60,646 nucleotides of DNA, taken from assembly GCA_021162425.1 (NCBI GenBank), contig JAGGYQ010000022.1, forward strand, positions 1 through 60,646, in the 5' to 3' direction. Shown piece by piece: positions 1 through 60,646 of the stretch. This stretch comes from Candidatus Aenigmatarchaeota archaeon. GTDB taxonomy: Archaea > Aenigmatarchaeota > Aenigmatarchaeia > QMZP01 > QMZT01. The notes beneath the pieces are model-generated. The model saw only the letters and a list, made by a program, of their open reading frames with translations. It was not told the DNA's origin and made no database searches. A program made the translations under genes and the position numbers. Every line of letters starts with the position of its first letter. The first letter of the stretch is position 1.

Positions 1-2
1 AT

Positions 3-1025
3 ATGGAACTTTACAAATTAAAGCATTATATCTCAGAAAAGGATATCTCAAAAAAGATAGAAGGTGTGGTTGAAAACTCACTGAAAGAACGCGAAGATTT
101 AGGGCTATCATTACCTGATTGTTGTCTTGAAGTAAGACTAGATTTATACCCAAAGGAAAATGCTTCTGCATACATTACCATCACCGATGAGAATGAGCCT
201 GTAATCGTCGTCAACATTCCTAACGTTGCTTTGAAGTCAAACAGGTTAGATAAAGAAAAAAAGAAAATTCTGGAAAAAACTTTAGAACATACTTACAAAA
301 TTTGTGAATTTCTTAGTCTTCTGGGCATAGTATCTTCGTCGACCAATAAAATAGAAGAGAACGCAAAGAGACTGGGACTTGAAGAAGTATATAACTCCAA
401 AAAGTTTAAAAGTTGCCTTCAGGAATTGAGGAAGACTTATGAAAACTGTGCCAAGTTGGTAATGAGAGAAGGTATGAAAACATATGAAAAAATAAAGAAC
501 TTAAAAAACGACATCATCGAAGCTGCAGCTGAGTCTGAATTTGATTTTCTCAGGCACGAAATCGACCATGCCGACTACATTTCAAATAGTAAGCTTTATA
601 AAAAAACACACCAAGAGATAACTAAGGAAAAGTTTACACATGATGACGTAAATAAAATTTTAACTTATTTATCTTGGGATATATCGATAGCGGAAATACG
701 TGCAATGTTCTTTGACTACATAAAACCAGACAAATGGAAAAATGCAGATTATGACGAAATTAAGAAGCTAGTTTTTACAAATTTTGTTAACAATTATATG
801 GGAAAGGTACCTGAAAGATTAATTAACTTGTTAGCTTGCAAGAATAGAGAAATTAACCTACTCGAAATTTTGAATGAAAAAATGCTGTTGTGGGAAGACG
901 AATTTTTAAATAATGCAAATAGGTTGGTAAATGTGATAGGCGATGCTTACAAATACAAACCATCTCTACTTAAAGACGCGAACGAAGCGGAAACATTAGA
1001 TGAATTCATTGATATTCTTTCATGA
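3..1025 (+). CDS. hypothetical protein with an HExxH-like motif (RHEIDHAD); the N-terminus may be cut by the window edge
   Basis: 340-aa ORF. Its stop overlaps the next start (ATGA at 1022-1025), implying co-transcription with hypB. No family recognised by eye. Confidence 0.5.
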   Translation: MELYKLKHYISEKDISKKIEGVVENSLKEREDLGLSLPDCCLEVRLDLYPKENASAYITITDENEPVIVVNIPNVALKSNRLDKEKKKILEKTLEHTYKICEFLSLLGIVSSSTNKIEENAKRLGLEEVYNSKKFKSCLQELRKTYENCAKLVMREGMKTYEKIKNLKNDIIEAAAESEFDFLRHEIDHADYISNSKLYKKTHQEITKEKFTHDDVNKILTYLSWDISIAEIRAMFFDYIKPDKWKNADYDEIKKLVFTNFVNNYMGKVPERLINLLACKNREINLLEILNEKMLLWEDEFLNNANRLVNVIGDAYKYKPSLLKDANEAETLDEFIDILS

Positions 1026-1741
1026 AAATGTTAACATTTTTATATCATCCCTTCGTTTTTTTATCTATGGCTGAAATTGTTCGTAAGACTGATCCAGGAA
1101 GTGTTTATGAAATAGATATGAACAGCGATGTGACAAAATATTTCGAGAACCTTGCAAAGAAAAACAGAGAACTTTTCGATAAATACAACATAAAAGCCAT
1201 AGATATTATGGGTTCCATAGGTTCTGGCAAAACATCCCTTATAGAGAATCTGGTTCCACGATTGAAAGATAAATACAAAATTTCAGTTTTTGCTGGCGAT
1301 ATAACCACAACTATAGATGCTGATAGAATTGAGAGTAAAGGTGGAAAAGTCTTGGAAATAAGTACGGGTGGTGAGTGTCATTTAGATGCGTTGATGATAG
1401 CGAAAGCACTTGCACGTATAGATTTGAACAATACAGATTTACTTCTCATAGAGAACGTGGGAAATCTCATATGCCCGGCGAGTTTCCCTTTAGGTTCGCA
1501 TAAAAGGGTTGTTGTGATCAGCGTGACAGAGGGTCCTTATATGGTCATAAAACATCCAAAGATGTTTATAGACGCTGATGTTGTTGTAATAAACAAAATA
1601 GACCTTGCCGAAGCCATGGGGGTCGACCCGGATAAAATAGCAGAAGACGCAGTAAATATGCAACCACGTGTGAAAGTTGTCAAAACGAATTTAAAAACAG
1701 GTGAAGGTGTAGATGAAGTAATAAAGGCTATCGGTTTGTGA
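1022..1741 (+). CDS. hypB: hydrogenase/urease-type nickel-incorporation GTPase HypB
   Basis: P-loop 'GSIGSGKTSLIE', 'ENVGNLICPASF' and 'NKIDL' motifs typical of HypB. The start could also be a downstream Met (MAEIV). Confidence 0.9.
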   Translation: MKMLTFLYHPFVFLSMAEIVRKTDPGSVYEIDMNSDVTKYFENLAKKNRELFDKYNIKAIDIMGSIGSGKTSLIENLVPRLKDKYKISVFAGDITTTIDADRIESKGGKVLEISTGGECHLDALMIAKALARIDLNNTDLLLIENVGNLICPASFPLGSHKRVVVISVTEGPYMVIKHPKMFIDADVVVINKIDLAEAMGVDPDKIAEDAVNMQPRVKVVKTNLKTGEGVDEVIKAIGL

Positions 1742-1743
1742 CT

Positions 1744-2127
1744 ATGGTTCACGAATTTTCAATGTCCAGCGAAATTTTCAGGCGTGTTATGGAAGAGGCT
1801 AAAAGGAAAAAGGCAGACAAAATTTTGGAAATAAAAATAGTGATAGGTGAACTCACATTTCTGAATCATGACCAGATAAAATTCTGGATAAAGGAGTTAT
1901 CTAGAGGAACGACAGCTGAAAACGCAAAGGTAGTCATAGTCTCAAGGAAATCAAAAATAAAGTGTAAAAAATGTTGTTTTGAGGGCGAATTGAAAATGGA
2001 AGAAAACCCTGTATATCATATAATGACACCAACATTCAAATGCCCTAAATGTGGATCACCCGAAATAGATATAATAACTGGAAGGGAAGTTATGGTGAAA
2101 GGAATAAGAATTTTTCGTAAGTCATAA
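1744..2127 (+). CDS. hypA: hydrogenase nickel-insertion protein HypA
   Basis: N-terminal 'VHEFSM' plus two Cys pairs (CKKCC..., CPKCG) form the HypA zinc site. The first ATG is at 1744; the track ORF starts at GTG 1738. Confidence 0.85.
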   Translation: MVHEFSMSSEIFRRVMEEAKRKKADKILEIKIVIGELTFLNHDQIKFWIKELSRGTTAENAKVVIVSRKSKIKCKKCCFEGELKMEENPVYHIMTPTFKCPKCGSPEIDIITGREVMVKGIRIFRKS

Positions 2128-2175
2128 CCGTTAGCAATTAGAAATTTTGAGTGCCGAAGATATTTAGTTAACGGA

Positions 2176-2192
2176 GCAACCTGCAAGGTTGC
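2176..2192. terminator. hairpin GCAACC-N5-GGTTGC followed by a T-run, between convergent genes
   Basis: Perfect 6-bp stem read from the sequence, followed by 'gagtctttt'. It lies between the hypA (+) and MFS (-) 3' ends. Confidence 0.25.
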
Positions 2193-2255
2193 GAGTCTTT
2201 TAACGGTTTGTTAAAATATTCCCCGAAGGCAATTTCAGACTTTTCGATCCGATAA

Positions 2256-3446
2256 TTATATTACTCTATCTTTATGTAAGATCAACAAAATCAATATTCC
2301 AGCAACAAAAGTTATTATCCCTAAAATAGTTAAAGCTTGAATCAAAGTGTAAACATCAGCTATCCATCCGATTATTGGTATTATCCCTGCATAAAACAAT
2401 CTTCCCATCAAGCCCTGAGCAGATAAAACGGTTGCTCTAACATCAGAACTAACCAATTTGTTAATATAATCTGTAATAACTGGCTTTGAAAATCCTCTAA
2501 CAAATTGCTGAATAAAAGCAAACGAAAAACTAAACAAGTAGATAAAATTGCTCATTAATAGATAACTGCCAGCAGTAAGGACCACCAACAAAATTAAAGA
2601 GCATCTCTGCCCTAATTTTTCTTCAATTTGATGGGCATACTTTGAACTTAAAGCAGCAACAAGATTAAACGCCGCAAAAACAAATCCAAAATAAAAAACA
2701 TCCAAACCTGTTAATTTAAAATAGGGCTGATAAAGCCACAAAACAGCGCCATTAAATCCAACTATTATAGCTGAATAAATCACCAACCATCGGATTTTTC
2801 TATTTTTTATCAACGAATTTTTAAGAATCTTGAACAATTCCAATAAATAACCTTCCTCATAAATATGTTTGTGTCTTTTTGGTTCTTTCAAACTGATAGA
2901 CAATGGTATCAACAACACCATAAAAGGTAACATGGCATAAAATGTCCATCTAAAATTTAATTTTCCAATAAATCCGCCAATCACACTTGCTAATGAAGTA
3001 GCAATTAAATAATAGAACACACCATTTCCCATAACCTTTTTGTACAGTTTTTCTTTTTTTAGGTCTTTCAAAGTATCGTAAACAAGAGCCGAATCCGTGC
3101 CTGAAACAAAAGAAACACCAAAACCCCATAGAATTTCGGCAATTAAGAACTGATAAAAGTTATGACCTAGACTATACGTAAAAACTCCAACAGTTAAGAA
3201 TGAAGCCGCTAGAATTAATGATTTTCTTCTACCGAAAACATCAGCAAAGTAACCACTTGGAACTTCCAACAAAACAATGGTTAAAGAATACAATGATTGT
3301 AAAATCATAATTTGAATCAGGCTCAATCCGTTATCTTGCCAAAATAAAACAATGATTGGAATAAAAAAGGTCAAGCCATTTAACACATGGAATAAATAAA
3401 ACTTCCAAATATTGCTTTTCAACTTTTGTTGCTCAATATCTTTCAT
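2256..3446 (-). CDS. MFS transporter
   Basis: About 12 hydrophobic segments. 'GYFADVFGRRKS' matches MFS motif A. Confidence 0.8.
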   Translation of the reverse strand: MKDIEQQKLKSNIWKFYLFHVLNGLTFFIPIIVLFWQDNGLSLIQIMILQSLYSLTIVLLEVPSGYFADVFGRRKSLILAASFLTVGVFTYSLGHNFYQFLIAEILWGFGVSFVSGTDSALVYDTLKDLKKEKLYKKVMGNGVFYYLIATSLASVIGGFIGKLNFRWTFYAMLPFMVLLIPLSISLKEPKRHKHIYEEGYLLELFKILKNSLIKNRKIRWLVIYSAIIVGFNGAVLWLYQPYFKLTGLDVFYFGFVFAAFNLVAALSSKYAHQIEEKLGQRCSLILLVVLTAGSYLLMSNFIYLFSFSFAFIQQFVRGFSKPVITDYINKLVSSDVRATVLSAQGLMGRLFYAGIIPIIGWIADVYTLIQALTILGIITFVAGILILLILHKDRVI

Positions 3447-3512
3447 TATAAAAATATTGATTTAATATGAACTTATAATTTCCCAAATTGATTTCTTGAA
3501 CTTTATCAACAT

Positions 3513-3965
3513 TCAAAAAATTCTCAACAAATCTTTATTGAGCGTTATTATATTCACTTTTCTTTCTTTTTTCTTTGAGATTACATTTTTGTTTTCAAGT
3601 CTTTCCAAAACTCTATGAACCTTTACTTTGGACAATCCTGTCGATTTCGTTATCTTTGCTTGCGTAGCTTTTCCGTGATTTTTTATCAACGTTTCAACTA
3701 TAATTTTTTCATCGGAATCAAATAAATTCAATATAACATCTTTCTCTATCTTCTCGAACTTGGGCGACAGTAAGTAATAAAACATTGTTCCTATGAAAAG
3801 GCCTATTGACGCGAGAAGTGGTATGAACAAATATATTGGTATCACACAACCACATATATTCCCTGTCTCTATTTGAATCTGCACATAAAAAGATGACAGA
3901 GCGACTATCAAAACGAATATCGAGATTACAAGCATCGCCAACACTATTTTCTTTTGGTCATTCAT
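3513..3965 (-). CDS. membrane-tethered winged-helix transcription regulator (2 TM + MarR/ArsR-like wHTH)
   Basis: Two N-terminal hydrophobic helices with CGC between them, then 'ATQAKITKSTGLSKVKVHRVLERLENKNVI', which is wHTH-like. Confidence 0.6.
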   Translation of the reverse strand: MNDQKKIVLAMLVISIFVLIVALSSFYVQIQIETGNICGCVIPIYLFIPLLASIGLFIGTMFYYLLSPKFEKIEKDVILNLFDSDEKIIVETLIKNHGKATQAKITKSTGLSKVKVHRVLERLENKNVISKKKERKVNIITLNKDLLRIF

Positions 3966-4024
3966 ACTATAAGTTTCAATTTTTGAAACTTAAATATATA
4001 TATGGTTTCATGCTGTCTTTATGT

Positions 4025-5443
4025 ATGAAAATTAAATATCTGCTATTATTTGCAATAGTATTGGCTTTGCTGCCTTCTCACGTGGTTAGTGCTGAGAATA
4101 TTTGTGTGACATATTTCACGGGTATAGGATGCCCGCACTGCGCAAAAACAGACCCGGTAGTTCTCAGCAAATTGCCAGAAGAATATGCAAACCTCATTAT
4201 CATCGAATACGAAATATATCAATCACAGGTAAACGCCCCGTTGATGTATGATTACAACGGTGTTTACAATACAGGATTTGGCATACCTCTGATAATATTC
4301 GGGAAGAATGATTACATAAAAGGTGATTTGCCAATTCTTGAAAACATAAGAAACAAATTGGATTCTGTGAAAGAAAATAGATGTCCACTTACAAACGGAA
4401 ATTATGACATAAATCAGATAGATTTCAACAATTTACTTGGAAAGCCGAAAATATGGACTAAAAACAGAGTCTTAATCAAAGAAGACAATCAAAACTCATT
4501 ACCTAATAATGCTATAAGGGAATTGATAACAAGCAATAACATCGTCTCAACACTCAAAAAACTGAAATATGAAATTGTAGATACAAAGCCGGTCCCTATA
4601 TCAGGCAATGAGATTCTATTTGGGCATGCTGTCAGGGTGGGTAATTGGTTGATCGAATGGAACGGTCAATCAATAAATACCTCAACTTCAGCAGGAATAA
4701 CAAACGAATCCAGCACAGGAAATGAGAGTGTGAGCGGTAATTTACCAAAACATCTCACATGGGCAAAGATTATATCTCTTGCATCTGTTGATGCTGTGAA
4801 TCCATGCGCCCTCGCTGTCTTAACACTTATGCTGATAGCTATAATGACATATAATCCAGATGATAGAAAAAAGATAGTTTTATCCGGTCTGGCATTCACA
4901 CTTTCAGTTTACGTTATCTACCTGTTCTATGGTCTGGTTATAATAAGATTTTTCCAACTTGTTCAGACACTCACTTCAATAAGATTGATTCTTTACAAAA
5001 TACTAGCCGTGGTTGCAATTGTGTTGGGTCTTTTCAATATTAAAGACTTTGTTAGATATAGACCAGGTGGTTTGATGACAGAAATGCCCCTGAGCTGGAG
5101 ACCAAAAGCCAAGAAGTTTATAAGTAAGATAACAAGTCCTGCTGGGGCTTTAGTACTTGGTGCATTTGTGACAGTTTTCCTACTTCCATGTACAATGGGT
5201 CCGTATGTTATAGCAGGTGGTATACTTTCGGTGCTTGATTTGGTAAAAACCATCCCTTGGTTGCTTGTTTATAATTTCATATTTGTTTTGCCTATGTTGT
5301 GCATAACGCTGATAGTATATGGTGGAATAGCAACAGTGGAAAACGTCTCCGAATGGAAAGAAAAGAATATCCGCTACCTTCATCTCATTGCAGGAGGTAT
5401 AATGTTTCTTTTAGGCGTGGCGATGTTTCTAGGCTGGATTTGA
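4025..5443 (+). CDS. extracytoplasmic thioredoxin-like (CPHC) domain fused to a CcdA/DsbD-type thiol-disulfide transporter
   Basis: Signal-like 'MKIKYLLLFAIVLALL', 'GIGCPHCA', and a C-terminal 6-TM region with 'VDAVNPCALAVL' and 'LLPCTMGP'. The ATG at 4025 avoids overlap with the divergent gene; the track start at 3836 is unlikely. Confidence 0.75.
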   Translation: MKIKYLLLFAIVLALLPSHVVSAENICVTYFTGIGCPHCAKTDPVVLSKLPEEYANLIIIEYEIYQSQVNAPLMYDYNGVYNTGFGIPLIIFGKNDYIKGDLPILENIRNKLDSVKENRCPLTNGNYDINQIDFNNLLGKPKIWTKNRVLIKEDNQNSLPNNAIRELITSNNIVSTLKKLKYEIVDTKPVPISGNEILFGHAVRVGNWLIEWNGQSINTSTSAGITNESSTGNESVSGNLPKHLTWAKIISLASVDAVNPCALAVLTLMLIAIMTYNPDDRKKIVLSGLAFTLSVYVIYLFYGLVIIRFFQLVQTLTSIRLILYKILAVVAIVLGLFNIKDFVRYRPGGLMTEMPLSWRPKAKKFISKITSPAGALVLGAFVTVFLLPCTMGPYVIAGGILSVLDLVKTIPWLLVYNFIFVLPMLCITLIVYGGIATVENVSEWKEKNIRYLHLIAGGIMFLLGVAMFLGWI

Positions 5444-5494
5444 GGGTTAGTGAGGGGTTGAAATCTTTTTATCCACAAAAGGACAAAAATAAGT

Positions 5495-6235
5495 ATGGTG
5501 CTCTTATGGATAATTCTCGCCACAATTGTTGACGGGCTGGTCTCGCTTGTAGGAGCATTTTCAATGTTTATCAGAGACAACACCCTGCACAAATTATTAA
5601 TGGTGCTTGTTGCATTTTCGGCGGGTAGCCTGTTAAGCGGAGCATTTTTTCATCTGATAACCGAGACACTCGAGCATTTAAACGCCACGGAGACATTTGC
5701 TATTTTCATAGTAGGCTTTTCTATGTTCTTTCTCATGGAAAGAATTCTTCATTGGCATCATTGCCACAAAGGAGGCGAATGCGAAGTTCACTCCTTTACT
5801 TATCTCATACTTTTGGGTGACGGCTTGCACAATTTCATAGACGGTCTTGTTATAGCAGCAAGTTTTCTAATTGGAGTTCCGTTCGGGATAATAACAACAA
5901 TCCTGATAATAGGGCACGAAATTCCGCAGGAGCTCGGCGATTTCGGTGTTCTGGTTTACGGTGGTTTTAATAGATTCAGGGCGTTGCTTTTCAATTTTGT
6001 TTCACAGCTTACATGCGTAGCAGGAGGAATTGCTGGATTCATGCTCGGGGCTGTTCCTGAATTCATAGTCTATCTTCTACCTTTTGCTGCCGGAGGATTT
6101 GTTTATATTTCAGCTTCTGACCTCATACCAGAACTTCACAGGGAAGCAGACCTTAAAAAATCAATGACAGCTTTTGCCTTCTTTCTGATAGGCGTGGGTT
6201 TCATGCTTGGCATAAAAATGCTATTTGGGCATTAG
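5495..6235 (+). CDS. ZIP-family divalent metal transporter
   Basis: 'GHEIPQELGDFGVL' ZIP signature, a His-rich loop (HWHHCH) and multiple TM segments. Confidence 0.85.
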   Translation: MVLLWIILATIVDGLVSLVGAFSMFIRDNTLHKLLMVLVAFSAGSLLSGAFFHLITETLEHLNATETFAIFIVGFSMFFLMERILHWHHCHKGGECEVHSFTYLILLGDGLHNFIDGLVIAASFLIGVPFGIITTILIIGHEIPQELGDFGVLVYGGFNRFRALLFNFVSQLTCVAGGIAGFMLGAVPEFIVYLLPFAAGGFVYISASDLIPELHREADLKKSMTAFAFFLIGVGFMLGIKMLFGH

Positions 6236-8151
6236 AGAATGAAAAGAAGAATTCTGTGCAGCAGACCACCCATGAAGATTGCGAAAGTAATCTCAAAAAT
6301 TGTTATGTAGGTCGCTTTTCTCCACCCAATTTCCTTTATCAGCGCGGCAATGGTCGCTGCACATGGTATGTAGAGCATCGTGACAAAAGCGAAGGTTATC
6401 ATCTGTACAGGTGTCAATACCAAAGAGAAGTTTGTTGTTCCTATTAGTGTTGCAAGCATTATCAATGTCATCTCCTTTCTCAATATGCCAAATACCAGCG
6501 TTATTCCCGTAATCGCTGGGAGACCAAGCCACCAAACTGTCACAGGAGAAAGTATCTCATTTATTGCATCGAGAAGATTCATTATTTCAAATGATTTTAT
6601 CACGATTGTACTGACTATTATTATAGGAGACGCTACATATATGAAATCTTTTATCCTAAACCATGCCTGTCTTAACGTCGTTCGCATGTGCGGTTTTCTA
6701 AGTGGTGGAACTTCCATTATCAGAGATGTCGGCTTACCTGGAAGTACTTTGAAAGCTATACGACCCAGGGTTACGATTATAATGAAATCCAAAAGATAAA
6801 GCAACACAGCCCACCATATACCAACGAATTTCCCAACCAAACCAAGAATAACTGTGGTGACAGCTGCACATGGAACAAGCGTGACTATGAATATTGAAAG
6901 CAATCTTTCTCTTTGCGTTTCCATTATCTTACAACCCAAACAAGCAGGAACATTGCAACCAAACCCTAACATTACGGGAATAAAAGCCTTTCCATGTAAA
7001 CCTATTTTATGCATAAAAGTGTCCATGAGAAAAGCTATTCTCGCAAGATATCCAGAATCTTCAAGTACCCCGAGTGCTATGTAAAATGGTAATATATACG
7101 GTATGACAATGGTCAATGCAGCTATTATTCCCTCTACAACGCTGGCTACAAATTTTCCTATGGCACCTGTTCCAAGCATGTTTTCAATCAAAGGGGATAT
7201 AATAGACATTAAATCCTCTATAACTGAAGACAATTCATCACCAAATGTGAATATTAAAAGAAACATTATTCCTATCACACCTATCAAAATCGGATATCCC
7301 CATATTCTATCTGTCGTAATGTCATGGAGCTTCTCTGAAAATCTTTTCCTTTTTTTCTCATATTTCTGAACTTTTTTCACAATATCTGTTATGATTTCAT
7401 ATTTTCCACATGTGACGGGGTCTGAACACACATTCTTTCTTAAAGAATCTCTTATTTTCTTGGTCGTTTCAAGTATTTTTGAATTTTGGTCAAAGATAAG
7501 CTTTTCAATTTCTTTATCGCCTTCTATAAGCTTTACTGCTGTCCATCTTTTAGGGTAGAATATTTTGATACTCTTTAACATTTTAACCAAATTTCTTATC
7601 TGTGTTTCTGTATTTTTTTCATATCTAACAGGCATTTGTTTCAACTTAGTCTTGCCCTCTGCTACGGCTATTGCTTTTTCCATAACTTTAGCTAATCCAT
7701 CACCTTTTACAGCAATTGTTGGTATCACAGGAATGCCAAGAATTTTTTCCAGTTTTCTGTGATTTATTTTTATACCCTTCTTTTCAGCCATGTCTATTTG
7801 ATTTAACGCTATTACCAAAGGTATACCAAGTTCCATGAGCTGAAGGGTGAAGAACAGATTTCTTTCAAGGACGGTGGCATCTATAACATTTATAACGACG
7901 TCAGGCTTCTCTTTTGCTATGTATTCTCTTGTGACAATCTCCTCAGGTGAATATGTCGAGAGTGAATATATTCCAGGAAGGTCTATCACGTATATCTCTC
8001 TCCCTGAGAAGTAAAGCGTGCCTTCAGCCTTTTCAACAGTTTTCCCTGGCCAGTTGCCTATATGCTGATGTAGACCTGTTAGATAATTGAATATAACAGA
8101 TTTTCCAACATTTGCATTTCCCGCCAACGCGAACCTCAGTTTTCTCTTCAA
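6232..8151 (-). CDS. feoB: ferrous iron transporter FeoB
   Basis: N-terminal G-domain '[19 protein letters not shown]' and 'DLPGIYSL', plus a large polytopic C-terminal domain. The start overlaps the upstream gene's stop (ATGA). Confidence 0.95.
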
Positions 8152-8753
8152 GATTCCACCTTGACAAATATTCTCTGTGCGAGACCTCTTCCCAAAGCAA
8201 GTCTGAACCCGCGAGTGAATATCTCTATGGGACCACCGAAGGGCGCATTCTTAGTGACTTTTATTTTTGTTCCGGGAAGCAGGCCCATTTCTTCAAGGCG
8301 TTTTTTTGCTCCAAACCCGACGTTTATTGCGATTATTTCTCCTTTTTGTCCAGGCTTGAGGTCTATGAGCGATATTATGCCTTTTTTATAGTGTCTGTCA
8401 ACTTCGGATTTTATCAGTTTTTCAAGCTCGTTAGATATTGTGTGCTCAAGTTTATGTGCTTCTTCATGGATTTTGTTTTTTGAAAGACCAATTTTCAAAA
8501 GAAATCTCTCTATCAGTCTGTGCCTCTCAAGTATTCTTTTACCGAGTGCTTTGCCTTTTTTTGTCAGTTTTATTCTCTTGTAGGGTTTGTAGCTTATATA
8601 ACCTTTTTCATTGAGTTTTTTGAGCATTTCCGAGGCACTTGCCGGTGATACACCGAGTTCTTTTGCGATGTTGGTTGTTGATAATTTGATTTTCTTCTCA
8701 TTGAGTCTTGTCATAGCTTCCATATAATCTTCGATACTCTCGGTTGTTGACAT
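8148..8753 (-). CDS. DtxR/MntR-family metal-dependent repressor with a C-terminal FeoA/SH3-like domain
   Basis: N-terminal wHTH 'TNIAKELGVSPASASEMLKKLNEKGYI', a dimerisation helix region, and an FeoA-like C-terminal 'LKPGQKGEIIAI...GLLPGTKIKV'. The first ATG is at 8753; the track start at 8774 is GTG inside the palindrome. Confidence 0.85.
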   Translation of the reverse strand: MSTTESIEDYMEAMTRLNEKKIKLSTTNIAKELGVSPASASEMLKKLNEKGYISYKPYKRIKLTKKGKALGKRILERHRLIERFLLKIGLSKNKIHEEAHKLEHTISNELEKLIKSEVDRHYKKGIISLIDLKPGQKGEIIAINVGFGAKKRLEEMGLLPGTKIKVTKNAPFGGPIEIFTRGFRLALGRGLAQRIFVKVES

Positions 8754-8762
8754 AAGAAGAAT

Positions 8763-8780
8763 ATTTAGGCACACCTAAAT
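8763..8780. promoter_or_regulatory. perfect 7-4-7 palindrome ATTTAGG-CACA-CCTAAAT, candidate operator of the dtxR-feoB operon
   Basis: Read directly from the sequence. It abuts and overlaps a TATA-like TTTAAAT (minus strand, 8785-8779) and ends 10 nt upstream of ATG 8753. Confidence 0.45.
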
Positions 8781-9002
8781 TTAAAGTTATCTGATTGGTG
8801 AGCCTGTCTAAAAATAACTCTGTTTCCTTCCCTCTTCGTTGCACGCTGGAAAAATAAAGTCCATACGAAATCCCCCTCGCCGAGACATTTTCCCAAATGA
8901 AGATCAACAAACCGCGGGAATTGTTAGATACGCCCCCGATTGGGTCGTTTATTTTGAGCTGCAGGTAAATTTATTTAACCTTTCAAGTAATATCTGTTCA
9001 TA

Positions 9003-9075
9003 GGGCCGGTAGTCTAGTGGTTATGACGCTGCCCTTACGAGGCAGAGGTCCCCGGTTCAAACCCGGGCCGGCCCA
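9003..9075 (+). tRNA. tRNA-Val (anticodon TAC)
   Basis: Cloverleaf folded by hand: acceptor GGGCCGG/CCGGCCC plus A73, anticodon arm CTGCC-CTTACGA-GGCAG, T arm CCCGG-TTCAAAC-CCGGG. No intron and no encoded CCA. Confidence 0.95.
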
Positions 9076-9089
9076 TCACATAGGATTTT

Positions 9090-9497
9090 ATGAAGGGCAG
9101 AAAATCACCGAGGTTGGCAGTAGATGGTGTTATTGTTTCGGGCAACAAAGTTTTACTTATTAAAAGGAAATTCGAGCCGTTTGCAGGTTTTTACGCGTTG
9201 CCCGGCGGATTTGTTGAACACGGAGAGAAAGTTGAAGATGCGTGCATCCGCGAAGTGAAGGAAGAAACAGGACTTGACATAAAAGCAGAACGGTTGATTG
9301 GTGTATATTCTGACCCTGACAGGGATCCAAGAGGTCATATAGTTTCGGTTGTTTTCCTTTGCAAAATTATCGGAGGCTCTCTCAAAACAGAAACGAACGA
9401 AACAAAAGACATGAAATTTTTCTCAAGACATGAGATAAGAACTTCGAGGTTGGCTTTTGACCACAAGAAAATTCTGAAGGATGCAGGTCTTTTGTGA
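9090..9497 (+). CDS. Nudix hydrolase
   Basis: Complete Nudix box 'GGFVEHGEKVEDACIREVKEETGL'. Confidence 0.85.
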   Translation: MKGRKSPRLAVDGVIVSGNKVLLIKRKFEPFAGFYALPGGFVEHGEKVEDACIREVKEETGLDIKAERLIGVYSDPDRDPRGHIVSVVFLCKIIGGSLKTETNETKDMKFFSRHEIRTSRLAFDHKKILKDAGLL

Positions 9498-9531
9498 ACT
9501 TATTTATAGCAACGATGCTAATCTATTTCAT

Positions 9532-10350
9532 ATGAATAAGCCAAATCATCCTTTCATTTCGATAAGTTCTGACTTGGGCGTCGAGTCAGAAGAGGTCGCC
9601 ATAATGAAGGCTGTTGCCTTGCAAATAAATCCAGATGCCATCATCCTTGATCTTCGCCACAGCATACCGGGATTTAACATAGTGGAAGGAGCATGGACAA
9701 TGGAGGCAGTTCATCTACTGCCTGTTGGATACCATGTATGTGTTGTCGACCCGGGTGTCGGAACCGAAAGAAGAGGTGTGATAATCAAAACCAAGAGAGG
9801 TGATTATCTCTTGGGACCAGATAACGGTGTTCTTATACCCGCGGCTGAGCGATTCCTTGGCGGCATAGAAAAAGTCGTGGAAATTAAGAACGAAAAATAT
9901 ATGAGGAAACCTGTTTCCCCTGTTTTTCATGGAAGGGATGTCTTTACACCGGCAGCCGCATGGTTGAGCAGAGGCACCCCTATTGAGGAATTCGGTCCTG
10001 AAATTGACCATAAAAAACTTGTAGGTGCTCCTTACACAGAGGGCGACGTGATGAATAAAAGAGTGAAAGCTCAGGTTATTCACATAAACAGGTTTGGAAC
10101 AATATTCATAAATATAAAGTATGACAATTTTGTGAAATCAGGCATAAAATACGGAGACAGGATAACGGTAGAGGTCAACAAAAGAAAGATAAAAACAAAA
10201 TTCTTGAAGACATTCGGCGAAGTTCCCATAGGCGAACCGCTTGTCATACCCGATGACTTCGGACGAATAGAAATAGCGATGAACCAGGATAATTTCTCGG
10301 AAAAATACAAAGTAAAACTCCTCGATACCGTGAAAATAAAAAAGATGTGA
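9532..10350 (+). CDS. SAM hydroxide adenosyltransferase-like protein (DUF62 family)
   Basis: 'VVDPGVGTERR' and 'GPDNGVL' motifs. The ATG at 9532 (MNKPNHPF) avoids overlap with the Nudix gene. Confidence 0.8.
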   Translation: MNKPNHPFISISSDLGVESEEVAIMKAVALQINPDAIILDLRHSIPGFNIVEGAWTMEAVHLLPVGYHVCVVDPGVGTERRGVIIKTKRGDYLLGPDNGVLIPAAERFLGGIEKVVEIKNEKYMRKPVSPVFHGRDVFTPAAAWLSRGTPIEEFGPEIDHKKLVGAPYTEGDVMNKRVKAQVIHINRFGTIFINIKYDNFVKSGIKYGDRITVEVNKRKIKTKFLKTFGEVPIGEPLVIPDDFGRIEIAMNQDNFSEKYKVKLLDTVKIKKM

Positions 10351-10356
10351 TAGAGA

Positions 10357-10911
10357 ATGAAAAATTTAGGAATTCTCAAAAGAGGAAATGTGTGCTTAAT
10401 TATAATTGATGTGCAGGAAAGGTTTAGACCTGTCATTTTCGAGATGGACAGGGTCATTGAAAATACGGTAAAACTTGCCAAAGCATTTAACATTTTTGGC
10501 ATACCTATTATTGTCACAGAGCAAAATCCTGAAAAACTTGGGAAGACGGTTGATGAGATAAGATGGTCGCTCCTTGAATACAGACCAATCGAAAAACTTC
10601 ATTTCTCATGTTTTGGTAAAGAGGAATTTGTAAAAGCACTCAAAAAACACGATGTGACTCAACTGGTTCTCTGCGGGATAGAGTCTCATGTGTGCGTTCT
10701 TAAGACAGCAATAGACGCCATAAGAGCGGGGTATGAGGTTCACGTAGCCTACGATGCAATATCCTCTCGCAACATAGCGGATTGGGAGATTGCAAAAAAT
10801 CGCTTTGTTCAATCAGGTGCGTACGTAACGACAGCAGAATCAATAATCTTTCAGCTGATGGAGTTTGCGGGCACAGAAGAGTTCAGAAAGATAATGGACA
10901 TTGTGAAGTAG
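10357..10911 (+). CDS. isochorismatase-family cysteine hydrolase
   Basis: 'LIIIDVQERF', 'IVTEQNP' and 'LVLCGIESHVCVLKTA', which contains the catalytic Cys motif. Confidence 0.8.
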   Translation: MKNLGILKRGNVCLIIIDVQERFRPVIFEMDRVIENTVKLAKAFNIFGIPIIVTEQNPEKLGKTVDEIRWSLLEYRPIEKLHFSCFGKEEFVKALKKHDVTQLVLCGIESHVCVLKTAIDAIRAGYEVHVAYDAISSRNIADWEIAKNRFVQSGAYVTTAESIIFQLMEFAGTEEFRKIMDIVK

Positions 10912-10998
10912 TCATCATATTGCAAAATTTTAACGATTGTCGAATGAAATTATATAAATGGGTGTAAGAAATAGAAAATAATATTCAATGGTGTTCTT

Positions 10999-11571
10999 AT
11001 GAAGGATATTTTTGAAATCAGAATCCATGGTCGTGGGGGTCAGGGAGCAAAAACCGCGGCACAGCTTATAGTCGAAAGTGCTCTGGTCAAAGGTAAACAT
11101 ATTCAGGCATTCCCTGAATACGGACCCGAGCGTTCGGGTGCACCCATGGTTACATTTGCCCGCATATCCGATAAACCTATACGGACATATCAGCCTGTTA
11201 CAAATCCGGATGTTGTTATGGTGATAGACCCGACACTTCTGGACATAGTTGACGTAACAAAGGGTCTTGATGAGCAAAATGGCGTTTTAATAGTCAACAC
11301 GCCGAAAAGCCCTGAAAAAATAAAAGAAAAAACAGGTTTCAAGGGAAGGACATGCACAGTTGATGCGACAGGAATATCAATAGATTTGCTCGGTGTTAAC
11401 ATGCCCAACACACCGATTTTGGGTGCTCTTATAAAGGCAACAGAGATACTCGAGATAAAGGACATTGAAGAGAAGATAAGGGAGAGATTCCTCAAAAAAA
11501 TTGGCGAGGAAAAAACCAACGCGAATATCCAATGTGTGAGGCGCGCGTATAACGAGGTTAAGGAGTCGTGA
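10999..11571 (+). CDS. porG: pyruvate/2-oxoacid:ferredoxin oxidoreductase, gamma subunit
   Basis: 'HGRGGQGAKTAAQLI' and the gamma-delta-alpha-beta gene order. Confidence 0.9.
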   Translation: MKDIFEIRIHGRGGQGAKTAAQLIVESALVKGKHIQAFPEYGPERSGAPMVTFARISDKPIRTYQPVTNPDVVMVIDPTLLDIVDVTKGLDEQNGVLIVNTPKSPEKIKEKTGFKGRTCTVDATGISIDLLGVNMPNTPILGALIKATEILEIKDIEEKIRERFLKKIGEEKTNANIQCVRRAYNEVKES

Positions 11572-11574
11572 AAG

Positions 11575-11904
11575 ATGGATAAGTATCCTGAATTCCCGAA
11601 GGAGAAACACGTAAAAAAGAAGGCTGGATGGAAAGAGATTCCGATAGGCGGTATGATAACGAAGGCGGGCTCTTCGCTTCTCAACAAAACAGGGACATGG
11701 AGAGCATTTCGTCCTATAAAAGATGATTCAAAATGTATCCATTGCTTTATGTGTTATGTTCACTGTCCTGAAAACGCAATTCGTTCAGACGGAGAAAAAG
11801 TTAAAGATATAGACCTTGACTACTGCAAAGGTTGCGGCATATGCGCCAGAATTTGCCCTGTGAAGGCGATAACAATGAAAGAGGAGGCTGAATTCAATGA
11901 ATGA
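11575..11904 (+). CDS. porD: pyruvate/2-oxoacid:ferredoxin oxidoreductase, delta subunit (2x[4Fe-4S])
   Basis: Two CxxCxxCxxxCP motifs: CIHCFMCYVHCP and CKGCGICARICP. Confidence 0.9.
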   Translation: MDKYPEFPKEKHVKKKAGWKEIPIGGMITKAGSSLLNKTGTWRAFRPIKDDSKCIHCFMCYVHCPENAIRSDGEKVKDIDLDYCKGCGICARICPVKAITMKEEAEFNE

Positions 11905-13069
11905 GAAGAAAATCCTCCCGCTTACAGGGGCTTATGCTGCAGCAGAGGCTATGCGCCAGATAAATCCTGATGTCGTTGCTGCCTATCCCATCACGCCGCA
12001 AACGCCTATAGTTGAAAGGTTTGCACAGTTTGTTGCCGATGGAATTGTTGATACAGAGATGATAAGGGTTGAAAGCGAGCATTCGGCGATGTCGGCTTGC
12101 GTTGGGGCATCAGCAGCAGGCGCGCGCGTTATGACAGCTACTTCGTCCGCAGGTCTTGCCCTTATGTGGGAAGTTCTTGGCGTTGCGTCTGGTCTCCGCC
12201 TGCCTATAGTTATGAATATCGCCAATCGAGCGCTTTCTGCCCCTATAAATATTCACTGTGACCATTCGGATTCGATGGGCGCGCGCGATTTATCTTGGAT
12301 TCAGATATATTCCGAAAATGCCCAGGAAGTCTACGAACATAATCTCCTCGCGATTCGTTTGGCTGAACACAAAGATGTTTTACTCCCTGTTATGGTATGT
12401 CAGGATGGATTCATAACGTCGCATGGCGTGGAAAATGTCGGGATTTTCCCTGACGACATCGTTAGGAATTTTGTTGGTGAATATGAGCCCGAAAAATTCC
12501 TTCTCAACATAAACGACCCTGTCACGTTTGGTCCGCTTGAACTTACCGATTACTATTTCGAAACAAAAAGGCAGCAGGAGGAAGCGATGGATAAGGCGAG
12601 AAAAATCTTCCTTGAAATTGGAAAGGAATTGAGTAGAATCACGGGAAGGGAATACGGATATTTTGAGGCGTATGAAACGAAAGATGCGGATGTAATTATC
12701 GTTGTCATGAATTCGACTGCCGGGACCGCGAAAGTTGTGGTAGACAGAATGAGAGCAGATGGAAAAAAGGTCGGTGTCCTGAAAATACGCCTGTTCAGAC
12801 CGTTCCCGTACGAGGAGATAGCGGATGTGTTGAAAAACGCGAAGGTGATAGGAGTTCTTGACCGCTCGATGTCTTTCGGCGCGAATGCCCCTATCTACTC
12901 GGAAATCAAAAACTCACTTTATGACAGCGAAAGGAAGCCAAAACTCCAGAGCTACATATTTGGTCTCGGGGGGAGGGAGATATACGAGCGGGATATAGAG
13001 AAGGTCTTCGAGGAATTGCTTGAAGGGAAAGTTTCGAATAAAAAGAAATATGTGGGGCTGAGAGAATGA
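11897..13069 (+). CDS. porA: pyruvate/2-oxoacid:ferredoxin oxidoreductase, alpha subunit
   Basis: 'LTGAYAAAEAMRQINPDVVAAYPITPQTPIVE' is a typical alpha N-terminus. Overlaps both neighbouring subunit genes. Confidence 0.9.
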   Translation: MNEKKILPLTGAYAAAEAMRQINPDVVAAYPITPQTPIVERFAQFVADGIVDTEMIRVESEHSAMSACVGASAAGARVMTATSSAGLALMWEVLGVASGLRLPIVMNIANRALSAPINIHCDHSDSMGARDLSWIQIYSENAQEVYEHNLLAIRLAEHKDVLLPVMVCQDGFITSHGVENVGIFPDDIVRNFVGEYEPEKFLLNINDPVTFGPLELTDYYFETKRQQEEAMDKARKIFLEIGKELSRITGREYGYFEAYETKDADVIIVVMNSTAGTAKVVVDRMRADGKKVGVLKIRLFRPFPYEEIADVLKNAKVIGVLDRSMSFGANAPIYSEIKNSLYDSERKPKLQSYIFGLGGREIYERDIEKVFEELLEGKVSNKKKYVGLRE

Positions 13070-13986
13070 TGCTGAAAGAATTCGCCAAAAAGCCGAGAAG
13101 GTTTGTCCCAGGTCACCGCTCATGCGCGGGCTGTCCGATGCCTGTAATTGTTAGGACGGTTTTGGCAGCTGCGGATGATCCTGTTGTGGTTGCGAACGCC
13201 ACGGGCTGCCTGGAAGTCACGTCCACGATTTACCCATTCTCCTCTTGGAACATCCCATGGATTCACAATGCTTTCGAAAATGCGGCTGCCACAATATCGG
13301 GCGTGGAAACCGCTTACCGCTCATGGAAGAAGAAAGGGAAAATTAAGGAAAATATAAAATTCCTTGCCTTTGGTGGAGACGGCGGGACGTATGACATAGG
13401 ATTACAATCGCTCTCTGGCGCTCTCGAGCGAGGGCATGATTTCGTTTATGTGTGCTATGACAACGAGGGCTACATGAACACAGGTAACCAGCGGTCAGGC
13501 GCAACGCCTTTCGGGGCGCACACCACCACCGCTCCTGCGGGGAAGGTTCATAAAGGTAAAGAAGAGTTCCCAAAAAATCTCACAGAGATAGCTGTCGCTC
13601 ACAATATTCCGTATGTTGCGCAGGCATCCGTGAGCAATATAATTGACCTATACAACAAGGCGAAAAAAGCCTTCGAAATCAAAGGCCCTGCTGTCCTTGT
13701 TGTTTTCTCGCCATGCACCGCATTGTGGAAGATAAGGACGGACATGGCAATAGAAGTCGCGAAGCTCGCTGTCGAAACGAGATTCTGGCCGTTGTACGAG
13801 GTTGAAAATGGAAAATACAAGATAAATTACAAACCGAGCAAACATGTTCCTGTTGAAGAATTTTTGAAGACACAGGGAAGATTCAAACACTTATTTAAAC
13901 CGGAGAATAAACATTTGATTGAGAAAATACAAAAACATATAGACGAAGGCTGGGAGAGATTATTAAAAAAAGAAAGTGAGGGGTGA
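13066..13986 (+). CDS. porB: pyruvate/2-oxoacid:ferredoxin oxidoreductase, beta subunit (TPP-binding)
   Basis: 'GHRSCAGCP' and 'FGGDGGTYDIGLQSL...YDNEGYMNTGNQ' TPP motif. Confidence 0.9.
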   Translation: MMLKEFAKKPRRFVPGHRSCAGCPMPVIVRTVLAAADDPVVVANATGCLEVTSTIYPFSSWNIPWIHNAFENAAATISGVETAYRSWKKKGKIKENIKFLAFGGDGGTYDIGLQSLSGALERGHDFVYVCYDNEGYMNTGNQRSGATPFGAHTTTAPAGKVHKGKEEFPKNLTEIAVAHNIPYVAQASVSNIIDLYNKAKKAFEIKGPAVLVVFSPCTALWKIRTDMAIEVAKLAVETRFWPLYEVENGKYKINYKPSKHVPVEEFLKTQGRFKHLFKPENKHLIEKIQKHIDEGWERLLKKESEG

Positions 13987-13990
13987 TAAG

Positions 13991-14188
13991 ATGGCATTTA
14001 AGATAACACACAATAGAGATGCATGCATCGGTTGTGGTGCATGTGCAGCGGTATGTCCGGACAACTGGAAAATGTCTGACGACGGAAAGAGCGACCCGGT
14101 AAAGACAGAACTCGAAGAAATCGGTTGCAATAAGGAAGCGGCTGATTCATGTCCGGTTCAGTGTATAAAAATAGAAGAAATTAAATAA
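13991..14188 (+). CDS. small [4Fe-4S] ferredoxin
   Basis: 'CIGCGACAAVCP' plus a distal 'CP' motif. Sits directly after por. The ATG at 13991 follows GAGGGGTGA. Confidence 0.8.
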   Translation: MAFKITHNRDACIGCGACAAVCPDNWKMSDDGKSDPVKTELEEIGCNKEAADSCPVQCIKIEEIK

Positions 14189-14190
14189 AT

Positions 14191-16416
14191 TCAACAGGAT
14201 ACCTTTCGGGAAGAGGGTCTATTTTCAGAAAGCCATGCCAATTCCTTCAGCAATAATCTAACATCCTCTAAACACGGGATGTTGAATTTGGCCTGGGAAG
14301 GTTTAAGTTTGACCTTTACAGAGTATGCATGCTCAGGCAACATAGAGAAAACATCTTCATCTGTCCAGTCATCACCTATAGCAAAAATAAAGTCCCATTT
14401 TTTCTTATGTACCCATCTTAACGCGGCGCGTCCTTTGTTTATTCCTGTGCTCTTAATCTCGATTACTTTGTTCCCCTCCAAAACACCAAGATTCAGGTTT
14501 GCGGTTAGACTCAAGAGTGCATCTTTAAGTTCATTTGCTCTTACATTAGCCAATTCAGGGTCAGCCCTGCGATAATGCCACACAATGGAAAATTCCTTCT
14601 CCTCAATGAAAGAGCCCGGTGTTCTGTCTGTATACAGCTCAAGAAATGGCTTAATCTTATCTTTCCAATCGTTTCTCAAAGGTTCTACAATGTCCCATGA
14701 TTTCCCGTCTTTAATCCATATACCATGCTCTGCTATCAATCCTATGTTCAAGCTGCCGAACCACTTTTCCAGGGTGTGTCTATCCCTGCCACTTATGATG
14801 ACAACCTCATTTTCAGGCGCAATAGAAAGTTTTTTGAGTATTTCTAACAGAGCATTATCTGGCTTTGCCTTTGTTGGTTTTTCTGCAAAAGGAACAAGGG
14901 TGCCGTCGTAATCCAGCAAAAATAGTCGTTTTTTGCTTCGGATATAGTCATTTATCATGTCTCTTTTGACCTCGTATGTGAGTTTTCTTGCTGATAGCTC
15001 ATTTTGAAGTTTTTTTATGCTGGAAAGACTGTCCATGAAATCCTTTGCCCAGCGTGTTACATTGTATCTTTTTAGCCTTTTTTGCATGGTTATATTGCGC
15101 TCTATCTGCTCTTGTTCGGGCATGGATAGAGCTTCTTTTAATCCGTTTGCCACCTCTTCTTTGTTGTTAGGATTTACTATAATTGCCTCGCCGAGTTCTT
15201 TTGCTGCCCCTGCCATTTCGCTGATAACTAAGACGCCTCTTCCATTAACTTTTGTTGTGATGAATTCTTTGGCTATGAGGTTCATACCATCTCTCAACGG
15301 GGTTATGAGGGCGACGTCCGCAGCAACATAAAATGCGGAAAGCATGGGGAAAGGCAGAGAGCGATACAAATACCATACAGGCATCCAGTCTATTGTCCCG
15401 TATTTCCCGTTGATTCTCCCAACAAGTTCATCCACTCGCTTCTTAAGCGTTACATAATGACTTACTTTTATGCGCGAGGGTGCTGTCACAAGAACAAAAA
15501 CCACATTTCCTCTGTATTCAGGATTTTTTTCCAAGAAAAGATCAAATGATTCCAGTCGCTGGAGTATGCCCTTTGTATAGTCGAGTCTGTCAATAGATAG
15601 AATAATTTTACGTTTTCCTATTTTTTTACGTATCTTGGATATTTCTTTTTTGACCTGCGGGTTGTTTGAAGCATTCGCGAATTTGGTATGGTCTATTCCC
15701 ATGGGGAATGCATCTGCCTTCAGCACACGGTTGCCTGTGTGTATCTGGCCAAATGAGCATTCGTAACCCATCAGGCGGCGGACGCTGTCAAGAAAATTGC
15801 GGACATATTCATATGTATGAAACCCAATGAGGTCTGCCCCCAAAAGCCCTTCGATTATTTCCTTACGCCACGGTAGCAGGCGAAAAACCTCAAAAGAGGG
15901 AAAAGGTATGTGAAGGAAAAATCCTATTTTAATATCTGGGAGTTTTTGTCTTATCAATCTTGGCAGTAGCATTAAATGATAGTCGTGAATCCATATAATA
16001 TCGTTTGGTTTTGCAAATTTGGTTATGGTCTCGGAGAAAGTTTCGTTGACCTTTCTGTAACTCTTCCATAGACTCCTATCATACACAGCGTATTGGGTGA
16101 AATAATGAAACAGAGGCCATATAGTTTTGTTACAAAATCCATGGTAATAATTTTCGACATCCTGTCTCGACAAGAATACAGGACAGCAGTTTTCGTGCAT
16201 TAGCACCTCTTCCACGCGCCTTCTCTCTTTGTCTATCTTTTCAATGGTAATTCCGGGCCAGCCTATCCATAAACTATCCCATGACTTATAAAACGAGCCA
16301 ACACCAGTAGCCAAACCACCTATACTTTGAACAAACTGCATCCCATCTTTCTTTTTTATGACCTTGACAGGCAGCCTGTTCGAGACTATCAATAACCTAT
16401 CCATAGAGGTCTCCAT
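14191..16416 (-). CDS. bifunctional trehalose-6-phosphate synthase / trehalose-6-phosphate phosphatase fusion
   Basis: GT20 motifs 'LIVSNRLPV' and 'GFFLHIPFPS'. C-terminal HAD 'FLLDYDGTLVP' and 'GDDWTDEDVF'. The first ATG is at 16416. Confidence 0.9.
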   Translation of the reverse strand: METSMDRLLIVSNRLPVKVIKKKDGMQFVQSIGGLATGVGSFYKSWDSLWIGWPGITIEKIDKERRRVEEVLMHENCCPVFLSRQDVENYYHGFCNKTIWPLFHYFTQYAVYDRSLWKSYRKVNETFSETITKFAKPNDIIWIHDYHLMLLPRLIRQKLPDIKIGFFLHIPFPSFEVFRLLPWRKEIIEGLLGADLIGFHTYEYVRNFLDSVRRLMGYECSFGQIHTGNRVLKADAFPMGIDHTKFANASNNPQVKKEISKIRKKIGKRKIILSIDRLDYTKGILQRLESFDLFLEKNPEYRGNVVFVLVTAPSRIKVSHYVTLKKRVDELVGRINGKYGTIDWMPVWYLYRSLPFPMLSAFYVAADVALITPLRDGMNLIAKEFITTKVNGRGVLVISEMAGAAKELGEAIIVNPNNKEEVANGLKEALSMPEQEQIERNITMQKRLKRYNVTRWAKDFMDSLSSIKKLQNELSARKLTYEVKRDMINDYIRSKKRLFLLDYDGTLVPFAEKPTKAKPDNALLEILKKLSIAPENEVVIISGRDRHTLEKWFGSLNIGLIAEHGIWIKDGKSWDIVEPLRNDWKDKIKPFLELYTDRTPGSFIEEKEFSIVWHYRRADPELANVRANELKDALLSLTANLNLGVLEGNKVIEIKSTGINKGRAALRWVHKKKWDFIFAIGDDWTDEDVFSMLPEHAYSVKVKLKPSQAKFNIPCLEDVRLLLKELAWLSENRPSSRKVSC

Positions 16417-16547
16417 CACGTTGAGTAATTATGGATTAAATTTTGGAGTTAAATAGATTTCGGTGCAGATTGTTTAAACCAATTGGATTATAAAATTTAT
16501 CAAAAACACAGACAGACTAAACTTTTATAGACAGGTCCACTAAAAAC

Positions 16548-16805
16548 CTATGCTGCATAAAGAGCCAAAATCGCTAACGTTACAAAGATTATTGCTAATG
16601 ACCAAGACAATGGATTGCTGCAAATTTTTGATTGTCTTGTCTTATCTCTTGAAATTATGTAGACTATGTAAACCCAAAGAGGCCCGTATTGAGAAATAAA
16701 ATCGAGTTGCACGTGAAGAATGTTTTTTGATATAATTGTCAGCACCAAAATGCAAATCACGGCTATCAGGGATATTTTTACTTCATTCGATAGTTTCATA
16801 ATCAT
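16548..16805 (-). CDS. small membrane protein, hypothetical
   Basis: 85-aa ORF with three hydrophobic segments. No motif recognised. Confidence 0.4.
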   Translation of the reverse strand: MIMKLSNEVKISLIAVICILVLTIISKNILHVQLDFISQYGPLWVYIVYIISRDKTRQSKICSNPLSWSLAIIFVTLAILALYAA

Positions 16806-16822
16806 TAGTATATATTGTTTTT

Positions 16823-17002
16823 TTATTTATTTTCGATTGATAGGGCTTCGTAATATCGCCACATTGCAGGCTTCCGACTCTTTTTCACCGGGAATTCTAC
16901 ATCTTTGTCAACGAGCTTGAACACACCGCCATTTTCGCATTGAAAATTCATGGTAGCTATGTCGTACGCTTTCCTGCATTCAGAACATCGAAATTCAGGC
17001 AT
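16823..17002 (-). pseudogene. remnant of the threonine synthase N-terminus (zinc ribbon + WRY motif), or a stand-alone derivative
   Basis: 'FRCSECRKAYD...FQCENGGVFKLV...MWRYYEAL' matches the archaeal ThrC N-terminal pattern CxxC..YD..CxCGG...WRYxE.LP. The ORF stops right after it, and no PLP domain follows. Confidence 0.45.
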
Positions 17003-17084
17003 ATGATAAGTTTTCAATTATCTATTTAAATCTAAATGTCATAGTTAATGATTACTCTACAGTAGCAATTTACGAAGGTGAAAC

Positions 17085-17792
17085 ATGGAAGTGATTCTGA
17101 AATCAATGGCAGACGTGGAAAACGTGAAGAAGAAAATTACAGAGTTGTGTCAGCTGCCATCATATAAAGAAGCCAAAGCCCTGTTCAACTATTATCAAAA
17201 TCATTGGTTCAATATGCTCCAATACAGCGATGAGGCGATATGCCCATTTGATTGCTGGTTCAAGTTTTGCAACGAGAATGATATATACAATGTTTACAAC
17301 ATCGAATTTGTCAACGCTTTGGCAGACGAAATCAAAAAATTAAACCTTGCGCCCGTGGCAGAAATATGTGCCGGTAACGGAAAATTATCATATCATTTGA
17401 GAGAAAGGGGAATCGATATTATAGCAACTGACGACTACTCCTTCACATTTATAGAAAGGGATGAAAAATTAGTTGAGAGGCTCTCCCACCGCGAAACATT
17501 GGAAAAATACAAACCTCGTATAGTGGTGGCTGCGTGGATACCTTTCGGCTCTGAAATAGAGCTTGAAATCCTTAAAAACCCACATGTGAAACACCTTATA
17601 GTCATAGGCGACAGGAAATGCTGTGGTTCCCAGGCGTGTTATAAAAGTTTAAGAAATCTCGCAAAACCCAGACTGCTTAAAGACGTGACTCAATATTCTC
17701 TGTGCAGAAGTGATGATAGTGAAACAGTTGAATCTATTGAAAAAAGACGCTCCCGTGTTGAAATTTTTGATAAAATTGCTTCATCTTCCTGA
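17085..17792 (+). CDS. hypothetical protein with a class I SAM-methyltransferase-like motif
   Basis: 'VAEICAGNGKLSYHLRERGIDIIATDD' resembles motif I plus the acidic loop. A GAAGGTG Shine-Dalgarno sequence lies upstream of the ATG. Confidence 0.5.
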   Translation: MEVILKSMADVENVKKKITELCQLPSYKEAKALFNYYQNHWFNMLQYSDEAICPFDCWFKFCNENDIYNVYNIEFVNALADEIKKLNLAPVAEICAGNGKLSYHLRERGIDIIATDDYSFTFIERDEKLVERLSHRETLEKYKPRIVVAAWIPFGSEIELEILKNPHVKHLIVIGDRKCCGSQACYKSLRNLAKPRLLKDVTQYSLCRSDDSETVESIEKRRSRVEIFDKIASSS

Positions 17793-17890
17793 TGCAGCCG
17801 CCAATTTGTTGTTTTTTTGCAGAATTTCCAATTCTTTCCTGCACAAATTCCATATTCTCACTTTTAAATCTTTGGTTCGAATATTCTGAA

Positions 17891-18877
17891 ATGACAATTC
17901 AAATACTTCCTCAAGTTGAGAAACAATTGAAGAATGCGCATTACGGTGTATACAATCATTCAGCAGTCCAGATATGCACGTGGACGAAGAAGAGTTTGCA
18001 TAATGAAGGCTTCTGCTATAAGCAGAAATTCTACGGAATCGACTGCCATCGCTGCATGGAGTTCTCACCTGCGGCCGTCTTCTGTCAGCAGAATTGCATA
18101 TTCTGCTGGAGACCCATGGAGTTCATGTCACTTAAAGATATGAAACCAGAGGAGGTAGATGACCCGAAAACGATACATGAAAAGCTACTGGAAGAGAGGA
18201 AAAAACTTCTATCAGGATTTCCCGGTGATGGTAAAACTGATATGAAAAAGTTTAAAGAAGCTTTGATACCGAACCACTTTGCCATTTCACTTTCAGGTGA
18301 GCCTACAATTTATCCTAAACTTCCTGAACTTGTCAAATTCCTTCGAAACCTTCCGCAAACCAAATCCATATTTATCGTAACGAACGCGCAAGAACCGGAG
18401 ATGATGCAAAGGCTTGTCGATGAAGATGGTTTACCCACACAATTATACATTTCCGTTAATGCTCCAAACGAAGAATTGTTCAAAAAGATAAACAGACCTG
18501 CATATAAAAACGCATGGAGTAGATTTTTACGTTCGCTTAAAATTTACAGCAAAATGAAAACAAGAAGGCTTATGAGAATGACCATGATAAAGGGAATGAA
18601 CATGGGCGATTCGCTGATACGTGAGTATGCCAAGATAATAGAGAGGGCAAATCCTCATTTCATAGAAGTCAAAGCATACATGTGGATTGGGTATTCAAGA
18701 AAAAGGTTGAAACAGGAAAACATGCCGCTCCACGAAGAGATAGTCGAATACGCAAAGAAATTGGAAAAACACACACATTTCAAGATAATAGACGAAAAGA
18801 AAGATTCAAGAATCGTGTTGCTTCAGAATCAGAAAGAAAAAATAAACAGGCAGATAACGAAACCTGTCATGCTGTGA
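17891..18877 (+). CDS. taw1: tRNA 4-demethylwyosine synthase (Taw1/TYW1, radical SAM)
   Basis: 'VQICTWTKKSL...FCYKQKFYGI..HRCMEFSP', the radical SAM motif 'CQQNCIFC' and 'SLSGEPT'. The ATG at 17891 gives the canonical N-terminus. Confidence 0.9.
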   Translation: MTIQILPQVEKQLKNAHYGVYNHSAVQICTWTKKSLHNEGFCYKQKFYGIDCHRCMEFSPAAVFCQQNCIFCWRPMEFMSLKDMKPEEVDDPKTIHEKLLEERKKLLSGFPGDGKTDMKKFKEALIPNHFAISLSGEPTIYPKLPELVKFLRNLPQTKSIFIVTNAQEPEMMQRLVDEDGLPTQLYISVNAPNEELFKKINRPAYKNAWSRFLRSLKIYSKMKTRRLMRMTMIKGMNMGDSLIREYAKIIERANPHFIEVKAYMWIGYSRKRLKQENMPLHEEIVEYAKKLEKHTHFKIIDEKKDSRIVLLQNQKEKINRQITKPVML

Positions 18878-18919
18878 AACCATTTAAAACACGAAATCAA
18901 GAATTTTATTGGTGGATTC

Positions 18920-20152
18920 ATGGGACTTGATGTATCTAAAATAAGAGAGGACTTCCCTGTTTTGCAGAGAAAGGTAAACGGTAAACCTATAATATATTTT
19001 GACAATGCATGCATGACTTTACGTCCGCTTCAGGTCATAGAAAAATTGAGCGAATACTACATGGAATACGCGGCATGCGGCGACAGGAGTATTCACAAAT
19101 TAGGCAAGCAGGTTGATGAGGAAGTTCTGAAAACACGGGAAGCCATAAAAGATTTGATAAACACGGAAAAGACAGAAGAAATAGTTTTCACAAAAAACAC
19201 AACCGAAGGGATAAATATCGTTGCTTATGGATTTGACTTTAAAAAAGGAGATATCGTTCTGACAACAGATAAGGAGCACAACTCCAATCTTCTTCCGTGG
19301 CAGAGGCTGAAACAAAAGGGTGTGGTACATAAAATTCTCAAAACAAACGAGGACAATACATTCTCCATTGAAAACCTTGAGAAGGCGATGAACAAGAATG
19401 TTAGAATGGTCGCGTTGAACTTTTCATCAAACCTCGATGGTGTGACAAATCCCATAAGAGAGATATCAAAAATAGTTCACGATTACAATGCGTTGCTTAT
19501 GGTTGACGGTGCACAGGGTGTGCCTCATCATAGGGTTGATGTTCGCAGAATGGGTATAGATTTTCTTGCATTTTCAGGCCACAAGATGATGGGACCAACT
19601 GGAACGGGCGTGCTTTATGGTAGATACGAGCTTCTTGAAATGCTGAAACCTTTCGTCACAGGGGGCGGAACAGTCAAAACGACAACATATAATTCAGCTG
19701 AATACCTGAAACCTCCGCACAAATTTGAGGCAGGGCTTCAGCATTATTCAGGTATTATAGGTCTTGGTGAAGCTGTTAGATATTTGATGGATACAGGATA
19801 TGAAAATATAGAGAAACATGAAGTAGAATTGAATAAGATACTCACGGAAGAACTTGGTGAAGATGTTGAAATAATAGGTCCGAAAGAAGCCGAAAAACGC
19901 TCAGGTATATTTTCATTCAGAATGAAAGGTCTTAATCCTCATGAAATTGCGATACTCTTGGATGAAATGGAAAATATAGAAGTTCGCTCAGGAGAATTTT
20001 GCGTGCACTCATGGTTTAAAGGTCGTAAGGTTGATGATGCCGTGAGGGTTTCCTTCTATCTATATAACACAAAAGAGGAAGTTGAAAAGTTTATCGAAAC
20101 GATAAGAAGAATAAAACAAATTTATAAAGAAAGATTTATAACATTGTTATAA
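18920..20152 (+). CDS. cysteine desulfurase, SufS/Csd-like (class V aminotransferase)
   Basis: PLP-Lys motif 'FSGHKMMGPTGTGVLYG' and active-site 'RSGEFCVH'. Confidence 0.85.
   Translation: MGLDVSKIREDFPVLQRKVNGKPIIYFDNACMTLRPLQVIEKLSEYYMEYAACGDRSIHKLGKQVDEEVLKTREAIKDLINTEKTEEIVFTKNTTEGINIVAYGFDFKKGDIVLTTDKEHNSNLLPWQRLKQKGVVHKILKTNEDNTFSIENLEKAMNKNVRMVALNFSSNLDGVTNPIREISKIVHDYNALLMVDGAQGVPHHRVDVRRMGIDFLAFSGHKMMGPTGTGVLYGRYELLEMLKPFVTGGGTVKTTTYNSAEYLKPPHKFEAGLQHYSGIIGLGEAVRYLMDTGYENIEKHEVELNKILTEELGEDVEIIGPKEAEKRSGIFSFRMKGLNPHEIAILLDEMENIEVRSGEFCVHSWFKGRKVDDAVRVSFYLYNTKEEVEKFIETIRRIKQIYKERFITLL
20137..20151. promoter_or_regulatory. palindrome TATAACA-T-TGTTATA (copy 1 of a shared promoter/operator element)
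   Basis: Centre lies 24 nt upstream of ATG 20168. The 17-mer TATAACATTGTTATAAT is identical to 21775-21791. Confidence 0.5.
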
Positions 20153-20167
20153 TGGAATGGTAATATT

Positions 20168-21652
20168 ATGGACGATTCATTTGACCCAGCCAAATCACGA
20201 AATCCAGAACTTGTTGCCAACACAGTCGAGACTTGGTTGGGCAATCCATTTTCTAGGTTTATGATAAAGGTTATAAGCGGAAAAAGGGAAAATGGCGAGC
20301 ACAGAATTGAATGGATTTTTAAAAAATTCTCAGGATTAATCAATGATTCTTCCGATGAAACAATAAGGGATAAATTCGCGTACAGAGTTGTTGAGTTTTT
20401 TCTTGAAAAAGGTGCTGAACCATTTGGTATTACATTCGAAGAAATAAAAGACGTGATGAAAGATCCAGTTTTGAGACGCGCCCTGAGAAACGTTCTGGAC
20501 GGAATAGCGTATTTCGGCGTACAAAGACCACAGACAACATATGCACCTTTTCTCGTTGTTTGGAATTTGACAAAACAATGTAATCTGAGATGCAAACATT
20601 GTTATGAGAACGCAGGACCAAAACCTTCACCAGATGAGCTTACAACAGAAGAAGCAAAAAAAGTTATAGATGAATTTTATGATATCGGTGTTGTTGCAAT
20701 AGCATTTTCCGGCGGCGAACCTTTGCTGCGTAAGGATTTTTTTGAACTTGCCAAATACGCAGCTGATAAAGATTTTTATGTTTCAGTTGCAACGAACGGG
20801 ACGCTTATAAGCAAGGATGTGGCTAGGGAATTAAAAGAATCTGGTGTGCAATATGTTGAAATATCACTCGATGGGTTTGAAGAAGAGCATGACGAGTTTA
20901 GAGGTATAAAAGGTACATGGAGAAGAACGATTCAGGGGATAAAAAATTGTGTTGAAGTAGGTCTTGATACAGCGGTTGCAACGACTATTACAAAGCATAA
21001 TTACAAAAACATAGAAAAACTTATAGAGTTTGTTGAAAAGGAATTGAAGGCGAATAGATTTTTGGCGTTCAACTTTGTGCCTACACGTAGAGGAAAGGAT
21101 ATAATAGAGCAGGATCTCGAACCAGAAGAAAGAGAAAAGATACAGAAGTTATTGTACTCCAAGTTGAAATCAACTGATTGTAGAGTTCAGACACTTTCTA
21201 CTGCACCTCAATATGCAAGAATAGCCATACAGGATGAGAACGGCCCGGCAGTTTTTACTCATTTCACAAGCCAGGCGGCAATGAACGTGAAAGGTAAAGC
21301 AAGGACGCTGGGTGAATTTATAGGTGGTTGCGGTGCTGGCCGTCTGTATTGCGGTATGGAACCAAACGGTGATATAGTTCCATGTGTTTTTCTTCCCATA
21401 AAGTTGGGTAATATTCGAGAACAGAATTTTATGGATATATGGAGAAATCATCCTTTGTTGCAAAAAATAAGAAATCGTAATGAGTTTAAATGCAATACAT
21501 GTCCATATCTTTATGTCTGCGGTGGTTGTAGGGCGAGGGCTTACGCATATTTCAATGATGTGCAGGCACCGGACCCCGGATGTATACATAATAAAAAATA
21601 TTGGGATATTTTGAAAAGAGGTGGTGACATAAAATTATATGCATATAAATGA
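20168..21652 (+). CDS. radical SAM / SPASM-domain protein with an N-terminal extension of about 120 aa (AhbD/NirJ-like core)
   Basis: 'WNLTKQCNLRCKHCY' (CX3CX2C). SPASM-like Cys clusters 'CGAGRLYCGMEPNGDIVPC' and 'CNTCPYLYVCGGCRARA'. Confidence 0.85.
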   Translation: MDDSFDPAKSRNPELVANTVETWLGNPFSRFMIKVISGKRENGEHRIEWIFKKFSGLINDSSDETIRDKFAYRVVEFFLEKGAEPFGITFEEIKDVMKDPVLRRALRNVLDGIAYFGVQRPQTTYAPFLVVWNLTKQCNLRCKHCYENAGPKPSPDELTTEEAKKVIDEFYDIGVVAIAFSGGEPLLRKDFFELAKYAADKDFYVSVATNGTLISKDVARELKESGVQYVEISLDGFEEEHDEFRGIKGTWRRTIQGIKNCVEVGLDTAVATTITKHNYKNIEKLIEFVEKELKANRFLAFNFVPTRRGKDIIEQDLEPEEREKIQKLLYSKLKSTDCRVQTLSTAPQYARIAIQDENGPAVFTHFTSQAAMNVKGKARTLGEFIGGCGAGRLYCGMEPNGDIVPCVFLPIKLGNIREQNFMDIWRNHPLLQKIRNRNEFKCNTCPYLYVCGGCRARAYAYFNDVQAPDPGCIHNKKYWDILKRGGDIKLYAYK

Positions 21653-21774
21653 CGATTTGTGTCGCTCTGATATGACGATGTCTTTATGCTGTTTGTAAAC
21701 GGCGTTGCTCAAATTGCTTTATCAGGTGCGCTTAAACGCGATATGACAGATTCAAAAGCAACGCATAACATTTA

Positions 21775-21789
21775 TATAACATTGTTATA
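21775..21789. promoter_or_regulatory. palindrome TATAACA-T-TGTTATA (copy 2)
   Basis: Centre lies 19 nt upstream of ATG 21801. Confidence 0.5.
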
Positions 21790-21800
21790 ATTCTACTTCT

Positions 21801-22958
21801 ATGAGCAGAGTGATATATCTCGATAACGCAGAAACAACAAAAATCGACCCTGAAGTTCTCAAAGTTGTAGATAAATATTCCTCCGAGGTTTACGGTTTGC
21901 CGTCAGCAACTGAATACGGAGAAGCGCTCGGGATGCAGATTAGAAAAGACATCGAACAAGCAAAGGAAACCATAGCAAAGGCGATAAACGCTGAACCCGA
22001 AGAAATAGTTTTCACATCTGACGAGGTCGAAAATGATAATCTTGCTGTCAAAGGCGTATGTTTCGCAAACCCGAAAAAAATGCACATAATCACAAGTAAA
22101 ATTGAAAGAAAAAGCCTGCTGGACATTTTCAGATCGCTTGAAGCTATCGGATGCTTTAAAACAACATATCTCGATGTTGACAAGGAAGGATTTGTTAGTC
22201 CAGAAGATGTTGAAAAAGCAATAACAGACAAAACAGTTCTGGTCGCGCTTCATCATGTTAACCATGAGATAGGGACTATACAGGATATTGAGAGAATCGG
22301 CGAGACCTGCAAAAGACGCAATGTGATATTTTATGTTGACGCCACGCAGAGTTTTCTCAAGGTTCCCGTAAATGTCAAAAAGATGGGCATAGACATACTT
22401 TCCATTTCTGCGGATAAGATTCACGGACCGAAAGGCGTTGCCGCTTTGTGCGTCAGGAATGGTTTAAAGCTTCAGAGACTTTTCGAAGGAGGTGAGAGCA
22501 AAGATATTGTCAGACCAGGATATACAAACACGCCGGGAGTAATGGGTTTTGCAAAAGCAGTCAAAATATACAATAAAAAAGCCAATGAGCGAATGAAGAA
22601 AATGAGGGATTATCTGATAGATGAACTCCTCAAAATAAACGACACACATTTAAATGGTCCGGATGGGGATAAAAGGGTTTGCAACAACGTGAACATAACA
22701 TTCAAATATGTTGAAGGCGAGGCGCTTCTTCTTTACCTCAGCTTGAAAGGTATAGTTGCAACAACAGGTTCTGCGTGCTTTTCTTCAACGCTCAAACCAA
22801 GCCATGTTATTATGGCTTTAGGCTCGAGGCATGAGGATGCTCATGGCTCGTTGAGACTCACACTATCGAAATTCAATACAGGAAATGAGATGAAAGAGAC
22901 AGTGAAATCAATAAGAGAAGTGGTGGGACGGTTAAGGGAGATAAGCCCTCTTGGATGA
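21801..22958 (+). CDS. cysteine desulfurase, NifS/IscS-like
   Basis: 'SISADKIHGPKGVAAL' (PLP Lys) and 'TTGSACFS' (catalytic Cys loop). Confidence 0.9.
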   Translation: MSRVIYLDNAETTKIDPEVLKVVDKYSSEVYGLPSATEYGEALGMQIRKDIEQAKETIAKAINAEPEEIVFTSDEVENDNLAVKGVCFANPKKMHIITSKIERKSLLDIFRSLEAIGCFKTTYLDVDKEGFVSPEDVEKAITDKTVLVALHHVNHEIGTIQDIERIGETCKRRNVIFYVDATQSFLKVPVNVKKMGIDILSISADKIHGPKGVAALCVRNGLKLQRLFEGGESKDIVRPGYTNTPGVMGFAKAVKIYNKKANERMKKMRDYLIDELLKINDTHLNGPDGDKRVCNNVNITFKYVEGEALLLYLSLKGIVATTGSACFSSTLKPSHVIMALGSRHEDAHGSLRLTLSKFNTGNEMKETVKSIREVVGRLREISPLG

Positions 22959-22967
22959 GGCGAAATT

Positions 22968-23144
22968 ATGCACAAACATAAAGATAAAATTTCCTGCCCA
23001 TTCGTGAGCAAACGAAATGGAGTTTCGACAGATTACACAGAAATCGGTCTTATCTCGAACATAGGAAAAAGAGCAGCGATTTTCCACCCGATAATCACTG
23101 TTCCGCAAATTTTGATTCTGGGATATCTGTTTAATTTAATGTGA
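22968..23144 (+). CDS. possible small ORF (58 aa), hypothetical
   Basis: Below the track cutoff. ATG preceded by GGATGAGG. Sits between nifS-like and iscU-like genes. No motif recognised. Confidence 0.2.
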   Translation: MHKHKDKISCPFVSKRNGVSTDYTEIGLISNIGKRAAIFHPIITVPQILILGYLFNLM

Positions 23145-23184
23145 CAAACATACGTTATGAATAATTTCCTATGTCATCTTTATA

Positions 23185-23199
23185 TATAACGCCGTTATA
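23185..23199. promoter_or_regulatory. palindrome TATAAC-GCC-GTTATA (copy 3, variant centre)
   Basis: Centre lies 25 nt upstream of ATG 23217. It has the same 6-bp arms as copies 1 and 2. Confidence 0.45.
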
Positions 23200-23216
23200 A
23201 ATTTTAATCTGGCTAA

Positions 23217-23855
23217 ATGGCGATTCTTATGTATTCCAAAAAGGTTATCAAGTATTTCATGCACCCCAAAAATGTGGGAGAAATCAAAAATCCGGACGCG
23301 AAGGCTACAGAAGGAAGTCTCGCCTGCGGGGACATGATAACAATTTATCTTAAAATCGACTCGAAAACCCACGTCATTACGGACATAAAATTCAAATCCT
23401 ACGGCTGCGCCGCGAACATAGCAACGACGAGCGTGATGACGGAGATGGTGAAGGGAAAAACCATACAGGAGGCGAAAAAGCTCGAGTTCAAGGACATAAC
23501 GAAAGCGCTGGGCGGGCTTCCTCCGATGAAAATCCACTGTTCAATTCTCGCAATAGATGGATTGAAAACAGCCATAAGGAATTACGAGGAAAGACACGGT
23601 CTCGCAAAACCAGAGGATTTGAACGAGAGCATTCTCCGTTCGCGATTACGAAAGGTCATAGACCCGAAGGTGGGGAAAGATATAGTAACAGCAGGCATAG
23701 TTCAGAATGTCACAATCAAAAATGGTGCCGTCAGACTTCTTCTCAAACTTCCTGAAGACCACGAATTCCGTGATAATATACTCGAGGAAATCGACGAGAG
23801 AATAGGACATATTCCTGGAGTCAAAAAACTGAACATAGAGTTTATAAAGCAATAA
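23217..23855 (+). CDS. IscU/NifU-N scaffold fused to a DUF59 (MIP18/SufT-like) domain
   Basis: Three scaffold cysteines ('LACGDM', 'YGCAANI', 'IHCSILA'), then 'RLRKVIDPKVGKDIVTAGIVQNV', which is DUF59-like. Confidence 0.85.
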   Translation: MAILMYSKKVIKYFMHPKNVGEIKNPDAKATEGSLACGDMITIYLKIDSKTHVITDIKFKSYGCAANIATTSVMTEMVKGKTIQEAKKLEFKDITKALGGLPPMKIHCSILAIDGLKTAIRNYEERHGLAKPEDLNESILRSRLRKVIDPKVGKDIVTAGIVQNVTIKNGAVRLLLKLPEDHEFRDNILEEIDERIGHIPGVKKLNIEFIKQ

Positions 23856-23856
23856 T

Positions 23857-24585
23857 TTACTGCCGTTGAAATTTTTCATTTAATGCTATTATCTTTGATA
23901 TCACCCCCTCGTATGATTTCTTTGCAAGGTCAATGTTGTCTACATTAGATATCTCTGCCAAACCACCGACATCTGCCCTTCTTATTTCCTTCCTCACATG
24001 GTTGTATATATCCTCCATCAATTTTTCGAGCTCTTCAAGTCTCATAAATGCGTGCATTCTCCATAACCCTTCCGCAGGAAAATTTTTTACACAATCAAGG
24101 TCAACCGAGATATGTAGCCTGTCCGTCTGGTCGGATAACTTCTCCAACTCCGTGAAAAACTCTTCCCGCTTTATGGTATTAACAGATTTGTTATCTATGA
24201 TATCTACACCCGAGAAATGATACACAATAACTTTATGTTCGTGGCGTTCATTGCTTGCACGAAAATGCGTGGCATACAACATTTCCAGAAATTCCTCCTC
24301 GCTTTTTATTTCTCCATCGTCTGCGTGTCCGTCTATTCCTATTTTCAAGGCAGGTTGGTGGTAGTCGAAAAAGAAGCTTTCCCCATGATACAGTCCGGAG
24401 CCCCATACATAGATTGACGTTTCGTCATCTGATATGTTCTCAAGCGTGTTTATCCTTAGTTTTGGGTCATGAGGCAAACGAACGAATTCTGCCCTGTCTG
24501 CCAACGATTTTTCAATATATCCTATTATCTCAATAAATGTTTCGTCTGTTGATTGGCAATAAATTTTGGGTTTCACTTTATTCAT
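23857..24585 (-). CDS. short, divergent ureohydrolase (arginase/agmatinase)-fold protein
   Basis: Ordered motifs resemble the arginase-family metal ligands: 'GSGLYHGES', 'IDGHADD' (DxHxD), 'ISVDLDCV' (DxD) and 'GGLAE'. Assignment is by eye only. Confidence 0.4.
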   Translation of the reverse strand: MNKVKPKIYCQSTDETFIEIIGYIEKSLADRAEFVRLPHDPKLRINTLENISDDETSIYVWGSGLYHGESFFFDYHQPALKIGIDGHADDGEIKSEEEFLEMLYATHFRASNERHEHKVIVYHFSGVDIIDNKSVNTIKREEFFTELEKLSDQTDRLHISVDLDCVKNFPAEGLWRMHAFMRLEELEKLMEDIYNHVRKEIRRADVGGLAEISNVDNIDLAKKSYEGVISKIIALNEKFQRQ

Positions 24586-24676
24586 TTTATATTATTTGAA
24601 CAATAATATTTATTACTTATTCATGGTAAACAAATTGTTTAAATACTTCTCTACAAGATTAAGTATCGGTGATAAG

Positions 24677-26287
24677 ATGGATGTGAAGTATTTGGTCAGG
24701 GAAATCGAAAAACTTCCAAATATTCAGAAAATATCTGCTGGAAAATTGGAAAAACTCGCCAAGAAATACGGAAGAAAAACGGAATTTAAAAACTATAACT
24801 TTTCGACATCCGTTAGACACAGGAGCGCTAATCTAACGGTTATAATAGGCAGCGAGAGGGTCAGGCAGAAAAACCTGAATGAAAGGCAAAAAGAAATACT
24901 GAGAAACCTTGATAAGACCCTCGAGAGAGTTAAAAGCTATCTCAAAAAAGTCCCTGTTGTTATGGTCGAGAGGAGAATGGGGCAGAACGATATATTTTCA
25001 CCTAAATGCGTGCTGTTTACATCTGTGTACAAGGAGGAGTTCGTCAGACTCCCATTCATGTTTTCTGTTTCATATTTCGACCCCCGAGGGCATACACAGG
25101 ATACGCTTTACACAATCGCAATTCCTGAATGGAAAGAGGAAGACAGGCAGATTCTCGTATTCCCAGAGGATGGCATAACGTTCATTCTGGGTTCCGACTA
25201 TTACGGAGAAATCAAGAAATCATTCCTTAGAATGGGCATGTGGGCAGCGAAACAAAAAGGCATGCTCGGTATACACGCAGGAGCCAAAATAATAAGAGCG
25301 AAGGATATCTATGGTGCTGTAAGGAGATATGGAATGCTCTTGTTCGGTTTAACAGCAACAGGAAAAACTACGCATACATGTCATAATCACGGATTAGACA
25401 AACCAGGAGAAGGGGTTGAAATAGTTCAGGATGACGTCGTCTTCTGGAGAAAAGATGGTTCCGCGCTGGGAACAGAAAAGGGATTTTTCATAAAGACTGA
25501 TGGGCTTGACAGCGAGGCACAGAGATTGCTTCGCGAGGCAGCGACGAAGAAAGGCGCAGTTTTCGAAAATGTCATGGTTGATTACAGAGGCAGGGTTCAT
25601 TTCAGCGATGACACGCTGACAGGAAATGGCAGAGGGGTGATCCAGAGAGATGACCTCGGCAAATATAAACATAAAACAGTAGATATTCCACCGCTGAATG
25701 AACTTGACGGTCTGATAATATTATTCATCACGAGAAGAAATACCATACTTCCCATAATATCGAAACTCACGCCCGAGCAGGCGGCAGCAGCGTTTATGCT
25801 CGGTGAATCTGTCGAATCCTCTGGCGGTGACCCAAGGCGCGCGGGCGAATCTGTCCGCGTGGTAGGGACAAACCCTTTCATAATAGGCGATTTCGCCGAA
25901 GAGGGAAACCGTTTTTATGAGTTTGTCAAGGCAAACGGGCAAAAGATTCAATGCTATCTGATGAACACCGGTGCTGTTGGGGAAATAATGGTAAAGAAAA
26001 AAGACGGGACTAAGGAAATCAGACAAAAAGGCGAGAAAATAAAAATAGAGGACAACGCAGCGATTATTCGCGCAATAGCAAGAGGGACGATCGAATGGAA
26101 AAAGGACGATTATTTCAATGTTCTTGTTCCTGCGAGGGTTGATGATATGGACATCACAAGATTTGACATCAGAAAATACTACACAAAGGATATGATAAAA
26201 AAACTGGTTAACGATCTCATAAAGGAAAGAAAGGACTACATCAGAAAATTCAAAAAGTTGAGAAAAGAAATAGTTAAAAGTTTTTAG
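24677..26287 (+). CDS. pckA: phosphoenolpyruvate carboxykinase (ATP-type)
   Basis: Kinase-1a-like 'GLTATGKTT', 'QDDVVFW' and 'GNGRGVI', plus a C-terminal nucleotide-binding region. The ATG at 24677 (MDVKYL) avoids overlap with the divergent gene. Confidence 0.8.
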   Translation: MDVKYLVREIEKLPNIQKISAGKLEKLAKKYGRKTEFKNYNFSTSVRHRSANLTVIIGSERVRQKNLNERQKEILRNLDKTLERVKSYLKKVPVVMVERRMGQNDIFSPKCVLFTSVYKEEFVRLPFMFSVSYFDPRGHTQDTLYTIAIPEWKEEDRQILVFPEDGITFILGSDYYGEIKKSFLRMGMWAAKQKGMLGIHAGAKIIRAKDIYGAVRRYGMLLFGLTATGKTTHTCHNHGLDKPGEGVEIVQDDVVFWRKDGSALGTEKGFFIKTDGLDSEAQRLLREAATKKGAVFENVMVDYRGRVHFSDDTLTGNGRGVIQRDDLGKYKHKTVDIPPLNELDGLIILFITRRNTILPIISKLTPEQAAAAFMLGESVESSGGDPRRAGESVRVVGTNPFIIGDFAEEGNRFYEFVKANGQKIQCYLMNTGAVGEIMVKKKDGTKEIRQKGEKIKIEDNAAIIRAIARGTIEWKKDDYFNVLVPARVDDMDITRFDIRKYYTKDMIKKLVNDLIKERKDYIRKFKKLRKEIVKSF

Positions 26288-26697
26288 AACACCTCGATTA
26301 TTTCGTCCGTTGAACCTATGTAAATGAATCCCTTTGTGTTCCCTTCGAATCTTTTTCTGAACCTTTCAACCTGCCGACGACCATGGGTTTTCTTTTTTCT
26401 CTTCTTGACCTCAAAATATGACACTCTGCCTTCCTCGTCAACGGTAAGTATGTCATATTCACCGAAATCGCATTCAACAAACAAGCCAATTTCCCTTATT
26501 TGATAGCCGTCATTTAAGATTTTTTCAAGAAGTTTTTTAACATAAAAGTCATGTTCGCTGATGTTCGCAATGTTTGAGAAACGGCTGTACATCTTTGTAA
26601 AAAATGAATCACAATCTGTTATATCTTCAACGCTCACGAGGCGACCGCTTTTTCTCAATTCTTCGAGAAAATCATCCAATTTATACTTTCTTGTCAT
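26284..26697 (-). CDS. hypothetical protein, possible PD-(D/E)xK nuclease fold
   Basis: 'GEYDILTVDEEGRVSYFEVKKRK' gives a D...E-x-K arrangement. The ATG at 26697 lies after the upstream gene's stop. Confidence 0.35.
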   Translation of the reverse strand: MTRKYKLDDFLEELRKSGRLVSVEDITDCDSFFTKMYSRFSNIANISEHDFYVKKLLEKILNDGYQIREIGLFVECDFGEYDILTVDEEGRVSYFEVKKRKKKTHGRRQVERFRKRFEGNTKGFIYIGSTDEIIEVF

Positions 26698-26732
26698 TTC
26701 GCGCACCCAAATGTAAAGAAAAAATATAACTT

Positions 26733-27968
26733 TTACTTTTTTAAATTGGTACTGTGCACGCGGGGCGAAGAACAAAAATCAGAATTTTTATACTTTTTTA
26801 CCTTTTGAATCATCCGATGCATTTCCTCGTAAGTATCTGCTAAATCATTTTTACCGAGCCTTTTTGCCAATTTTGCCGCTTCGGGGTATTCTCCAATCTG
26901 TCCGAACAGTTGCATCTTTATCTCCAAAAGTTCGTGAGGATTTTCTAACAGTTTGCAAGCCTCTTCCACATCCATGATGACATTTGCAGGATTCCATCCA
27001 TCTTCAATTTTTCTGTTGATTTCACTTAAGTATGCATGTTTCGCCGACTCTTTATTTCCGATTTCATACAACAGCTCTGCCAGTTCTTTCAATCTGTCCA
27101 AATCATAATTTTTTTGTGTGCTTTCGTCGCGTTCTCGCTTTTCCACCTTTTTGACTACCGCCTTCGCTTCTTCTGTAAGTCCGAATTCGAGCAATGATTT
27201 GACAAACATCTTGTAAAACGCTGGCGTGCCTCTTGGTCGCAGTTTTCTGGCTTCTCTGGCAAGTGTTTTCTTGGCTTTATCAATTTCCCCTAATATCTTT
27301 GCAGATTCAACATAAATTTCCAGATTCTTGTGGCGCTTGTAGGTTCTAAAGCCAATTGACGCAAGTTCTGTCAGCCTGCCAGGGGTGTGTTTTCTGGCAA
27401 TTTCCATAGCCTCCTTTAGAAGGTCATAGCCCTTCTGTATGGCTTCGATAGAAAGCTCGATTGCCTTGTCATAATCACCCAATTTAACGCACGTCTCCAG
27501 AGGTGAACAGGGGTCCTTGTCCTTGTTTTTGAGCTGAAGCTCCAGCAGCTCCTCCAACAAAATCTTTGCCTTTTCAGGTTCGAATCTTTCGGCAATGTCG
27601 CTTGCGACCATGAGCCAATACTCTTTTTCTTCCTCTCTTTTTGTGCGTTGCACGAGTTGTTCAATTCTCTCGATTGTGTATTTTGCAATGTCGGTATTGT
27701 CCCATTCTATTAATTTTCCTCTTATATCCCAGTTATGTTTGATGCACAGCTCTATGTATTGCTTTGCAAGCTCTGTGAACCTCTCATCATGATTATGGAG
27801 CTTCGCATATTTTATTTCTTCTTCTAAAATCTCTGTGTTTTGAGGCTCCATTTTCAAAATCAAATCGGCGATTCTTTCATCTCCGGGTGTGTATAGTTCT
27901 TTTAGAAAATTGAGTTGTGTGGTCTCGTCTAATCTTTGAAGTATGTCGAGATTTGTTTTCTTTTTCAT
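26733..27968 (-). CDS. all-helical repeat (TPR-like) protein, hypothetical
   Basis: 411-aa ORF rich in amphipathic helix repeats. No catalytic motif recognised. Confidence 0.5.
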   Translation of the reverse strand: MKKKTNLDILQRLDETTQLNFLKELYTPGDERIADLILKMEPQNTEILEEEIKYAKLHNHDERFTELAKQYIELCIKHNWDIRGKLIEWDNTDIAKYTIERIEQLVQRTKREEEKEYWLMVASDIAERFEPEKAKILLEELLELQLKNKDKDPCSPLETCVKLGDYDKAIELSIEAIQKGYDLLKEAMEIARKHTPGRLTELASIGFRTYKRHKNLEIYVESAKILGEIDKAKKTLAREARKLRPRGTPAFYKMFVKSLLEFGLTEEAKAVVKKVEKRERDESTQKNYDLDRLKELAELLYEIGNKESAKHAYLSEINRKIEDGWNPANVIMDVEEACKLLENPHELLEIKMQLFGQIGEYPEAAKLAKRLGKNDLADTYEEMHRMIQKVKKYKNSDFCSSPRVHSTNLKK

Positions 27969-28056
27969 TTACCGTCACGTCTGGCTGAAACTATTTAGAA
28001 GTTGGAAATAAGCTTTATAAACCTGAAAAATGGTAATTGGATTCGCAAAGTGCGTT

Positions 28057-28380
28057 TCATTCCAAAAATTTTTCAAGTCTTTCTTTGATCATCTGTTTTG
28101 GCAACGCACCAATGATTCTGTCAACAAGTCTGCCGTCTTTGAATATGATAAGCGTTGGTATGGACATTATGCCAAATTTGGCAGCAGTTTCCCTGTTTTC
28201 ATCAACATTTATTCTGCCGAATCCTGCCCTGTCTTTCATTTCTCCTGCGAGGGATTCAAAATGCGGCTCCATCATTTTGCATGGTGCGCACCAGTCCGCG
28301 TAGAAATCTACAATTGCGATCCTATTGGTTTCAACAAACTCCTTGAAACTTTTATCATTCAGGGACGCGACATTGGACAT
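28057..28380 (-). CDS. trxA: thioredoxin
   Basis: 'FYADWCAPCKMM' active site in a 107-aa protein. Confidence 0.9.
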   Translation of the reverse strand: MSNVASLNDKSFKEFVETNRIAIVDFYADWCAPCKMMEPHFESLAGEMKDRAGFGRINVDENRETAAKFGIMSIPTLIIFKDGRLVDRIIGALPKQMIKERLEKFLE

Positions 28381-28402
28381 GTTATAACCTCCTTAAATTT
28401 AA

Positions 28403-29644
28403 CTAAATCCACCCTCTTAATTTCATGGCGTCTGCAACGCGCTTGATGGCGAGTATATGCGTTCCTGTTCTCATTGTGACCTTGTATTTTTCCGTGGTTT
28501 TTACGCTTTCCCAGAACGCCCTTGTCATGATTCTGTCAAGCTTTGCATTAACCTCGTCTTCTTGCCAGTAGCAACCTTGTCTGTTCTGAGCCCATTCGAA
28601 ATATGAGACTGTCACACCCCCTGCATTAGCCAGAATGTCGGGCACAACAAACGTATTCTTTTCATTGAGTATTTCATCAGCCTCCGGCGTTGTCGGTCCG
28701 TTTGCCCCTTCCACCACGACCTTTGCGTTTATTTTGTCGGCGTTCCTTGCTGTGATTTGGTTTTCCAGTGCGCATGGTGCCAGAACATCACATTTGAGCT
28801 CGAGAAGCTCTTCGTTGGTTATTGTTTTTGTTCCCGGGAAATCAACAACAGAGCCTGTCTTCTTTTTATGCTCATAAACTTTCACAGGGTTCAATCCTCT
28901 TGAGCTGTAAATGCCTCCATGGGAATCAGAGACCGCGATGACCTTTATACCCATTTCCGCGTATCTATACGCAAGAATATGACCCAGTTTGCCATAACCC
29001 TGTATGGCGGCGTTTGTTTTCTTTGGTCTCATTTTCAAATGCTTCAGAACCTCTCTCGTTATGAAAGCCATGCCGTTTCCTGTTGCCTCGCCTCTGCCTT
29101 TCGAACCGAACACTTCGGGGGGTTTCCCTGTAATCACGGACGGGACATTGTATCCCTTAAGCTTCGAAAATTCATCCATCATCCACGCCATTATCTGAGG
29201 GTTTGTGTACACGTCGGGCGCTGGTATGTCTTTTTCAGGTCCTATGAAATTTGCTATTGCACGTATATATCCCCTTGACAATTGTTCGAGTTCTCCCTTG
29301 CTCATTTTCTTTGGGTCGCATATCACCCCGCCTTTCGCCCCGCCATAAGGTATTCCGACCACCGCGCATTTCCATGTCATCCACGTAGCCAAAGCCTTTA
29401 TTTCGTCCAAAGTCACGTGAGGGTGAAAGCGAATGCCACCCTTTGTCGGACCTCTTGCATCGTTGTGACGCACACGGTAACCTTTAAAAACTTTGATCTT
29501 CCCGTTGTCCATTCTTACAGGTATGGAAACTTCCATCATCTCTTTCGGCTCTTTTAAAATCTCGTAAATATCATCCCCAAGTTCTAAAATATCCAGAGCT
29601 GTTTTGAACTGCTTTTGGGCGTTTTTGAATGGATTATGGTTCAT
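28403..29644 (-). CDS. gdhA: glutamate dehydrogenase
   Basis: 'KGGIRFHP', 'IPYGGAKGGV' and the Rossmann motif 'IQGYGKLG'. Confidence 0.95.
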   Translation of the reverse strand: MNHNPFKNAQKQFKTALDILELGDDIYEILKEPKEMMEVSIPVRMDNGKIKVFKGYRVRHNDARGPTKGGIRFHPHVTLDEIKALATWMTWKCAVVGIPYGGAKGGVICDPKKMSKGELEQLSRGYIRAIANFIGPEKDIPAPDVYTNPQIMAWMMDEFSKLKGYNVPSVITGKPPEVFGSKGRGEATGNGMAFITREVLKHLKMRPKKTNAAIQGYGKLGHILAYRYAEMGIKVIAVSDSHGGIYSSRGLNPVKVYEHKKKTGSVVDFPGTKTITNEELLELKCDVLAPCALENQITARNADKINAKVVVEGANGPTTPEADEILNEKNTFVVPDILANAGGVTVSYFEWAQNRQGCYWQEDEVNAKLDRIMTRAFWESVKTTEKYKVTMRTGTHILAIKRVADAMKLRGWI

Positions 29645-29676
29645 TCTCCCACCTCCGATTTTATTCTATTGTTCAA

Positions 29677-30600
29677 TCAGATAGTTAAACTTTTCGCTGT
29701 TTGGCTGATATGCTTTTTCAGTCTGCAGTAGTTGCATGTGTCGAGTGTTGTAGGAAATCCGCATACTTGACATTCATTGAGTTTGACATGCGAATCGCCG
29801 AATATCTTCTTATTTTTCAGGAACCCGTTGTAGTATCTTAACTTGAACCCCGGGAATCTATTTTCCAACAAGTTCAGTATGTATTTAAATTCTACGGATG
29901 TGGCACCTTTGGCATAAGGACATTCCTCATATACGTAATCAATTCCTCTTGCTATTGCGTAGGCTGCGCTCTCCTTTTCTGTGATAAACGCGAGTGGTTT
30001 GACTTTTTTCACAAGCTTTTTATGGGTTTCAGGCAGCACGATGGACTGCCTTTGAAGATAGTCGATCTGCCATGTAGTATTATTTCCAAAAAGCGTCGCA
30101 ATCTCGTCATCAAGATTGTGCCCTGTGACAACGACCGTGAAACCGTTCTCTTTTGCATATCTGTTCATCCAGTATCTTTTTATCATTCCACATACCGAGC
30201 ATATGCTTCTTTTCCATGCCTTGGCTGCCATTGGAGTGCTCGTTCCGATGGCTTTTGGTATATCCACTTCGTGCACTGTCAGACCTCTTGATGCTGCGAA
30301 CCTTTCAACTTTTTCTTTGGATATTCTGGAATACTTATCAATCCCGAGGTTTATGTAAAGCCCTTCGGTATGATAGCCAAGCGCGTTAAGAATATCCCAT
30401 ACACCAAGACTATCTTTGCCGCCGGAAACTGCCACAAGAATGTTATCGTTTTTTGTCATCAACTTGTATTTAATAATTGTTTTCTCAACCCTCTTTCTCA
30501 TGAAATCTATTAAATGCTTCTCGCATAACATAAGTCTGTGCTCACGCATGTTTATTATAGCTTTTCTTTCACAGAAAGAGCATTTCAATCCCATAACCAT
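29677..30600 (-). CDS. tRNA 2-thiolation PP-loop ATPase (TtuA/NcsA-like)
   Basis: N-terminal CxxC...CxxH, PP-loop 'VAVSGGKDS', 'CSVCGMIKR', 'GHNLDDE', and C-terminal 'CQVCG...CNYC'. The ATG shares one nt with the trxB stop (TGATG). Confidence 0.8.
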   Translation of the reverse strand: MVMGLKCSFCERKAIINMREHRLMLCEKHLIDFMRKRVEKTIIKYKLMTKNDNILVAVSGGKDSLGVWDILNALGYHTEGLYINLGIDKYSRISKEKVERFAASRGLTVHEVDIPKAIGTSTPMAAKAWKRSICSVCGMIKRYWMNRYAKENGFTVVVTGHNLDDEIATLFGNNTTWQIDYLQRQSIVLPETHKKLVKKVKPLAFITEKESAAYAIARGIDYVYEECPYAKGATSVEFKYILNLLENRFPGFKLRYYNGFLKNKKIFGDSHVKLNECQVCGFPTTLDTCNYCRLKKHISQTAKSLTI

Positions 30601-31535
30601 CACGCGCGGGATGTTTGCTTGATGTATTTGTATGACGATTCTGCGGCTATTGCACCTTCAGATGCGGCTGTTATTATTTGGGCAAACATATTGGACCCTG
30701 TTGTAACATCGCCAGCTGCGAAGACGCCTTTAACATTTGTTGACATATCGTGATTGACAATTATATATCCTCTCTCATCCGTTCTCACACCGAGTTTTTT
30801 TGCAAGCTCACTTTCAGGTTTGGTCCCTACTTCTACAAAGATACCGTCGAGTTTAAGTTTGAGTTCCTTCCCTTTGCAGTCGAACAGCGCGTATTCGAGT
30901 TTGTCCTTGCCTGCGAATTCTTTTGGGACAGCGTTGAACACCATCTCGATTTTTTTGTTTTTCTCGGCTTTCATGACCCAGTAAGGGGTAGCCCGCATTT
31001 TCCCTTTTTCACGCCTGTATAATAGATAAACCTTTTTGGCATGTTCTGCCAAAAGCACAGCTGCGGACACGGCAGAATCTCCACCACCTATTACGCCCAC
31101 GATTTTGTTCTTGAAAAACGGGGCATCGCATATTGCACAATAAGAAATCCCCCTTCCTGCCAGCCTGTCTTCGCCCTTTATACCCAGTTTTCTTTTCCTT
31201 GCCCCTGTTGCGAAAATTACACACTTGCCGAAATATTCCATATCGTTCTCTGCTTTGACTACAAATCCGTTGCGTTTTTTCTGAATATCAAGAACATTGA
31301 TAAAGGGTATAAGCTCAACACCTATACGCTCGGCATGTTCTCTGAATTTCTCTGCCAGCTCTATCCCGTTTACTTTCAAGAAACCGGGATAATTCTCTAT
31401 TTCGTATGACTCGGCAACTTGGCCACCTATTTCCTTCCCTATCACCAGATTTTTCATGTTGTATCTGCTCGCGTATATCCCTGCTGTAAGACCCGCAGGA
31501 CCTGAGCCGAGTATAATAACATCATACGTCTTCAT
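30600..31535 (-). CDS. trxB: thioredoxin reductase
   Basis: 'ILGSGPAGLTAGIY' FAD motif, redox pair 'CAICDA', and the second Rossmann motif 'GGGDSA'. Confidence 0.9.
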   Translation of the reverse strand: MKTYDVIILGSGPAGLTAGIYASRYNMKNLVIGKEIGGQVAESYEIENYPGFLKVNGIELAEKFREHAERIGVELIPFINVLDIQKKRNGFVVKAENDMEYFGKCVIFATGARKRKLGIKGEDRLAGRGISYCAICDAPFFKNKIVGVIGGGDSAVSAAVLLAEHAKKVYLLYRREKGKMRATPYWVMKAEKNKKIEMVFNAVPKEFAGKDKLEYALFDCKGKELKLKLDGIFVEVGTKPESELAKKLGVRTDERGYIIVNHDMSTNVKGVFAAGDVTTGSNMFAQIITAASEGAIAAESSYKYIKQTSRA

Positions 31536-31614
31536 ATGACCACATAAATATAAGATACCGAGCTTATTTATTAACTTTGGAAATTTAAAAACAGAATGAA
31601 GTTGTGAAAAATGC

Positions 31615-31629
31615 GTGAATTATATTCAC
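31615..31629. promoter_or_regulatory. perfect 6-3-6 palindrome GTGAAT-TAT-ATTCAC in the trxB / giant-gene divergent intergenic region
   Basis: Read directly from the sequence. It ends 27 nt upstream of ATG 31656 and has a TATA-like core. Confidence 0.3.
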
Positions 31630-31655
31630 ACATCATGCTGACAAATAATTAATAA

Positions 31656-34600
31656 ATGGAAAGTCAATTATTATACATGGATAGGGCTGATTTGAAAAAA
31701 ATTATAGTGTTGCTTTCCAGTCTTTTCATTCTTGGTATATATTTTGTTCTTCTGCCTGCTCCTGTGACGAGTTATGAGAGCACAATCCCTACTATTAGAA
31801 CAACGTTTCCTGTTAACAACGATTTGTCGGAAAAAGTTGGCAGAGAAACAATGGGTCTGGTGGTTGCCGGAGAGCCGATAAAAAAGGATGTGAACCTCAC
31901 GTTTAACTACCCGTTTCCTCTGGGTTTCGGCGAGGCGAACATAACTGCCACGGTGACCGATTCTTCTGGAAATGTTGTTTTTGAAAAAACACTATGGCTG
32001 ATACCGTTCCTCGAACGCTGGGGGATTGTGAAAAACAAAAAATATGTGTACAAGCCAGATTATTTCAATTTCAGCATCATTGTCAAGGGAGCGAACGTGA
32101 CATATGCACCAAAGAAATTCGAGGCTGTGGTGGTTCAGAGGTTGAGGGAGCCTGATGTGAATGATGAAAGCGACTGCAACGGAAAATGGAAAATATGGGG
32201 CAGGGTGATAAAGGGAAAAGAAGAAGCGCAGGTGAAAGACCATTATTGTTCAGGCCCGTGGGATTTTAATGAGCTCGGAATAGGTTACACATGCTCTAAC
32301 ATGGCTGGTTGGGAAGGAAGTGGCGGAGGCGGTGGAGAGACATGTTTCGGAGACGGCGAGCCTTGCCAAACAAACGAGGATTGTTGCCAAGGTTGTTTTT
32401 GTATCAGGGGCACTTGCCATTGTCCTGAACCTGAAGCGAGCTTCCTTCCTGGAACAAAAATATCTCTCCATCACGGCACAAAAAATATAGAATTCATCCG
32501 CACAGGGGACAAGGTTCTGTCTTTCGATAACGGGAAAATAGTGGTGAAGAAGGTTTCCTCTGTTCGGTCTCCTATCAGGACAGACCATTACTACGTTCTG
32601 CGAACCAAGAATAGAGAGGTTGAAGTCACAGAGAATCACGAATTTTATACACCCGAAGGTTTCAGGAAAGTCAGCGAAATAAATGTGGGAGACGATGTTT
32701 ATGTGCTGGAGGGAAATAAACTTGCAACCGAGAAAATAATATTTAAAAAAATCATACACCGCCCTGTGAATGTCTACGATTTCGAGGTAGAGGGAACGCA
32801 TACATTCTTCGCCAACGGATTCGCGGTGCATAATGATGCCTCTGTCGGTATAATCAAAGGTGCTTGGGACAACAACGGGAAGGCATGGGAATCATCTGTT
32901 CAAGAAAACACCCTGCTGTATTTCGAGGTTGGCGATAGCAAACACGTCCCGAACGAACCCGCTCCCAACAAAGGGATTGATGGCATAGAATGGAAAACTG
33001 CGCACTCGTGGAAGCTGGAGACATATATTCATCCTGCCAGAAGTGTTGGCTCAGAAGATTTCAGGATTTACCCGGACGATGGTGCAAGAATTTTTGTTTA
33101 CCATCTGAATCTGAACAACGGTGAATGGGAGCAAGTGTTCAATACGTCCTGCCTTTTGAGCGATAGATACGCACAAGGAAAGAGCACAGGCTGCGTGGTT
33201 AAAGGATTCAAAATTACCGATACAGGGGAAAAAAGCTGGTATAAATTTGATGTATACTTGTATAACGACCCGGGCGGAAGAACAGGAAGCGGCGAGGAAG
33301 ATACGAATCCGCTCGGTATACGCATAGAGGACAAACAGGCTACTGATAATTCTCTGTTCGACCTTTTCAGTTCTAAAGATAAAAGGGTGTGCATAAGCAG
33401 CGAAGCCCCCGGGGCCGATGGCGCAGAAATCAAGACAGTGGGAAGCGTTTTTGGAAACCAGGGTCTCGTTGAGGTCAGGGACCTGACAATGCCCAGCACA
33501 GATTTTGAACTTAAAAACCCAAAGTGCGGAGATGATGTGATATGCGATTTAAGGGCTGCGTGCGGGAGCGATGAGTACGAGGGTTTGGAAACCACAAAAT
33601 ATGGCTGGATAATAAATCACAGGATTTATCCTGAAAGCTGGGAAAAAAGAGAAACGGCTGTGAAGAGAAGGGGGTATATAGAGGCGAATGGGAAAAAAAT
33701 AAAATTCGACCCGTCCAGTTTGAAAAGAGCCAATCGTAGGCGTTTCATTCCTCCTGACGTGAAATATTCAGGTGGCATATACAAATGCAGGAAAAATTGG
33801 CCTGCATGGGAATATGAATGCAATGCAGGTGACAGATATTCGTACAAAAGAGGGTCGGACGAAATAAAATGTTGCTATGTTTCTGAGTTTGATATAAACC
33901 CCGATGATTCAATAACCCTGAACAATTACGAGTCGGGCTATGAATACATCATAAACTTCCTTCCCCCCAAGGGTTCCAAACTCTGCGCAATAGCGGAAAC
34001 AAAGTCAGGTTCCCCCCAAGAGATATACAAAGCACATTACACAAATCAGTTATGCGACACAAAAACAGGTGAAAACTGCTGCTACTGCAGGAAAGGTTAT
34101 GGGTGTAAACTTAACTGTCTGAACGAAAACGAGGAGCCAGGGTACTCGTTTGCCTTGCCGTTCGATACGTCAGGCCAGACATGGGAAATAAAAAATATTG
34201 GAATAGAAATTTTGCCTGAACCAGCAGGGGTTGTTGACCTCAATGCCGAAGGCAATGCAAAAGACGGGTGGAAAATTACAGCAAAAATCAGCGAATCTGC
34301 ACAAAATCTGCTTTACAGAAACTTCACAATCCCTATAAATCTTTACGACGACTTTGGAATCATTGCGCCTGAAAAGCACGGAAGATATAACCTGAAAATT
34401 AAGGTTACCTATGCAGGTCAGCCATCGTATGCGAGATACGAAAATCTGACAACATTTTACTCTGTTGGTTGCACAAAGGAAAACGAGTCAAGACTTTTTT
34501 ACAACGAGACTCTTTATCCCGGGACAAAAGGTATAGGTGCGTGTAAACCAGGCAAACAAATATGCCACGACCTCTCGAGGTATCCTGCATATGTCGATTT

Positions 34601-37600
34601 TGAGTGGGAATATGAAAATACTCATGACTATCCCGTTTACCCCACAAACGAAACCTGCAACGGGATAGACGACGACTGCAACGGGCTTGTAGACGATATT
34701 GGAGGGTTTGACTGGATAATAAACCAAATGGTCAGCACAGGGGTGTTCAGCCCATACAAGATAACAAAATGCGGTTGCTTCGAAACTCAACCATCCGTCG
34801 AAACCTGCAACGGGATAGACGACGACTGCGACGGAGTAATAGATAATAAAAAGAAAACAATATTCGTGAACACATGCGATGAATCTGTCATTAACTGCAC
34901 AAACCAAGGAAATCCTTACACCTTTTGCAAACAACTTTACAATTCCAGCCTGTGCGAACTCCGTGAGGTTGAAATAAACATCCCCAAAAATTTAACAATC
35001 AACACATGCACAGAAAAAGTCAGAAAGTGCATGGAAAATGAACACATAAAAAGGGTATCGTTTTTTGCAAAAGCCATGAAAACAAAATACACATACGATG
35101 AGTGCAAACACCTATATGATGATGTTTCATGCATTTTAGAGAATGTTTACATAAATGTTCTTGGCGACACATGCGCGTGTTCAAACGGCGGACAGCCGTC
35201 CGTCGAAACCTGCAACGGAATAGACGATGACTGCGACGGAATAATAGACGATGTCAGCAATCCAGAGACATGTGGCTGTTCATATTTGACAGATATAGCA
35301 GAAATTGAGGAAAACAAGAAAAACGGAGACTATTCATGCAACGGGATAGATGACGACTGCGACGGAATAATAGACGAAGACGCTGCTAATTGCGCCTGTG
35401 CGAGAAGACCGCCTGCGGAAGTAAGAAACATAAAAAATAAAGTCAGAGAGATGTGCGACGGGATAGACAACGATTGCGACGGGCTGGTGGATGAAGACTT
35501 CCCAGAGATAGGAAAGCCCTGTGGTTACGGGCTTTGCTCTGGAGGTGTTTATGTTTGCAATGTGCATGGCGATGAGGCCGTCTGTAACACCACGGTAAAT
35601 CCAGATGAAACATTCAGCGGCAACGCCATGAAACTGTCGCATGAAGAGGTATGCGACCTAAAAGATAATGATTGCGATTATTCCATAGACGAAGACTGTG
35701 AGTGCACACCAGAAGGAGCGGTTAAGGTTTGCGGCTATCAAAGCGGAATATATTACAGGGACAAACAGAATTTGGATAATGTGTGCAATGAAGTTATTGA
35801 AAAACTTAAGAAACTTATTACATGGGCAGAAGCCCCTGAAAATGTTAAATACAGGAGACTTATTACAGTGGAAAATACAGAAGATGTGTATTTGAAAAAT
35901 TATCCTGTTATGATTTCTCTAAACACAGCCATGCTCAAAAACTATGGGAGGGTGAGGAGAGACGGCGGTGATATTAGAATTGTTCCGGAAGGGGAAGAAA
36001 CATATTTGGATTGGGCAAACGCCACAAAATTCAACTGGCCCAAGACAGATATATGGTTCAGGGCAGATATACGACCTCACGAACTCAAGAAGTTTTATGT
36101 TTATTATGGTAACCCAACTGCAACATACAAACCAAAGCAGATTTCCGAAATATTAGGGATTCCGTATGAGAGAGGAGTGTTCCTTCTTTGCCACTTCGAT
36201 AACAGCTCAGCGTGCGAAGGCAACATGGTTCCAGAGCATGAGAAGAGGGCATATTTCACTTATGGTAAATATGACCTCGGCGTTGTTGTTAATGATTTGG
36301 GTGTGCTTTCATATCCGACCTCGGAGAACTTCAACAAGAACAGAGGAACAATTGAGGTATGGGTCAAACCAGATGACTTTGAGGAAACACACTATATTTT
36401 CTATTCTGAAGACTTCTATGGCAATCCGCAGTTTAAAATTTACTTTAACGCGAGCGGTCTTTTCTTTGATGTCTACGATAGGCAAGGTGATATGCACAGG
36501 GTCAACGGAAGCGGTCTCACCTTGGGTAGATGGGGGCACATCGCAGCCTCTTGGGACACACTTCATGGAATGAATCTCTACATAAATGGAAGACTGGTTG
36601 ATTCAAAGGAAATCACATGGAATATGAACGACATAGGACTTGATGTATATATTGGCTGTAACTCCACAGGCTCGGCAAGGTCTCCTGTAATGGACGAACT
36701 GGTTATCCGCAGCCAGATGTTAAGCGAGGAAAAGATAAGGACAGATATGAGATATTATGAACCTTCTGTTTTGCTTGGGCCAGAGGAAACTCTTAACCAG
36801 ACAAAGACGACATCGAGTAATATTGATATATTCAGGAAGTGTAACGAGATGCTTGAAAATGTAACGACATCTGGTGATGAGAGAAAGGCGACTATATTGA
36901 GCTTGTGCGATTCAGTAAGGATATGCAACAAAACAGACTTCCCCATTAATCCGATAAGCGAATGCACATTCGGTGTTCAGGAATGTTTGAATGGTGTGTG
37001 GGGCTCATGCTCGGGTGTCCAGCCAAAGACAGAGATATGCAATCAGAAAGACGACGACTGTAATGGTGTGGTGGATGATATCTTGTTCCCTGAGACATGC
37101 GCGTGTTCAAACGGCGGACAGCCGTCCGTCGAAACCTGCAACGGAATAGACGACGACTGCGACGGGATTGTGGATAACGTAATGGGTGGCAATTCTGTTG
37201 AAAGCACACATTGTGGATGCTTTAATCAAACAGTTAACATTACGCAGAGGCATGCAGAGCCAGAAGAAGCATGTAACGGAATTGATGACAATTGCAACGG
37301 AATAATAGACGAAGGTTTGGACAACTGCGCATGTGAAGGAACAGTTTTCAGCCCATATAATAATACATGGGCACAGGCAATATCCGTCGAAACCTGCAAC
37401 GGGATAGACGACGACTGCGATGGAGTGATAGATAATCCATGGCAAAAGAACGGTTCGCAAGCTACAAAGTTCAAATACCTTGGCGCTTCATGCAGTATGG
37501 TCAACAGCAGATGTGTGGGTGGCGTTTATGTTTGTAGCCTTGACGGAAAAAGCTTGGAATGCAACACAATGAGCGACAATGCGCTGGGTGGCGAAGACAA

Positions 37601-39161
37601 AAGACAACCAGAGGTCTGCAACGGGATAGACGACGATTGCGATGGAGTGATAGATAATTTATGGGGAACATATTCCAACAAATTCTGCGGCTGTTACAAC
37701 GGTGAGCCGAAAAAAGAAGAGATATGCAACGGAATAGATGACGACTGCGACGGAATAATAGATGATGGCCTTTCAAACTGTGGATGCTCGTTTGATACAA
37801 TTGTCAATGCAACGAATATAAACAGAATGGCCTCTTTGATAAACACAAAAAGGATGTCCGAAGAGGTATGTAACAACATAGATGACAATTGCGACGGTAT
37901 AATAGATAATGTCAACAAAACGCAGTCATGTTTTTGTTCAGGCGGGTTTGAAGGCAATCCGCTTAATAGGATAGAGTTTTGCAACGGGATAGACGACGAC
38001 TGCGACGGAATAATAGACGATGTCAGCAATCCAGAGACATGTGGCTGTTATCAGGGTGAACAGCCATCTGCAGAAGTGTGTGACGGGGTGGACAACGATT
38101 GCGATGGGCTGGTTGACGAGGATTGGCCAGAACTCGGGTCTGCATGTGGCTATGGCGCATGTAAAGGCGGTGTGTTCGTATGCTCGGATGACAAGCAAGG
38201 TGTTGTCTGTTCAACAGGGCCTGGCGGGCCCGAAGACAAATCCAGCGAGGAGATATGCGGGGATGGAATAGACAACGACTGTGACGGGGCGATAGACGAA
38301 TCATGCGAATGCGATGTCGTAGGAAAAACCAAGGAATGTGGAACAGATGTTGGCGAATGTAAAAAGGGTGTGCAGACATGCACGGATGACGGCTGGGGAC
38401 CGTGTGTAGGCTCGGTAGGGCCACAGCCAGAGGTCTGCGACGGAAAGGACAACGACTGCGATGGGGTGATAGATAATTCGCCCTATTGCGGATGCTACGG
38501 TGACAAGAACCCGGCCACCGAAATCTGCAACGGAATAGACGATGACTGCGACGGGATTGTTGATAACGTAAATGGTGGCTCCTCTGTGGAATCAACCAAG
38601 TGCGGTTGCTATGGCATGCAGTTCGGAAAGGGAGCAAAAACAGAAATATGCAACGGGATAGATGACGACTGCGACGGAACGATAGATAATGTTAAGGGCG
38701 GTTCATCTGTTGCAGCTACGCGATGCGCGTGCTATAATGGCGGACAGCCGTCCGTCGAAACCTGCAACGGAATAGACGATGACTGCGACGGAATAATAGA
38801 CGAGGATTGGCCAACGCTAGGCAAGCCGTGTGGAGAGGGCATATGTGCAGGTGTATATGTTTGTTCGGAGGATGGGAAGACAGTAGTATGTAATGGGGCA
38901 GAGCCTGAGGTCGAAATATGCGACGGAAAGGACAACGACTGCGACGGGGCGATTGACGAAGGTTGCTTTGGAGCCGGAGTGAGCAGTTGCGAAAACGGTG
39001 TGCAGGACGGGGACGAAGAGGGGGTTGACTGCGGTGGCACATGCCCGAATCCGTGTGCTCCTGTCAAGCAAATGCCCATTAGTGGAGAATGGATAATGGT
39101 ATTCATAGCGATAGTTGTAATAATCGTTATTCTGGGATTCGCTCTCATGTATTTCAAATAA
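31656..39161 (+). CDS. giant (2501 aa) doubly membrane-anchored extracellular multidomain protein
   Basis: N-terminal signal anchor 'IIVLLSSLFILGIYFVLL'. Then a Gly linker and Cys knot, a Hint domain, a PA14-like segment ('FRIYPDDGARIFV'), 6 CNGIDDDCDG repeats, DUF2341-like and LamG-like modules, and 15 more repeats. It ends with 'DCGGTCPNPC' and the C-terminal TM 'WIMVFIAIVVIIVILGFALMYF'. Confidence 0.85.
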   Translation: MESQLLYMDRADLKKIIVLLSSLFILGIYFVLLPAPVTSYESTIPTIRTTFPVNNDLSEKVGRETMGLVVAGEPIKKDVNLTFNYPFPLGFGEANITATVTDSSGNVVFEKTLWLIPFLERWGIVKNKKYVYKPDYFNFSIIVKGANVTYAPKKFEAVVVQRLREPDVNDESDCNGKWKIWGRVIKGKEEAQVKDHYCSGPWDFNELGIGYTCSNMAGWEGSGGGGGETCFGDGEPCQTNEDCCQGCFCIRGTCHCPEPEASFLPGTKISLHHGTKNIEFIRTGDKVLSFDNGKIVVKKVSSVRSPIRTDHYYVLRTKNREVEVTENHEFYTPEGFRKVSEINVGDDVYVLEGNKLATEKIIFKKIIHRPVNVYDFEVEGTHTFFANGFAVHNDASVGIIKGAWDNNGKAWESSVQENTLLYFEVGDSKHVPNEPAPNKGIDGIEWKTAHSWKLETYIHPARSVGSEDFRIYPDDGARIFVYHLNLNNGEWEQVFNTSCLLSDRYAQGKSTGCVVKGFKITDTGEKSWYKFDVYLYNDPGGRTGSGEEDTNPLGIRIEDKQATDNSLFDLFSSKDKRVCISSEAPGADGAEIKTVGSVFGNQGLVEVRDLTMPSTDFELKNPKCGDDVICDLRAACGSDEYEGLETTKYGWIINHRIYPESWEKRETAVKRRGYIEANGKKIKFDPSSLKRANRRRFIPPDVKYSGGIYKCRKNWPAWEYECNAGDRYSYKRGSDEIKCCYVSEFDINPDDSITLNNYESGYEYIINFLPPKGSKLCAIAETKSGSPQEIYKAHYTNQLCDTKTGENCCYCRKGYGCKLNCLNENEEPGYSFALPFDTSGQTWEIKNIGIEILPEPAGVVDLNAEGNAKDGWKITAKISESAQNLLYRNFTIPINLYDDFGIIAPEKHGRYNLKIKVTYAGQPSYARYENLTTFYSVGCTKENESRLFYNETLYPGTKGIGACKPGKQICHDLSRYPAYVDFEWEYENTHDYPVYPTNETCNGIDDDCNGLVDDIGGFDWIINQMVSTGVFSPYKITKCGCFETQPSVETCNGIDDDCDGVIDNKKKTIFVNTCDESVINCTNQGNPYTFCKQLYNSSLCELREVEINIPKNLTINTCTEKVRKCMENEHIKRVSFFAKAMKTKYTYDECKHLYDDVSCILENVYINVLGDTCACSNGGQPSVETCNGIDDDCDGIIDDVSNPETCGCSYLTDIAEIEENKKNGDYSCNGIDDDCDGIIDEDAANCACARRPPAEVRNIKNKVREMCDGIDNDCDGLVDEDFPEIGKPCGYGLCSGGVYVCNVHGDEAVCNTTVNPDETFSGNAMKLSHEEVCDLKDNDCDYSIDEDCECTPEGAVKVCGYQSGIYYRDKQNLDNVCNEVIEKLKKLITWAEAPENVKYRRLITVENTEDVYLKNYPVMISLNTAMLKNYGRVRRDGGDIRIVPEGEETYLDWANATKFNWPKTDIWFRADIRPHELKKFYVYYGNPTATYKPKQISEILGIPYERGVFLLCHFDNSSACEGNMVPEHEKRAYFTYGKYDLGVVVNDLGVLSYPTSENFNKNRGTIEVWVKPDDFEETHYIFYSEDFYGNPQFKIYFNASGLFFDVYDRQGDMHRVNGSGLTLGRWGHIAASWDTLHGMNLYINGRLVDSKEITWNMNDIGLDVYIGCNSTGSARSPVMDELVIRSQMLSEEKIRTDMRYYEPSVLLGPEETLNQTKTTSSNIDIFRKCNEMLENVTTSGDERKATILSLCDSVRICNKTDFPINPISECTFGVQECLNGVWGSCSGVQPKTEICNQKDDDCNGVVDDILFPETCACSNGGQPSVETCNGIDDDCDGIVDNVMGGNSVESTHCGCFNQTVNITQRHAEPEEACNGIDDNCNGIIDEGLDNCACEGTVFSPYNNTWAQAISVETCNGIDDDCDGVIDNPWQKNGSQATKFKYLGASCSMVNSRCVGGVYVCSLDGKSLECNTMSDNALGGEDKRQPEVCNGIDDDCDGVIDNLWGTYSNKFCGCYNGEPKKEEICNGIDDDCDGIIDDGLSNCGCSFDTIVNATNINRMASLINTKRMSEEVCNNIDDNCDGIIDNVNKTQSCFCSGGFEGNPLNRIEFCNGIDDDCDGIIDDVSNPETCGCYQGEQPSAEVCDGVDNDCDGLVDEDWPELGSACGYGACKGGVFVCSDDKQGVVCSTGPGGPEDKSSEEICGDGIDNDCDGAIDESCECDVVGKTKECGTDVGECKKGVQTCTDDGWGPCVGSVGPQPEVCDGKDNDCDGVIDNSPYCGCYGDKNPATEICNGIDDDCDGIVDNVNGGSSVESTKCGCYGMQFGKGAKTEICNGIDDDCDGTIDNVKGGSSVAATRCACYNGGQPSVETCNGIDDDCDGIIDEDWPTLGKPCGEGICAGVYVCSEDGKTVVCNGAEPEVEICDGKDNDCDGAIDEGCFGAGVSSCENGVQDGDEEGVDCGGTCPNPCAPVKQMPISGEWIMVFIAIVVIIVILGFALMYFK
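32439..32834 (+). other. mini Hint / bacterial-intein-like (BIL) domain, aa 262-393 of the giant protein
   Basis: Block A 'SFLPGTKI', block B 'TENH' (TxxH), block F 'VYDFEVEGTHTFFANG', block G 'FAVHN'. No endonuclease insert. The residue after HN is Asp. Confidence 0.7.
34650..35700 (+). repeat. coding repeat array 1: 6 copies of C-[ND]-G-x-D-[DN]-[DN]-C-[DN]-G (MopE-like putative metal-binding motif)
   Basis: Counted in the translated ORF (ETCNGIDDDCNGLVDD ... EVCDLKDNDCDYSIDED). Confidence 0.8.
35169..35280 (+). repeat. hub of perfect intragenic DNA repeats (matches three distant segments)
   Basis: 35169-35227 equals 37095-37153 (59/59). 35187-35251 equals 38739-38803 (65/65). 35229-35280 equals 37998-38049 (52/52). 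All compared base by base. Confidence 0.9.
35850..36745 (+). other. DUF2341-like plus LamG/concanavalin-like module of the giant protein
   Basis: 'YRRLITVENTEDVYLKNYPVMISL...DGGDIRIV...FYVYYGNP' is DUF2341-like. 'RGTIEVWVKPDD...GRWGHIAASWD...LYINGRLV...MDELVIRS' is LamG-like. Confidence 0.6.
37095..37153 (+). repeat. 59-bp perfect copy of 35169-35227
   Basis: Base-by-base comparison. The flanking bases differ. Confidence 0.9.
37998..38049 (+). repeat. 52-bp perfect copy of 35229-35280
   Basis: Base-by-base comparison. Both copies encode DCDGIIDDVSNPETCGC. Confidence 0.9.
38739..38803 (+). repeat. 65-bp perfect copy of 35187-35251
   Basis: Base-by-base comparison. Both copies encode GGQPSVETCNGIDDDCDGIID. 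Confidence 0.9.
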
Positions 39162-39199
39162 AAACATCCGCTTATAGTCTCTTTACATGCTACAACAAA

Positions 39200-39685
39200 T
39201 CACGGCATTTCAATATCAGAAAGTATTTTTAGATAGGTATCGAGCCTTTTAATCTGCGCTTCAAGCGAAACTACAGCCTTTAGAACATCTGCCTTTTCCT
39301 TGCCCTTAAGTCTGCTTAAAATCTTCTTGTAACGCTGCAGGTCGTTAAGAGAATCCCCAATGCTTTTCGATATTCTCATGAGAAATATATTTTTCAATGT
39401 AAAGAGAAGGTCTCCGTTGAGACGTATATAGAGCTTTCTATCTGTCGGCTTTTTTACTTTCTTTATAATACCCAGCAGTTCAAGAAAGTCAAGACTTATG
39501 GATATCATTGAGGTCGAGTAACCTGTTTTTCTTGCCAAATCTTTCAGGGAAAGCATCTTGTCATAGACAAAAAGTGCAGCTATGATATTTCCGTGAATGG
39601 GGGAGAATCCCATAGTTTTCGTGATTTCCGTAAATGTATTGAATATGCTCTTTTCCACCTCTTTTATCTTTTCTGATTCCGTCAT
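39200..39685 (-). CDS. winged-helix transcription regulator (MarR/TrmB-like)
   Basis: 'HGNIIAALFVYDKMLSLKDLARKTGYSTSMISISLDFLELLGIIKK'. The first ATG is at 39685, about 30 nt downstream of a TATA-rich tract; the track start at 39712 is GTG. Confidence 0.7.
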   Translation of the reverse strand: MTESEKIKEVEKSIFNTFTEITKTMGFSPIHGNIIAALFVYDKMLSLKDLARKTGYSTSMISISLDFLELLGIIKKVKKPTDRKLYIRLNGDLLFTLKNIFLMRISKSIGDSLNDLQRYKKILSRLKGKEKADVLKAVVSLEAQIKRLDTYLKILSDIEMP

Positions 39686-39706
39686 GCCAAAACCTTTATT
39701 AGAATA

Positions 39707-39760
39707 TCCCACCCAAATTTATATATATTTAAAACTTTTTAAAAATATTAATAGGTGGGA
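39707..39760. promoter_or_regulatory. divergent promoter region: 7-bp inverted repeat TCCCACC / GGTGGGA bracketing 40 bp of pure A/T
   Basis: Read directly from the sequence. The right arm doubles as a GGTG Shine-Dalgarno sequence 3-9 nt upstream of ATG 39763. Confidence 0.3.
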
Positions 39761-39762
39761 AA

Positions 39763-41436
39763 ATGGTCAAAAGGAAAGTCAGACAAGCTTCGAGGCCAAA
39801 AAGTGCAAGCGAGACCAAACTTTTTGAATCCCTTCTCAAACAGGCTTCATCTGGGTATGCAAAAGAACTCCCAAACAGAACAATTTCTATCTGTCCTGAG
39901 TGTCTTGAGATCATACCTGCCGTAATATTCGAAGAAAAAGATAAGGTCATGCTCCTTAAAAAATGTCCAAAACATGGGGTCTTCAAAGAAGTTTATTGGG
40001 CATCTGTTGAGATGTATAATAATGCAAGAAGATTCGCCTACGACGGGAAGGGTGTGGAAAACCCGCACGTTAAGAAAGCGAACCCTGCATGCCCAAAAGA
40101 TTGTGGTTTGTGTTCTCTTCATAAGAGCCACACAGCTCTTGCAAATCTTGTGGTCACCAACAGGTGTGACCTCAACTGCTGGTATTGTTTCTTCTTGGCA
40201 GGTAAGGCAGGGTATGTTTATGAACCGACACTCGAACAGCTGAGGCAGGCTGTTCGTCTTGTTACACAAGAACAGCCAGTAAAATGTAACGCGATACAAA
40301 TAACAGGCGGTGAGCCAAGCCTCAGGGAAGATATAATTGATATAATAAATATGATAAGAGAGGAGGGTGTTGACCATATCCAATACAACACGAACGGTAT
40401 AAAGCTGGCAAATGATCCTGATTTCGCTGCGAAACTCAGGGAAGCGGGGGTGAATACGCTTTACTTGAGTTTTGATGGTGTAACACCAAAGACAAACCCA
40501 AAGAACCATTACGAAATCCCCTATGTTCTTGAAAATTCGAGAAAATCAGGACTTGGAATCGTTCTTGTCCCGACTGTGATAAAGGGTGTAAACGACCACG
40601 AGATAGGCGACATCATAAGATTCGGATTCAAAAACATGGACGTTGTTCGCGGTGTGAACTACCAACCCGTTTCGCTTGTTGGTCGTATGCCGAGGTCACA
40701 CAGAGAAAAACACAGGATAACCATACCTGAGGTTATACAGAGAATAGAAGAGCAGACAAACGGTGAAATAACAAAGGAAGATTTTTACCCTGTCCCTTCT
40801 GTGAAAGCAATAACAGATTTTGTCGAAGCATTAACTCATAAGGCACAATACTCTTTGTCTGCTCATTTCGCCTGTGGCATGGCGACATATGTTTTTAATG
40901 AAGACGGACGAATGGTACCCATCACAAAATTTGTTGACGTCGAGGGCATTTTCGAATATCTCGAAGAAAAGGCATGTGAGCTAAACAAAGGTAAAAGCAG
41001 ACTCATCATAGGGCTAAAACTTCTGTGTAAATTGAATTCATTCATAGACAAAAAGAAAGCCCCAAAAGGCTTCTCGCTCTCAAAAATCCTTTACAACGCC
41101 CTTATGAAACACGATTACCGGGCGCTCGGGGCGTTCCATCACCATTCGCTTTTCATAGGTATGATGCACTTCCAGGATTTATACAACTATGATGTTAACC
41201 GGGTGAAGAGATGCGTGATACATTACACCACGCCAGAAGCGGTTATGCCGTTCTGTACGTTCAACGTCATTCCAGAATGGTACAGAGAAAAAGTTCAGAA
41301 AAAATACTCCATTCCTGTCAAAGACTGGGAGAAAAAACACGGAAAACTCGAAAATTTACTTTATAAGAGGAACATCGAAAAGCTTTCAAGCACAGAGATA
41401 TACAGAAAAACATACGAAGGTTTTTTGAGACAATAA
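39763..41436 (+). CDS. radical SAM protein of the MJ0619 / tetraether lipid synthase (Tes, GDGT-MAS)-like type
   Basis: N-terminal rubredoxin-like 'CPEC...CPKHG', an extra cluster motif 'CPKDCGLC', radical SAM 'NRCDLNCWYC', 'ITGGEPSLR', and a long C-terminal domain. Family assignment is by recollection of this architecture, not by search. Confidence 0.6.
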   Translation: MVKRKVRQASRPKSASETKLFESLLKQASSGYAKELPNRTISICPECLEIIPAVIFEEKDKVMLLKKCPKHGVFKEVYWASVEMYNNARRFAYDGKGVENPHVKKANPACPKDCGLCSLHKSHTALANLVVTNRCDLNCWYCFFLAGKAGYVYEPTLEQLRQAVRLVTQEQPVKCNAIQITGGEPSLREDIIDIINMIREEGVDHIQYNTNGIKLANDPDFAAKLREAGVNTLYLSFDGVTPKTNPKNHYEIPYVLENSRKSGLGIVLVPTVIKGVNDHEIGDIIRFGFKNMDVVRGVNYQPVSLVGRMPRSHREKHRITIPEVIQRIEEQTNGEITKEDFYPVPSVKAITDFVEALTHKAQYSLSAHFACGMATYVFNEDGRMVPITKFVDVEGIFEYLEEKACELNKGKSRLIIGLKLLCKLNSFIDKKKAPKGFSLSKILYNALMKHDYRALGAFHHHSLFIGMMHFQDLYNYDVNRVKRCVIHYTTPEAVMPFCTFNVIPEWYREKVQKKYSIPVKDWEKKHGKLENLLYKRNIEKLSSTEIYRKTYEGFLRQ

Positions 41437-41779
41437 CATACGTGATTAACGAAATTTTGCCGTAGGCGAAACTTCAGTTAATGCGAAGTTATGTGTTTTT
41501 TTCTGCAAGAAAAAATGCTGACTAAAAGGAGGCATGATATACGCAGGGTAAAGTTTAGTACTTATATGGTTCTGGAATAGTATATGGTGGAGATAGAGGT
41601 TGAAACATTGGTTTAATAGGATATTGTCTTACCAATTTCATCATTTTTCAAAATTAGCTAAATTTGCTTGTGCATTTTTCCAGCGTTGAGAATCTTCTAA
41701 TTTTTCTTCTATGGTTTTCATAAACTCTATTAAACACACTCAAATATAAAAAACTTGCCTGAGTAAGATTGCGCATAAC

Positions 41780-41838
41780 ATATGCCGTTAAGCGAAGGCC
41801 GAGGATTGCGAAGGCAACCGCAGAAGTTACGAGCCAGC
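41780..41838. repeat. left arm of imperfect inverted repeats flanking the AT-rich island
   Basis: ATATGCCGTTAAGCGA (41780-41795) and ACGAGCCAGC (41829-41838) both recur reverse-complemented on the right side. Confidence 0.4.
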
Positions 41839-41876
41839 ACAATATTTATAAAAATTAAGTTTCTTATTTCCTTATT

Positions 41877-42545
41877 ATGGTATTAAGAGTTAGTTTAATT
41901 GGCGCAGGAAACATAAGATATCACTACTATAATCTACTCAAAATAAATGAAGAAGAATTTAAAAAAGAAATAGAGAAAATAGCAAAAACTTTAGCTAATA
42001 GTGGTTATGAAATTGTTTTGCTTCCTGATAGAGGAATATCTTTTGAAATTGCTAAAGAATTTAAAAAATTAAGTAAGGGAAAAGTTATTGGAACAGTTCC
42101 CTTATCTGATAAAGATTTTGGAATAAACCACTTGAAGCCTTATGTGGGAGCAGAAGTTAATGGAAGAAAAGTTTTTGATGAATTTATTGATACAAACAAT
42201 TGGTATAAGCAGGACTTAACACATTGTATTTTTGGAGATGTTATTTTAATGTTAGGTAATAGCTTGGGTTCTTTAGGAGAGTTAGTTTATGGATTTTACT
42301 TGTACAAATTATTTATAGGAGATAAACCTGAAGTAAAAGCAAAAAGAAAGGCAATACATCCAGAAGCAAGAGCAGGGGAAAAGGTTCCTTTTTCTGTTGT
42401 AGTTTATGAACCTTTTATTAAAGAAAGATTGAACTTTGAGATTGAAGCATACATAAAAAAATTAAATGGAAACATATATTATGTTAAGAATTCTGAAGAA
42501 TTAAAAGAAGTTCTAGAAAAGATAAAAGCGCTGGCTCGTGATTGA
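41877..42545 (+). CDS. Rossmann-fold protein of the LOG / TIGR00725-like type, on a compositionally foreign segment
   Basis: 'VSLIGAGN' and 'LMLGNSLGSLGELVYG' (compare the PGGxGTxxE motif of LOG-like proteins). Markedly A/T- and AAA/ATA/TTA-codon-rich relative to its neighbours. Confidence 0.45.
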   Translation: MVLRVSLIGAGNIRYHYYNLLKINEEEFKKEIEKIAKTLANSGYEIVLLPDRGISFEIAKEFKKLSKGKVIGTVPLSDKDFGINHLKPYVGAEVNGRKVFDEFIDTNNWYKQDLTHCIFGDVILMLGNSLGSLGELVYGFYLYKLFIGDKPEVKAKRKAIHPEARAGEKVPFSVVVYEPFIKERLNFEIEAYIKKLNGNIYYVKNSEELKEVLEKIKALARD

Positions 42546-42616
42546 ATATAACAGGAATTAAACGGTTCCGAAGTCTTCAGATTTCTATCCAAACCCTGCG
42601 TCGCTTAATCGTATAT
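42530..42616. repeat. right arm of imperfect inverted repeats flanking the AT-rich island
   Basis: GCTGGCTCGT (42530-42539) is the reverse complement of 41829-41838 (10/10). TCGCTTAATCGTATAT (42601-42616) is the reverse complement of 41780-41795 at 13/16 positions. Confidence 0.4.
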
Positions 42617-42959
42617 TGCTCGGCATTTTGAGGGAATATTTGAATTGCAACAATGCGTTTGTTGGTGTCATGCTAGGGTATGCGTTGCCTTTACCAAGAC
42701 ACTGTTGGAGATAGTAGAAGAAATGAAAGATATAGGAAATGCTGTAAAAGAAGTCAGAAAATTTGCAAAGAATATAGTATTGACAGAAGTTGTGCCCTCC
42801 TAAGTTAAATCGAGACTTAAAAATTATGATCTTCCCGATGATGAGGGAAGGGCAAGAGCAATAGTTAAGGTTATATCTGGTCTTTCAATACCAGTTGTAG
42901 CTACTGGAATCCCTCATTTTTCAAAAGTTCTATCTTTATCAAAAACTTTAAAATTATAA
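42609..42959 (+). pseudogene. possible decayed gene: a single frame without a start codon, interrupted by TAA at 42801
   Basis: The frame reads '...EIVEEMKDIGNAVKEVRKFAKNIVLTEVVPS*VKSRLKNYDLPDDEGRARAIVKVISGLSIPVVATG...'. No family recognised. Confidence 0.2.
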
Positions 42960-43043
42960 AACAATCGTTCCCTATAAACCTGCCCGTTCCGAAAATACAG
43001 GATTGGCAAACTATTAATTCTAAAAAGAAAGGGAGTGAAAAAA

Positions 43044-43331
43044 ATGGCTCAGGGAATATCTCTGGATGAATACAAAAGGGCGTATAGAGAAATAAGAAAA
43101 GAAGAAAAAATAGGATTCTTGGTGCATTTGGTGGTGTATGTCTTGGTTAATGCCATGTTGATAGCTATTAACTTCATATATTCTCCAGAAGCAATTTGGT
43201 TCTTTTATCCCCTTATAGGATGGGGAATTGGAATATCAATGCATTACCTATTTGGTGTTCGTTGGCTAGAGAAATCGCTCAAGGAAAAAGAAGCCAAGGC
43301 TGAATATAGGGCAAGGGAGACAAAGAAATAA
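43044..43331 (+). CDS. 2TM-domain membrane protein
   Basis: 'FLVHLVVYVLVNAMLIAINF...WFFYPLIGWGIGISMHYLF' matches the 2TM pattern. The ATG at 43044 is preceded by GGGAGTG. Confidence 0.7.
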   Translation: MAQGISLDEYKRAYREIRKEEKIGFLVHLVVYVLVNAMLIAINFIYSPEAIWFFYPLIGWGIGISMHYLFGVRWLEKSLKEKEAKAEYRARETKK

Positions 43332-43477
43332 TGGCATCCCTGCTTGCGAACTTTTTTCTAGGCTTAATTCCTCCCGCTTATAACTCCAAAATTCCATTAA
43401 GGGAACTTCAAATAGAGCTGTGTGTCATACCAACAATAAATTAATATATTTAAAACCACTAAAGAAGATTATCGTAA

Positions 43478-43604
43478 CGCCCCGGTAGTCTAGTCCGGTC
43501 AAGGATACCGGCCTTTCGAGTGGGCTTCGCCCTGACTTGAAAGGTTCGATGGCGAGAGCCGATGAAGACAGCCGAAGACCCGGGTTCAAATCCCGGCCGG
43601 GGCA
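43478..43604 (+). tRNA. tRNA-Glu (anticodon TTC) with a 52-nt canonical (37/38) intron at 43518-43569
   Basis: Acceptor GCCCCGG/CCGGGGC plus A73. Anticodon loop CTTTCG|A. BHB central helix CUUU (43512-15) / GAAG (43564-67), with 3-nt bulges CGA and ACA. T arm CCGGG-TTCAAAT-CCCGG. Confidence 0.9.
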
Positions 43605-43652
43605 TTTCTAATTCTGCAAAACCTAAAAAATCTACTGGGCAAATTTAATTAT

Positions 43653-44444
43653 ATGAACAAAGAGCACATAGATAAACGTGTCTTGAGATTCACATGCTAT
43701 GAATGCAGACATTGCGGATTCTGCTGCCGTGTCTGGGACATAGACCTATCGAAAGGGGACATAAGAAAGATAGTTTCACTCGGTTATGACCTGAAATCCT
43801 TTCTTGATACCAAACCTGTGGTGAAAGCCAAGATGGTCGGCAAAGAAAAAAATTGTGTGTTCCTTGATAAAGACACCATGTGTATTCTGGAAAAAAGACA
43901 CGGTCAAGTAGCAAAGCCATACACATGCAGGAAATATCCTGATTACGAAGTAGCAGACGCAACAGATGATGACAGGGATTACTATTTTTATGAATACGCA
44001 AAGAAGGTCATTTCAAGGGACCTGTTAATCAAAATCCTTGACAAAATTAAAAATTCAGGCAAAGACGAACTTTTTGATAGATTGTTAGAAGAGCTTGAAA
44101 GACTGAGAAACCACAAAGACCCATACATAGATATTTTCAATTACAGCGAAGCAAAAACCTCGATATTGGGTAAATATCTGACGAGAAAATTCGTTAGTAA
44201 ACTTGCAAAGAAAAAATTCAAAGAGGATGACATAAAGATGCTCGCTTCAATTCCGTCAAAAAAGAAGGTAGAAACCGAAAAATTAGTAGAGCATATCCAG
44301 AAAAAAATCCCGACGAATCAGGCATTGAATACCAATTTCCCTTTGATGTTGCTCACTTTTCTTTATTTTCTGAAGTCAAAAGAGTGGAAGGACCCTGAGA
44401 AACTCGCTGATTTTTTTATTGAATGGAACAATAAAAGATTCTGA
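43653..44444 (+). CDS. YkgJ-family Cys-cluster (CxxCxxCC) protein
   Basis: 'CYECRHCGFCCRVWDI' plus the distal 'NCVFL...MCIL...YTCRKYP'. Confidence 0.75.
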   Translation: MNKEHIDKRVLRFTCYECRHCGFCCRVWDIDLSKGDIRKIVSLGYDLKSFLDTKPVVKAKMVGKEKNCVFLDKDTMCILEKRHGQVAKPYTCRKYPDYEVADATDDDRDYYFYEYAKKVISRDLLIKILDKIKNSGKDELFDRLLEELERLRNHKDPYIDIFNYSEAKTSILGKYLTRKFVSKLAKKKFKEDDIKMLASIPSKKKVETEKLVEHIQKKIPTNQALNTNFPLMLLTFLYFLKSKEWKDPEKLADFFIEWNNKRF

Positions 44445-44476
44445 CAGTGAATTAAATTTTTAAACTACAAAACAGA

Positions 44477-44662
44477 ATGTTATTCAAGAGGGATAATATG
44501 CCTGTATTCGAAAGATATTGCGACAAATGCGGAGAGCCAAGCAATAGGCTCAAGAACGTGAATGGGAAAATGCTCTGCCCCAAGTGCAGGGGATTGAAAA
44601 CAGAGGACGAGCAGAAGTTAAGAAGAAAAGAAAAGCTTCGCATGCTCTGGACCTTGAAATAA
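44477..44662 (+). CDS. small zinc-ribbon protein (61 aa), hypothetical
   Basis: 'CDKCG...CPKC' followed by a basic tail. The stop lies 1 nt before the tRNA-Leu gene. Confidence 0.4.
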   Translation: MLFKRDNMPVFERYCDKCGEPSNRLKNVNGKMLCPKCRGLKTEDEQKLRRKEKLRMLWTLK

Positions 44663-44663
44663 T

Positions 44664-44862
44664 GCGGGGGTTCCCAAGCGGTCAAAGGGGCTAGAATACC
44701 GAAAAGGTATGGCGAAGTTTAGGTATGGCCAAGTTCAGGTTGCCACTTGGTTGTTGAGAAGCCTAGTGGCTTAGTGCCTTCGTGGGTTCGAACACCGCCT
44801 ATCCTCCGCCCAGCAGATGGAGCTAACGCTTCCAGCGGTGAAGGAGAATCCCACCCCCCGCA
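44664..44862 (+). tRNA. tRNA-Leu (anticodon CAG) interrupted by three introns: 44695-44732 (position 30/31), 44740-44760 (37/38), about 44793-44848 (T-loop 59/60)
   Basis: Class II ends GCGGGGG...CCCCCGC plus A73. After removing 38, 21 and 56 nt, an 84-nt cloverleaf results with anticodon stem CUAGG/CCUAG, loop UUCAGGG, variable arm UGGCUUAGUGCCUUC and T arm GUGGG-UUCGAAU-CCCAC. BHB motifs were drawn by hand for introns 1 and 2. Confidence 0.8.
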
Positions 44863-44941
44863 TAAATATCAGAAATAGCAATCAGAATTATCATAATACA
44901 AAAAGAAAGGTAAAATAAAAAAAGTAAAATTCAATTCAAGC

Positions 44942-45238
44942 TTACTTTTTGAGCGTTATGTCTATTGTCGAGACGTTAATCTCTGACCCGTCTTCTCCCT
45001 TGACTTTCTCTGTGCCTATCTCTATTTCCCTCTTGACGTCGCTAATGAATCTATTCCTGACAACTTCTGCGACATCAACCGCTCTGGAAATTGATTTCCC
45101 TCTTGCCTTTATGTGGACTTCTTTCACACCTTCCGAAAACTGTGTTATTACAGCCAATACATACGACATTGTTGGTTTTTTGCCGACGAAAATCACGTTA
45201 TCGTCTGCCTTTACTTTTTCTTCAGTTTTTTCTGCCAT
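44942..45238 (-). CDS. albA: chromatin protein Alba
   Basis: '[21 protein letters not shown]...[24 protein letters not shown]'. The ATG at 45238 is preceded by GGGAGGTG; the track start at 45247 is GTG inside the Shine-Dalgarno sequence. Confidence 0.9.
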
Positions 45239-45323
45239 TTTACGCACCTCCCTTTACACAGTTAAAGCTTGTCTTCTGCCACGAGAGCAGTGTCGTTGTA
45301 TTATAAAATTTACTCGTGGATTT

Positions 45324-45533
45324 TTAAAGCTTATCATCGGTGATTTTTAAAATTATTTCAGGGATATACACCAATGATTCTTCTAATCTTTCAGGAACAT
45401 GATATACACCTATTCGCCTTCCGTTAGGGTCGCGGAGCTCTACATTGCCCCCGTATATAGCCCTTGCGCGGTACCCTTTTTCCTCAAGACTTTCCCATAA
45501 CTCCCGGTAACCCTCTATTATCTCGTCAGACAC
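45324..45533 (-). CDS. small hypothetical protein (69 aa)
   Basis: A GTG start at 45533 is preceded by AGGTGG. No motif recognised. Confidence 0.4.
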   Translation of the reverse strand: MSDEIIEGYRELWESLEEKGYRARAIYGGNVELRDPNGRRIGVYHVPERLEESLVYIPEIILKITDDKL

Positions 45534-45672
45534 ATAACCACCTTGCAAAACTAAAATTAAAAACAGCAACCAATCAATAGCTTAGCCATGCAAAGAAATG
45601 ATTTAGATTTTGACTGCTGCAACTCATAATAATAATTATTAGCTGACAGATTTAAACCTTCTGTGCAAATAT

Positions 45673-46464
45673 TTATGTATCAACAAAAAAGGTAAAGGTA
45701 ACAGGCTCGTACAAAACTTTCTTGTCAACATACACGGGTATTTTAAAATCTTTTTGTGTTATGTTTATCTTGATAATTTTGTTTCCCGGGTGTATTTCAT
45801 GTAAAACCGCATCCACATCTAAATCATTTTCACTCAAAGGATAGCCATCCAGATGCTTCCCTTTTTCACTCGGGAGACTAATTTTCGATAAGGAGTCGAA
45901 GATTTCATATGCTTTTTTGAGCATTTTCGAAAATTTAATCCCGTAAATTTTTTCAATATCAACCGATTTCTCGAACCTCATTGAGACCTTACCTTGTTCA
46001 CCGGTCTTGGTATCGCAATAATACAAACTTTTCCCTGATTTAATCGAGACGCTCACTCCGTCATCCATAAGCTTGACTTCTATATCATCCTCGATGAATG
46101 TCGGGAGGTTCACGGATTTGCCGAAGAATATGTATTTTTCTTTTGTGTAGTTGTTAAGGTTCAAGACTATTGTTTTTTTGAGGGCGGAAACAACTTCGCT
46201 TTCTTTTGGTTTTTTTGTCCATGTTTTTTCCAGCCCGCCGTTTTTCCCTACGTCATATATCGCCTGGAAAACAGCATAGTCCAGCGAGGCTTTAAAATAA
46301 ATATCTGCGGCTTCTACCGCGTTTTGTATGACATATATATCTTCTGTAAACCTTATGTCTTTGGTTTGGGTTTTTTTTGCAAAGAAAATCGTAACCATCG
46401 AGGCAATTGTTAGTGCAATCACTATGAAAATTATTGTAAGGAACACGACACCATATGCCTTCAT
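45673..46464 (-). CDS. N-terminally anchored (prepilin-like leader MKAYG|VVFL...) hypothetical protein, last gene of the operon
   Basis: Short leader ending in Gly, then about 24 hydrophobic residues. The start overlaps the upstream stop (ATGA). Confidence 0.6.
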   Translation of the reverse strand: MKAYGVVFLTIIFIVIALTIASMVTIFFAKKTQTKDIRFTEDIYVIQNAVEAADIYFKASLDYAVFQAIYDVGKNGGLEKTWTKKPKESEVVSALKKTIVLNLNNYTKEKYIFFGKSVNLPTFIEDDIEVKLMDDGVSVSIKSGKSLYYCDTKTGEQGKVSMRFEKSVDIEKIYGIKFSKMLKKAYEIFDSLSKISLPSEKGKHLDGYPLSENDLDVDAVLHEIHPGNKIIKINITQKDFKIPVYVDKKVLYEPVTFTFFVDT

Positions 46465-47429
46465 TCTATCAGCCCCATTTTCCCCCTTCTACCGCCCGGT
46501 AATGGTATGTCTATATAAAAAGATGCTTCGTTTTCTGAAATTGACTGCGACCCCTGCTCGCAATTTTCAGGAAATTCAGGAAAATACGGGCATGGGTCTA
46601 CCGATGTTTCATCATGCTTTGTCATTTGTTTGTTTATTTCGAAATGGAGGTGCGGACCTGTTGAGTATCCTGTATTGCCCGTCTTGCCTATTACATCACC
46701 TTTTCTCACCTCATCTCCCACATCCACTCTAACCTCGTTTAAATGGTCGTAATGAGTATAAAATGTCTCGCCGTTTACTCTATGTTTTATCACGACAAAA
46801 TTGCCCAGCCCGCCATTACAGCAGCAATACTTATCTTTCGTCTCTTTGCATGATATATGGCATCCTCCGCTTGGGGACGCCTCGCAACCTCTTCCAACAC
46901 TCGCAACCGTTCCGTCATACACAGCATGGACATTCGTCCCTATCTCGACTGCGAAGTCCACTCCGCCATGAAAATCTGGCTTTCTGTTGATAATTCGCCA
47001 CCCGTAGCCGCTGCTTATCTTGTGTGTTTCAACAGGCCATCCGATTTTGAAATTGTCTGGCAGGCTGATCGTTGCTTTGCTTGTGCCCTTGCCGTATACC
47101 ATGGATTTACCGCTCGATAAATCACGAACTATCAGACCTGATGCTCCTATGTGACGGAGCGTAGTAAATATCTGTTTCCTAATATCTTCAGGCATACCGT
47201 CAAATGAACCTATTATTTCCATGTAGTTCATTCCACCCCTTTCACACTTAACAAACGAAATTATTTTGGAGCCCTTGTCCTGAACATCGAGATATACATT
47301 CACGTCGCCTTTTATCTTTACTATTCCATATCTGCTCAAATAGAACAGAAACATAAGAGCCATTAAAAACACGACTATTACTACCACCAGCATAACGGTA
47401 TCAAAGATTCCTTTACGAAACCTCGACAT
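46461..47429 (-). CDS. M23/LytM-family metallopeptidase with a class III (prepilin)-like N-terminus
   Basis: 'MSRFRKG|IFDTVMLVVVIVVFL' leader. Catalytic motifs 'HGGVDF' (HxxxD) and 'GNTGYSTGPHLHFEI' (HxH). Confidence 0.85.
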   Translation of the reverse strand: MSRFRKGIFDTVMLVVVIVVFLMALMFLFYLSRYGIVKIKGDVNVYLDVQDKGSKIISFVKCERGGMNYMEIIGSFDGMPEDIRKQIFTTLRHIGASGLIVRDLSSGKSMVYGKGTSKATISLPDNFKIGWPVETHKISSGYGWRIINRKPDFHGGVDFAVEIGTNVHAVYDGTVASVGRGCEASPSGGCHISCKETKDKYCCCNGGLGNFVVIKHRVNGETFYTHYDHLNEVRVDVGDEVRKGDVIGKTGNTGYSTGPHLHFEINKQMTKHDETSVDPCPYFPEFPENCEQGSQSISENEASFYIDIPLPGGRRGKMGLIE

Positions 47430-48171
47430 ACAATCTCCCCATGTGAATTGTTTTTGCAATATGCATGACCACGCACGTTACGCTTGACAACGAATCTCCA
47501 CACTCATTAATAGGAGCGAGTCCATGTGGTATAAACGAGTTCACGGGTGTTTCTTTTTCGAAATTAACGAAAACGTAAAATTTATTGAGTTCCAATTCCA
47601 ATTTCGATTTTATATAATTTTTAAGTTCGCGAGGAGCGACGGAAGGGATGTGGCTCACATCCTTCTCAAACATACTCTTCGGGTAAATCTCTATCAAGAC
47701 ATCATCCCCTGCCCAGTTTTCCGCTATTTTCTGAACAACAAGGATGTAAGAGCCTTTAAGATTGTATTTCTTGTCCTCGATGTAGTCAACATCGTATGAT
47801 ATCGGTACCCATATGTCATGGCTGTTTCTCGATGGCTCGAATTTTTTATCGAAAAGCCACTCCCTTTTATTTTCAACATCAACCACAAAAGCGTGTATGG
47901 AAGGACTTTTTATATTGCATAACTCCTTCACCTGCTTGCCGGCAGCAACGTAAAGGAAGTAGGCAGATATGGTGTTGTCATCGGCTAGGTTTGTGAAGCA
48001 ATGCCTCACTATATGAGTTGCTTCTATCGCTTTTAATTTATTCACATCACTGAGAACAGCCCCTTTGTAATTAAGGAGACCGCCCTCGAGAATTGTTATT
48101 AGCAGTATTATACCAAAGCCAAATATTACAAATCCCACAAATGTATTGAACGTGTCTTCGGCTTTCAGCAT
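47413..48171 (-). CDS. N-terminally anchored hypothetical protein
   Basis: 'MLKAEDTFNTFVGFVIFGFGIILLITIL'. The first ATG lies 1 nt after the upstream stop. Confidence 0.55.
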   Translation of the reverse strand: MLKAEDTFNTFVGFVIFGFGIILLITILEGGLLNYKGAVLSDVNKLKAIEATHIVRHCFTNLADDNTISAYFLYVAAGKQVKELCNIKSPSIHAFVVDVENKREWLFDKKFEPSRNSHDIWVPISYDVDYIEDKKYNLKGSYILVVQKIAENWAGDDVLIEIYPKSMFEKDVSHIPSVAPRELKNYIKSKLELELNKFYVFVNFEKETPVNSFIPHGLAPINECGDSLSSVTCVVMHIAKTIHMGRLYVEVS

Positions 48172-49205
48172 AATGCACACCTTTTATAGCAGTTGGGCTT
48201 GCTTTCGAAGCATTGTTTATACCGCATAACTTTTCTTACGTAATTTAATGTTTCATCGCCGTATATCCCCTGACAAAATTTCCCACCTTTTTCCGAATTT
48301 ATCAGAGGCTCTATCTTCTCCCAGCATCCTTCTGAACAATCTTTGCCACAGTTCTCATTCACAAGACTTTTTATCTTTCCGCAGTTGTAGTTGGCGACCG
48401 CAAGCTTCTCCTTATCATCTCCGCATTTTTCAAACAATTTTAGTTTTTGGCTTATGTATTTCACGCCGCCTTCTATGTTTTGCTCTGGTATCGTGTAATC
48501 AACGCCCATATCTTTCGCTGTCGCAGGCGTCAGCATCATAAGCCCGCAGGATATGATTTCACCGGAGGCATCTTTTGCGCATTTCACATCGCCGTTTGCA
48601 TCGCAATGCCTGAAACCGCTCTCTGCCATTATGATGGCTTTTACAAGATTCTCATCAACTTCATATCTTTGACTGTATGTCTGAATATATTTCTTTAGCT
48701 CCTCTTCTGTCGGCTCTGTGCAGAATTTCACACTCAAAAGCGATTCCACTGTTACGTCCTCGCCTTTTTTCTTGCTGAGTTTCAGGTATCTTGTTTTTTC
48801 TAATTTCAGCTCTTCACGACGGTCGAAGTTCAGAAAACCAACGAAAGGTATTTTTTCGCTTCTCACATTCCTGTCTGGCAGGGAAACTTCGACGTAATAT
48901 GTTGATGGTCTGCCCACCTTTATGAATGGAAGCTTCCAAATCCATCCTATTCTTATTCTTGAAAACTTGTCTATGGTTATCGTGAATTCGTTACCGAGGT
49001 CCATTGAAATCTCACCGCTGTCAACACTGGAAAGCGCGCTTATATACTGTGCAATTAAATGGGCGGTGTATGAAACCTTTGCCTCATCGCTCGCTTTTAT
49101 GCTCGGTGTTATTCGGTTTCCGGCGAAAAGAACCAAGATGGATACCCCTATCAACGCAACCCCGACAAACAAAATCATGTCAGCTGTAGAGCCTGTCCTT
49201 TTCAT
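48165..49205 (-). CDS. SLT-domain lytic transglycosylase with a prepilin-like N-terminus
   Basis: 'MKRTG|STADMILFVGVALIGVSILVLFAG' leader. SLT motifs 'IIMAESGF' (catalytic Glu-Ser), 'GLMML' and 'VANYNCG'. Confidence 0.85.
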   Translation of the reverse strand: MKRTGSTADMILFVGVALIGVSILVLFAGNRITPSIKASDEAKVSYTAHLIAQYISALSSVDSGEISMDLGNEFTITIDKFSRIRIGWIWKLPFIKVGRPSTYYVEVSLPDRNVRSEKIPFVGFLNFDRREELKLEKTRYLKLSKKKGEDVTVESLLSVKFCTEPTEEELKKYIQTYSQRYEVDENLVKAIIMAESGFRHCDANGDVKCAKDASGEIISCGLMMLTPATAKDMGVDYTIPEQNIEGGVKYISQKLKLFEKCGDDKEKLAVANYNCGKIKSLVNENCGKDCSEGCWEKIEPLINSEKGGKFCQGIYGDETLNYVRKVMRYKQCFESKPNCYKRCALC

Positions 49206-49206
49206 C

Positions 49207-49746
49207 TCAACATTCCCCTTTTGAGTCGACGTTAGAAACTTTATTAAGTTGAATATTCTTTGTCTCGCCGTTTTTTTGGATGTGGATGTCTAGGCAATAT
49301 ATTAGTGTTTTGCCTTCCTCGGGACCTTTTAATATTCTCTTCTTGTCGAAGTTAACATTTTTTAGGCTGGCGCAGTATGTATCTTTTGACAGGTATTTAT
49401 CAGCAAAGTTTTGCCAGAACGCAAGCTTTGACCAAAAACCGTAGGATTTTTTGTATACGACTATATACGAATATTCCTCGCCGGATTTACATTTTATGTC
49501 CCCCTTCAAATCTGTAATTTTGTTGGTTATAATCACACTGTCTATGCATTCCTTCAGCGTTATGGGAACACTCACTTCGCCGCTGCTACGCCTCACTATA
49601 TCAACAAAATTGTTCACATCGGCTACTGTCGCTCCCATACAGCCTATATAACTTATTTTTGCCACGCCCAAAAAGAAAAGCACAAGAACAAACATTATAA
49701 CAAACAATATACCGAATATCCTTTGTATGAAATCCACCGGCTCCAT
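49207..49746 (-). CDS. N-terminally anchored hypothetical protein
   Basis: 'MEPVDFIQRIFGILFVIMFVLVLFFLG'. The first ATG is at 49746. The stop lies 1 nt from the next start. Confidence 0.55.
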   Translation of the reverse strand: MEPVDFIQRIFGILFVIMFVLVLFFLGVAKISYIGCMGATVADVNNFVDIVRRSSGEVSVPITLKECIDSVIITNKITDLKGDIKCKSGEEYSYIVVYKKSYGFWSKLAFWQNFADKYLSKDTYCASLKNVNFDKKRILKGPEEGKTLIYCLDIHIQKNGETKNIQLNKVSNVDSKGEC

Positions 49747-49964
49747 ATACAATATTTTGTTTTACAAATTAAAAAGCATAAATTAAAAAGCGAGCATCTA
49801 ATAATTCCCACAGTCTGTCGATTTCAGTCCGAAAAAATATTTTTCGTAAAGGAACGGTTTCAAACACAAATCCATCTTCTCAGCCTAACGATTCTGCTAA
49901 TAGGGGAGCGATGGAGAACGGGGTTATTTTTAGACACGCCCATTAAAAAGCCACAGACTTTGTT

Positions 49965-50096
49965 CTACCCGAACAAAAAACTCTTTACCCCCTCGAAAAC
50001 CCTTCCATAAAAAACAAATAATATAAGAACAACAGCTATGGCAAGGATGAATCCAATCATATACCACACAAGCGGTGAAAATCCTTTCATTTTCAT
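49965..50096 (-). CDS. 43-aa micro-ORF with a canonical class III signal-like N-terminus (MKMKG|FSPLVWYMIGFILAIAVVLILFVF)
   Basis: Hand-translated; below the track cutoff. The ATG overlaps the stop of the preceding micro-ORF. Confidence 0.3.
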   Translation of the reverse strand: MKMKGFSPLVWYMIGFILAIAVVLILFVFYGRVFEGVKSFLFG

Positions 50097-50188
50097 ATAA
50101 CACCACTCAACTTCACAGCTAACATTGCTATCAGGACCAGCACAAATAAAACTATGAGTATTCTGCCAAGATATTGAACATCCATCAT
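50093..50188 (-). CDS. 31-aa single-TM micro-ORF (MMDVQYLGRILIVLFVLVLIAMLAVKLSGVI)
   Basis: Hand-translated; below the track cutoff. Confidence 0.25.
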   Translation of the reverse strand: MMDVQYLGRILIVLFVLVLIAMLAVKLSGVI

Positions 50189-50220
50189 AAATAAAAATTG
50201 TGGACCCTGCTATTTAAATA

Positions 50221-50598
50221 CTATTTGGATTTTTTGCAACATTTCTGACCGCTGCCGCATTGCCCTGCTATTTCCTCCTCGCCTGACTCGCACGCCTTTT
50301 TACACACACCGCCCGCCTTTTCGCAGGAAGGCTCAACACCGAAATCTTTACAGTCTTCTCTGCCTGTAAGCTCTTGGCAGCTCATGGGCTTCCCATCAAC
50401 CGTGACCATTGGCGTTGACCATGTGGGTGGGAGAACACCAATACTCCTGCATGATGATGACCCAATGTTTATGCAGTTGCTTCTTGCGTTCAGCATACTG
50501 CTGCCCTGCTGTATTCCTCTCCCGAAAATGAGAATGACAACTGTCGCTACTATGAGGATAACACTCGCAATAACAAGTAGCTCGAGCGATAACCTCAT
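50221..50598 (-). CDS. Cys-rich pilin-like protein, paralog 3 (125 aa) with a C-terminal six-Cys module
   Basis: 'MRLSLELLVIASVILIVATVVILIF', then the conserved 'N-C...SC...G..PP.W' core. An in-frame TAA lies 4 codons upstream of the ATG. Confidence 0.6.
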   Translation of the reverse strand: MRLSLELLVIASVILIVATVVILIFGRGIQQGSSMLNARSNCINIGSSSCRSIGVLPPTWSTPMVTVDGKPMSCQELTGREDCKDFGVEPSCEKAGGVCKKACESGEEEIAGQCGSGQKCCKKSK

Positions 50599-50616
50599 TC
50601 TAACACTTTATTTTTA

Positions 50617-50889
50617 TTATACACAACTCCATGTCCTCGTGTTCGGTTCGCATACACAGTTTACAAGCTCGCTGCACGTTTCGCCATTTGGGCCCACTTT
50701 ATCTGTGGTCCAGCCAGATGGATAATTTCCTGTGGATTTGCATGAGAATTCACCTGTTCGCATGCAATTGTTCTTCGCTGCCGTCAATGTCCCTAAATGT
50801 CCCATGCTTCCGCCGAACATGGTGAGGACAACTAAAGCCACCACAAGTATCACAATTGCTATGACCACAAGCTCAAGCGATAGCCTCAT
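50617..50889 (-). CDS. Cys-rich pilin-like protein, paralog 2 (90 aa)
   Basis: 'MRLSLELVVIAIVILVVALVVLTMF'. A TATA-like 'TTTTTATAC' lies about 30 nt upstream of the ATG. Confidence 0.6.
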   Translation of the reverse strand: MRLSLELVVIAIVILVVALVVLTMFGGSMGHLGTLTAAKNNCMRTGEFSCKSTGNYPSGWTTDKVGPNGETCSELVNCVCEPNTRTWSCV

Positions 50890-51061
50890 AATAAAATATA
50901 CGCAGCTCTTGTATAAAAAGTTTACCCAATTTGGCTCTGCGAATTTAATTCTGGAAAAAGAGTTTGTTGATATGATTTTTACAATTTCGAGTATTTCAAT
51001 CAGAACCGATAGGATGAGTCAAAGTTTTTCAAAAATTGCAGAGTTAAGTTGATAGAGCTTT

Positions 51062-51385
51062 CTATTTGCATGCAAATTGGTAGCCTATGACTATATCGCC
51101 TTGTTTGATGGGCTGGCAACAGGAAGATAATGAATCTTTATCTTTGCCCGTTAAATCCTTGCACGTATATGTTTTATCTCCTGTTTTAAAAACAACGTTC
51201 GTATCCCATCCGGGCGGTGCAGAGCCACCTGCCTCACACGAGTATTTTGCCATGTTCCAGCATTGGTTTCTTGCGCTGGACACCCCGCCAAACGAGCCCA
51301 TGCCGCCGCTGAATATCGAAAGCACAACAGCTGCGACAACAAGAAGCACAACGGCAATCAATACAACCTCCATTGCAAGTCTCAT
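51062..51385 (-). CDS. Cys-rich pilin-like protein, paralog 1 (107 aa)
   Basis: 'MRLAMEVVLIAVVLLVVAAVVLSIF'. A TATA-like 'TTTATATAAA' lies about 25 nt upstream of the ATG. Confidence 0.6.
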   Translation of the reverse strand: MRLAMEVVLIAVVLLVVAAVVLSIFSGGMGSFGGVSSARNQCWNMAKYSCEAGGSAPPGWDTNVVFKTGDKTYTCKDLTGKDKDSLSSCCQPIKQGDIVIGYQFACK

Positions 51386-51415
51386 ATTAAATATTAGGGC
51401 TTTTTATATAAATTC

Positions 51416-51634
51416 TCATGTGTGCCTGTCTGGGGGCGGCTTCAGATTTTCGGTGTCAGTAGGCATACCCGATGTTCCCGATTCTTTATCTGAGTGGAAA
51501 TTCTTCATATATTCGAACAGGCTGTTTGCAAAGCCCTGCGACTGACCGAACCAGTTTGTCATTAGACCCAAAACCAAAACAATGAATATCACAAGCAACA
51601 GAAGCACCACAATTACCTTCAGCCCCATTTCCAT
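51416..51634 (-). CDS. small N-terminally anchored protein (MEMG|LKVIVVLLLLVIFIVLVLGLM), first gene of the cluster
   Basis: 72-aa ORF with one TM and a polar Pro/Thr-rich tail. Confidence 0.45.
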   Translation of the reverse strand: MEMGLKVIVVLLLLVIFIVLVLGLMTNWFGQSQGFANSLFEYMKNFHSDKESGTSGMPTDTENLKPPPDRHT

Positions 51635-51708
51635 AGTTAATTATTATAGAATCATACTTATATTTTCGATTCGCCTCAAAATTTAAATTTTAAACACCAA
51701 TTAACATT

Positions 51709-52209
51709 ATGCCCAAAAAACTGATAGAAGCCGCTCTTTTCATGAGCCCGAAACCACTCAATATCGAAGAAATATCCAAAATAGTCGGGATTTCTTCGTT
51801 AGGTGAAATAGAAAAGGTAATTGAGGGGCTCGCAAAGGAATATGAAGAAAGCAACAGAGGAATGGAAATTGTAAAACTTCCTGAAGGATGGTTCATGCGA
51901 GTTAAACAAGAGCTTCTGCCAAAAGTTGCCCATCTCACACCTTACTCCGATCTTAAAGACGGGCACAAGCGAACTCTCGCTTTGATCGCTTACAAAGAGC
52001 CCATAAAGCAGAGCGACGTCATACACATACAGGGAAACAAGGCATACGGGTATATCAAGTTCCTCGAGAAAAAGGGATTGGTAAAGACCGAAAAGCACGG
52101 GAGAACAAGAATTCTTCATCTGACATCTGAGTTTGAAAGATATTTCGGCGAACAAAGGGAAAAGATAAAAGAGATGCTTTCAAAGGCAGTTGAAACTAAA
52201 AGACTTTAA
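51709..52209 (+). CDS. scpB: segregation and condensation protein B
   Basis: 'LIEAALFMSPKPLNIEEISKIVG' and 'TLALIAYKEPIKQSDVIHIQG' double-wHTH pattern. Confidence 0.85.
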   Translation: MPKKLIEAALFMSPKPLNIEEISKIVGISSLGEIEKVIEGLAKEYEESNRGMEIVKLPEGWFMRVKQELLPKVAHLTPYSDLKDGHKRTLALIAYKEPIKQSDVIHIQGNKAYGYIKFLEKKGLVKTEKHGRTRILHLTSEFERYFGEQREKIKEMLSKAVETKRL

Positions 52210-52241
52210 TCAATTTAAGAGACCTTGAACAACAATTATTT

Positions 52242-54743
52242 ATGAAAACCGGGATTTTCTTCGCTTTTCTGCTGACATTCCTACTTTTGTTGCATTTGGT
52301 GAGTGCAGATTGCAACTACTACGGTGGGGACTGGCTCATCAATGAAACCGTCATCTGCAACGAAACACTTACACTCAACGGAAGCATTCTTATCGATACT
52401 TCGGGTCATCTTACACTCGAGAATGCCACAATCCTTATGAATGTAACCAGCAACGGTGGATTGAGAATAGAGGTCAACGGGACGCTCATGCTTGTCAACA
52501 CAACCATCCGCTCCGTTACGGATAAAAGGTATCTTTTTTATGCAAACGAAGGCTCGAACCTGACTATATACGCATCAACTATAAAGGGTGTTGGTGTTTC
52601 GTCAGGTGAACCTAAAAAAAGAGGCTTGTATATAGGGACGGACAACGTCAAAATAACGAGTAACGAATTTTTGGAAAATTTCTATGCCTTGCTCATATAC
52701 TCAAGCAACAACACAGTAGCAGGGAACAGGTTTTTATCCAACACAGGTATTGTGATAAGTGGTGACAACAATCTCTTTTACAACAATCTCATACAGGGAC
52801 AGGTTAACGAGCTTTATATGTCAGGTGCCAACATCACGGTAGCGAACAACAATATCTCAGGCAACAGCGATAACGGTCTCCGTATAAAAACAGAATATTC
52901 ATTGATTTTCAACAACACACTATCAGATAACGAGAACGGTGTGCTATTTGAAGGTAACCAGACAAATATTACCGGCAACACAATCCAGTCAAATAAAAAA
53001 GGTCTTGAAATATCAGGCGACCGCAACATAATTTATGGCAATTTGTTAAAAAACAACGACATTGGATTGATTATACAGGGTTCTGACAACAATATATCCG
53101 GAAACGATATAATAGACAACTCGCTTGACATATATCTTTTTTCAGCATATGACACTTCAATAAAGAACACAACCTACGCAACGCTGCAAAGGAACTATTC
53201 TGTTGTGTTCAAAACCCTGAATCTGATAGGATATCCTGTGTCAAACGCGAACATAAAACTCATAGATTCTTTTAACAGGAGCGTTTACTCTGGGCTGACC
53301 AATTCGAATGGAGAAACACCGCAACTGATGGTGACAGTCTTTTATGAAAACGGAACAAGTTATGACTACAATCCATTTTTTGTGAATACGAGCAAAGAAG
53401 GTTACAAAACAAACGAATCAGTGATTAATATAAAGTCCAGCGGTTATGTGGAAATATTTTTGAATAAAAGTGCGAGCGAAACCCATGTTAATCAAACAAA
53501 CGCCACGCTGAATATCATTCTTTTGTCACCCGAAAATAAAACGTATCTAAAGGGTGATTTGACTGATGGCATTCTTTTGGTAAATGTCAGAGGCGATGCA
53601 AATTTGTCTCGATGTGTCTATTTTCTGGAAGCGACAAGCGGGAATATGTCAAAAACGGACAACGCAACATTCGATGCAGAAGTAAATGTGAGTTCGATGG
53701 AAGGTGTTTATAAACTGTCTGTGGTTTGTAAATCGCTTGCTGGTGCAACAAATTCTACCATTGTATGGTTTACTGTATATCCAGCATATGAATGTTTTTC
53801 GGATTACGATTGCGAAAGCAATGAAATATGCGAAAATCATGAATGTGTGCGTCTGGAATGCGAATGCGGTTATGCGGAAAATCATGAATGTGTCAGTTAT
53901 GAATGTTGCGGGGATGAGGTTTGCAGCAGCGAAGAGTATTGCAATTTAAATACGCATAAATGCGAAATCGTTCCATGCAAATGCGGTGAAAGGAAAAACC
54001 ATGAATGTATTCTCGAGCCAGGACATTGCTGCACCGATGCACAATGCGAGGAAAATGAGACCTGCGTAAATGGTATATGTGTAGAGCAAATTTTATCGCT
54101 TGAAATATCTGGAGAGATCGCAGTAGGGAAAATTGTTAAAATTAAGGTGTCTGACCAAGATGGCAATCCTGTAGAAAATGTGAAAATCGAAGTGTCGTAT
54201 GTGGACGACCCTGAAAAGAAATATGAATATTATACAGATATCAATGGCGTAGCGGATGTCCCTGTTCTTTACGCGGGAAGAGTTCAGATAGTTGCCAGGA
54301 AAGCGAATTATGTGACAGGCTTTACCACGGAAGATGTCCCAGAACCGTTCAATTGGTTTTTCCTTGTGGAGGCAGCGGCTCTTATATTCTCGATAATTAT
54401 GATTGTTTTCATCTTACTGAAATTGCTGCCTGTGATAAGGTCTCCTTTCAGGCTTGAAAAAACCGTAAGCGGGACAAGTGTGATGCTTAAGATAAAGAAC
54501 AGGACCAACAAGAAGATATTTGATATGAAAGTTGTGGACTATGTGCCAAGAGGTTCTTTCATGAGATGCAACATAAAACCTGAGATAGAGCACGTAGGCT
54601 CGGATATTGACATGCTTAAATGGACGATTCTGGAGTTGAATCCAAAGGAAGAGATTGTTATTCAATACGAGGCATCCGGTTCGCTGAAAGGATTTTCTGT
54701 TGAAGTTGATGGCAGGGAGTATAAAATTGGGAAAGGCTTGTAG
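52242..54743 (+). CDS. surface protein: signal peptide, right-handed beta-helix (PbH1/NosD-like) repeats, Cys-rich module, TM helix, C-terminal domain of about 115 aa
   Basis: Repeats 'NNISGNSDNGLRI', 'NNTLSDNENGVLF' and 'TGNTIQSNKKGLEI'. Cys-rich 'ECFSDYDCESNEICENHECV...'. TM 'FFLVEAAALIFSIIMIVFILL'. Confidence 0.8.
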   Translation: MKTGIFFAFLLTFLLLLHLVSADCNYYGGDWLINETVICNETLTLNGSILIDTSGHLTLENATILMNVTSNGGLRIEVNGTLMLVNTTIRSVTDKRYLFYANEGSNLTIYASTIKGVGVSSGEPKKRGLYIGTDNVKITSNEFLENFYALLIYSSNNTVAGNRFLSNTGIVISGDNNLFYNNLIQGQVNELYMSGANITVANNNISGNSDNGLRIKTEYSLIFNNTLSDNENGVLFEGNQTNITGNTIQSNKKGLEISGDRNIIYGNLLKNNDIGLIIQGSDNNISGNDIIDNSLDIYLFSAYDTSIKNTTYATLQRNYSVVFKTLNLIGYPVSNANIKLIDSFNRSVYSGLTNSNGETPQLMVTVFYENGTSYDYNPFFVNTSKEGYKTNESVINIKSSGYVEIFLNKSASETHVNQTNATLNIILLSPENKTYLKGDLTDGILLVNVRGDANLSRCVYFLEATSGNMSKTDNATFDAEVNVSSMEGVYKLSVVCKSLAGATNSTIVWFTVYPAYECFSDYDCESNEICENHECVRLECECGYAENHECVSYECCGDEVCSSEEYCNLNTHKCEIVPCKCGERKNHECILEPGHCCTDAQCEENETCVNGICVEQILSLEISGEIAVGKIVKIKVSDQDGNPVENVKIEVSYVDDPEKKYEYYTDINGVADVPVLYAGRVQIVARKANYVTGFTTEDVPEPFNWFFLVEAAALIFSIIMIVFILLKLLPVIRSPFRLEKTVSGTSVMLKIKNRTNKKIFDMKVVDYVPRGSFMRCNIKPEIEHVGSDIDMLKWTILELNPKEEIVIQYEASGSLKGFSVEVDGREYKIGKGL

Positions 54744-54806
54744 ATAATTGCAAGTGGTTGAGTTGAATATTTTTAAATCTTCTGTGATTGTATTAATAGT
54801 GATAGT

Positions 54807-55751
54807 ATGTGGCTCCATGTGAGGATGTTTATATTGCTCGGAGTGATGTTTGCGATAGTCTATGCAATAATCGTAGTTATAGCTTCGTTCATGGGTATAG
54901 GGAGTTTTCTGCTTTATGGTGTTATTGCCATATTGCTTACATTCGTTCAATACTGGATAAGTCCGAGAATTGTTGAATGGTCTATGCGTGTTCACTATGT
55001 TTCACCAGAGGAAGAGCCAGAGCTCCACAGAATGGTCGAAGAACTTGCAAACAAAGCCGGTATCAAAAAGCCAAGAGTCGCAATCTCGGATATAAGGATA
55101 CCAAATGCTTTTGCATTCGGAAGAAGTATTGGGGATGGGAGAGTGTGTGTGACGAAAGGGTTGCTCGATCTTCTTGATAAAAACGAATTAAAAGCTGTTT
55201 TGGGGCACGAAATATCCCATATAAGGCACAGGGATATGATTTTCATGACTATGCTGGGCGTGATACCAATGATACTTTGGTATCTTTCGTGGAGTTCAAT
55301 GTACGCCCGCGGAAGCAACAGAGACAACCTTGCTCTGGTAGGACTTTTCGCGTTCATATTCTATTTTATAACGAATCTTCTCGTGCTTTATGCCTCAAGA
55401 ATTCGTGAATATTATGCAGACAGGGGAAGCATCGAGCTGGGAAATAGACCTCATACGCTGGCATCCGCCTTGTATAAACTTGTTTATGGGAGCGCATCCG
55501 TGAGCGACTACGACTTAAAACAGGTAGAGGGGTACAAAGCATTTTTTGTCAACGATCCTTCAAGAGCACACAAAGAACTAAAAGAGTTGAAAGATCTAGA
55601 TGTAAACATGAGCGGAACGATAGAAAATGATGAACTTGAGATTCTGAAAAAGGGTAAAATAAAGTTAGGTTTCACCGATAGGTTGATGGAGATATTAAGT
55701 ACGCATCCAAATATGTTGAAGAGGATAAAATATTTGTCATCTCTTTCCTAA
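54807..55751 (+). CDS. htpX: HtpX-like M48 membrane protease
   Basis: 'LGHEISHIRHRD' (HExxH) flanked by TM segments. Confidence 0.9.
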   Translation: MWLHVRMFILLGVMFAIVYAIIVVIASFMGIGSFLLYGVIAILLTFVQYWISPRIVEWSMRVHYVSPEEEPELHRMVEELANKAGIKKPRVAISDIRIPNAFAFGRSIGDGRVCVTKGLLDLLDKNELKAVLGHEISHIRHRDMIFMTMLGVIPMILWYLSWSSMYARGSNRDNLALVGLFAFIFYFITNLLVLYASRIREYYADRGSIELGNRPHTLASALYKLVYGSASVSDYDLKQVEGYKAFFVNDPSRAHKELKELKDLDVNMSGTIENDELEILKKGKIKLGFTDRLMEILSTHPNMLKRIKYLSSLS

Positions 55752-56387
55752 AACTATATCCACTAATTCTTTCATGTTTTTTACCCTGTAATCAGAAGTG
55801 ATATTTTTATTCCATTTCGCATCTAGTATGCATATCTTGCAACCAGAATTTTTTGCAAACTCAACGTCCGTTTCACTATCACCGACAACAAGTATTTCAT
55901 CTGGATTAATATTCAGAGATTTTATAATACAAATCATTTCATCTGGTTCAGGTTTTCCCTTTTCGACATCCGAAACCGTGCAGATTTTATCGAAATATTC
56001 GTAAACACCTAAATGTTTTAGGAATTTTTGAGGTGGTCCAGAAACCGTGTTTGTCGCAAGTGCTATTTTCACGCCGTTATCTTTCAGAACTTCCAAAGCT
56101 TCTTTAACACCCGGATTAAGCTTTACATAATCAACACCTATGGAAGAATAATTTTCATGCATAAGTTCTTTCATCTTTTTCACGTTTTCTTCCGAATACT
56201 TGTCACCTTCCTTCAAAAGTGTTTCTGCCCATATTTCAAATGGTTTTCCAAAGAATCTCTCTATATCTTTCTCCCATTCGTAAGGACCTAAACCAATAGT
56301 TGAGAAGGTCTTATTAATAGCTACCATTATCCCATCGATTGAATTCACAAGTGTTCCATCAAGATCGAAAACAACACATCTGAACAT
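55737..56387 (-). CDS. HAD-superfamily phosphatase (phosphoglycolate phosphatase-like)
   Basis: 'VVFDLDGTLVNS' (motif I) and 'VGDSETDVEFAKNSG' (motif IV). Confidence 0.85.
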   Translation of the reverse strand: MFRCVVFDLDGTLVNSIDGIMVAINKTFSTIGLGPYEWEKDIERFFGKPFEIWAETLLKEGDKYSEENVKKMKELMHENYSSIGVDYVKLNPGVKEALEVLKDNGVKIALATNTVSGPPQKFLKHLGVYEYFDKICTVSDVEKGKPEPDEMICIIKSLNINPDEILVVGDSETDVEFAKNSGCKICILDAKWNKNITSDYRVKNMKELVDIVLGKR

Positions 56388-56446
56388 ACTTCCACCGAGA
56401 ATTATAGTTTGTAAGTAGTTATATTAAAATGTTTTGGTGAATTATG

Positions 56447-56827
56447 TCACTTTTCCTTCAGCTCTGTGTACTTTTTTGCATTTCCTCTTGCAAGTTCAAC
56501 CGGATACTTTTCTTTAGCGATTTTCAACTTTTCTTCAACTATCTCGGAAACATCAAGATCAAGTCTGTTCGCCAAGTTCAAAGCGCATATGAAAACATCT
56601 GCAAGTTCTTCCCTTATTTTGCTCATAATCTTCTCGTTTTTCTTTGTCTCTTCAAGAGGCTCTTTATCCTTCCACAAAAACACTTCAAGCAATTCACTCG
56701 CTTCTATGCTTAGGCAGGTAGCAAGTTCCTTCGGATGATGAAATTTTTCCCAATCGCGCTCCTTTACGAATTTCTTTATCAAATCCTTCAGAACCTGAAC
56801 GTTGGTTTTTTCATCTTTCGAAACCAT
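56447..56827 (-). CDS. MazG-like nucleoside triphosphate pyrophosphohydrolase
   Basis: 'IEASELLEVFLWK' and 'REELADVFICALNLA', the EExxE/D-type helices. Confidence 0.8.
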   Translation of the reverse strand: MVSKDEKTNVQVLKDLIKKFVKERDWEKFHHPKELATCLSIEASELLEVFLWKDKEPLEETKKNEKIMSKIREELADVFICALNLANRLDLDVSEIVEEKLKIAKEKYPVELARGNAKKYTELKEK

Positions 56828-56856
56828 GTTTACTTTTGAAAACGAAGATTAAAAAA

Positions 56857-57516
56857 TCATAACGAATTTCCCTCACACTCTTCTCTGTATTCACAATATT
56901 TACACATCCAGTTCTTGTTCGGGTTTAGTTTTGCCTCTGGTTCGGGTATTTTGTTCATAACGAGATGGTCATGGAGCGTTTCAAATCTTTTCATTATATC
57001 TTTCACCTGTTCTTTGTCATATTCAACTTCAAATTCTATGGTCTTCAAAGAAGATTTTTCAATGTAAACTATCATACCGTTTGGTATCTTCAATGCATGC
57101 ATATACATCTGTAGTTGCTTAACGTGCGCATCCTGAGGTTCGTTTATCATTTTGAGACTTTTTGTGGATTTAACCTCGACTAAAATCTTTTTTCCATTTG
57201 CCTCGACTATCATTATGTCGTCGACTCTCCCGGAAATCGTGAAATTCGGGAGGACCAGCCTGAATGGAACTTCAGAATCCACAAGTCTAACCTGTTGTGT
57301 CTTCTCTGAGCGGAGAACATCAGCTATAAAGTCATGAAGCATCAGACCTACTTGAAAAATCTTTATTTTGTCCTTGTCTGGCTCTTTGGGTTTTTTGTAG
57401 GTGAACCACACCTTGCGAATACACGAACCTATTTCAGATGGATAGTACACGCCGACTTTCTTCTCTTTCAACTCCCTTCTCAGATGCTCATCTATGAGTT
57501 TTTCAAAATTTATCAT
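56857..57516 (-). CDS. Cas4-like PD-(D/E)xK exonuclease with a 4-Cys cluster
   Basis: N-terminal Cys 'GSCIRKVW', 'VDDIMIVEANGKKILVEVKSTKS' (D...E-x-K), 'QLQMYMHAL' (QxxxY) and C-terminal 'CKYCEYREEC'. Confidence 0.75.
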   Translation of the reverse strand: MINFEKLIDEHLRRELKEKKVGVYYPSEIGSCIRKVWFTYKKPKEPDKDKIKIFQVGLMLHDFIADVLRSEKTQQVRLVDSEVPFRLVLPNFTISGRVDDIMIVEANGKKILVEVKSTKSLKMINEPQDAHVKQLQMYMHALKIPNGMIVYIEKSSLKTIEFEVEYDKEQVKDIMKRFETLHDHLVMNKIPEPEAKLNPNKNWMCKYCEYREECEGNSL

Positions 57517-57538
57517 GAATTATTATTGGACGTAAAAA

Positions 57539-59446
57539 CTAAAAATTCAACTCACCAATTTCTTCGAGATCGTAGAGTTTATTCATTTTGATCATACCGT
57601 TTGATATAGTGTAAAGCACATTATCTATGTAAAGGCTCCTTTTAACGGAGTATTTGTCGCCGTAAAAATAGTGTCCACTTTTCAGGAATTCATCTTTATT
57701 TTTGAAGTGTGTAATTCTTCCGAGAAACTCAAACCCATTTTCAAGTGTTACCCTGTATGCATAAGCGCCTTTATATACAAATTCGCCGTATATATACGGT
57801 GGTAGATTTTCTTTATCTCCCTTTATCTCAGCGAGCAACACGGGGATGACAAGGAGATTTTTATTCTTGCTGAAGAGAAAAGCCTTGTGGTTGTGCAAAG
57901 CGTAGGAATCCGTCCCTCTATCGCCTATCACAACCTTGCCTATCTCTTTTGGATTGGAAACATCTGTCACATCGAATAAAGCGATCTTCAATCCCTGATA
58001 CCAGGCGAAATCATCCTCTCCCGCGGGAACTGTTTCCTTGCCTATGCCTATTATATGGTTCTCATCGTAGGGATGAAGATAATCAGAATAGCCCGGTATC
58101 TTCAGTTTGCCCAAAATTTTTGGATTTTTCGGGTCAGATAAATCTATTACAAAGAACGGATCGGTTTTTCTGAATGTAACAAGGTATGCCCGCTCACCCA
58201 TGAATCTTGCCGAATATATGCTCTCGCCAGGGGCTATGTTTTCGATGTCACCGATTTGTTTGAGATTTTCATCGTAAATGTAAATGTTGTTTGATGTATT
58301 TCCGCCAAATATCGTAACCCTTCCGAGGGTTGTCGCTATTCGGAAGTATCCGTTATATTCATCCATGGAGAACTGGTTGAGTATGTGTCCTGGGACTTCG
58401 AAACTGCCTATGAATTTTATCTCCCCGTTGCCAAGGGAAAACTTGTGCACGACAGTTTTTTCTTCACCCTTTTGAACGATTTCAGGTCCTGCTCTCAGAA
58501 TCGTGAGAGGGAAGTACATTTCTGCTATGTATAGGTTTTCTTTCGATGCGTATATGCTTTGACCTGAACCAAGTATGACTCGTTTCTCCATTTTGGCTTC
58601 TGGGTCTTCCATGGAAAGAGAAGCAACTGTGATGAAAGTCTCGGGCTTTGTGTCTTCAAAATACTCGATGTCAGAGCATCCGCACAACGCTTTTGTGTCT
58701 TTACCTTCTGCGCTGTCATAAAATTCTGGAAGTATAACTTTTGCATTTTTAACAATATCTGGGTAGGAGTCTACAACAAAGTAAACATAAGGCCCTATCT
58801 TTCTAGACGAAACATAGCGACCTTCAATTTGAATTTCTCGCGTCATTTTTGGCTCACTTCTGTCAGTTATGTCATATAGCCTAACAGCAACAAAGCTTTT
58901 TCTCATGGGAAAGGGCAGCTTGGTGTTGTTGTTTTCTTTGTAGACATACCCAAACAGGAGGAGTGTATTTTTATGAACGAACATTTCGATTGGCTCAAAA
59001 TCCTTGAATTCGATTACATTTAAAATACTCGATTCCTCTGGCGGGTATGCCTTTGCTATAGCAAGTTTATTTGTTTTCATGTATTCATTTTTTTCTGTGT
59101 TGTAATAAGATGATATAGCGTAGATGTATTCGCCATCTGTCTTCACAATATCCGCTTCGTCAACACCTTCAACCTGAACATTGGTGGCTGAGAATTCAGG
59201 TGATGGACGTGAACCTGCCTGTGCGGATTCGGTTGCCCCTAACTTTCTTATAATCATGGCATTTGGATAAGATTTCTGGTATTCATCTATCATCTCAACC
59301 AAAGCACTGCATGAACTAACCTTTGATATTTTTGAATGTGCAGATTCGTTATTTTGGACGGCATAAAAAGAAACCATCATCGAAACAAGCAGAGCCAGTA
59401 TTAGAAATACCGGGGGTATTCCACCTCTAATCTTTTTTTGTGTCAT
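57539..59446 (-). CDS. secreted/anchored beta-propeller-domain protein (COG4880-like)
   Basis: N-terminal TM, 'NVQVEGVDEADIVKTDGEYIYAIS' hallmark, and a long C-terminal propeller-like region. Confidence 0.7.
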   Translation of the reverse strand: MTQKKIRGGIPPVFLILALLVSMMVSFYAVQNNESAHSKISKVSSCSALVEMIDEYQKSYPNAMIIRKLGATESAQAGSRPSPEFSATNVQVEGVDEADIVKTDGEYIYAISSYYNTEKNEYMKTNKLAIAKAYPPEESSILNVIEFKDFEPIEMFVHKNTLLLFGYVYKENNNTKLPFPMRKSFVAVRLYDITDRSEPKMTREIQIEGRYVSSRKIGPYVYFVVDSYPDIVKNAKVILPEFYDSAEGKDTKALCGCSDIEYFEDTKPETFITVASLSMEDPEAKMEKRVILGSGQSIYASKENLYIAEMYFPLTILRAGPEIVQKGEEKTVVHKFSLGNGEIKFIGSFEVPGHILNQFSMDEYNGYFRIATTLGRVTIFGGNTSNNIYIYDENLKQIGDIENIAPGESIYSARFMGERAYLVTFRKTDPFFVIDLSDPKNPKILGKLKIPGYSDYLHPYDENHIIGIGKETVPAGEDDFAWYQGLKIALFDVTDVSNPKEIGKVVIGDRGTDSYALHNHKAFLFSKNKNLLVIPVLLAEIKGDKENLPPYIYGEFVYKGAYAYRVTLENGFEFLGRITHFKNKDEFLKSGHYFYGDKYSVKRSLYIDNVLYTISNGMIKMNKLYDLEEIGELNF

Positions 59447-59519
59447 GATTTGTTTTTAAAAATCGGTATTTAAATTATTCTCGATTTGTTTCGGTGAAAG
59501 GCGAAATATTTTCCTTTAT

Positions 59520-60635
59520 TCAGGGGATGATTTCACACCCGTTGTATTTGACGTGGTCGAAATCCTCGAAATTTATGACACCTTTTTCTATGAGCTCTTT
59601 TATCTCTGGAATTTTTGATTGAATTGTTCTTATAAGATGTTTAACAGTTTTGCATACTTCGGAAAAACCTTTCTCCCCCCAAGGCTGGAGATAGTTCCCG
59701 TAGAGACATCTTCCACCGCATATATCGAAAAACTCACAGGATTTGCACGGTTCTTTCCATTCGTAGTCCATTTTGAGATTGCTTGGATGTGTATTCCATA
59801 TGTCACCTAAATAAAAATCTTTCAGCCCGACCATTATGGGGCAAGCCACGATTCTCCCGTTTGTTAGTATTGTGAAATTTGTGTAGCCTGAACCGCAGCG
59901 AAGGAGTGCTTTGTTTATCCCGTGAAGGAAATCGTAAGCCAAATCAAGAAATGGGTAGAGTTTTAGAACCCTTCCCTCTTTCATCTTTTTTATCCAATAG
60001 TCGACGAGTTTTGTTATTCCTGGATTATATGAGGTTTTCACCCATTGAATAAAGTTCCTTTTAGGATAGTCGTGTTCCCAGAAATTCGCGTCTAACTGCC
60101 AATGAACAGATGTGAAAGGAAAATCTTTATTTTCAACAAGATATCTGACCTGCTTGTAAATATCCTGTTCTTCTATAGTCATTCGTGCGATTATTTCGCC
60201 ACGAAATCCGTTTTTTCTTATCCTTTTAATATTCTCCATAACCATCCTGTAATTTCCCTTACCTCTGTATTTATCTGTGGTTTCCTTGTCGCCATCTATG
60301 GAAACCAGAATTGTGTGAAAACGATTGATGCATTTCTCTGGTAAAACGTTTAGAAGCAATCCGTTCGTCTGGATCATGTATCTCGCATTTATCATATCCA
60401 TTATCTTTTTTATGAGATCCGGTCTTAACGTAGGCTCACCACCGTAAAATGTTATCGTTGGATCAGGGTCTTTCGATATGAATTTCTTCAGGTCATCAAC
60501 GCTGTAAGAAAGTGAGGCAGGCACATTGTAATCTATGTCAAAGCCGAAGCTTTCTTTCATATCTTCGAGTGATTTTTCGTAGCAATAATAGCATTGCCCG
60601 TTGCATTCTGTTGTCAAGATGATGTGATAGAACAT
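59520..60635 (-). CDS. radical SAM protein with a C-terminal SPASM-like Cys cluster
   Basis: 'LTTECNGQCYYCY' (CX3CX2C), 'FYGGEPTL' and C-terminal 'CKSCEFFDICGGRCLYG'. Confidence 0.8.
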   Translation of the reverse strand: MFYHIILTTECNGQCYYCYEKSLEDMKESFGFDIDYNVPASLSYSVDDLKKFISKDPDPTITFYGGEPTLRPDLIKKIMDMINARYMIQTNGLLLNVLPEKCINRFHTILVSIDGDKETTDKYRGKGNYRMVMENIKRIRKNGFRGEIIARMTIEEQDIYKQVRYLVENKDFPFTSVHWQLDANFWEHDYPKRNFIQWVKTSYNPGITKLVDYWIKKMKEGRVLKLYPFLDLAYDFLHGINKALLRCGSGYTNFTILTNGRIVACPIMVGLKDFYLGDIWNTHPSNLKMDYEWKEPCKSCEFFDICGGRCLYGNYLQPWGEKGFSEVCKTVKHLIRTIQSKIPEIKELIEKGVINFEDFDHVKYNGCEIIP

Positions 60636-60646
60636 TCATATAAATG

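Follow-up and report, generated by a model that had tools for sequence, protein, structure and literature searches.

A cysteine-free mini Hint domain resembling A-type bacterial intein-like domains in a giant surface protein of a probable aenigmatarchaeon, predicted to act mainly by cleavage

The window studied here (the whole stretch of DNA that was analysed; 60,646 nucleotides) encodes a giant protein of 2501 aa (31656..39161, + strand; ORF list and translation), predicted to be secreted and anchored at its C-terminus. Embedded near its N-terminus is a mini Hint domain resembling A-type bacterial intein-like (BIL) domains (aa 262-393, 132 aa; 32439..32834, + strand), which was recognized by Pfam, NCBIfam, a search of PDB sequences and AlphaFold2 modelling combined with Foldseek. 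The domain possesses an intact catalytic set, is conserved under purifying selection and lacks a nucleophile at position +1 across its orthologues. Sequence, structural model and analogy favour, with a probability of about 0.55, an active A-type-BIL-like (PT-HINT) autoprocessing domain near the cell-distal tip of the anchored protein, acting mainly by cleavage. From the features described below we infer that the reactions occur, that a junction is cut and that the cut has a biological effect.

The translation of 32439-32900 reads SFLPGTKI...VTENH...VYDFEVEGTHTFFANGFAVHN, directly followed by DASVG. The Hint segment (aa 262-393) contains no Cys and no endonuclease insert. Its N-terminal junction is Ala261-Ser262, with Ser262 (AGC, 32439..32441) at position 1 of block A as predicted nucleophile of an N-to-O acyl shift. 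Block B is represented by Thr325-Glu-Asn-His328 (TxxH; 32628..32639) and block F by VYDFEVEGTH (32772..32801), the latter including Asp375 at position F:4 (codon 32778-32780) and His382 (codon 32799-32801). Block G consists of His392-Asn393 (CAT AAT, 32829..32834), the predicted site of Asn cyclisation, and is succeeded at +1 by the non-nucleophilic Asp394 (GAT, 32835..32837). All of these positions were read from the codons of the + strand, and codons and translation agree with the original prediction with respect to the extent of the domain, the completeness of its splicing blocks, the missing endonuclease and the Asp behind HN.

Family membership was assessed on the level of profiles and of structure, with matches well outside what chance would produce. 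The domain alone matched PT-HINT (PF07591) in Pfam with E=3.9e-13 and 50.3 bits (cutoff 27.7; 44.2 bits when the whole protein was searched), Intein_splicing with 37.1 bits (cutoff 35.8) and Hint_2 with 34.0 bits (cutoff 28.4). The NCBIfam models of the N- and C-terminal intein regions likewise scored above their cutoffs, the C-terminal match being TIGR01443 (intein_Cterm), and Pfam Hint (Hog; PF01079) remained with 26.9 bits below its cutoff of 29.7. The top match among PDB sequences was 2LWY, a "bacterial intein-like domain" (E=4.5e-10). An AlphaFold2 model of the Hint is all-beta (pLDDT 91.6), and its top Foldseek match in the PDB was again 2LWY (TM 0.85/0.87, rmsd 1.6 A), with a Foldseek probability of 1.00 against BILs, inteins and Hog. 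After 2LWY, BIL2 of Tetrahymena is the next relative in sequence and fold, with inteins and Hedgehog ranking lower. Judged by its modelled fold and by blocks A, B, F and G, the domain is a true member of the Hint superfamily, whose beta-strands form a horseshoe of pseudo-twofold symmetry, and the ranking of its relatives upholds the proposed bacterial-intein-like kind in an extracellular archaeal giant protein.

Within this superfamily, A-type BILs are defined by an intein-like C-terminal HN without a nucleophile at +1, and B-type BILs by the lack of similarity to intein block G (PMC4031507). The window domain scores above the PT-HINT threshold, ends with His-Asn, which is not followed by Cys, Ser or Thr, resides in a secreted variable host protein and contains no homing endonuclease, and thus displays the sequence features of an A-type BIL of the PT-HINT family. 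The host being archaeal, the "bacterial host" sense of the name does not apply, which is not a matter of mechanism. A B-type BIL (Hint_2-like) is ruled out by the terminal FAVHN and the match to TIGR01443. A canonical class 1 intein is incompatible with Asp394 at +1, with the absence of a nucleophile there in the orthologues and with the location in a variable linker of a lineage-restricted surface protein. The architecture of polymorphic-toxin pretoxin HINTs is likewise dismissed, as the Hint occupies aa 262-393 of 2501 and is followed by MopE-like repeats, Laminin_G_3, DUF2341 and a TM helix. Hedgehog/Hog is excluded by the Ala-Ser junction, the terminal HN, the 2100 aa located C-terminal of the domain and the sub-cutoff PF01079 score.

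Near the N-terminus of the host protein, a hydrophobic segment (aa 16-37; 31701..31766, +; sequence and orthologue N-termini) follows a basic KK; it probably serves not as an anchor but as the h-region of a cleavable signal peptide. The N-termini of the host protein and all orthologues are Sec-signal-like, comprising a basic n-region, an h-region of 15-22 residues and small residues preceding the mature part, which renders the earlier notion of an N-terminal TM-anchored module doubtful. A conserved N-terminal "tip" module (aa ~41-215; 31776..32300, +; alignments) ends with YCSGPWDF and carries four N-glycosylation sequons, which are conserved; neither Pfam nor a profile search of PDB sequences retrieved relatives of it. 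The stretch directly 5' of the Hint (aa 216-261, 8 Cys; 32301..32438, +; sequence) is a linker that starts Gly-rich and turns Cys-rich, and varies in length between orthologues. On the other side, a conserved downstream domain (aa 394-~640; 32835..33575, +; alignments including one of the junction) is characterized by the motifs LYFE.GD..VPNEP, YPDDGARI and YLYNDPGGR. The YPDDGARI motif suggests that this domain may be PA14-like; it had no match in Pfam or in a profile search of PDB sequences. Pfam searches with the window protein and 10-11 orthologue segments yielded nothing significant for the flanking modules, and an AlphaFold2 model of aa 26-610 of the Hint-less orthologue P0006, built on a 13-row alignment, reached a pLDDT of just 42.8.

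The stalk region (34656..38948, +; Pfam, regex count) contains ~17-21 Cys-rich CNGIDDDCDG repeats (Pfam Cu-binding_MopE) and encloses a Laminin_G_3 domain (36318-36737, +; Pfam) as well as DUF2341 (Pfam). A C-terminal transmembrane helix (aa 2479-2500; 39090..39155, +), inferred from the hydrophobicity of the sequence, precedes a terminal Lys. The signal-like N-terminal peptide, this helix, the 149 Cys of the 2501-aa protein (sequence count), the N-glycosylation sequons and the Cys-free Hint all point to an extracellular setting. The host gene is adjoined by a 170-aa ORF without Pfam match and by a gene for a radical SAM enzyme. An intron-containing tRNA elsewhere in the window (43479-43604) and syntenic orthologues in Candidatus Aenigmatarchaeota MAGs support an archaeal origin. 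All relatives of the host protein that came to light belong to Aenigmatarchaeota-type genomes, and the host organism is probably a DPANN archaeon of the tiny, symbiotic type, namely a member of the Aenigmatarchaeota.

Searches for homologous proteins returned two matches with a 700-aa query and none with the Hint alone, the latter reflecting a word-index limitation and not being evidence of absence; a scan of genome contigs detected nothing with the single 700-aa query and recovered orthologues with an alignment-based query. The comparison comprises eight orthologous Hint copies, window copy included, from Aenigmatarchaeota-type genomes. Ser1, the Thr of block B, Asp(F:4), the His of block F and HN are each present in all eight, and the block B His in seven, being replaced by Gln in L006. 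The residues at +1 are D, D, Q, Q, E, A, R and R, so that the missing +1 nucleophile reported for the window copy proved to be a conserved absence (8/8). At -1, the copies have A, M, I, V, F, R, S and Q. Both positions are unconstrained. The full-length orthologues of the host protein (P0006, L005, L006) measure 2409-2443 aa.

Nonsynonymous divergence (dN) amounts to 0.23-0.35 in the Hint against 0.54-0.61 in the flanking modules, and identity between orthologues to 56-70 % against 43-45 %, with synonymous sites saturated in the Hint and the flanks alike. Trees of the Hint and of the N-module recovered the same clades, and pairwise identities of both are correlated (r=0.63). Compared with its flanks, the Hint is the slower-evolving part; it is under purifying selection and has co-diverged with its host gene. 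A recent horizontal arrival as cause of its higher conservation was rejected on account of the agreeing trees and the synonymous sites: since these are saturated everywhere, the Hint is not a recent arrival.

Three orthologues, P0006 (full length, 2443 aa), P0015 and P0008, have no Hint; in these, the Cys-rich linker is joined straight to the downstream domain, exactly at the Hint site. In the N-module tree they are nested among Hint-bearing orthologues. In another orthologue (P0001), three Hints occupy this linker region. P0002, which appeared to be a truncated gene ending just past the Hint, turned out to be interrupted by an assembly gap (N's) in scaffold CP070809.

If the main reading is correct, the Hint would act once Sec export and folding are done. 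Ser262, aided by Thr325/His328 and Asp375, would attack the carbonyl of Ala261 and generate an oxyester by N-to-O acyl shift; separately, cyclisation of Asn393, helped by His392 and His382, would break the Asn393-Asp394 bond. Because a +1 position without Cys, Ser or Thr precludes the branched intermediate of classical splicing, the main result to be expected is cleavage, at the N-terminal junction, the C-terminal one or both. A tip module of ~220 aa with its Cys-rich knot would thereby be detached or nicked off, the free Hint released and the ~2100-aa stalk retained on the cell. If the signal peptide is removed, the cut at the N-terminal junction would set free a tip module that is not membrane-bound.

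Mostly cleavage products are known from A-type BILs (PMC4031507; PMC5874633; PMC7765530). Aminolysis allows A-type BILs to ligate their flanks without a +1 nucleophile, with cleavage products still dominating (PMC4031507), and could do so in minor amount here. The original statement that splicing is unlikely is, in view of such ligation, too strong as a rule. Oxyesters are far less amine-reactive than thioesters; by general acyl-transfer chemistry, this and the bulky or beta-branched -1 residues of some orthologues (Ile, Val, Phe) should favour hydrolysis over aminolytic ligation. As the Hint-less orthologues show, the protein family can function on an unbroken chain, so that cleavage cannot be essential. 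They fit a neutral self-splicing element at least as well as a cleaving one; furthermore, the three Hints of P0001 would be redundant if one cut suffices, and the exchange of the block B His for Gln in L006 also speaks against cleavage.

As such a self-splicing element, the Hint would form the Ser262 ester and cyclise Asn393, whereupon the freed alpha-amine of Asp394 would attack the ester, ligating the flanks and excising the Hint. The mature protein would then take the form seen in Hint-less orthologues; as a functionally neutral, intein-like passenger, the Hint would remain intact only because a defective copy harms the host protein. This is possible, if rather unlikely. Presence or absence of the Hint exactly at an inter-domain linker and the nesting of Hint-less among Hint-bearing orthologues agree with it, and three copies are tolerated in one orthologue and two to five in tandem in related proteins, as self-removing elements should be. 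Inteins are likewise expected to show catalytic residues under strong purifying selection, and A-type BILs do not need a +1 nucleophile for splicing (PMC4031507). The tested A-type BILs, however, cleave more than they splice, the Ser1 oxyester is a much poorer target for amines than a thioester, and the -1 position varies freely to include residues that are bad for ligation (Ile, Val or Phe); the Gly-1/Lys+1 flanks conserved in a sister clade are missing in the window Hint. An inactive relic or compact beta-rich spacer in the linker, which has kept the Hint fold and lost processing, is quite improbable: catalytic positions are invariant or nearly so at divergences with saturated synonymous sites, dN of the Hint is about half that of the flanks, and a spacer has no need of Ser1, TxxH, Asp(F:4), His(F) and a terminal HN. 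The absent +1 nucleophile, the lost block B His in L006 and the dispensability of the Hint in some orthologues argue for it.

Transfer of the ester in a Hedgehog- or BUBL-like manner, whereby a glycan, a lipid, an envelope protein or a host-cell component would resolve the Ser262 oxyester and become coupled to the C-terminus of the tip module, is suggested by analogy and deemed very unlikely. The coupled module would be cut off from the anchored stalk unless held non-covalently, an oxyester donates acyl groups poorly, the stretch from the Hint to the following domain shows no adaptor region, sterol-recognition-like or otherwise, and orthologues without Hint exist. Precedents are the passing of the N-domain to cholesterol by Hedgehog (PMC5874633) and the joining of the upstream domain to epsilon-amines of Lys by Tetrahymena BIL2 (PMC8616854), which is the second-best structural match. 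Moreover, selection acts on Ser1 and block B even though HN would be required for cleavage at the C-terminal junction only, and the protein lies on the surface of cells whose lineage is believed to live attached to hosts. A canonical class 1 intein deprived of its +1 Cys/Ser/Thr codon by a sequencing or assembly error, a caveat attached to the Asp codon (GAT at 32835) in the original prediction, is refuted. Although all intein blocks are there and the N- and C-terminal intein models match, GAT is at least two base changes away from every Cys, Ser or Thr codon, seven other, independent orthologous sequences also lack the nucleophile, Cys, Ser or Thr occurs at +1 in just 8 of 259 related domains, and the variable secreted host protein offers no conserved intein insertion site.

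The closest known counterpart, the A-type BIL of Clostridium thermocellum (2LWY), shares with the window Hint the Pfam family, the mini format (~130-140 aa, no endonuclease) with blocks A, B, F and G, the C-terminal His-Asn, the lack of Cys, Ser or Thr at +1 and the placement in a variable part of a secreted protein that is itself not conserved. The window Hint differs from 2LWY in its archaeal (DPANN) rather than bacterial host, its position close to the N-terminal end of an anchored protein of 2501 aa, and Ser1 (oxyester) instead of Cys1, with no Cys at all. Identity is only ~28 %, and PT-HINT scores are 50 against 178 bits (178.5 for 2LWY). Pretoxin HINTs belong to the same Pfam family, are autoproteolytic, as is predicted for the window Hint, and also reside in large secreted filament-like repeat proteins; HINT-bearing toxin systems have already been noted in Euryarchaeota (PMC3482391). 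In polymorphic toxins, the HINT is located directly upstream of a variable C-terminal toxin domain, which it releases (PMC3482391), whereas ~2100 aa with repeats, Laminin_G_3 and a TM anchor follow the window Hint, Pfam detected no toxin domain in the window protein, and no recognizable immunity gene lies downstream.

BIL2 of the Tetrahymena thermophila BUBL protein (PDB 6Y75/6TMM) is likewise a Hint without classical splicing and employs an acyl intermediate at the N-terminal junction; it possesses Cys1 and ubiquitin-like flanks and forms isopeptide bonds to Lys and is activated by Zn2+ (PMC8616854), whereas the window Hint has Ser1, Asp at +1 and no Ubl domains. Canonical mini-inteins (Npu/Ssp DnaB, gp41-1, Mtu RecA) resemble the window Hint in fold, in the full set of splicing blocks, in Asp at F:4 and in the His residues of blocks B, F and G. 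They occupy conserved sites in replication or repair enzymes, in contrast to the fast-evolving extracellular host of the window Hint, which has a +1 nucleophile in no orthologue and scores lower on the intein models than on PT-HINT. Hedgehog/Hog (PDB 1AT0, 6TYY) shares the Hint fold, the secreted protein and release of an N-terminal module via an acyl intermediate, the latter being predicted for the window Hint. Hog departs from the window Hint in its Gly-Cys junction, the lack of HN/Asn cyclisation at its C-terminus, its sterol-recognition region and its location at the C-terminus of the protein, and it is a lower-ranked structural match (Foldseek).

The window Hint belongs to a known domain family; what is unusual is its host, and intein-like autoprocessing domains called "bacterial" appear here as a maintained and selected feature of DPANN giant surface proteins. 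A literature search in open-access papers retrieved no description of Hint or BIL domains in DPANN, Aenigmatarchaeota or Patescibacteria. The DPANN cell envelope is presumed to mediate host attachment and, to our knowledge, almost nothing has been reported on its maturation. A self-cutting or self-coupling module beside the distal tip of a surface protein ~2500 aa long could provide a handle on such maturation, or on shedding. We know of no settled purpose of BIL domains, bacteria included, and a linker that holds 0, 1 or 3 Hints depending on the orthologue offers a natural comparison in this respect. A Cys-free Hint with Ser1 may also interest protein engineers, as it would represent a redox-insensitive cleavage module for disulfide-rich extracellular settings.

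Among 259 related domains, HN is kept in 258. Position F:4 is Asn in 95 % of the copies of this wider clade and Asp in the window orthologues. Related proteins harbour 2-5 tandem Hint copies, and a sister clade displays conserved flanks of the type Gly-1/Cys1...His-Asn/Lys+1, not present in the window Hint. P0009 is an example of a tandem-array protein with Gly-1/Lys+1 flanks. It is conceivable, as a long shot, that the window Hint is a Cys-free Ser1/Asp(F:4) offshoot of a large undescribed extracellular Hint clade with acyl transfer as its real job, directed in the clade to the side chain of the +1 Lys and here to an external nucleophile, such that the Ser262 oxyester couples the distal tip module to an envelope or host-cell component. 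If true, this oxyester would constitute a chemical attachment device of an episymbiont.

More intriguing than the window Hint itself are its relatives, which are marked by G-1/C1...HN/K+1 and frequently occur in tandem arrays. The undescribed clade with this signature and with tandem arrays is common to DPANN archaea, Patescibacteria and several further bacterial phyla.

A single long ORF at 31656–39161 (+) encodes a protein of 2501 amino acids, residues 262–393 of which (nt 32439–32834, +) constitute the mini Hint domain put forward in the original prediction, with a translation running SFLPGTKISL...EVEVTENHEF...VNVYDFEVEGTHTFFANGFAVHN and continuing with DASVG. Direct reading of the codons confirmed the splicing blocks, i.e. 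Ser262 (AGC, 32439–32441), the TxxH motif Thr325-Glu-Asn-His328 (32628–32639), Asp375 (32778–32780), His382 (32799–32801) and terminal His392-Asn393 (CAT AAT, 32829–32834), followed by Asp394 (GAT, 32835–32837) at the +1 position. In the profile search recommended earlier, the domain alone scored above the curated Pfam cutoffs for PT-HINT (50.3 bits, E 3.9e-13), Intein_splicing (37.1 bits) and Hint_2 (34.0 bits), and remained slightly under that of the Hedgehog-type Hint model (26.9 bits vs a cutoff of 29.7); the NCBIfam models for the N-terminal and C-terminal intein splicing regions were both above cutoff. These matches are not due to chance. The domain comprises 132 residues without an endonuclease insert and is devoid of cysteine, as compared to 149 cysteines in the host protein, 8 of which are located within the 46 residues directly upstream; Ser1 and the Cys-free composition suggest that the domain has adapted to surroundings that are extracellular and rich in disulfides. 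A 193-aa antisense ORF (32250–32831, −) covering nearly all of the Hint-coding segment is probably spurious, since evidence for the plus-strand gene is strong.

Among PDB sequences, the bacterial intein-like (BIL) domain 2LWY of Clostridium thermocellum represented the top match (E 4.5e-10), followed by the BUBL BIL2 domain of Tetrahymena and then mini-inteins. An AlphaFold2 model built from five related copies was all-beta and of high confidence (mean pLDDT 91.6), and Foldseek searches with this predicted structure likewise ranked 2LWY first (TM 0.85/0.87, rmsd 1.6 Å) and 6Y75/6TMM second, with inteins next below the BILs and Hedgehog domains (6TYY, 1AT0) further down, in agreement with the predicted bacterial-intein-like kind. 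The sequence of 2LWY reaches 178.5 bits on PT-HINT, which makes this Pfam family in effect that of the A-type BILs and the present domain a divergent member of it. A-type BILs possess an intein-like C-terminal His-Asn, lack a +1 nucleophile and yield mainly cleavage products, ligation of the flanks by aminolysis being possible, and B-type BILs lack block G (PMC4031507; PMC5874633; PMC7765530). By every sequence and structure criterion tested, the domain belongs to the Hint superfamily and to PT-HINT/A-type BILs, a placement resting on best matches and model scores. Assignments as B-type BIL, Hog domain or canonical intein did not fit and were rejected. In polymorphic toxins, Hint domains directly precede a C-terminal toxin (PMC3482391), an architecture not shared by the present protein.

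In an exhaustive HMMER search with residues 1–700 and among the GTDB species genomes scanned, seven further Hints were found at the same position in orthologues (database proteins P0002 and P0005, the third Hint of P0001, and loci L003–L006 in related genomes), L005 (2414 aa) and L006 (2409 aa) being full-length. Ser1, the block B Thr, Asp at the fourth block F position (F:4), the block F His and the terminal His-Asn are conserved in all eight copies, and the block B His in seven (Gln in L006). The −1 residues are A, M, I, V, F, R, S and Q, and the +1 residues D, Q, Q, A, R, R, E and D, i.e. Cys, Ser or Thr in none of the eight, corroborating the predicted absence of a +1 nucleophile. A sequencing error behind the Asp codon, considered beforehand as a possible refutation, is countered by this pattern and by the codon itself, as at least two substitutions separate GAT from any Cys, Ser or Thr codon, more than a single base-calling error could account for. 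With 56–70 % identity vs 43–45 % for the flanks, the Hint is the most conserved part of the N-terminal region, and dN (Nei-Gojobori) amounts to 0.23–0.35 vs 0.54–0.61, with synonymous sites saturated in all segments. Trees of the Hint and of the conserved module upstream of it (N-module) share the groups L005+L006, P0002+L003 and P0001+P0005, L004 joining the last only in the N-module tree; pairwise identities of the two segments correlate with r=0.63. Conservation, dN, saturated synonymous sites and matching trees together indicate that the Hint has long resided in its host gene, that it was passed on vertically and that purifying selection on it is concentrated at the catalytic positions, which counters its interpretation as a relic.

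The full-length orthologue L006 (uncultured archaeon CAZTJN010000011.1; Hint at residues 278–409 of a stop-to-stop frame opening at L006 nt 5170, start codon 2 codons in) carries TENQ in block B and retains Ser1, Asp at F:4 and HN; it may represent a naturally occurring form in which the N-junction reaction is impaired. In the chromosome-level Aenigmatarchaeota MAG CP070809.1 (L001, 11229–11347), a run of N interrupts the orthologous gene a few codons past the Hint, the repetitive giant gene evidently having been left unassembled. The annotation of P0002 as partial is therefore an assembly artefact rather than a truncated gene, and other such annotations probably are likewise.

Hint-less orthologues were also detected (full-length P0006 with 2443 aa, P0015 and the fragment P0008), in which the Cys-rich linker is joined straight to the first strand of the downstream domain: the junction reads ...GTCTEYERTYQIDRSSWDD... 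in P0006 and ...GTCHCPEPEA[Hint]DASVGIIKGAWDN... in the window. In the N-module tree, these sequences are adjacent to Hint-bearing ones, which implies clean gain or loss of the domain. P0001 (L002 1855–4505, Aenigmatarchaeota) harbours three Hints of two subtypes in one linker: Hints 1 and 2 (Cys1, Asn at F:4, +1 Lys and Ala, respectively) are located 3 residues apart in the Gly-rich part, and the third, orthologous Ser1/Asp-F:4 copy follows the Cys-rich part. The family thus tolerates 0, 1 or 3 Hints at the linker, and the arrangement suggests that Hint cassettes have entered Gly-rich linkers more than once, and without the help of any endonuclease.

The wider clade, which is the one closest to the window Hint, was surveyed on 259 complete Hint copies in the best 150 representatives of the HMMER search with residues 1–700. 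Position 1 is Cys in 245 and Ser in 14 copies, HN is terminal in 258 (99.6 %), +1 is Lys in 218 (84 %) and Cys, Ser or Thr in just 8, −1 is Gly in 164 (63 %), and F:4 is Asn, not Asp, in 95 %. Tandem Hints (2–5 copies) occur in 72 proteins of these representatives, with a recurrent layout of signal peptide, GGG|C...HN|KGG|C...HN|KGG..., Gly-rich segment, TM helix and one or two Tim44-like domains. Such head-to-tail arrays with only K-G-G(-G) between the Hints include P0004, P0009–P0013 and P0016–P0024 as well as loci in Aenigmatarchaeota (L008), Micrarchaeia (L012/L013/L041) and Lentisphaerae, Verrucomicrobia, Kiritimatiellaeota, Elusimicrobia and Acidobacteria (L024–L039); nearly nothing extracellular would be left if all their Hints excised themselves. 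Genome matches to the clade extend over Aenigmatarchaeota, Micrarchaeota and Nanoarchaeota in the archaea, and in the bacteria over Patescibacteria (Shapirobacteria, Roizmanbacteria), Chloroflexi, Lentisphaerae, Verrucomicrobia, Kiritimatiellaeota, Elusimicrobia, Omnitrophota and others. With Ser1 and Asp at F:4 and without Lys+1, Gly−1 or Cys, the window orthogroup appears as a distinct offshoot. The conserved +1 Lys of the clade, which might act as an amine nucleophile, recalls the chemistry of Tetrahymena BIL2, known to form Lys isopeptides (PMC8616854).

All residues for both half-reactions can with confidence be regarded as present and conserved in the window Hint: an N-to-O acyl shift at Ser262 would be assisted by TxxH and Asp at F:4, and cyclization of Asn393 by the penultimate and block F His, while the branched intermediate of classical splicing cannot form. 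Cleavage is favoured as the main outcome (probability about 0.55), because the intermediate would be an oxyester, which reacts less with amines than a thioester, because no constraint is seen at −1, where bulky or beta-branched residues are frequent, and because the Gly−1/Lys+1 flanks of the sister clade are absent. Tested A-type BILs, which mostly cleave, argue for the same outcome (PMC4031507; PMC5874633; PMC7765530). The 0/1/3-Hint polymorphism, however, means that cleavage is non-essential for the protein family, and is accounted for at least as well by a passenger removing itself through splicing, overall a less likely alternative. That the Hint serves as an inactive spacer is unlikely in view of its conservation pattern. 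For transfer of the Ser262 ester to another molecule, Hedgehog and Tetrahymena BIL2 (PMC8616854) set precedents, but nothing in this analysis specifically favours it and it is considered improbable; the same applies to acyl transfer as a device for covalent attachment.

The host protein starts with a basic stretch and a 22-residue hydrophobic segment. This segment, predicted to be an N-terminal membrane anchor, looks in the window protein and all orthologues more like a Sec signal peptide. The predicted C-terminal anchor corresponds to a single transmembrane helix, judging from hydrophobicity. Once the signal peptide is removed, the distal end of the mature protein would be free and formed by the module upstream of the Hint. 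This conserved module of ~175 aa (31776–32300, +) has four N-glycosylation sequons and ends with YCSGPWDF; a Gly-rich, then Cys-rich linker (+) connects it to the Hint, directly downstream of which a conserved domain of ~250 aa follows (32835–33575, +; YPDDGARI / YLYNDPGGR signature). Neither of these two modules, which cleavage would part from each other, has relatives in Pfam or PDB sequences, and AlphaFold2 with a shallow alignment gave no usable model (pLDDT 42.8); they are lineage-specific domains of Aenigmatarchaeota surface proteins. The stalk (34656–38948, +) comprises ~17–21 CNGIDDDCDG repeats (Pfam Cu-binding_MopE, 247 bits in total), DUF2341 and Laminin_G_3. Longer near-identical units, e.g. 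SNGGQPSVETCNGIDDDCDG, are interspersed among these motifs, and this part of the gene may readily recombine or collapse during assembly.

Among archaea, Hints other than inteins are not new in kind, since NCBI already annotates orthologues as 'Hint domain-containing protein' and a 2012 paper had listed HINT peptidases in toxin systems of Euryarchaeota (PMC3482391). In the open-access literature, no description was found of Gly−1/Lys+1 tandem Hint arrays or of BIL-type domains belonging to surface proteins of DPANN archaea. The window Hint is real and well preserved, its Ser1, Cys-free chemistry and host being modestly unusual. Affiliation with an archaeal extracellular giant protein, as predicted, is supported by the signal-like N-terminus, the C-terminal helix and the finding that the first 700 aa have close relatives only in Candidatus Aenigmatarchaeota MAGs, in two of which the upstream neighbours of the window gene, glutamate dehydrogenase and a thioredoxin or thioredoxin-reductase gene, recur. 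Consistent with an archaeal genome is also a tRNA at 43479–43604 (+; Rfam 51 bits, missed by ARAGORN), the 126-nt length of which implies an intron.

Follow-up and report, generated by a model that had tools for sequence, protein, structure and literature searches.

A tRNA-Leu gene with tandem UAG and CAG anticodon cassettes in Aenigmatarchaeota, a candidate for alternative tRNA splicing in cis

Organisation of the tRNA-Leu locus

The window analysed is a stretch of 60,646 nucleotides from a Candidatus Aenigmatarchaeota MAG which is 92.6% complete. Based on inspection of the sequence, positions 44664-44862 of the window are a tRNA-Leu gene of 199 nt with three interruptions; all of its parts are on the forward strand. 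Exon 1 (44664-44694) comprises tRNA positions 1-30, which are the 5' strand of the acceptor stem, the D arm and the start of the anticodon stem (CUAG, 4 nt). Its GGCU at 44689-92 is the central-helix 5' strand common to both bulge-helix-bulge motifs (BHBs) of the first intron. The 5' splice site lies directly after 44694; its sequence (GGGGCTAG, up to the cut) is identical in 21 of the 21 family genes and is present also in other architectures. Intron 1a (44695-44716, 22 nt), which is excised in both proposed pathways, contains the hairpin AUACC (44696-700)-GAAAA-GGUAU (44706-10), followed by GGCG (44711-14) and AA. It forms the BHB designated B1, the 3' cut of which falls just 5' of the UAG cassette.

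The UAG cassette (44717-44723, GUUUAGG) corresponds to tRNA positions 31-37, with the anticodon UAG and G37. It precedes the CAG cassette (44733-44739, GUUCAGG), which corresponds to the same positions 31-37 and has the anticodon CAG and G37, by a spacer of 9 nt (44724-44732, UAUGGCCAA). The two cassettes lie within a tandem repeat (44706-44723 and 44722-44739), of which the first copy holds the UAG anticodon loop. In the CAG path, the spacer provides the 3' strands of the inner and central helices and the bulge AA of the BHB designated A1. For the BHB designated B2, which belongs to the UAG path, the 5' strand of the inner helix is 44725-33. These two roles are mutually exclusive. The last intron of the anticodon region (44740-44760, 21 nt) contains 44745-54, which pairs with 44725-34 as the 10-bp inner helix of B2, and UGAG (44755-58), the central-helix 3' strand common to both paths, whose partner is UUUA or UUCA. 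The common 3' splice site lies directly after 44760.

Exon 3 (44761-44792) covers positions 38-59: G38, the anticodon-stem 3' strand CCUAG, a 15-nt variable arm, the T-stem 5' strand and the T-loop UUCGAA. The T-loop intron (44793-44848, 56 nt, position 59/60, relaxed BHB) is found in some orthologs only, and its sequence is unrelated between genera. Exon 4 (44849-44862) contains U60, the T-stem CCCAC, the acceptor CCCCCGC and the discriminator A73; CCA is not encoded. A neighbouring gene, at 43479-43604, encodes an ordinary tRNA-Glu(UUC) and has a single, canonical intron.

Spliced products

An earlier note on this DNA had described the locus as a tRNA-Leu(CAG) gene split by introns at 30/31, 37/38 and 59/60 in the T loop, and had proposed that the anticodon stem exists only after splicing. 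Both descriptions agree with our results: the stem CUAGG/CCUAG is formed by the joined exons, and the spliced 84-nt form is accepted by ARAGORN. Removal of 44695-44732, 44740-44760 and 44793-44848 gives this form, which ARAGORN calls as tRNA-Leu(cag). It is a class II tRNA with the acceptor stem GCGGGGG/CCCCCGC, A73, a 15-nt variable arm, the anticodon arm CUAGG-UUCAGGG-CCUAG and the T arm GUGGG-UUCGAAU-CCCAC. The alternative removal of 44695-44716 and 44724-44760 gives an equally valid 84-nt tRNA-Leu(UAG), which ARAGORN calls as tRNA-Leu(tag). Both products have the traits of a tRNA-Leu, namely the 15-nt variable arm, A73, the anticodon UAG or CAG, and G37. Calls of both tag and cag were obtained for the window gene, four relatives and two type II genes (14 of 14 constructs). 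On the unspliced locus, ARAGORN finds no tRNA, and neither does an Rfam search, even at E<=10. The spliced UAG junction had 0 matches in 241 M metagenome records, which is no product-level evidence either way.

BHB structures and folding

A1, which bounds the intron 44695-44732, has a complete central helix (4/4, GGCU/GGCC), an inner helix of 5 bp (AUACC/GGUAU) and the bulges AGA and AAG, exactly as drawn in the note. For A2 (intron 44740-44760), the central helix UUCA/UGAG (4/4) and the bulges GGU and AAG hold as proposed there; to this we add that the inner helix is absent in register in the window gene (0 bp, hBH-like), and that the outer helix is of 6 bp after the first intron is removed. 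Concerning the UAG path, the central helix of B1 is 3/4 in the window gene because of one G.G mismatch, and 4/4 in 20 of 21 relatives, with an inner helix of 5 bp. B2 has a central helix of 4/4 and an inner helix of 10 bp in the window gene, and in 16 of the 21 genes its inner helix has 4-10 bp in the canonical register. B2 is thus a better BHB than the 37/38 one of the note (inner helix of 10 bp vs 0). The T-loop intron has a central helix of 3/4, and the 5-bp T stem serves as its outer helix. It was rightly considered a relaxed BHB, and the CACCGC/GCGGUG helix named for it exists; as an inner helix, however, it is out of the canonical register. Since GAA is repeated, the boundaries of this intron are ambiguous over four equivalent registers. 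At a position pair fixed in advance, a strict BHB is expected by chance with a probability of ~2e-4, and shuffled sequences give 0.04 hits per nt. In type II genes the 'A1' BHB is partly automatic, because GGCU self-pairs through G.U.

Over the 21 genes, in-register pairing is 99.1% for A1, 97.9% for B1, 89.9% for B2 and 80.0% for A2; it falls to 15-67% in the control in which the partner is slid by 1-3 nt. All four helices have changes on both sides, including compensatory ones, and one-sided changes sit on the intron strand and spare the cassettes. The base of the shared 3' strand opposite position 34 is G in 16 genes and A in five. U34 is therefore paired in 21 of 21 genes, and C34 is mismatched in 5 of 21, as well as in 10 of the 24 metagenome hits. 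When the folds that present A1 and A2 (fold A) or B1 and B2 (fold B) are imposed as constraints, they are nearly isoenergetic across genes (ΔΔG -6.3 to +3.8 kcal/mol); in the window gene fold B is favoured over fold A by 5.5 kcal/mol. The unconstrained MFE is 9-14 kcal/mol lower than the energies of these two processing-competent folds. The stability of the whole-locus fold is unremarkable and uninformative (z = -1.4).

Conservation and distribution of the cassettes

Orthologs in the family of the source organism were collected by BLAST regardless of their cassettes. The exact pattern GTTTAGG-N9-GTTCAGG is present in 21 of the 23 family genomes, and a 22nd (G003) has another UAG+CAG layout. 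The metagenome search left position 34 free in both cassettes; all 24 hits (18 new variants) have U in the first and C in the second. Both cassettes are invariant in the 21 family genes and the 24 metagenome variants, where five of the nine spacer columns vary; neither gathers substitutions or indels in these 21 family and 24 environmental sequences, as one copy of a decaying duplication should. The mature-tRNA positions are conserved throughout while the introns diverge, and from one genus to another the intron sequence beside the cassettes shows little relationship.

Across the phylum, a generalised UAG-then-CAG pattern is found in 39 of 371 genomes, belonging to 25 genera and six families; the control pattern with the reversed order has 0 hits among the same 371 genomes. 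These functionally equivalent layouts fall into four architectures with the same 30/31 5' site and one common 3' site, and in architectures II and IV the UAG arm or loop is contiguous with exon 1. Some orthologs reach at least six intervening sequences. Matches to the cassette pattern in Thermocladium modestius, Natrinema and many bacteria were rejected as chance, as they have no tRNA context. A GC-island scan for tandem cassettes in the other tRNAs of this genome found none; it is insensitive and missed even the known case.

tRNA-Leu inventory and decoding requirements

A permissive scan for hidden UAG or CAG arms (239 hits) was replaced by counts of Leu-type acceptor ends and by an order-wide arm pattern. 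In the genome of the window, the 5' ends of Leu type are exactly four in number, and so are the 3' ends; all are matched in cis, and they belong to tRNA-Leu(AAG), tRNA-Leu(UAA), tRNA-Leu(CAA) and the dual gene. From these counts, the locus is the sole source of the CAG anticodon in its genome, which answers the question of further copies that the note had raised, and there is no other tRNA that reads CUA in the ordinary way. The same four-gene Leu set is present in 15 family genomes and in G055, and the other dual-bearing genomes have consistent partial sets.

Stand-alone contiguous UAG or CAG arms are found in 0 of the 33 dual-bearing genomes of the order, vs 27-36 of the 58 others (Fisher 4e-7 to 2e-10), with p-values which overstate independence because the compared genomes are phylogenetically related. 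The counts are 0 of 11 vs 27-36 of 57 without the window's family (p 0.002 to 8e-5), and p is 0.006 to 0.09 within family f5 alone. The arm pattern was filtered for stem pairing, and stand-alone genes with an interrupted anticodon arm would escape it. The dual-bearing genomes do contain six 'arms' with full pairing; all six are located within long ORFs and were rejected as tRNAs, as were a fifth Leu-type 5' end in G002 and extra matches in G019 and G005. In non-dual relatives, the UAG and CAG genes are tandem neighbours.

Concerning codon use, CUA occurs 5.4 times per 1000 codons (1092 codons in 461 long ORFs), CUC 16.4 and CUG 13.8 times. The only CDA-fold ORF in the genome scores 92 bits with ComEB/dCMP deaminase vs 35 bits with TadA. 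By this comparison, the sole gene with a deaminase fold looks like a dCMP deaminase and not like TadA, and an A34-to-I34 route for the reading of CUA is not supported.

Splicing endonuclease and ligase

The note had predicted a splicing endonuclease of broad substrate range, and one was found: an ε2-type EndA of 400 aa (contig C72:19094-20293). The reference enzyme of this type is the three-unit EndA of Ca. Micrarchaeum ARMAN-2 (PDB 4FZ2; PMC3488258, PMC12397907). The type is defined by one chain of ~395 aa composed of αN, α and βC units, in which N-terminal domain(s) precede two adjacent domains of C-terminal type. Residues 3-400 align to residues 2-387 of 4FZ2 (E 8e-104), and Pfam recognises one N-terminal domain and two adjacent catalytic-type domains. 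The motifs FRIYFPG, WIHSRH, VKKTF and GQYGVYK align with Y236, H251, K282 and Y160/K161 of the ARMAN-2 enzyme, respectively, where Y, H and K are catalytic and Y160/K161 belong to the specificity loop (PMC12397907). The likeness to the ARMAN-2 enzyme therefore extends to the full-length alignment, the catalytic triad and the specificity-loop Tyr-Lys. An ε2 EndA is found in 88 of the 91 genomes of one Aenigmatarchaeota order, whereas in 2018 the type was reported only from ARMAN-1/2 and Mancarchaeum (PMC5829648). The range of the ε2 enzyme thus extends beyond Micrarchaeota and takes in an entire Aenigmatarchaeota order. The ligase RtcB is encoded at C25:11529-12797.

Proposed model and alternative explanations

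The simple reading of the note, a tRNA-Leu(CAG) with three introns, does not hold as it stands: its 38-nt 'intron 1' is a composite, which hides a conserved UAG cassette with its own splice signals. Because of this composite intron, of the better B2 and of the lack of another CUA reader, the gene most likely encodes tRNA-Leu(UAG) too, possibly as its main product. The layout, the conservation and the gene inventories are compatible with alternative anticodon pieces on a shared body. All pieces follow one another along the same strand within 199 nt, and are not separate genes with leader sequences as in trans-split tRNAs.

We propose, as the reading with a somewhat better than even chance, that the single gene gives rise to both tRNA-Leu(UAG) and tRNA-Leu(CAG), with mutually exclusive cassettes chosen by alternative BHB folding. 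The gene would consist of a shared tRNA body and two mutually exclusive 7-nt cassettes for positions 31-37 (UAG, 44717-23; CAG, 44733-39), and its primary transcript would adopt two exclusive folds, each offering BHBs to the ε2-type endonuclease. In fold B, the 5' site after 44694 would pair with the first repeat (GGUAU-GGCG), so that 44695-44716 is excised, and 44725-34 would pair with 44745-54, so that 44724-44760 is excised together with the CAG cassette; the product would be tRNA-Leu(UAG). In fold A, the same 5' site would pair with the second repeat (GGUAU-GGCC), and 44695-44732 would be excised together with the UAG cassette; 44740-44760 would be excised next, giving tRNA-Leu(CAG). In either fold the T-loop intron 44793-44848 would be removed too and the exons joined by RtcB, and competition of folds A and B would determine the UAG:CAG ratio. 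We infer that both pathways operate in the cell and that each of the two tRNAs is aminoacylated and put to use. The CAG product is not strictly required, since tRNA-Leu(UAG) could read CUG by wobble.

In one alternative, to which we give a low probability, only tRNA-Leu(UAG) would be made, from a gene with a 22-nt intron at 30/31 and a 37-nt intron at 37/38, and U34 would read CUG by wobble. The CAG cassette would then be a conserved piece of the second intron, such as the relic of a fused CAG gene or a structural element; such a relic is plausible because the UAG and CAG genes adjoin in tandem in non-dual relatives. B2 is the best canonical BHB in the window gene and most relatives, U34 has a pairing partner in the shared 3' strand in every case whereas C34 sometimes lacks one, the 5.5 kcal/mol difference here is in favour of fold B, UAG is the isoacceptor required for decoding, and in architectures II and IV its arm directly continues exon 1. 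Fold B, however, leaves the CAG cassette in a hairpin loop with no pairing role, and yet it is invariant in the 21 + 24 sequences while the intron bases beside it vary freely. Moreover, conservation is highest for A1, the BHB through which the UAG cassette would be excised (99.1% paired, inner helix of 5-11 bp, compensatory changes); a broad-specificity enzyme should cut it, to harmful effect if CAG were unwanted. The separate CAG gene kept by non-dual relatives also indicates that the lineage maintains a CAG isoacceptor.

The opposite alternative, that of the note, is that only tRNA-Leu(CAG) is made and CUA is read otherwise, for example by A34 or modified A34 of tRNA-Leu(AAG); the UAG-like copy would be the inner-helix 3' strand of a 38-nt intron, derived from a 16-nt tandem duplication. 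We consider this improbable, even though A1 has the form of a textbook BHB, most relatives show pairing (AUACCUAAAC/GUUUAGGUAU) between the UAG cassette and the 5' portion of the intron, the spliced CAG product is a valid tRNA, and the family has an unusual tRNA-Leu(AAG). It would leave the 1092 CUA codons of 461 long ORFs with no ordinary decoder in a genome where a TadA-like deaminase was not found. It does not explain why the BHBs B1 and B2 are in register, why 44725-34 and 44745-54 form a helix of 10 bp, or why the base opposite position 34 has changed from G to A, in favour of U34. The GUU of the cassette is invariant even where it is unpaired in A1 (window gene and genus g7), changes in the A1 helix are confined to the partner strand, and in architectures II and IV it is the UAG loop which is contiguous with exon 1. 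It is similarly doubtful that both cuts are processing noise, with the cassette kept by homogenisation of the repeat (slippage or conversion) in place of selection for two products, or that the locus is a non-functional or poorly expressed copy. The units do form a near-perfect 16-nt tandem repeat, and some lineages have the same substitution in both copies (CCAG/CCAG, L006 and L018). Homogenisation would nevertheless erase the single U/C difference, which every one of the 45 type I sequences has kept. In addition, no other gene for either anticodon is present in this genome, which is 92.6% complete, or in 15 relatives, and the mature-tRNA positions of the locus are conserved against diverging introns. 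On balance, the production of both tRNAs from one gene is the reading we retain.

A further reading is bolder and, in our estimate, rather unlikely: that archaea have alternative splicing of tRNA in cis, in which a bistable pre-tRNA switch sets the UAG/CAG ratio, and that it arose repeatedly in Aenigmatarchaeota. Under such a switch, temperature, Mg2+ or growth state could shift the ratio. The gene would probably have originated from UAG and CAG genes that lay in tandem and fused, and other tRNAs may be subject to the same principle.

Comparison with known systems and implications

No precedent for a cis dual-cassette tRNA gene was found in the literature searched. The nearest relatives are multi-intron tRNA genes with non-canonical BHBs, which PMC4033280 reports, after Sugahara et al. 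2008, from Thermoproteales, Korarchaeum and ARMAN-1/2. The gene studied here shares with them protein-spliced introns at 30/31, 37/38 and the T loop, a mixture of strict and relaxed BHBs, a co-occurring broad-specificity EndA and the fact that standard tRNA finders miss it. It differs in that one 'intron' holds a further anticodon micro-exon, which looks functional and has splice signals of its own, and in that a single 5' half-BHB has two 3' half-BHBs to choose from. It also belongs to another lineage (Aenigmatarchaeota), and its orthologs have at least six intervening sequences vs the 'maximum of three' in PMC4033280.

Two trans-splicing systems are comparable as far as they are described in PMC4033280. 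In the tri-split tRNA-Gly of Caldivirga maquilingensis (Fujishima et al. 2009), a shared body and alternative anticodon pieces give synonymous isoacceptors through BHBs cut by EndA, as proposed here, but separate genes anneal in trans through leaders. Here, the choice would be between two intramolecular folds of a single 199-nt transcript, and the cassettes would therefore be in cis and mutually exclusive. In the split tRNA-Glu of Nanoarchaeum equitans (Randau et al. 2005), one 3' half is common to two 5' halves. Isoacceptors that differ at position 34 (UUC/CUC there, UAG/CAG here) thus share a single-copy sequence in both cases, although the account of N. equitans is one of trans-splicing of separate halves, with no tandem cassette or fold competition.

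Mutually exclusive exons of eukaryotic pre-mRNA offer a more distant parallel. There, a selector pairs with one of several tandem docking sites and one cassette is kept. Competing RNA pairings would choose the cassette in both systems; the eukaryotic one, however, uses the spliceosome on mRNA, whereas the archaeal one would use the tRNA endonuclease and a ligase on exons of 7 nt.

For annotation, the consequence is that standard tools miss the gene entirely and an intron-aware annotator would report one anticodon only. Aenigmatarchaeota genomes would therefore seem to lack tRNA-Leu(UAG), tRNA-Leu(CAG) or both. The locus is also a compact natural substrate of 199 nt for the choice of an ε2 endonuclease between competing BHBs. 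If both products are made, this would be alternative splicing of a tRNA, in which one gene gives two decoders by protein-only archaeal machinery and competing folds, and a cis mode with mutually exclusive cassettes would join the intron-containing, split, tri-split and permuted ways of encoding tRNAs. It would represent a new route of economy for the ultra-small genomes of DPANN archaea and, should the switch reading be true, a means of tunable decoding in tiny-genome archaea without extra genes.

Locus anatomy and predicted alternative splice products

The sequence at 44664-44862 matches the description in the earlier note, whose observation of a tRNA-Leu(CAG) gene with three introns stands. 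Joining 44664-94, 44733-39, 44761-92 and 44849-62 gives an 84-nt RNA, which ARAGORN calls as tRNA-Leu(cag) with the arms as previously described. In the search of the window, the unspliced locus is seen neither by ARAGORN nor by Rfam (even at E<=10); the sole ARAGORN call is tRNA-Val(UAC) at 9003-9075, which Rfam matches as well, together with a neighbouring tRNA (43479-43604) that carries an intron. The latter is tRNA-Glu(UUC) (loop CUUUCGA, C27-A43 mismatch, one canonical intron) and has no second cassette; tRNA-Arg(tcg) is an ARAGORN mis-call of it.

BHBs were scored against the canonical form, in which a central helix of 4 bp comes with two 3-nt bulges, each cut behind its second nucleotide, and with inner and outer helices; for any one pair of positions fixed beforehand, the chance of a strict match is ~2e-4. 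As the earlier note held, the BHB of the 38-nt intron (A1, removing 44695-44732) is textbook, with a 5-bp inner helix and a 4/4 central helix, and the T-loop intron has a relaxed one, whose central helix is 3/4 and whose 5-bp outer helix is formed by the T stem; a GAA repeat gives the T-loop intron four equivalent cut registers. The BHB of the 21-nt intron (A2, removing 44740-44760) has a 4/4 central helix and no inner helix.

In the family orthologs found by BLAST the first two insertions are retained, with 70-79% identity. Read across them, the first intron is a tandem repeat, GGUAUGGCSAA/GUUUAGG and then (GG)UAUGGCCAA/GUUCAGG. Unit 1 contains an entire cassette for positions 31-37 whose anticodon is UAG (44717-23), which the earlier note had missed; unit 2 contains the CAG cassette (44733-39). 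When 44695-44716 (B1) and 44724-44760 (B2) are removed instead, the product is tRNA-Leu(tag), likewise accepted by ARAGORN. B2 is the best BHB of the locus, with central helix UUUA/UGAG, bulges GGU and AAG, and a 10-bp inner helix (44725-34 with 44745-54). The two folds are mutually exclusive because this inner helix takes the spacer GGCC (44727-30) needed by A1.

Concerning structural conservation, in-register pairing across 21 distinct family genes is 99.1% for A1, 97.9% for B1, 89.9% for B2 and 80.0% for A2, and only 15-67% in slid registers. Each helix has both-sided changes, and the one-sided changes lie on the intron strand, not in the cassettes. On the shared 3' strand, position 34 faces a G in 16 genes and an A in the other 5, so that U34 is paired in all 21 and C34 is mismatched in the 5 A-form genes; the A form is also found in 10 of 24 environmental sequences. 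In constrained folds the two states are near-isoenergetic throughout the gene set (ΔΔG -6.3 to +3.8 kcal/mol), with the UAG state favoured by 5.5 kcal/mol in the window gene. The unconstrained MFE lies below both states and the z-score of the locus as a whole is just -1.4; folding energies by themselves therefore do not settle the matter.

Distribution across relatives

GTTTAGG-N9-GTTCAGG is found in 21 of 23 family genomes and in none of the 68 genomes of the order's other families; one genome (G003; G denotes relatives' genomes) has a UAG and CAG duplication of another form. The 21 family genes are very diverse in intron sequence and also in intron count, which is 2 at the lowest and at least 6 at the highest. 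A scan of metagenome contigs with position 34 left free in both cassettes, set up as a falsification test, gave U then C in all 24 matches, 18 of which are new variants. With a generalised pattern, UAG-then-CAG pairs are found in 39 of 371 phylum genomes (25 genera, 6 families), and the reversed-order control has no matches among the same 371; one further pair, in G028, was overlooked by the pattern. The pairs fall into four architectures, all sharing the 30/31 5' site and a single 3' site. In types II and IV exon 1 is contiguous with the UAG loop, and this loop pairs with a complementary stretch further downstream (CCUAAG in type IV); the resulting BHB would swap the UAG loop for the CAG cassette.

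Orthologs with 5 to at least 6 intervening sequences (loci L016 in G004, 442 nt; L014 in G008, 351 nt; L018, 325 nt; L008/L012, 291 nt) carry them in the D loop (at times nested), at 30/31 and 37/38, in the variable arm and in the T loop, and so exceed the 'maximum of three' given for Thermoproteales tRNA genes in a 2014 review (PMC4033280). The 30/31 position recurs in paralogous Leu(CAA) and Leu(AAG) genes (C31:3437-3698 in the own genome, C denoting contigs; L142, L146, L215, L226, L230), and is therefore an intron site common to Leu paralogs, some of which also repeat the 3' context GGCCAA/G. A 61-aa zinc-ribbon ORF (44477-44662) ends 1 nt short of the tRNA 5' end. Its end (…CPKCRG…) adjoins the orthologous tRNA in several genera (L003, L006, L011; in reverse orientation L007, L009, L010), so the pair is syntenic; this ORF and the tRNA are possibly co-transcribed.

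Leu gene inventories and decoding

In the own genome, Leu-type ends come to exactly four on the 5' side and four on the 3' side, those of the AAG (C44), UAA (C20), CAA (C31) and window genes. The same four genes are found in fifteen family genomes and the full set also in G055; other dual-bearing genomes outside the family have partial, consistent sets. In the verified non-dual G027, G033 and G032, the UAG and CAG genes are separate. Stand-alone arms were also sought across the order independently of 5' ends, with the pattern CNNGGYTYAGRNCCNNG and keeping only matches whose stem is completely paired; they occur in 0/33 dual-bearing and 27-36/58 non-dual genomes of the whole order (Fisher p 4e-7 to 2e-10), in 0/11 and 27-36/57 without the window's family (p 0.002 to 8e-5), and in 0/8 and 12-21/39 in family f5 only (p 0.093 to 0.006). 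In all three sets, stand-alone genes with an interrupted arm would slip past the pattern, and the p-values are upper bounds on evidence strength because the genomes are related. Six paired matches in dual-bearing genomes were rejected, being inside long ORFs and without tRNA features.

All four CUN codons are used (per 1000: CUU 24.1, CUC 16.4, CUA 5.4, CUG 13.8), and the window's family has tRNA-Leu(AAG) in place of GAG. The own copy (C44:2212-2482) has the anticodon loop CUAAGGA, hence A34. Leu(AAG) is consistent throughout the family and several others (L142, L146, L147, L160, L223, L226, L230), while G032, G069 and G278 have GAG instead. To our knowledge, A34 tRNAs are very rare in Archaea. 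No TadA-like deaminase was found in the genome, where the sole deaminase-fold ORF resembles dCMP deaminase.

The most economical explanation, which we hold somewhat more probable than all others together, is a choice between two mutually exclusive processing routes, through which the one gene yields both tRNA-Leu(UAG) and tRNA-Leu(CAG). Production of the UAG form only would suffice for decoding. It would not account, however, for the near-perfect A1 BHB or for the invariance of the CAG cassette, which is unpaired in the UAG fold (B1 and B2), and we regard it as unlikely. The CAG-only reading of the earlier note is less likely still: with AAG instead of GAG and no TadA-like deaminase, it leaves CUA without an ordinary decoder. 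Noise, homogenisation or non-function is given the same low probability.

Among known systems, the nearest are the multi-intron tRNAs known from Thermoproteales and ARMAN, and the tri-split and split tRNAs, whose interchangeable anticodon pieces are joined to a common body by trans-splicing (PMC4033280). In contrast to the latter, the dual gene would have everything in cis, on a single transcript with competing folds; no description of such a two-cassette tRNA was found in the literature searched.

Splicing machinery and tRNA interruption

Candidatus Aenigmatarchaeota is a DPANN lineage; the assembly (954 kb, 75 contigs, 40% G+C) is rated 92.6% complete. The earlier note had predicted a splicing endonuclease of broad substrate range, and the genome encodes a fitting enzyme of 400 aa (C72:19094-20293), which comprises one N-terminal domain and a pair of adjacent catalytic-type domains. 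Over its full length it can be aligned (E 8e-104) with PDB 4FZ2, the ε2-type three-unit enzyme of ARMAN-2 (PMC3488258), and the residues corresponding to catalytic Y236, H251 and K282 and to specificity-loop Y160/K161 (roles in PMC12397907) are conserved in this alignment. An ε2-type endonuclease is found in 88 of the 91 genomes of the order, alone in the window's family and in many other families also with a short (~185-240 aa) α-like paralog; in 2018 the type was given from ARMAN-1/2 and Mancarchaeum only (PMC5829648). RtcB is also encoded.

Genome-wide, no more than ~10 tRNAs pass the Rfam cut-off, and ARAGORN finds 14, several with doubtful anticodons; heavy interruption is therefore general here, and most tRNA genes are probably hidden by non-canonical introns. 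A ~40-nt hairpin module (GTTGATAAGGGCG...CGCCCTTAT) is found in tandem copies inside T-loop introns or beside several tRNA genes (C31:3559-3660, C37:248-320, C24:1-133, C24:10156-10290, C28:20123-20459, C52:5473-5684), a recurrence which suggests a mobile or spreading intron element.

Possible origin of the dual gene

One genus holds both states, with separate genes in G063 and the dual gene in G062 and G064. Relatives without the dual gene often have their UAG and CAG genes next to each other in tandem, the distance between the anticodon arms being 120 nt to 2.4 kb (contigs G047:C50, G063:C38, G060:C9, G035:C17, G044:C68, G087:C18 and others), mostly with UAG first, as in the dual gene. This arrangement suggests that the dual gene arose by fusion of, or deletion between, neighbouring UAG and CAG genes.

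Follow-up and report, generated by a model that had tools for sequence, protein, structure and literature searches.

The window analysed here, a 60,646-bp contig that NCBI labels Candidatus Aenigmarchaeota, carries on its minus strand a cluster of genes for N-terminally anchored proteins, flanked by two conserved neighbours: ScpB upstream (51,709–52,209, plus strand; Pfam SMC_ScpB, 1.1e-33) and the chromatin protein Alba downstream (44,942–45,247, minus strand; Pfam Alba, 1.7e-19), the latter marking the chromosomal position of the cluster. A preliminary description of this DNA had listed eleven consecutive minus-strand ORFs running from 51,634 down to 45,673, and the ORF listing and translations place all of them at those coordinates. 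A twelfth minus-strand ORF of 31 aa (50,093–50,188) was absent from that list; since it is conserved in relatives, we regard the cluster as comprising 12 genes.

Translational coupling is limited to the last five genes, which encode f181, the SLT protein, f255, the M23 protein and f263, and their junctions are as first described: f181 and SLT are separated by 1 nt, f255 and M23 overlap by 17 nt from the ATG at 47,429 (also the NCBI start), and M23 and f263 share a 4-nt ATGA overlap. SLT and f255 overlap by 16 nt if f255 is read from its GTG start, or by 7 nt from the ATG at 48,171. An ATGA overlap also joins the 31-aa ORF (s1) to the ORF that begins MKMKG. The tight coupling of the five scaffold genes suggests that their products form a stoichiometric complex. 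Rather than the single operon first described, the cluster as a whole probably consists of several transcription units, given the intergenic gaps of 172 and 212 nt within it, the A/T-rich TATA-like boxes about 25–30 nt upstream of at least five of its genes, and the large opposite-strand gene that interrupts it in relatives.

The cluster is widely conserved. The order f181, SLT, f255, M23, f263 with small subunits upstream, beside Alba and/or ScpB, recurs in at least 13 independent DPANN assemblies, including eight GTDB species representatives. Alba adjoins the cluster in related loci L002, L005, L007, L009, L011 and L016–L019, and ScpB does so in L003, L007 and L016 as judged by Pfam; in L011 and L012 the ORFs in the equivalent place are ScpB-like by N-terminal sequence similarity only. 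The cluster proteins are only 25–40% identical between relatives despite their equal position between housekeeping genes, which argues for old vertical inheritance.

This distribution bears on two alternative origins. The first is a bacterial or chimeric contig whose hydrolases are the usual wall enzymes of a bacterium; both domain types, SLT and M23, are indeed overwhelmingly bacterial, as are the nearest relatives of both catalytic domains found here. However, the cluster is flanked on either side, within 1.5 kb, by archaeal markers (Alba, an intron-containing tRNA, ScpB and a wyosine/TYW1-type radical SAM enzyme), composition is uniform (GC 0.412 in the cluster versus 0.402 in the window), and identical junctions occur in the 13 or more assemblies, which come from different samples and assemblers. 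The contig is archaeal and not chimeric, as the preliminary description had assumed, and a bacterial origin is refuted for practical purposes. The second is that the cluster belongs to an integrated conjugative or viral element, with SLT and M23 in a VirB1, PrgK or tail-lysin role. Monoderm type IV secretion systems typically have anchored SLT and M23/CHAP hydrolases (PrgK, TraG, CwlT) and are also accompanied by small single-pass membrane proteins. Against this, the chromosomal position is constant at 25–40% identity, cluster GC equals that of the contig, and no relatives were found in 50,697 phage records, 72,556 plasmid records or IMG/VR. No viral structural match was found in BFVD, and genes for VirB4, VirD4, a relaxase, a capsid or a terminase do not adjoin the cluster in the window or the related loci. 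The sole integrase lies in L019, 7 kb from the cluster and beyond housekeeping genes. We consider the mobile-element origin largely refuted and very improbable.

Two of the coupled genes encode murein hydrolases. The SLT protein (48,165–49,205, minus strand) combines a scaffold N-domain of about 160 aa, predicted to comprise a TM helix, an amphipathic helix and five beta strands, with a GH23/SLT lytic transglycosylase domain (aa ~165–346; Pfam SLT PF01464, 54.2 bits against a cut-off of 21.3, E 1.3e-14). Its catalytic Glu195-Ser, in the AE(S) motif, is invariant across orthologs, and the top Foldseek matches of its AF2 model (pLDDT 75.5) are MltF, Slt and MltE (E 5e-7). In the M23 protein (46,461–47,429, minus strand), an N-domain of about 130 aa, beginning MSRFRKG followed by a hydrophobic stretch, is joined to an M23 zinc endopeptidase domain inserted ahead of a conserved C-terminal strand (Pfam Peptidase_M23 PF01551, 88.2 bits against a cut-off of 28.7, E 4.1e-25). 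The catalytic residues H154xxxD158, H229 and H260xH262 are invariant across orthologs, and the closest solved structures are zoocin A and lysostaphin (E ~1e-14). The complete catalytic motif sets noted at first reading are thus borne out by Pfam and by conservation, and both enzymes look catalytically competent.

The scaffold that carries these enzymes is modular, with murein domains exchanged at equal positions between relatives. L018 and L019 retain the full scaffold with zero enzymes, the SLT ortholog being reduced to its N-domain alone, and M23 orthologs without the catalytic domain still have the N-domain and C-terminal tail. In L016 the M23 domain is missing and f263 carries GDSL and Amidase_3 domains; L009 has a LysM-LysM-Amidase_3 gene within the cluster, and L007 and L014 each have one additional SLT gene. 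The main carrier of additional murein domains in relatives is f263, whose family of 105 clusters includes PG_binding_1 in 10, SLT in 7, Amidase_3 in 3 and GDSL (with Amidase_3) in 1. Across the relatives' scaffolds that we compared, every payload with a predicted function acts on or binds murein, and the repertoire of Amidase_3, LysM, PG_binding_1, a second SLT and a GDSL esterase strongly supports the earlier proposal that foreign murein is the target.

The enzymes might instead act on an archaeal polymer, either the cell's own envelope at division or an archaeal host's pseudomurein, glycosylated S-layer or other glycan. Chitinase-like activities occur among GH23 enzymes, M23 enzymes can cut non-murein peptides, and the cluster adjoins ScpB, a chromosome segregation gene. 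The known hosts of cultivated DPANN are all archaea, and the one dedicated study of Aenigmarchaeota argues for archaeal hosts (PMC8407114); both points also weigh against the bacterial target that we favour below. We nevertheless find an archaeal target unlikely, as the relatives' scaffold has recruited PG_binding_1, LysM and Amidase_3 (a MurNAc-L-Ala amidase), domains that recognise or are specific for murein, and sister lineages that have the scaffold but no enzymes show that the cell's own envelope does not require them. No murein or pseudomurein synthesis genes were detected in the window, and the pseudomurein-biosynthesis papers that we searched, which are not a systematic survey, name DPANN once, with regard to folate enzymes. 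Pseudomurein is built with beta-1,3 bonds and L-amino-acid isopeptide links, and to our knowledge its known lytic enzymes are cysteine endoisopeptidases.

Three further scaffold proteins accompany the enzymes. The coupled block opens with f181 (49,207–49,752, minus strand; 181 aa), an N-terminal helix followed by an ectodomain with five invariant Cys, for which no relatives were found in Pfam, NCBIfam or PDB. The f255 gene (47,413–48,180, minus strand) likely starts at the ATG at 48,171 (MLKAED...), its orthologs beginning MKG(D/G); the window copy has an extra insertion of about 110 aa relative to these, and the helix that follows its TM segment shows weak profile similarity to that of the SLT protein, with no relatives in PDB. 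Finally, f263 (45,673–46,464, minus strand; 263 aa) has an MK(A/G) N-terminus, a 70-residue N-terminal helix and an alpha/beta domain, and its AF2 model is of high confidence (pLDDT 93.5, pTM 0.82). Related clusters usually include in addition a "big" protein of 620–1085 aa. In the AF2 models of the SLT N-domain and f263, the TM helix continues as a long amphipathic helix packed on a beta sheet, which is the general layout of pilins. The Cys-rich ectodomains of the cluster fit an extracellular location.

At the N-terminus of every product a short polar segment precedes some 20 hydrophobic residues. The preliminary description had quoted five Gly-containing N-termini as class III (prepilin-type) leaders; their residues were quoted correctly, and eight families (M23, f263, f255, SLT, f181, s1, s2 and big) keep Lys or Arg followed by Gly or Ala directly before the hydrophobic helix. 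This boundary is found in 91/99 members of the f263 family (counted as [KR][GAS]), 9/10 M23 orthologs ([KR]G), 6/6 big proteins, 7/10 f255 and 6/10 SLT proteins, 3/4 of s1 and 4/5 of s2 ([KR]G), versus only about 4 of some 28 unrelated N-terminally anchored proteins from the same loci (a hand count, with the cluster genes of L016/L017 removed). The case that these eight families have prepilin-type N-termini is thereby much strengthened, judging by sequence layout. Two points count against it: a FlaFind-type pattern fits only 21/99 f263 relatives and almost none in the other families, and the [KR]G of the SLT and f255 families lies several polar residues away from the hydrophobic core, unlike a typical class III signal. 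The assignment does not extend to the MEMG protein, whose Gly is not conserved, or to the three MRLSLE paralogs.

These four are small proteins. The MEMG protein (51,416–51,634, minus strand; 72 aa) has five residues ahead of a hydrophobic stretch of about 20 and then a short tail; its family HMM matches every related locus, making it the sole small subunit found in all, and we regard it as a candidate Flp/Epd-like mini-subunit. Its N-terminus is homologous to that of the MRLSLE family (hhalign 92%). MRLSLE paralog 1 (51,062–51,385, minus strand; 107 aa), preceded by a TATA-like box, has a leaderless hydrophobic N-terminal helix and a small Cys-rich ectodomain, with M1, F25, C42, C50, P57, W60, C75 and C90 invariant. 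Paralog 2 (50,617–50,889, minus strand; 90 aa) is the best conserved of the three, with orthologs in L003, L007, L009 and L020–L022 at 50–59% identity, and paralog 3 (50,221–50,598, minus strand; 125 aa) has an extra C-terminal, Lys-rich knot of six Cys with beta-defensin-like spacing (Pfam Defensin_beta E 9.5e-4, 19.6 bits, below the cut-off of 21). The three had been called pilin-like, but the family begins MR(L/I)S(L/M)E, and the MEMG family ME..(L/I)(K/R), leaving no room for a leader; a possible upstream start is absent in 20/23 of the former genes and 14/15 of the latter. For presumed repeating subunits, the lack of a cleavable leader counts against the explanation that we favour below. 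Two mini-proteins complete the set: s1 (50,093–50,188, minus strand; 31 aa), with one TM helix, orthologs beginning MKG and a conserved C-terminal motif K(F/Y/L)xG(Y/V)(I/M), and s2 (49,965–50,096, minus strand; 43 aa), with an MKMKG N-terminus followed by a hydrophobic stretch.

Searches for pilins and their machinery were negative. At thresholds as loose as E ≤ 10, no cluster product matches PF04021 or PF07790, the archaeal pilin HMMs; sequence searches likewise gave no solved pilin, and the f263 model has no pilin or other fold match in PDB or BFVD. As the preliminary description had noted, the window lacks a T2SSE/FlaI ATPase, a FlaJ/TadC platform and an A24 peptidase (39 Pfam-scanned ORFs, a few of them left unannotated); none occurs within 10 kb of the cluster in about 15 loci. 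In support of the explanation favoured below, most Aenigmarchaeota MAGs encode FlaI, FlaJ and FlaG homologs (PMC8407114), and the Epd-type "system 1" machinery for type IV filaments, in which the main pilin has no globular domain, occurs in DPANN (bioRxiv 10.64898/2026.04.22.720090).

The negative searches and the leaderless candidate repeating subunits speak for a rival reading without a filament, in which the N-terminal helices, cleaved or not, simply anchor a surface multi-enzyme murein-degrading complex in the membrane, much as in the Sulfolobus bindosome, whose sugar-binding proteins have class III signals. Its role would be to salvage muropeptides, amino sugars and amino acids from the wall debris of bacteria, or to lyse neighbouring bacteria as competitors. 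Aenigmarchaeota are missing many biosynthetic pathways and possess only a small number of transporters (PMC8407114), the nearest solved M23 relatives, zoocin A and lysostaphin, are bacteriolytic weapons, and archaeal peptidoglycan hydrolases have precedent as weapons, an archaeal M23 enzyme having been found to kill bacteria (PMC12352652). Plain anchoring leaves unexplained, however, why eight families keep Gly or Ala behind Lys or Arg where the helix begins, and why hydrolase-free lineages keep five to seven enzyme-free scaffold proteins and helix-only subunits; moreover, scavenging enzymes are usually secreted or bear cell-wall-binding modules rather than being tethered. We regard it as a possible but less likely explanation. 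Of the filament- or surface-displayed device first proposed, surface display against a bacterial wall is well supported, and the filament is one of two live options and unproven.

The explanation that we favour, with a probability of roughly one half, is a cell-surface apparatus of DPANN built from prepilin-like proteins, which in this lineage is equipped to cut bacterial peptidoglycan on contact. The cluster would encode the structural, non-motor parts of this apparatus, conserved in Aenigmarchaeota and neighbouring DPANN lineages, with a universal core of the helix-only MEMG subunit, s1, s2 and the five coupled scaffold proteins (f181, SLT-N, f255, M23-N and f263), usually joined by big. All N-termini other than those of MEMG and MRLSLE would be processed by a PibD/EppA-type peptidase, and the hydrophobic helix that they retain would either anchor the proteins in the membrane or let them bundle as a stalk or tip complex resembling a type IV filament, with the small MEMG and MRLSLE proteins as repeating subunits. 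Two scaffold proteins have gained hydrolase domains in this lineage, the GH23 lytic transglycosylase to cut glycan strands and the M23 zinc endopeptidase, a relative of lysostaphin and zoocin A, to cut peptide cross-links. Since the archaeon has no murein and its enzymes stay tethered, the apparatus would act on contact with a bacterium, where it could open a local hole in the sacculus for attachment, for access to the host membrane, or for killing and feeding. Murein hydrolases of other DPANN have been taken to point to hosts or prey among bacteria (PMC8204110, PMC9723730), and the two murein-cutting enzymes on this surface cluster suggest that these small, symbiotic-type archaea attack bacteria physically or feed on them.

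The cluster lies on the minus strand, where all eleven ORFs that the preliminary description placed between 51634 and 45673 are present, and to these we add a twelfth, s1 (31 aa; 50093-50188, minus strand), whose end shares an ATGA with the gene that follows. What the five distal genes encode we call the scaffold proteins, namely f181, SLT (346 aa), f255, M23 and f263 (263 aa; 45673-46464), and these genes are tightly packed: a gap of 1 nt separates f181 from SLT, SLT overlaps f255 by 16 nt counted from the GTG start or 7 nt from the ATG at 48171, and the overlaps between f255 and M23 and between M23 and f263 are 17 nt and 4 nt. Upstream of these five genes there are intergenic gaps of 172 and 212 nt, and TATA-like A/T-rich boxes, read directly off the sequence, lie about 25-30 nt 5' of at least five cluster starts. 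In view of the wide gaps and the boxes we treat this as a gene cluster with several probable transcription units rather than the single operon originally described, of which the close packing of the last five genes remains. The NCBI annotation covers 9 of the 12 ORFs, all of them 'hypothetical' except the two enzymes, and the locus tags J7K72_01465 to J7K72_01505 leave space for nine genes. The mini-proteins s1 and s2 (31 and 43 aa; 49965-50188, minus strand) have no NCBI nr accession, s1 being missing from the protein collection and s2 being recorded there without an nr entry; both are conserved in relatives.

When synteny was compared with related archaeal genomes, using HMMs made for ten cluster families and run against the related loci retrieved from other DPANN assemblies (L numbers below), the gene order f181, SLT, f255, M23, f263 was retained in every locus searched. 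Upstream, these loci carry an MEMG-type mini-protein, zero to three proteins of the MRLSLE family (to which the three 'pilin' paralogs here belong), s1 and s2; most also have a protein of 620-1085 aa that we call 'big'. A homologue of 'big' was searched for in the window and is absent; the protein is a cluster member in nearly all relatives (among others L003 2688-5360, L007 4750-8004, L009 3774-6431 and L019 4752-7769), with a class III-like N-terminus ((K/R)GQ...), a C-terminal TM helix and no Pfam match. Four full-length relatives of the SLT protein share 33-38% identity with it, and the same arrangement surrounds the three SLT-protein relatives whose contexts were compared (P0002, P0003 and P0005). 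A pattern scan for the f263 family with one genome per GTDB species gave eight loci, whose labels read uncultured archaeon, Aenigmatarchaeota and, once, Micrarchaeota. The initial homologue search with f263 returned only itself; when 1.84 billion representative proteins were then searched exhaustively with phmmer, 105 family clusters were obtained at E <= 1e-3. A metagenome scan with a narrowed 'pilin' alignment returned 3 loci only and no new motor-gene contexts. The cluster has no Pfam or NCBIfam matches beyond SLT and Peptidase_M23, and all-against-all hhalign of the ten families gave only the N-terminal homology of MEMG with the pilin paralogs (92%) and a weak signal (44%) between f255 and the N-terminal scaffold domain of SLT; given this near-empty matrix, we dropped the idea that the scaffold proteins are all recent paralogs.

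The cluster's neighbours in the relatives are housekeeping genes (Alba, ScpB, RFC, GatA/B, Rpp14, tRNA synthetases, PcrB), which argues that a DPANN clade has long inherited it vertically as part of the chromosome. In the window, Alba follows 430 bp downstream of the cluster and ScpB is found 75 bp upstream of it, the GC content of the cluster (0.412) equals that of the whole (0.402), and the remaining genes are also housekeeping (PFOR, FeoB, a TYW1-type enzyme, cysteine desulfurases, glutamate dehydrogenase, PEPCK). That the contig is chimeric, a concern raised at the outset, finds little support and is hardly credible; we reject it. It is also very improbable that the cluster is a mobile element, such as a conjugative or viral module with a VirB1-like hydrolase: T4SS ATPases of the VirB4/VirD4 type, relaxase and virion genes are absent beside it in the window and in the related loci, searches of 50,697 phage and 72,556 plasmid records and of IMG/VR gave no relatives of it, and the sole integrase (in L019) sits 7 kb away, past housekeeping genes.

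Several further features of the surroundings deserve mention. About 2 kb downstream of the cluster there is a tRNA gene (43479-43604, plus strand) whose 126-nt Rfam match spans the full 71-nt tRNA model and which must therefore contain an intron; this gene was missing from the ARAGORN predictions. A 2501-aa ORF (31656-39161, plus strand), whose product combines seven or more metal-binding MopE repeats with a PT-HINT/intein-like and a Laminin_G_3 domain, looks like the giant surface proteins frequent in DPANN genomes. The gene after ScpB (52242-54743, plus strand) encodes a surface protein of 833 aa of the NosD/beta-helix type, which has Cys-rich repeats and a Sec-type signal, and a comparable large beta-helix protein occupies the equivalent position in L007 and probably also in L011. 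Finally, a 635-aa Beta_propel (PF09826) protein (57539-59446, minus strand) begins with MTQKKIRGG and a hydrophobic stretch, and is a possible further candidate for a class III-type signal outside the cluster.

Both hydrolases carry the complete catalytic motifs first noted by eye. The SLT model (PF01464) scores 54.2 bits on the 346-aa product (cut-off 21.3), E195-S is invariant across five family members with one E-N variant, and the top Foldseek matches of the catalytic domain are MltF, Slt70 and MltE (E 5e-7 to 1e-3), which places the protein among the GH23 lytic transglycosylases with their goose-lysozyme-like fold. Peptidase_M23 scores 88.2 bits on the 322/332-aa product (cut-off 28.7), and four orthologs all have the zinc ligands and catalytic His (H154, D158, H229, H260, H262). 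The protein thus qualifies as an M23 (LytM/lysostaphin) zinc metallopeptidase that keeps HxxxD, HxH and the catalytic His, in contrast to EnvC and NlpD, which are degenerate LytM factors; among solved structures, zoocin A (1.2e-14) and lysostaphin (2.2e-14) are closest to it. The M23 protein (46461-47429, minus strand) also has a seven-Cys insertion (GRGCEASPSGGCHISCKETKDKYCCCNGG) within the M23 domain at about aa 178-207, found in 3 of 4 close orthologs and missing in L007.

The enzymes are not fixed parts of the apparatus. Among the 105 f263 relatives, PG_binding_1 occurs in 10, SLT in 7, Amidase_3 in 3 and a GDSL/SGNH esterase together with Amidase_3 in 1. The M23-position gene of L016 lacks a catalytic domain and its f263 bears an esterase and an amidase; f263 of L017 bears a second SLT; L009 has a LysM-LysM-Amidase_3 gene within the cluster (699-2249); and L007 and L014 have an additional free SLT gene. 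Complete scaffolds lie beside Alba in L018 (6700-11200) and L019 (7840-11070), with SLT-position proteins of about 160 aa and M23-position proteins of about 145 aa, both without catalytic domains; here the apparatus occurs naturally in an enzyme-free form. Enzyme-free M23-position orthologs retain the N-domain and the final 20 residues, which identifies the M23 domain as inserted. It is this modularity that we regard as decisive in the comparison: the scaffold is a tool-holder with exchangeable domains.

All payloads, that is, enzyme or binding domains carried on the scaffold, that have a predicted function cut or bind murein, and the GDSL/SGNH esterase would be compatible with peptidoglycan de-O-acetylation. 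Because of this, bacterial peptidoglycan is by far the likeliest predicted substrate; action on an archaeal polymer is poorly supported, and we consider it quite improbable. The proposal that the target is a foreign bacterial wall is thus strongly supported by the murein-directed payloads found in the relatives. Two other variable segments were seen in cluster proteins. The f255 protein (47413-48180, minus strand) has an insertion of about 110 aa with no family match between two conserved strands (aa ~135-240), common to the window, L007 and L011 and missing from orthologs of 137-166 aa. The C-terminal ~35 aa of the third MRLSLE paralog (50221-50598, minus strand) form a Lys-rich six-Cys module, C-x6-C-x3-C-x10-C-x5-CC, and a similar Cys knot is kept in the L007 and L009 orthologs; its match to Pfam beta-defensin (E 9.5e-4, 19.6 bits) is under the cut-off of 21 and is therefore recorded as a lead, and the module may be a membrane- or lipid II-directed add-on.

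The N-termini fall into two classes. Those of class B (s1, s2, f181, SLT, f255, M23, f263 and 'big') have one to about 10 residues ending in [KR][G/A], as in MKG..., MKKGQG... and MSRFKKG..., followed by a hydrophobic helix. [KR]G stands at the helix boundary in 71/99 members of the wide f263 family (91/99 with [KR][GAS]), in 9/10 M23 proteins (10/10 with [KR][GA]), in 6/6 'big' and 7/10 f255 proteins, and in 4/5, 3/4, 6/10 and 3/8 members of the s2, s1, SLT and f181 families, respectively; the window's own copies with the motif are s2, SLT, M23 and f263. By hand count, about 4 of about 28 N-terminally anchored proteins encoded at the same loci outside the cluster have the motif (excluding the L016 and L017 cluster members). 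A plain signal anchor requires positive charge, not Gly or Ala. That these residues are kept even though a plain anchor would not need them is the best evidence for class III processing by a prepilin peptidase, and it is the conservation of the motif that supports prepilin-type anchoring of these proteins. We also considered Sec signal peptides on the small proteins and rejected them, as the hydrophobic region is about 20 residues long and an AxA site is absent.

Class A, comprising MEMG and the three MRLSLE paralogs, starts with M-(R/E)-x-x-(L/I)-(E/K/R) and then the helix, and the motif is found in 0/8 MEMG and 0/13 MRLSLE proteins. In 20/23 and 14/15 genes no start codon lies between an in-frame stop and the conserved Met, which excludes room for a leader. 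The LSLE of the N-terminus common to the two families (hhalign 92%) resembles positions +2 to +5 of EppA-type pilins (Q-I/L-S-L/M-E). Its Glu would be at +5 only if the Met were removed, and methionine aminopeptidase is expected not to remove Met before Arg, so the likeness to EppA pilins is a lead and not a result. When isolated N-termini of both classes were searched with Class_IIIsignal (PF04021) and Pilin_N (PF07790), no match was obtained even at E <= 10, and an approximate FlaFind-like regular expression fitted 21/99 f263 relatives and at most one member of any other family. The prepilin-type N-termini suggested in the preliminary description accordingly hold for the leader motif of eight families and not for MEMG and MRLSLE, and FlaFind-type patterns and pilin HMMs, with their few fits and zero matches, speak against them.

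Predicted structures give a similar picture. The f263 model (105 homologs; pLDDT 93.5, pTM 0.82) has an unbroken helix at residues 4-74 followed by an alpha/beta domain; the SLT model (five homologs; pLDDT 75.5) has a TM helix at 7-30, an amphipathic helix at 40-59, five strands between 64 and 156 and then the helical catalytic domain, which dominates Foldseek results with the full model. Foldseek of f263 against the PDB gave no pilin among its matches (best E 5e-3, TM < 0.3), the model has no fold match among viral models (BFVD), and PDB-sequence profile searches with the pilin, f255, f181 and f263 families returned nothing meaningful. The long N-terminal helix plus sheet in these models is pilin-like in general layout, not a demonstrated pilin fold. 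As the preliminary description had stated and ORF annotation bears out, no assembly machinery was found in the window: an A24 peptidase, a FlaI/PilB-type ATPase and a FlaJ/TadC platform protein turned up neither there nor in the 10 kb around the cluster at the related loci, and a Walker-A screen for T2SSE/FlaI ATPases in all related loci retrieved returned only an ABC transporter and SRP54/FtsY. Most Aenigmarchaeota MAGs have homologs of FlaI, FlaJ and FlaG (PMC8407114). The lack of ATPase, platform and peptidase genes in or near these clusters, the missing pilin fold match and the leaderless MEMG and MRLSLE subunits all favour the main rival reading, in which the same enzymes and target belong to a surface-anchored degradative complex for scavenging or antagonism, with no filament; the conserved class B leaders point to prepilin processing, and we hold this rival to be possible, if somewhat unlikely.

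The sequences themselves show conservation, motifs, intact active sites and modularity. Based on these results we present our best reading, to which we assign a probability of about one half and in which we infer processing, assembly, topology and a bacterial partner. Class B proteins would be processed at [KR][G/A] and would stay attached via their hydrophobic helices. The five co-translated proteins would make one complex, analogous to a minor-pilin tip/priming complex, and a thin stalk would be built from MEMG and MRLSLE proteins as its repeating subunits. On contact with a bacterial wall, the complex of this lineage would present to it a glycan-strand cutter and a cross-link cutter. Of the 'surface-displayed device for breaching a cell wall' first suggested, a device directed against the bacterial wall is strongly supported, and a filament is one possible form of it.

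Known systems resemble the cluster in part. The tip/priming complex, as established, shares with it an operon in which four or five genes for prepilin-type proteins of unequal sizes are tightly coupled; a very large surface protein and separate small repeating subunits go with them, and the tip/priming complex carries the functional end. The cluster differs in being archaeal, in having two catalytic murein hydrolases among its members, no adjacent assembly genes and putative repeating subunits without leaders, and no sequence or fold relationship is detectable. Lytic transglycosylases and endopeptidases or amidases also act as membrane-tethered teams that open murein locally and are encoded in surface-machine operons among the trans-envelope wall hydrolases (VirB1, PrgK, TraG and CwlT in type IV secretion; FlgJ; BfpH and R64 PilT in type IV pili; the SpoIID-SpoIIP-SpoIIM engulfment complex), which open the producer's own wall, whereas here the producer has no wall, and secretion ATPases and a mobile-element context are absent. 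Among the archaeal type IV filament systems that use class III signal peptides, the Epd pilus ('system 1') and the bindosome of Sulfolobus share short [KR]G leaders just before the hydrophobic helix, class III signals on proteins other than simple pilins and a tiny main subunit without a globular domain; unlike them, the cluster has no PF04021 or PF07790 match, lacks Gln at +1 in most families, and has no ATPase, platform or EppA gene at its locus. Bindosome substrate-binding proteins carry class III signals, and system 1 is reported from DPANN (bioRxiv 10.64898/2026.04.22.720090; PMC4858521). In the literature searched, enzyme payloads against a foreign polymer are not described for either, and surveys of archaeal type IV filaments do not mention murein hydrolases (PMC4858521; bioRxiv 10.64898/2026.04.22.720090).

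Murein-directed enzymes have been reported from archaea as single proteins. DPANN murein lytic transglycosylases are often giant proteins of Woesearchaeota and Pacearchaeota and have been taken to hint that the host or prey is bacterial (PMC8204110, PMC9723730, PMC10936187), and an M23 enzyme of a halophilic archaeon, 'Woldo' of Halogranum, a zoocin A homolog, kills bacteria (PMC12352652); the authors assign these proteins to episymbiosis, predation or antagonism (PMC8204110, PMC9723730, PMC12352652). The cluster enzymes share the families GH23 and M23 with them, and bacterial murein as the sole plausible substrate. The giant SLTs and Woldo are modular proteins that act singly, bear wall-binding domains and are in many cases very large or secreted, whereas the cluster enzymes, of 320-350 aa, belong to a conserved prepilin-anchored scaffold of several proteins that also exists enzyme-free. 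We rejected membership in the giant family fam00969, whose proteins reach ~3000 aa, are extracellular and have one SLT domain, in Woesearchaeota and Pacearchaeota (PMC8204110), since the SLT protein here has 346 aa and a different architecture; its full-length relatives have 337-418 aa and all lie within the cluster.

A literature search, which covered sources outside subscription journals, returned no description of the cluster, and the Aenigmarchaeota study that favours archaeal hosts mentions neither peptidoglycan, murein nor cell wall (PMC8407114). The cluster appears to join prepilin-type surface proteins with archaeal anti-murein enzymes, a combination not reported for Aenigmarchaeota in the literature searched. 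It also supplies several protein families without Pfam, PDB or viral relatives, one of them predicted at very high confidence, and suggests the possibility of pilin-like subunits without a leader peptide. Small catalytic domains, N-termini for PibD/EppA and five co-translated proteins offer experimental handles, with the enzyme-free sister versions as natural controls.

Single SLT genes of Woesearchaeota and Pacearchaeota have prompted the question, time and again, whether any DPANN archaea live on bacteria rather than on archaea. In Aenigmarchaeota, a phylum whose hosts were presumed archaeal, the cluster turns the hint of a bacterial host into a defined, testable system: a vertically inherited, multi-protein surface scaffold with exchangeable payloads that are all murein-directed (SLT, M23, Amidase_3, LysM, PG_binding_1, GDSL esterase). 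A bolder and rather unlikely reading would make it a new type-IV-filament-like organelle, with leaderless MEMG and MRLSLE pilins that need no prepilin peptidase and a five-protein modular tool-holder tip, fitted in this lineage with a lytic transglycosylase and a lysostaphin-like endopeptidase, by which the archaeon would drill through the peptidoglycan of a living bacterium. If true, this would be the first molecular machinery of archaeon-on-bacterium episymbiosis or predation.
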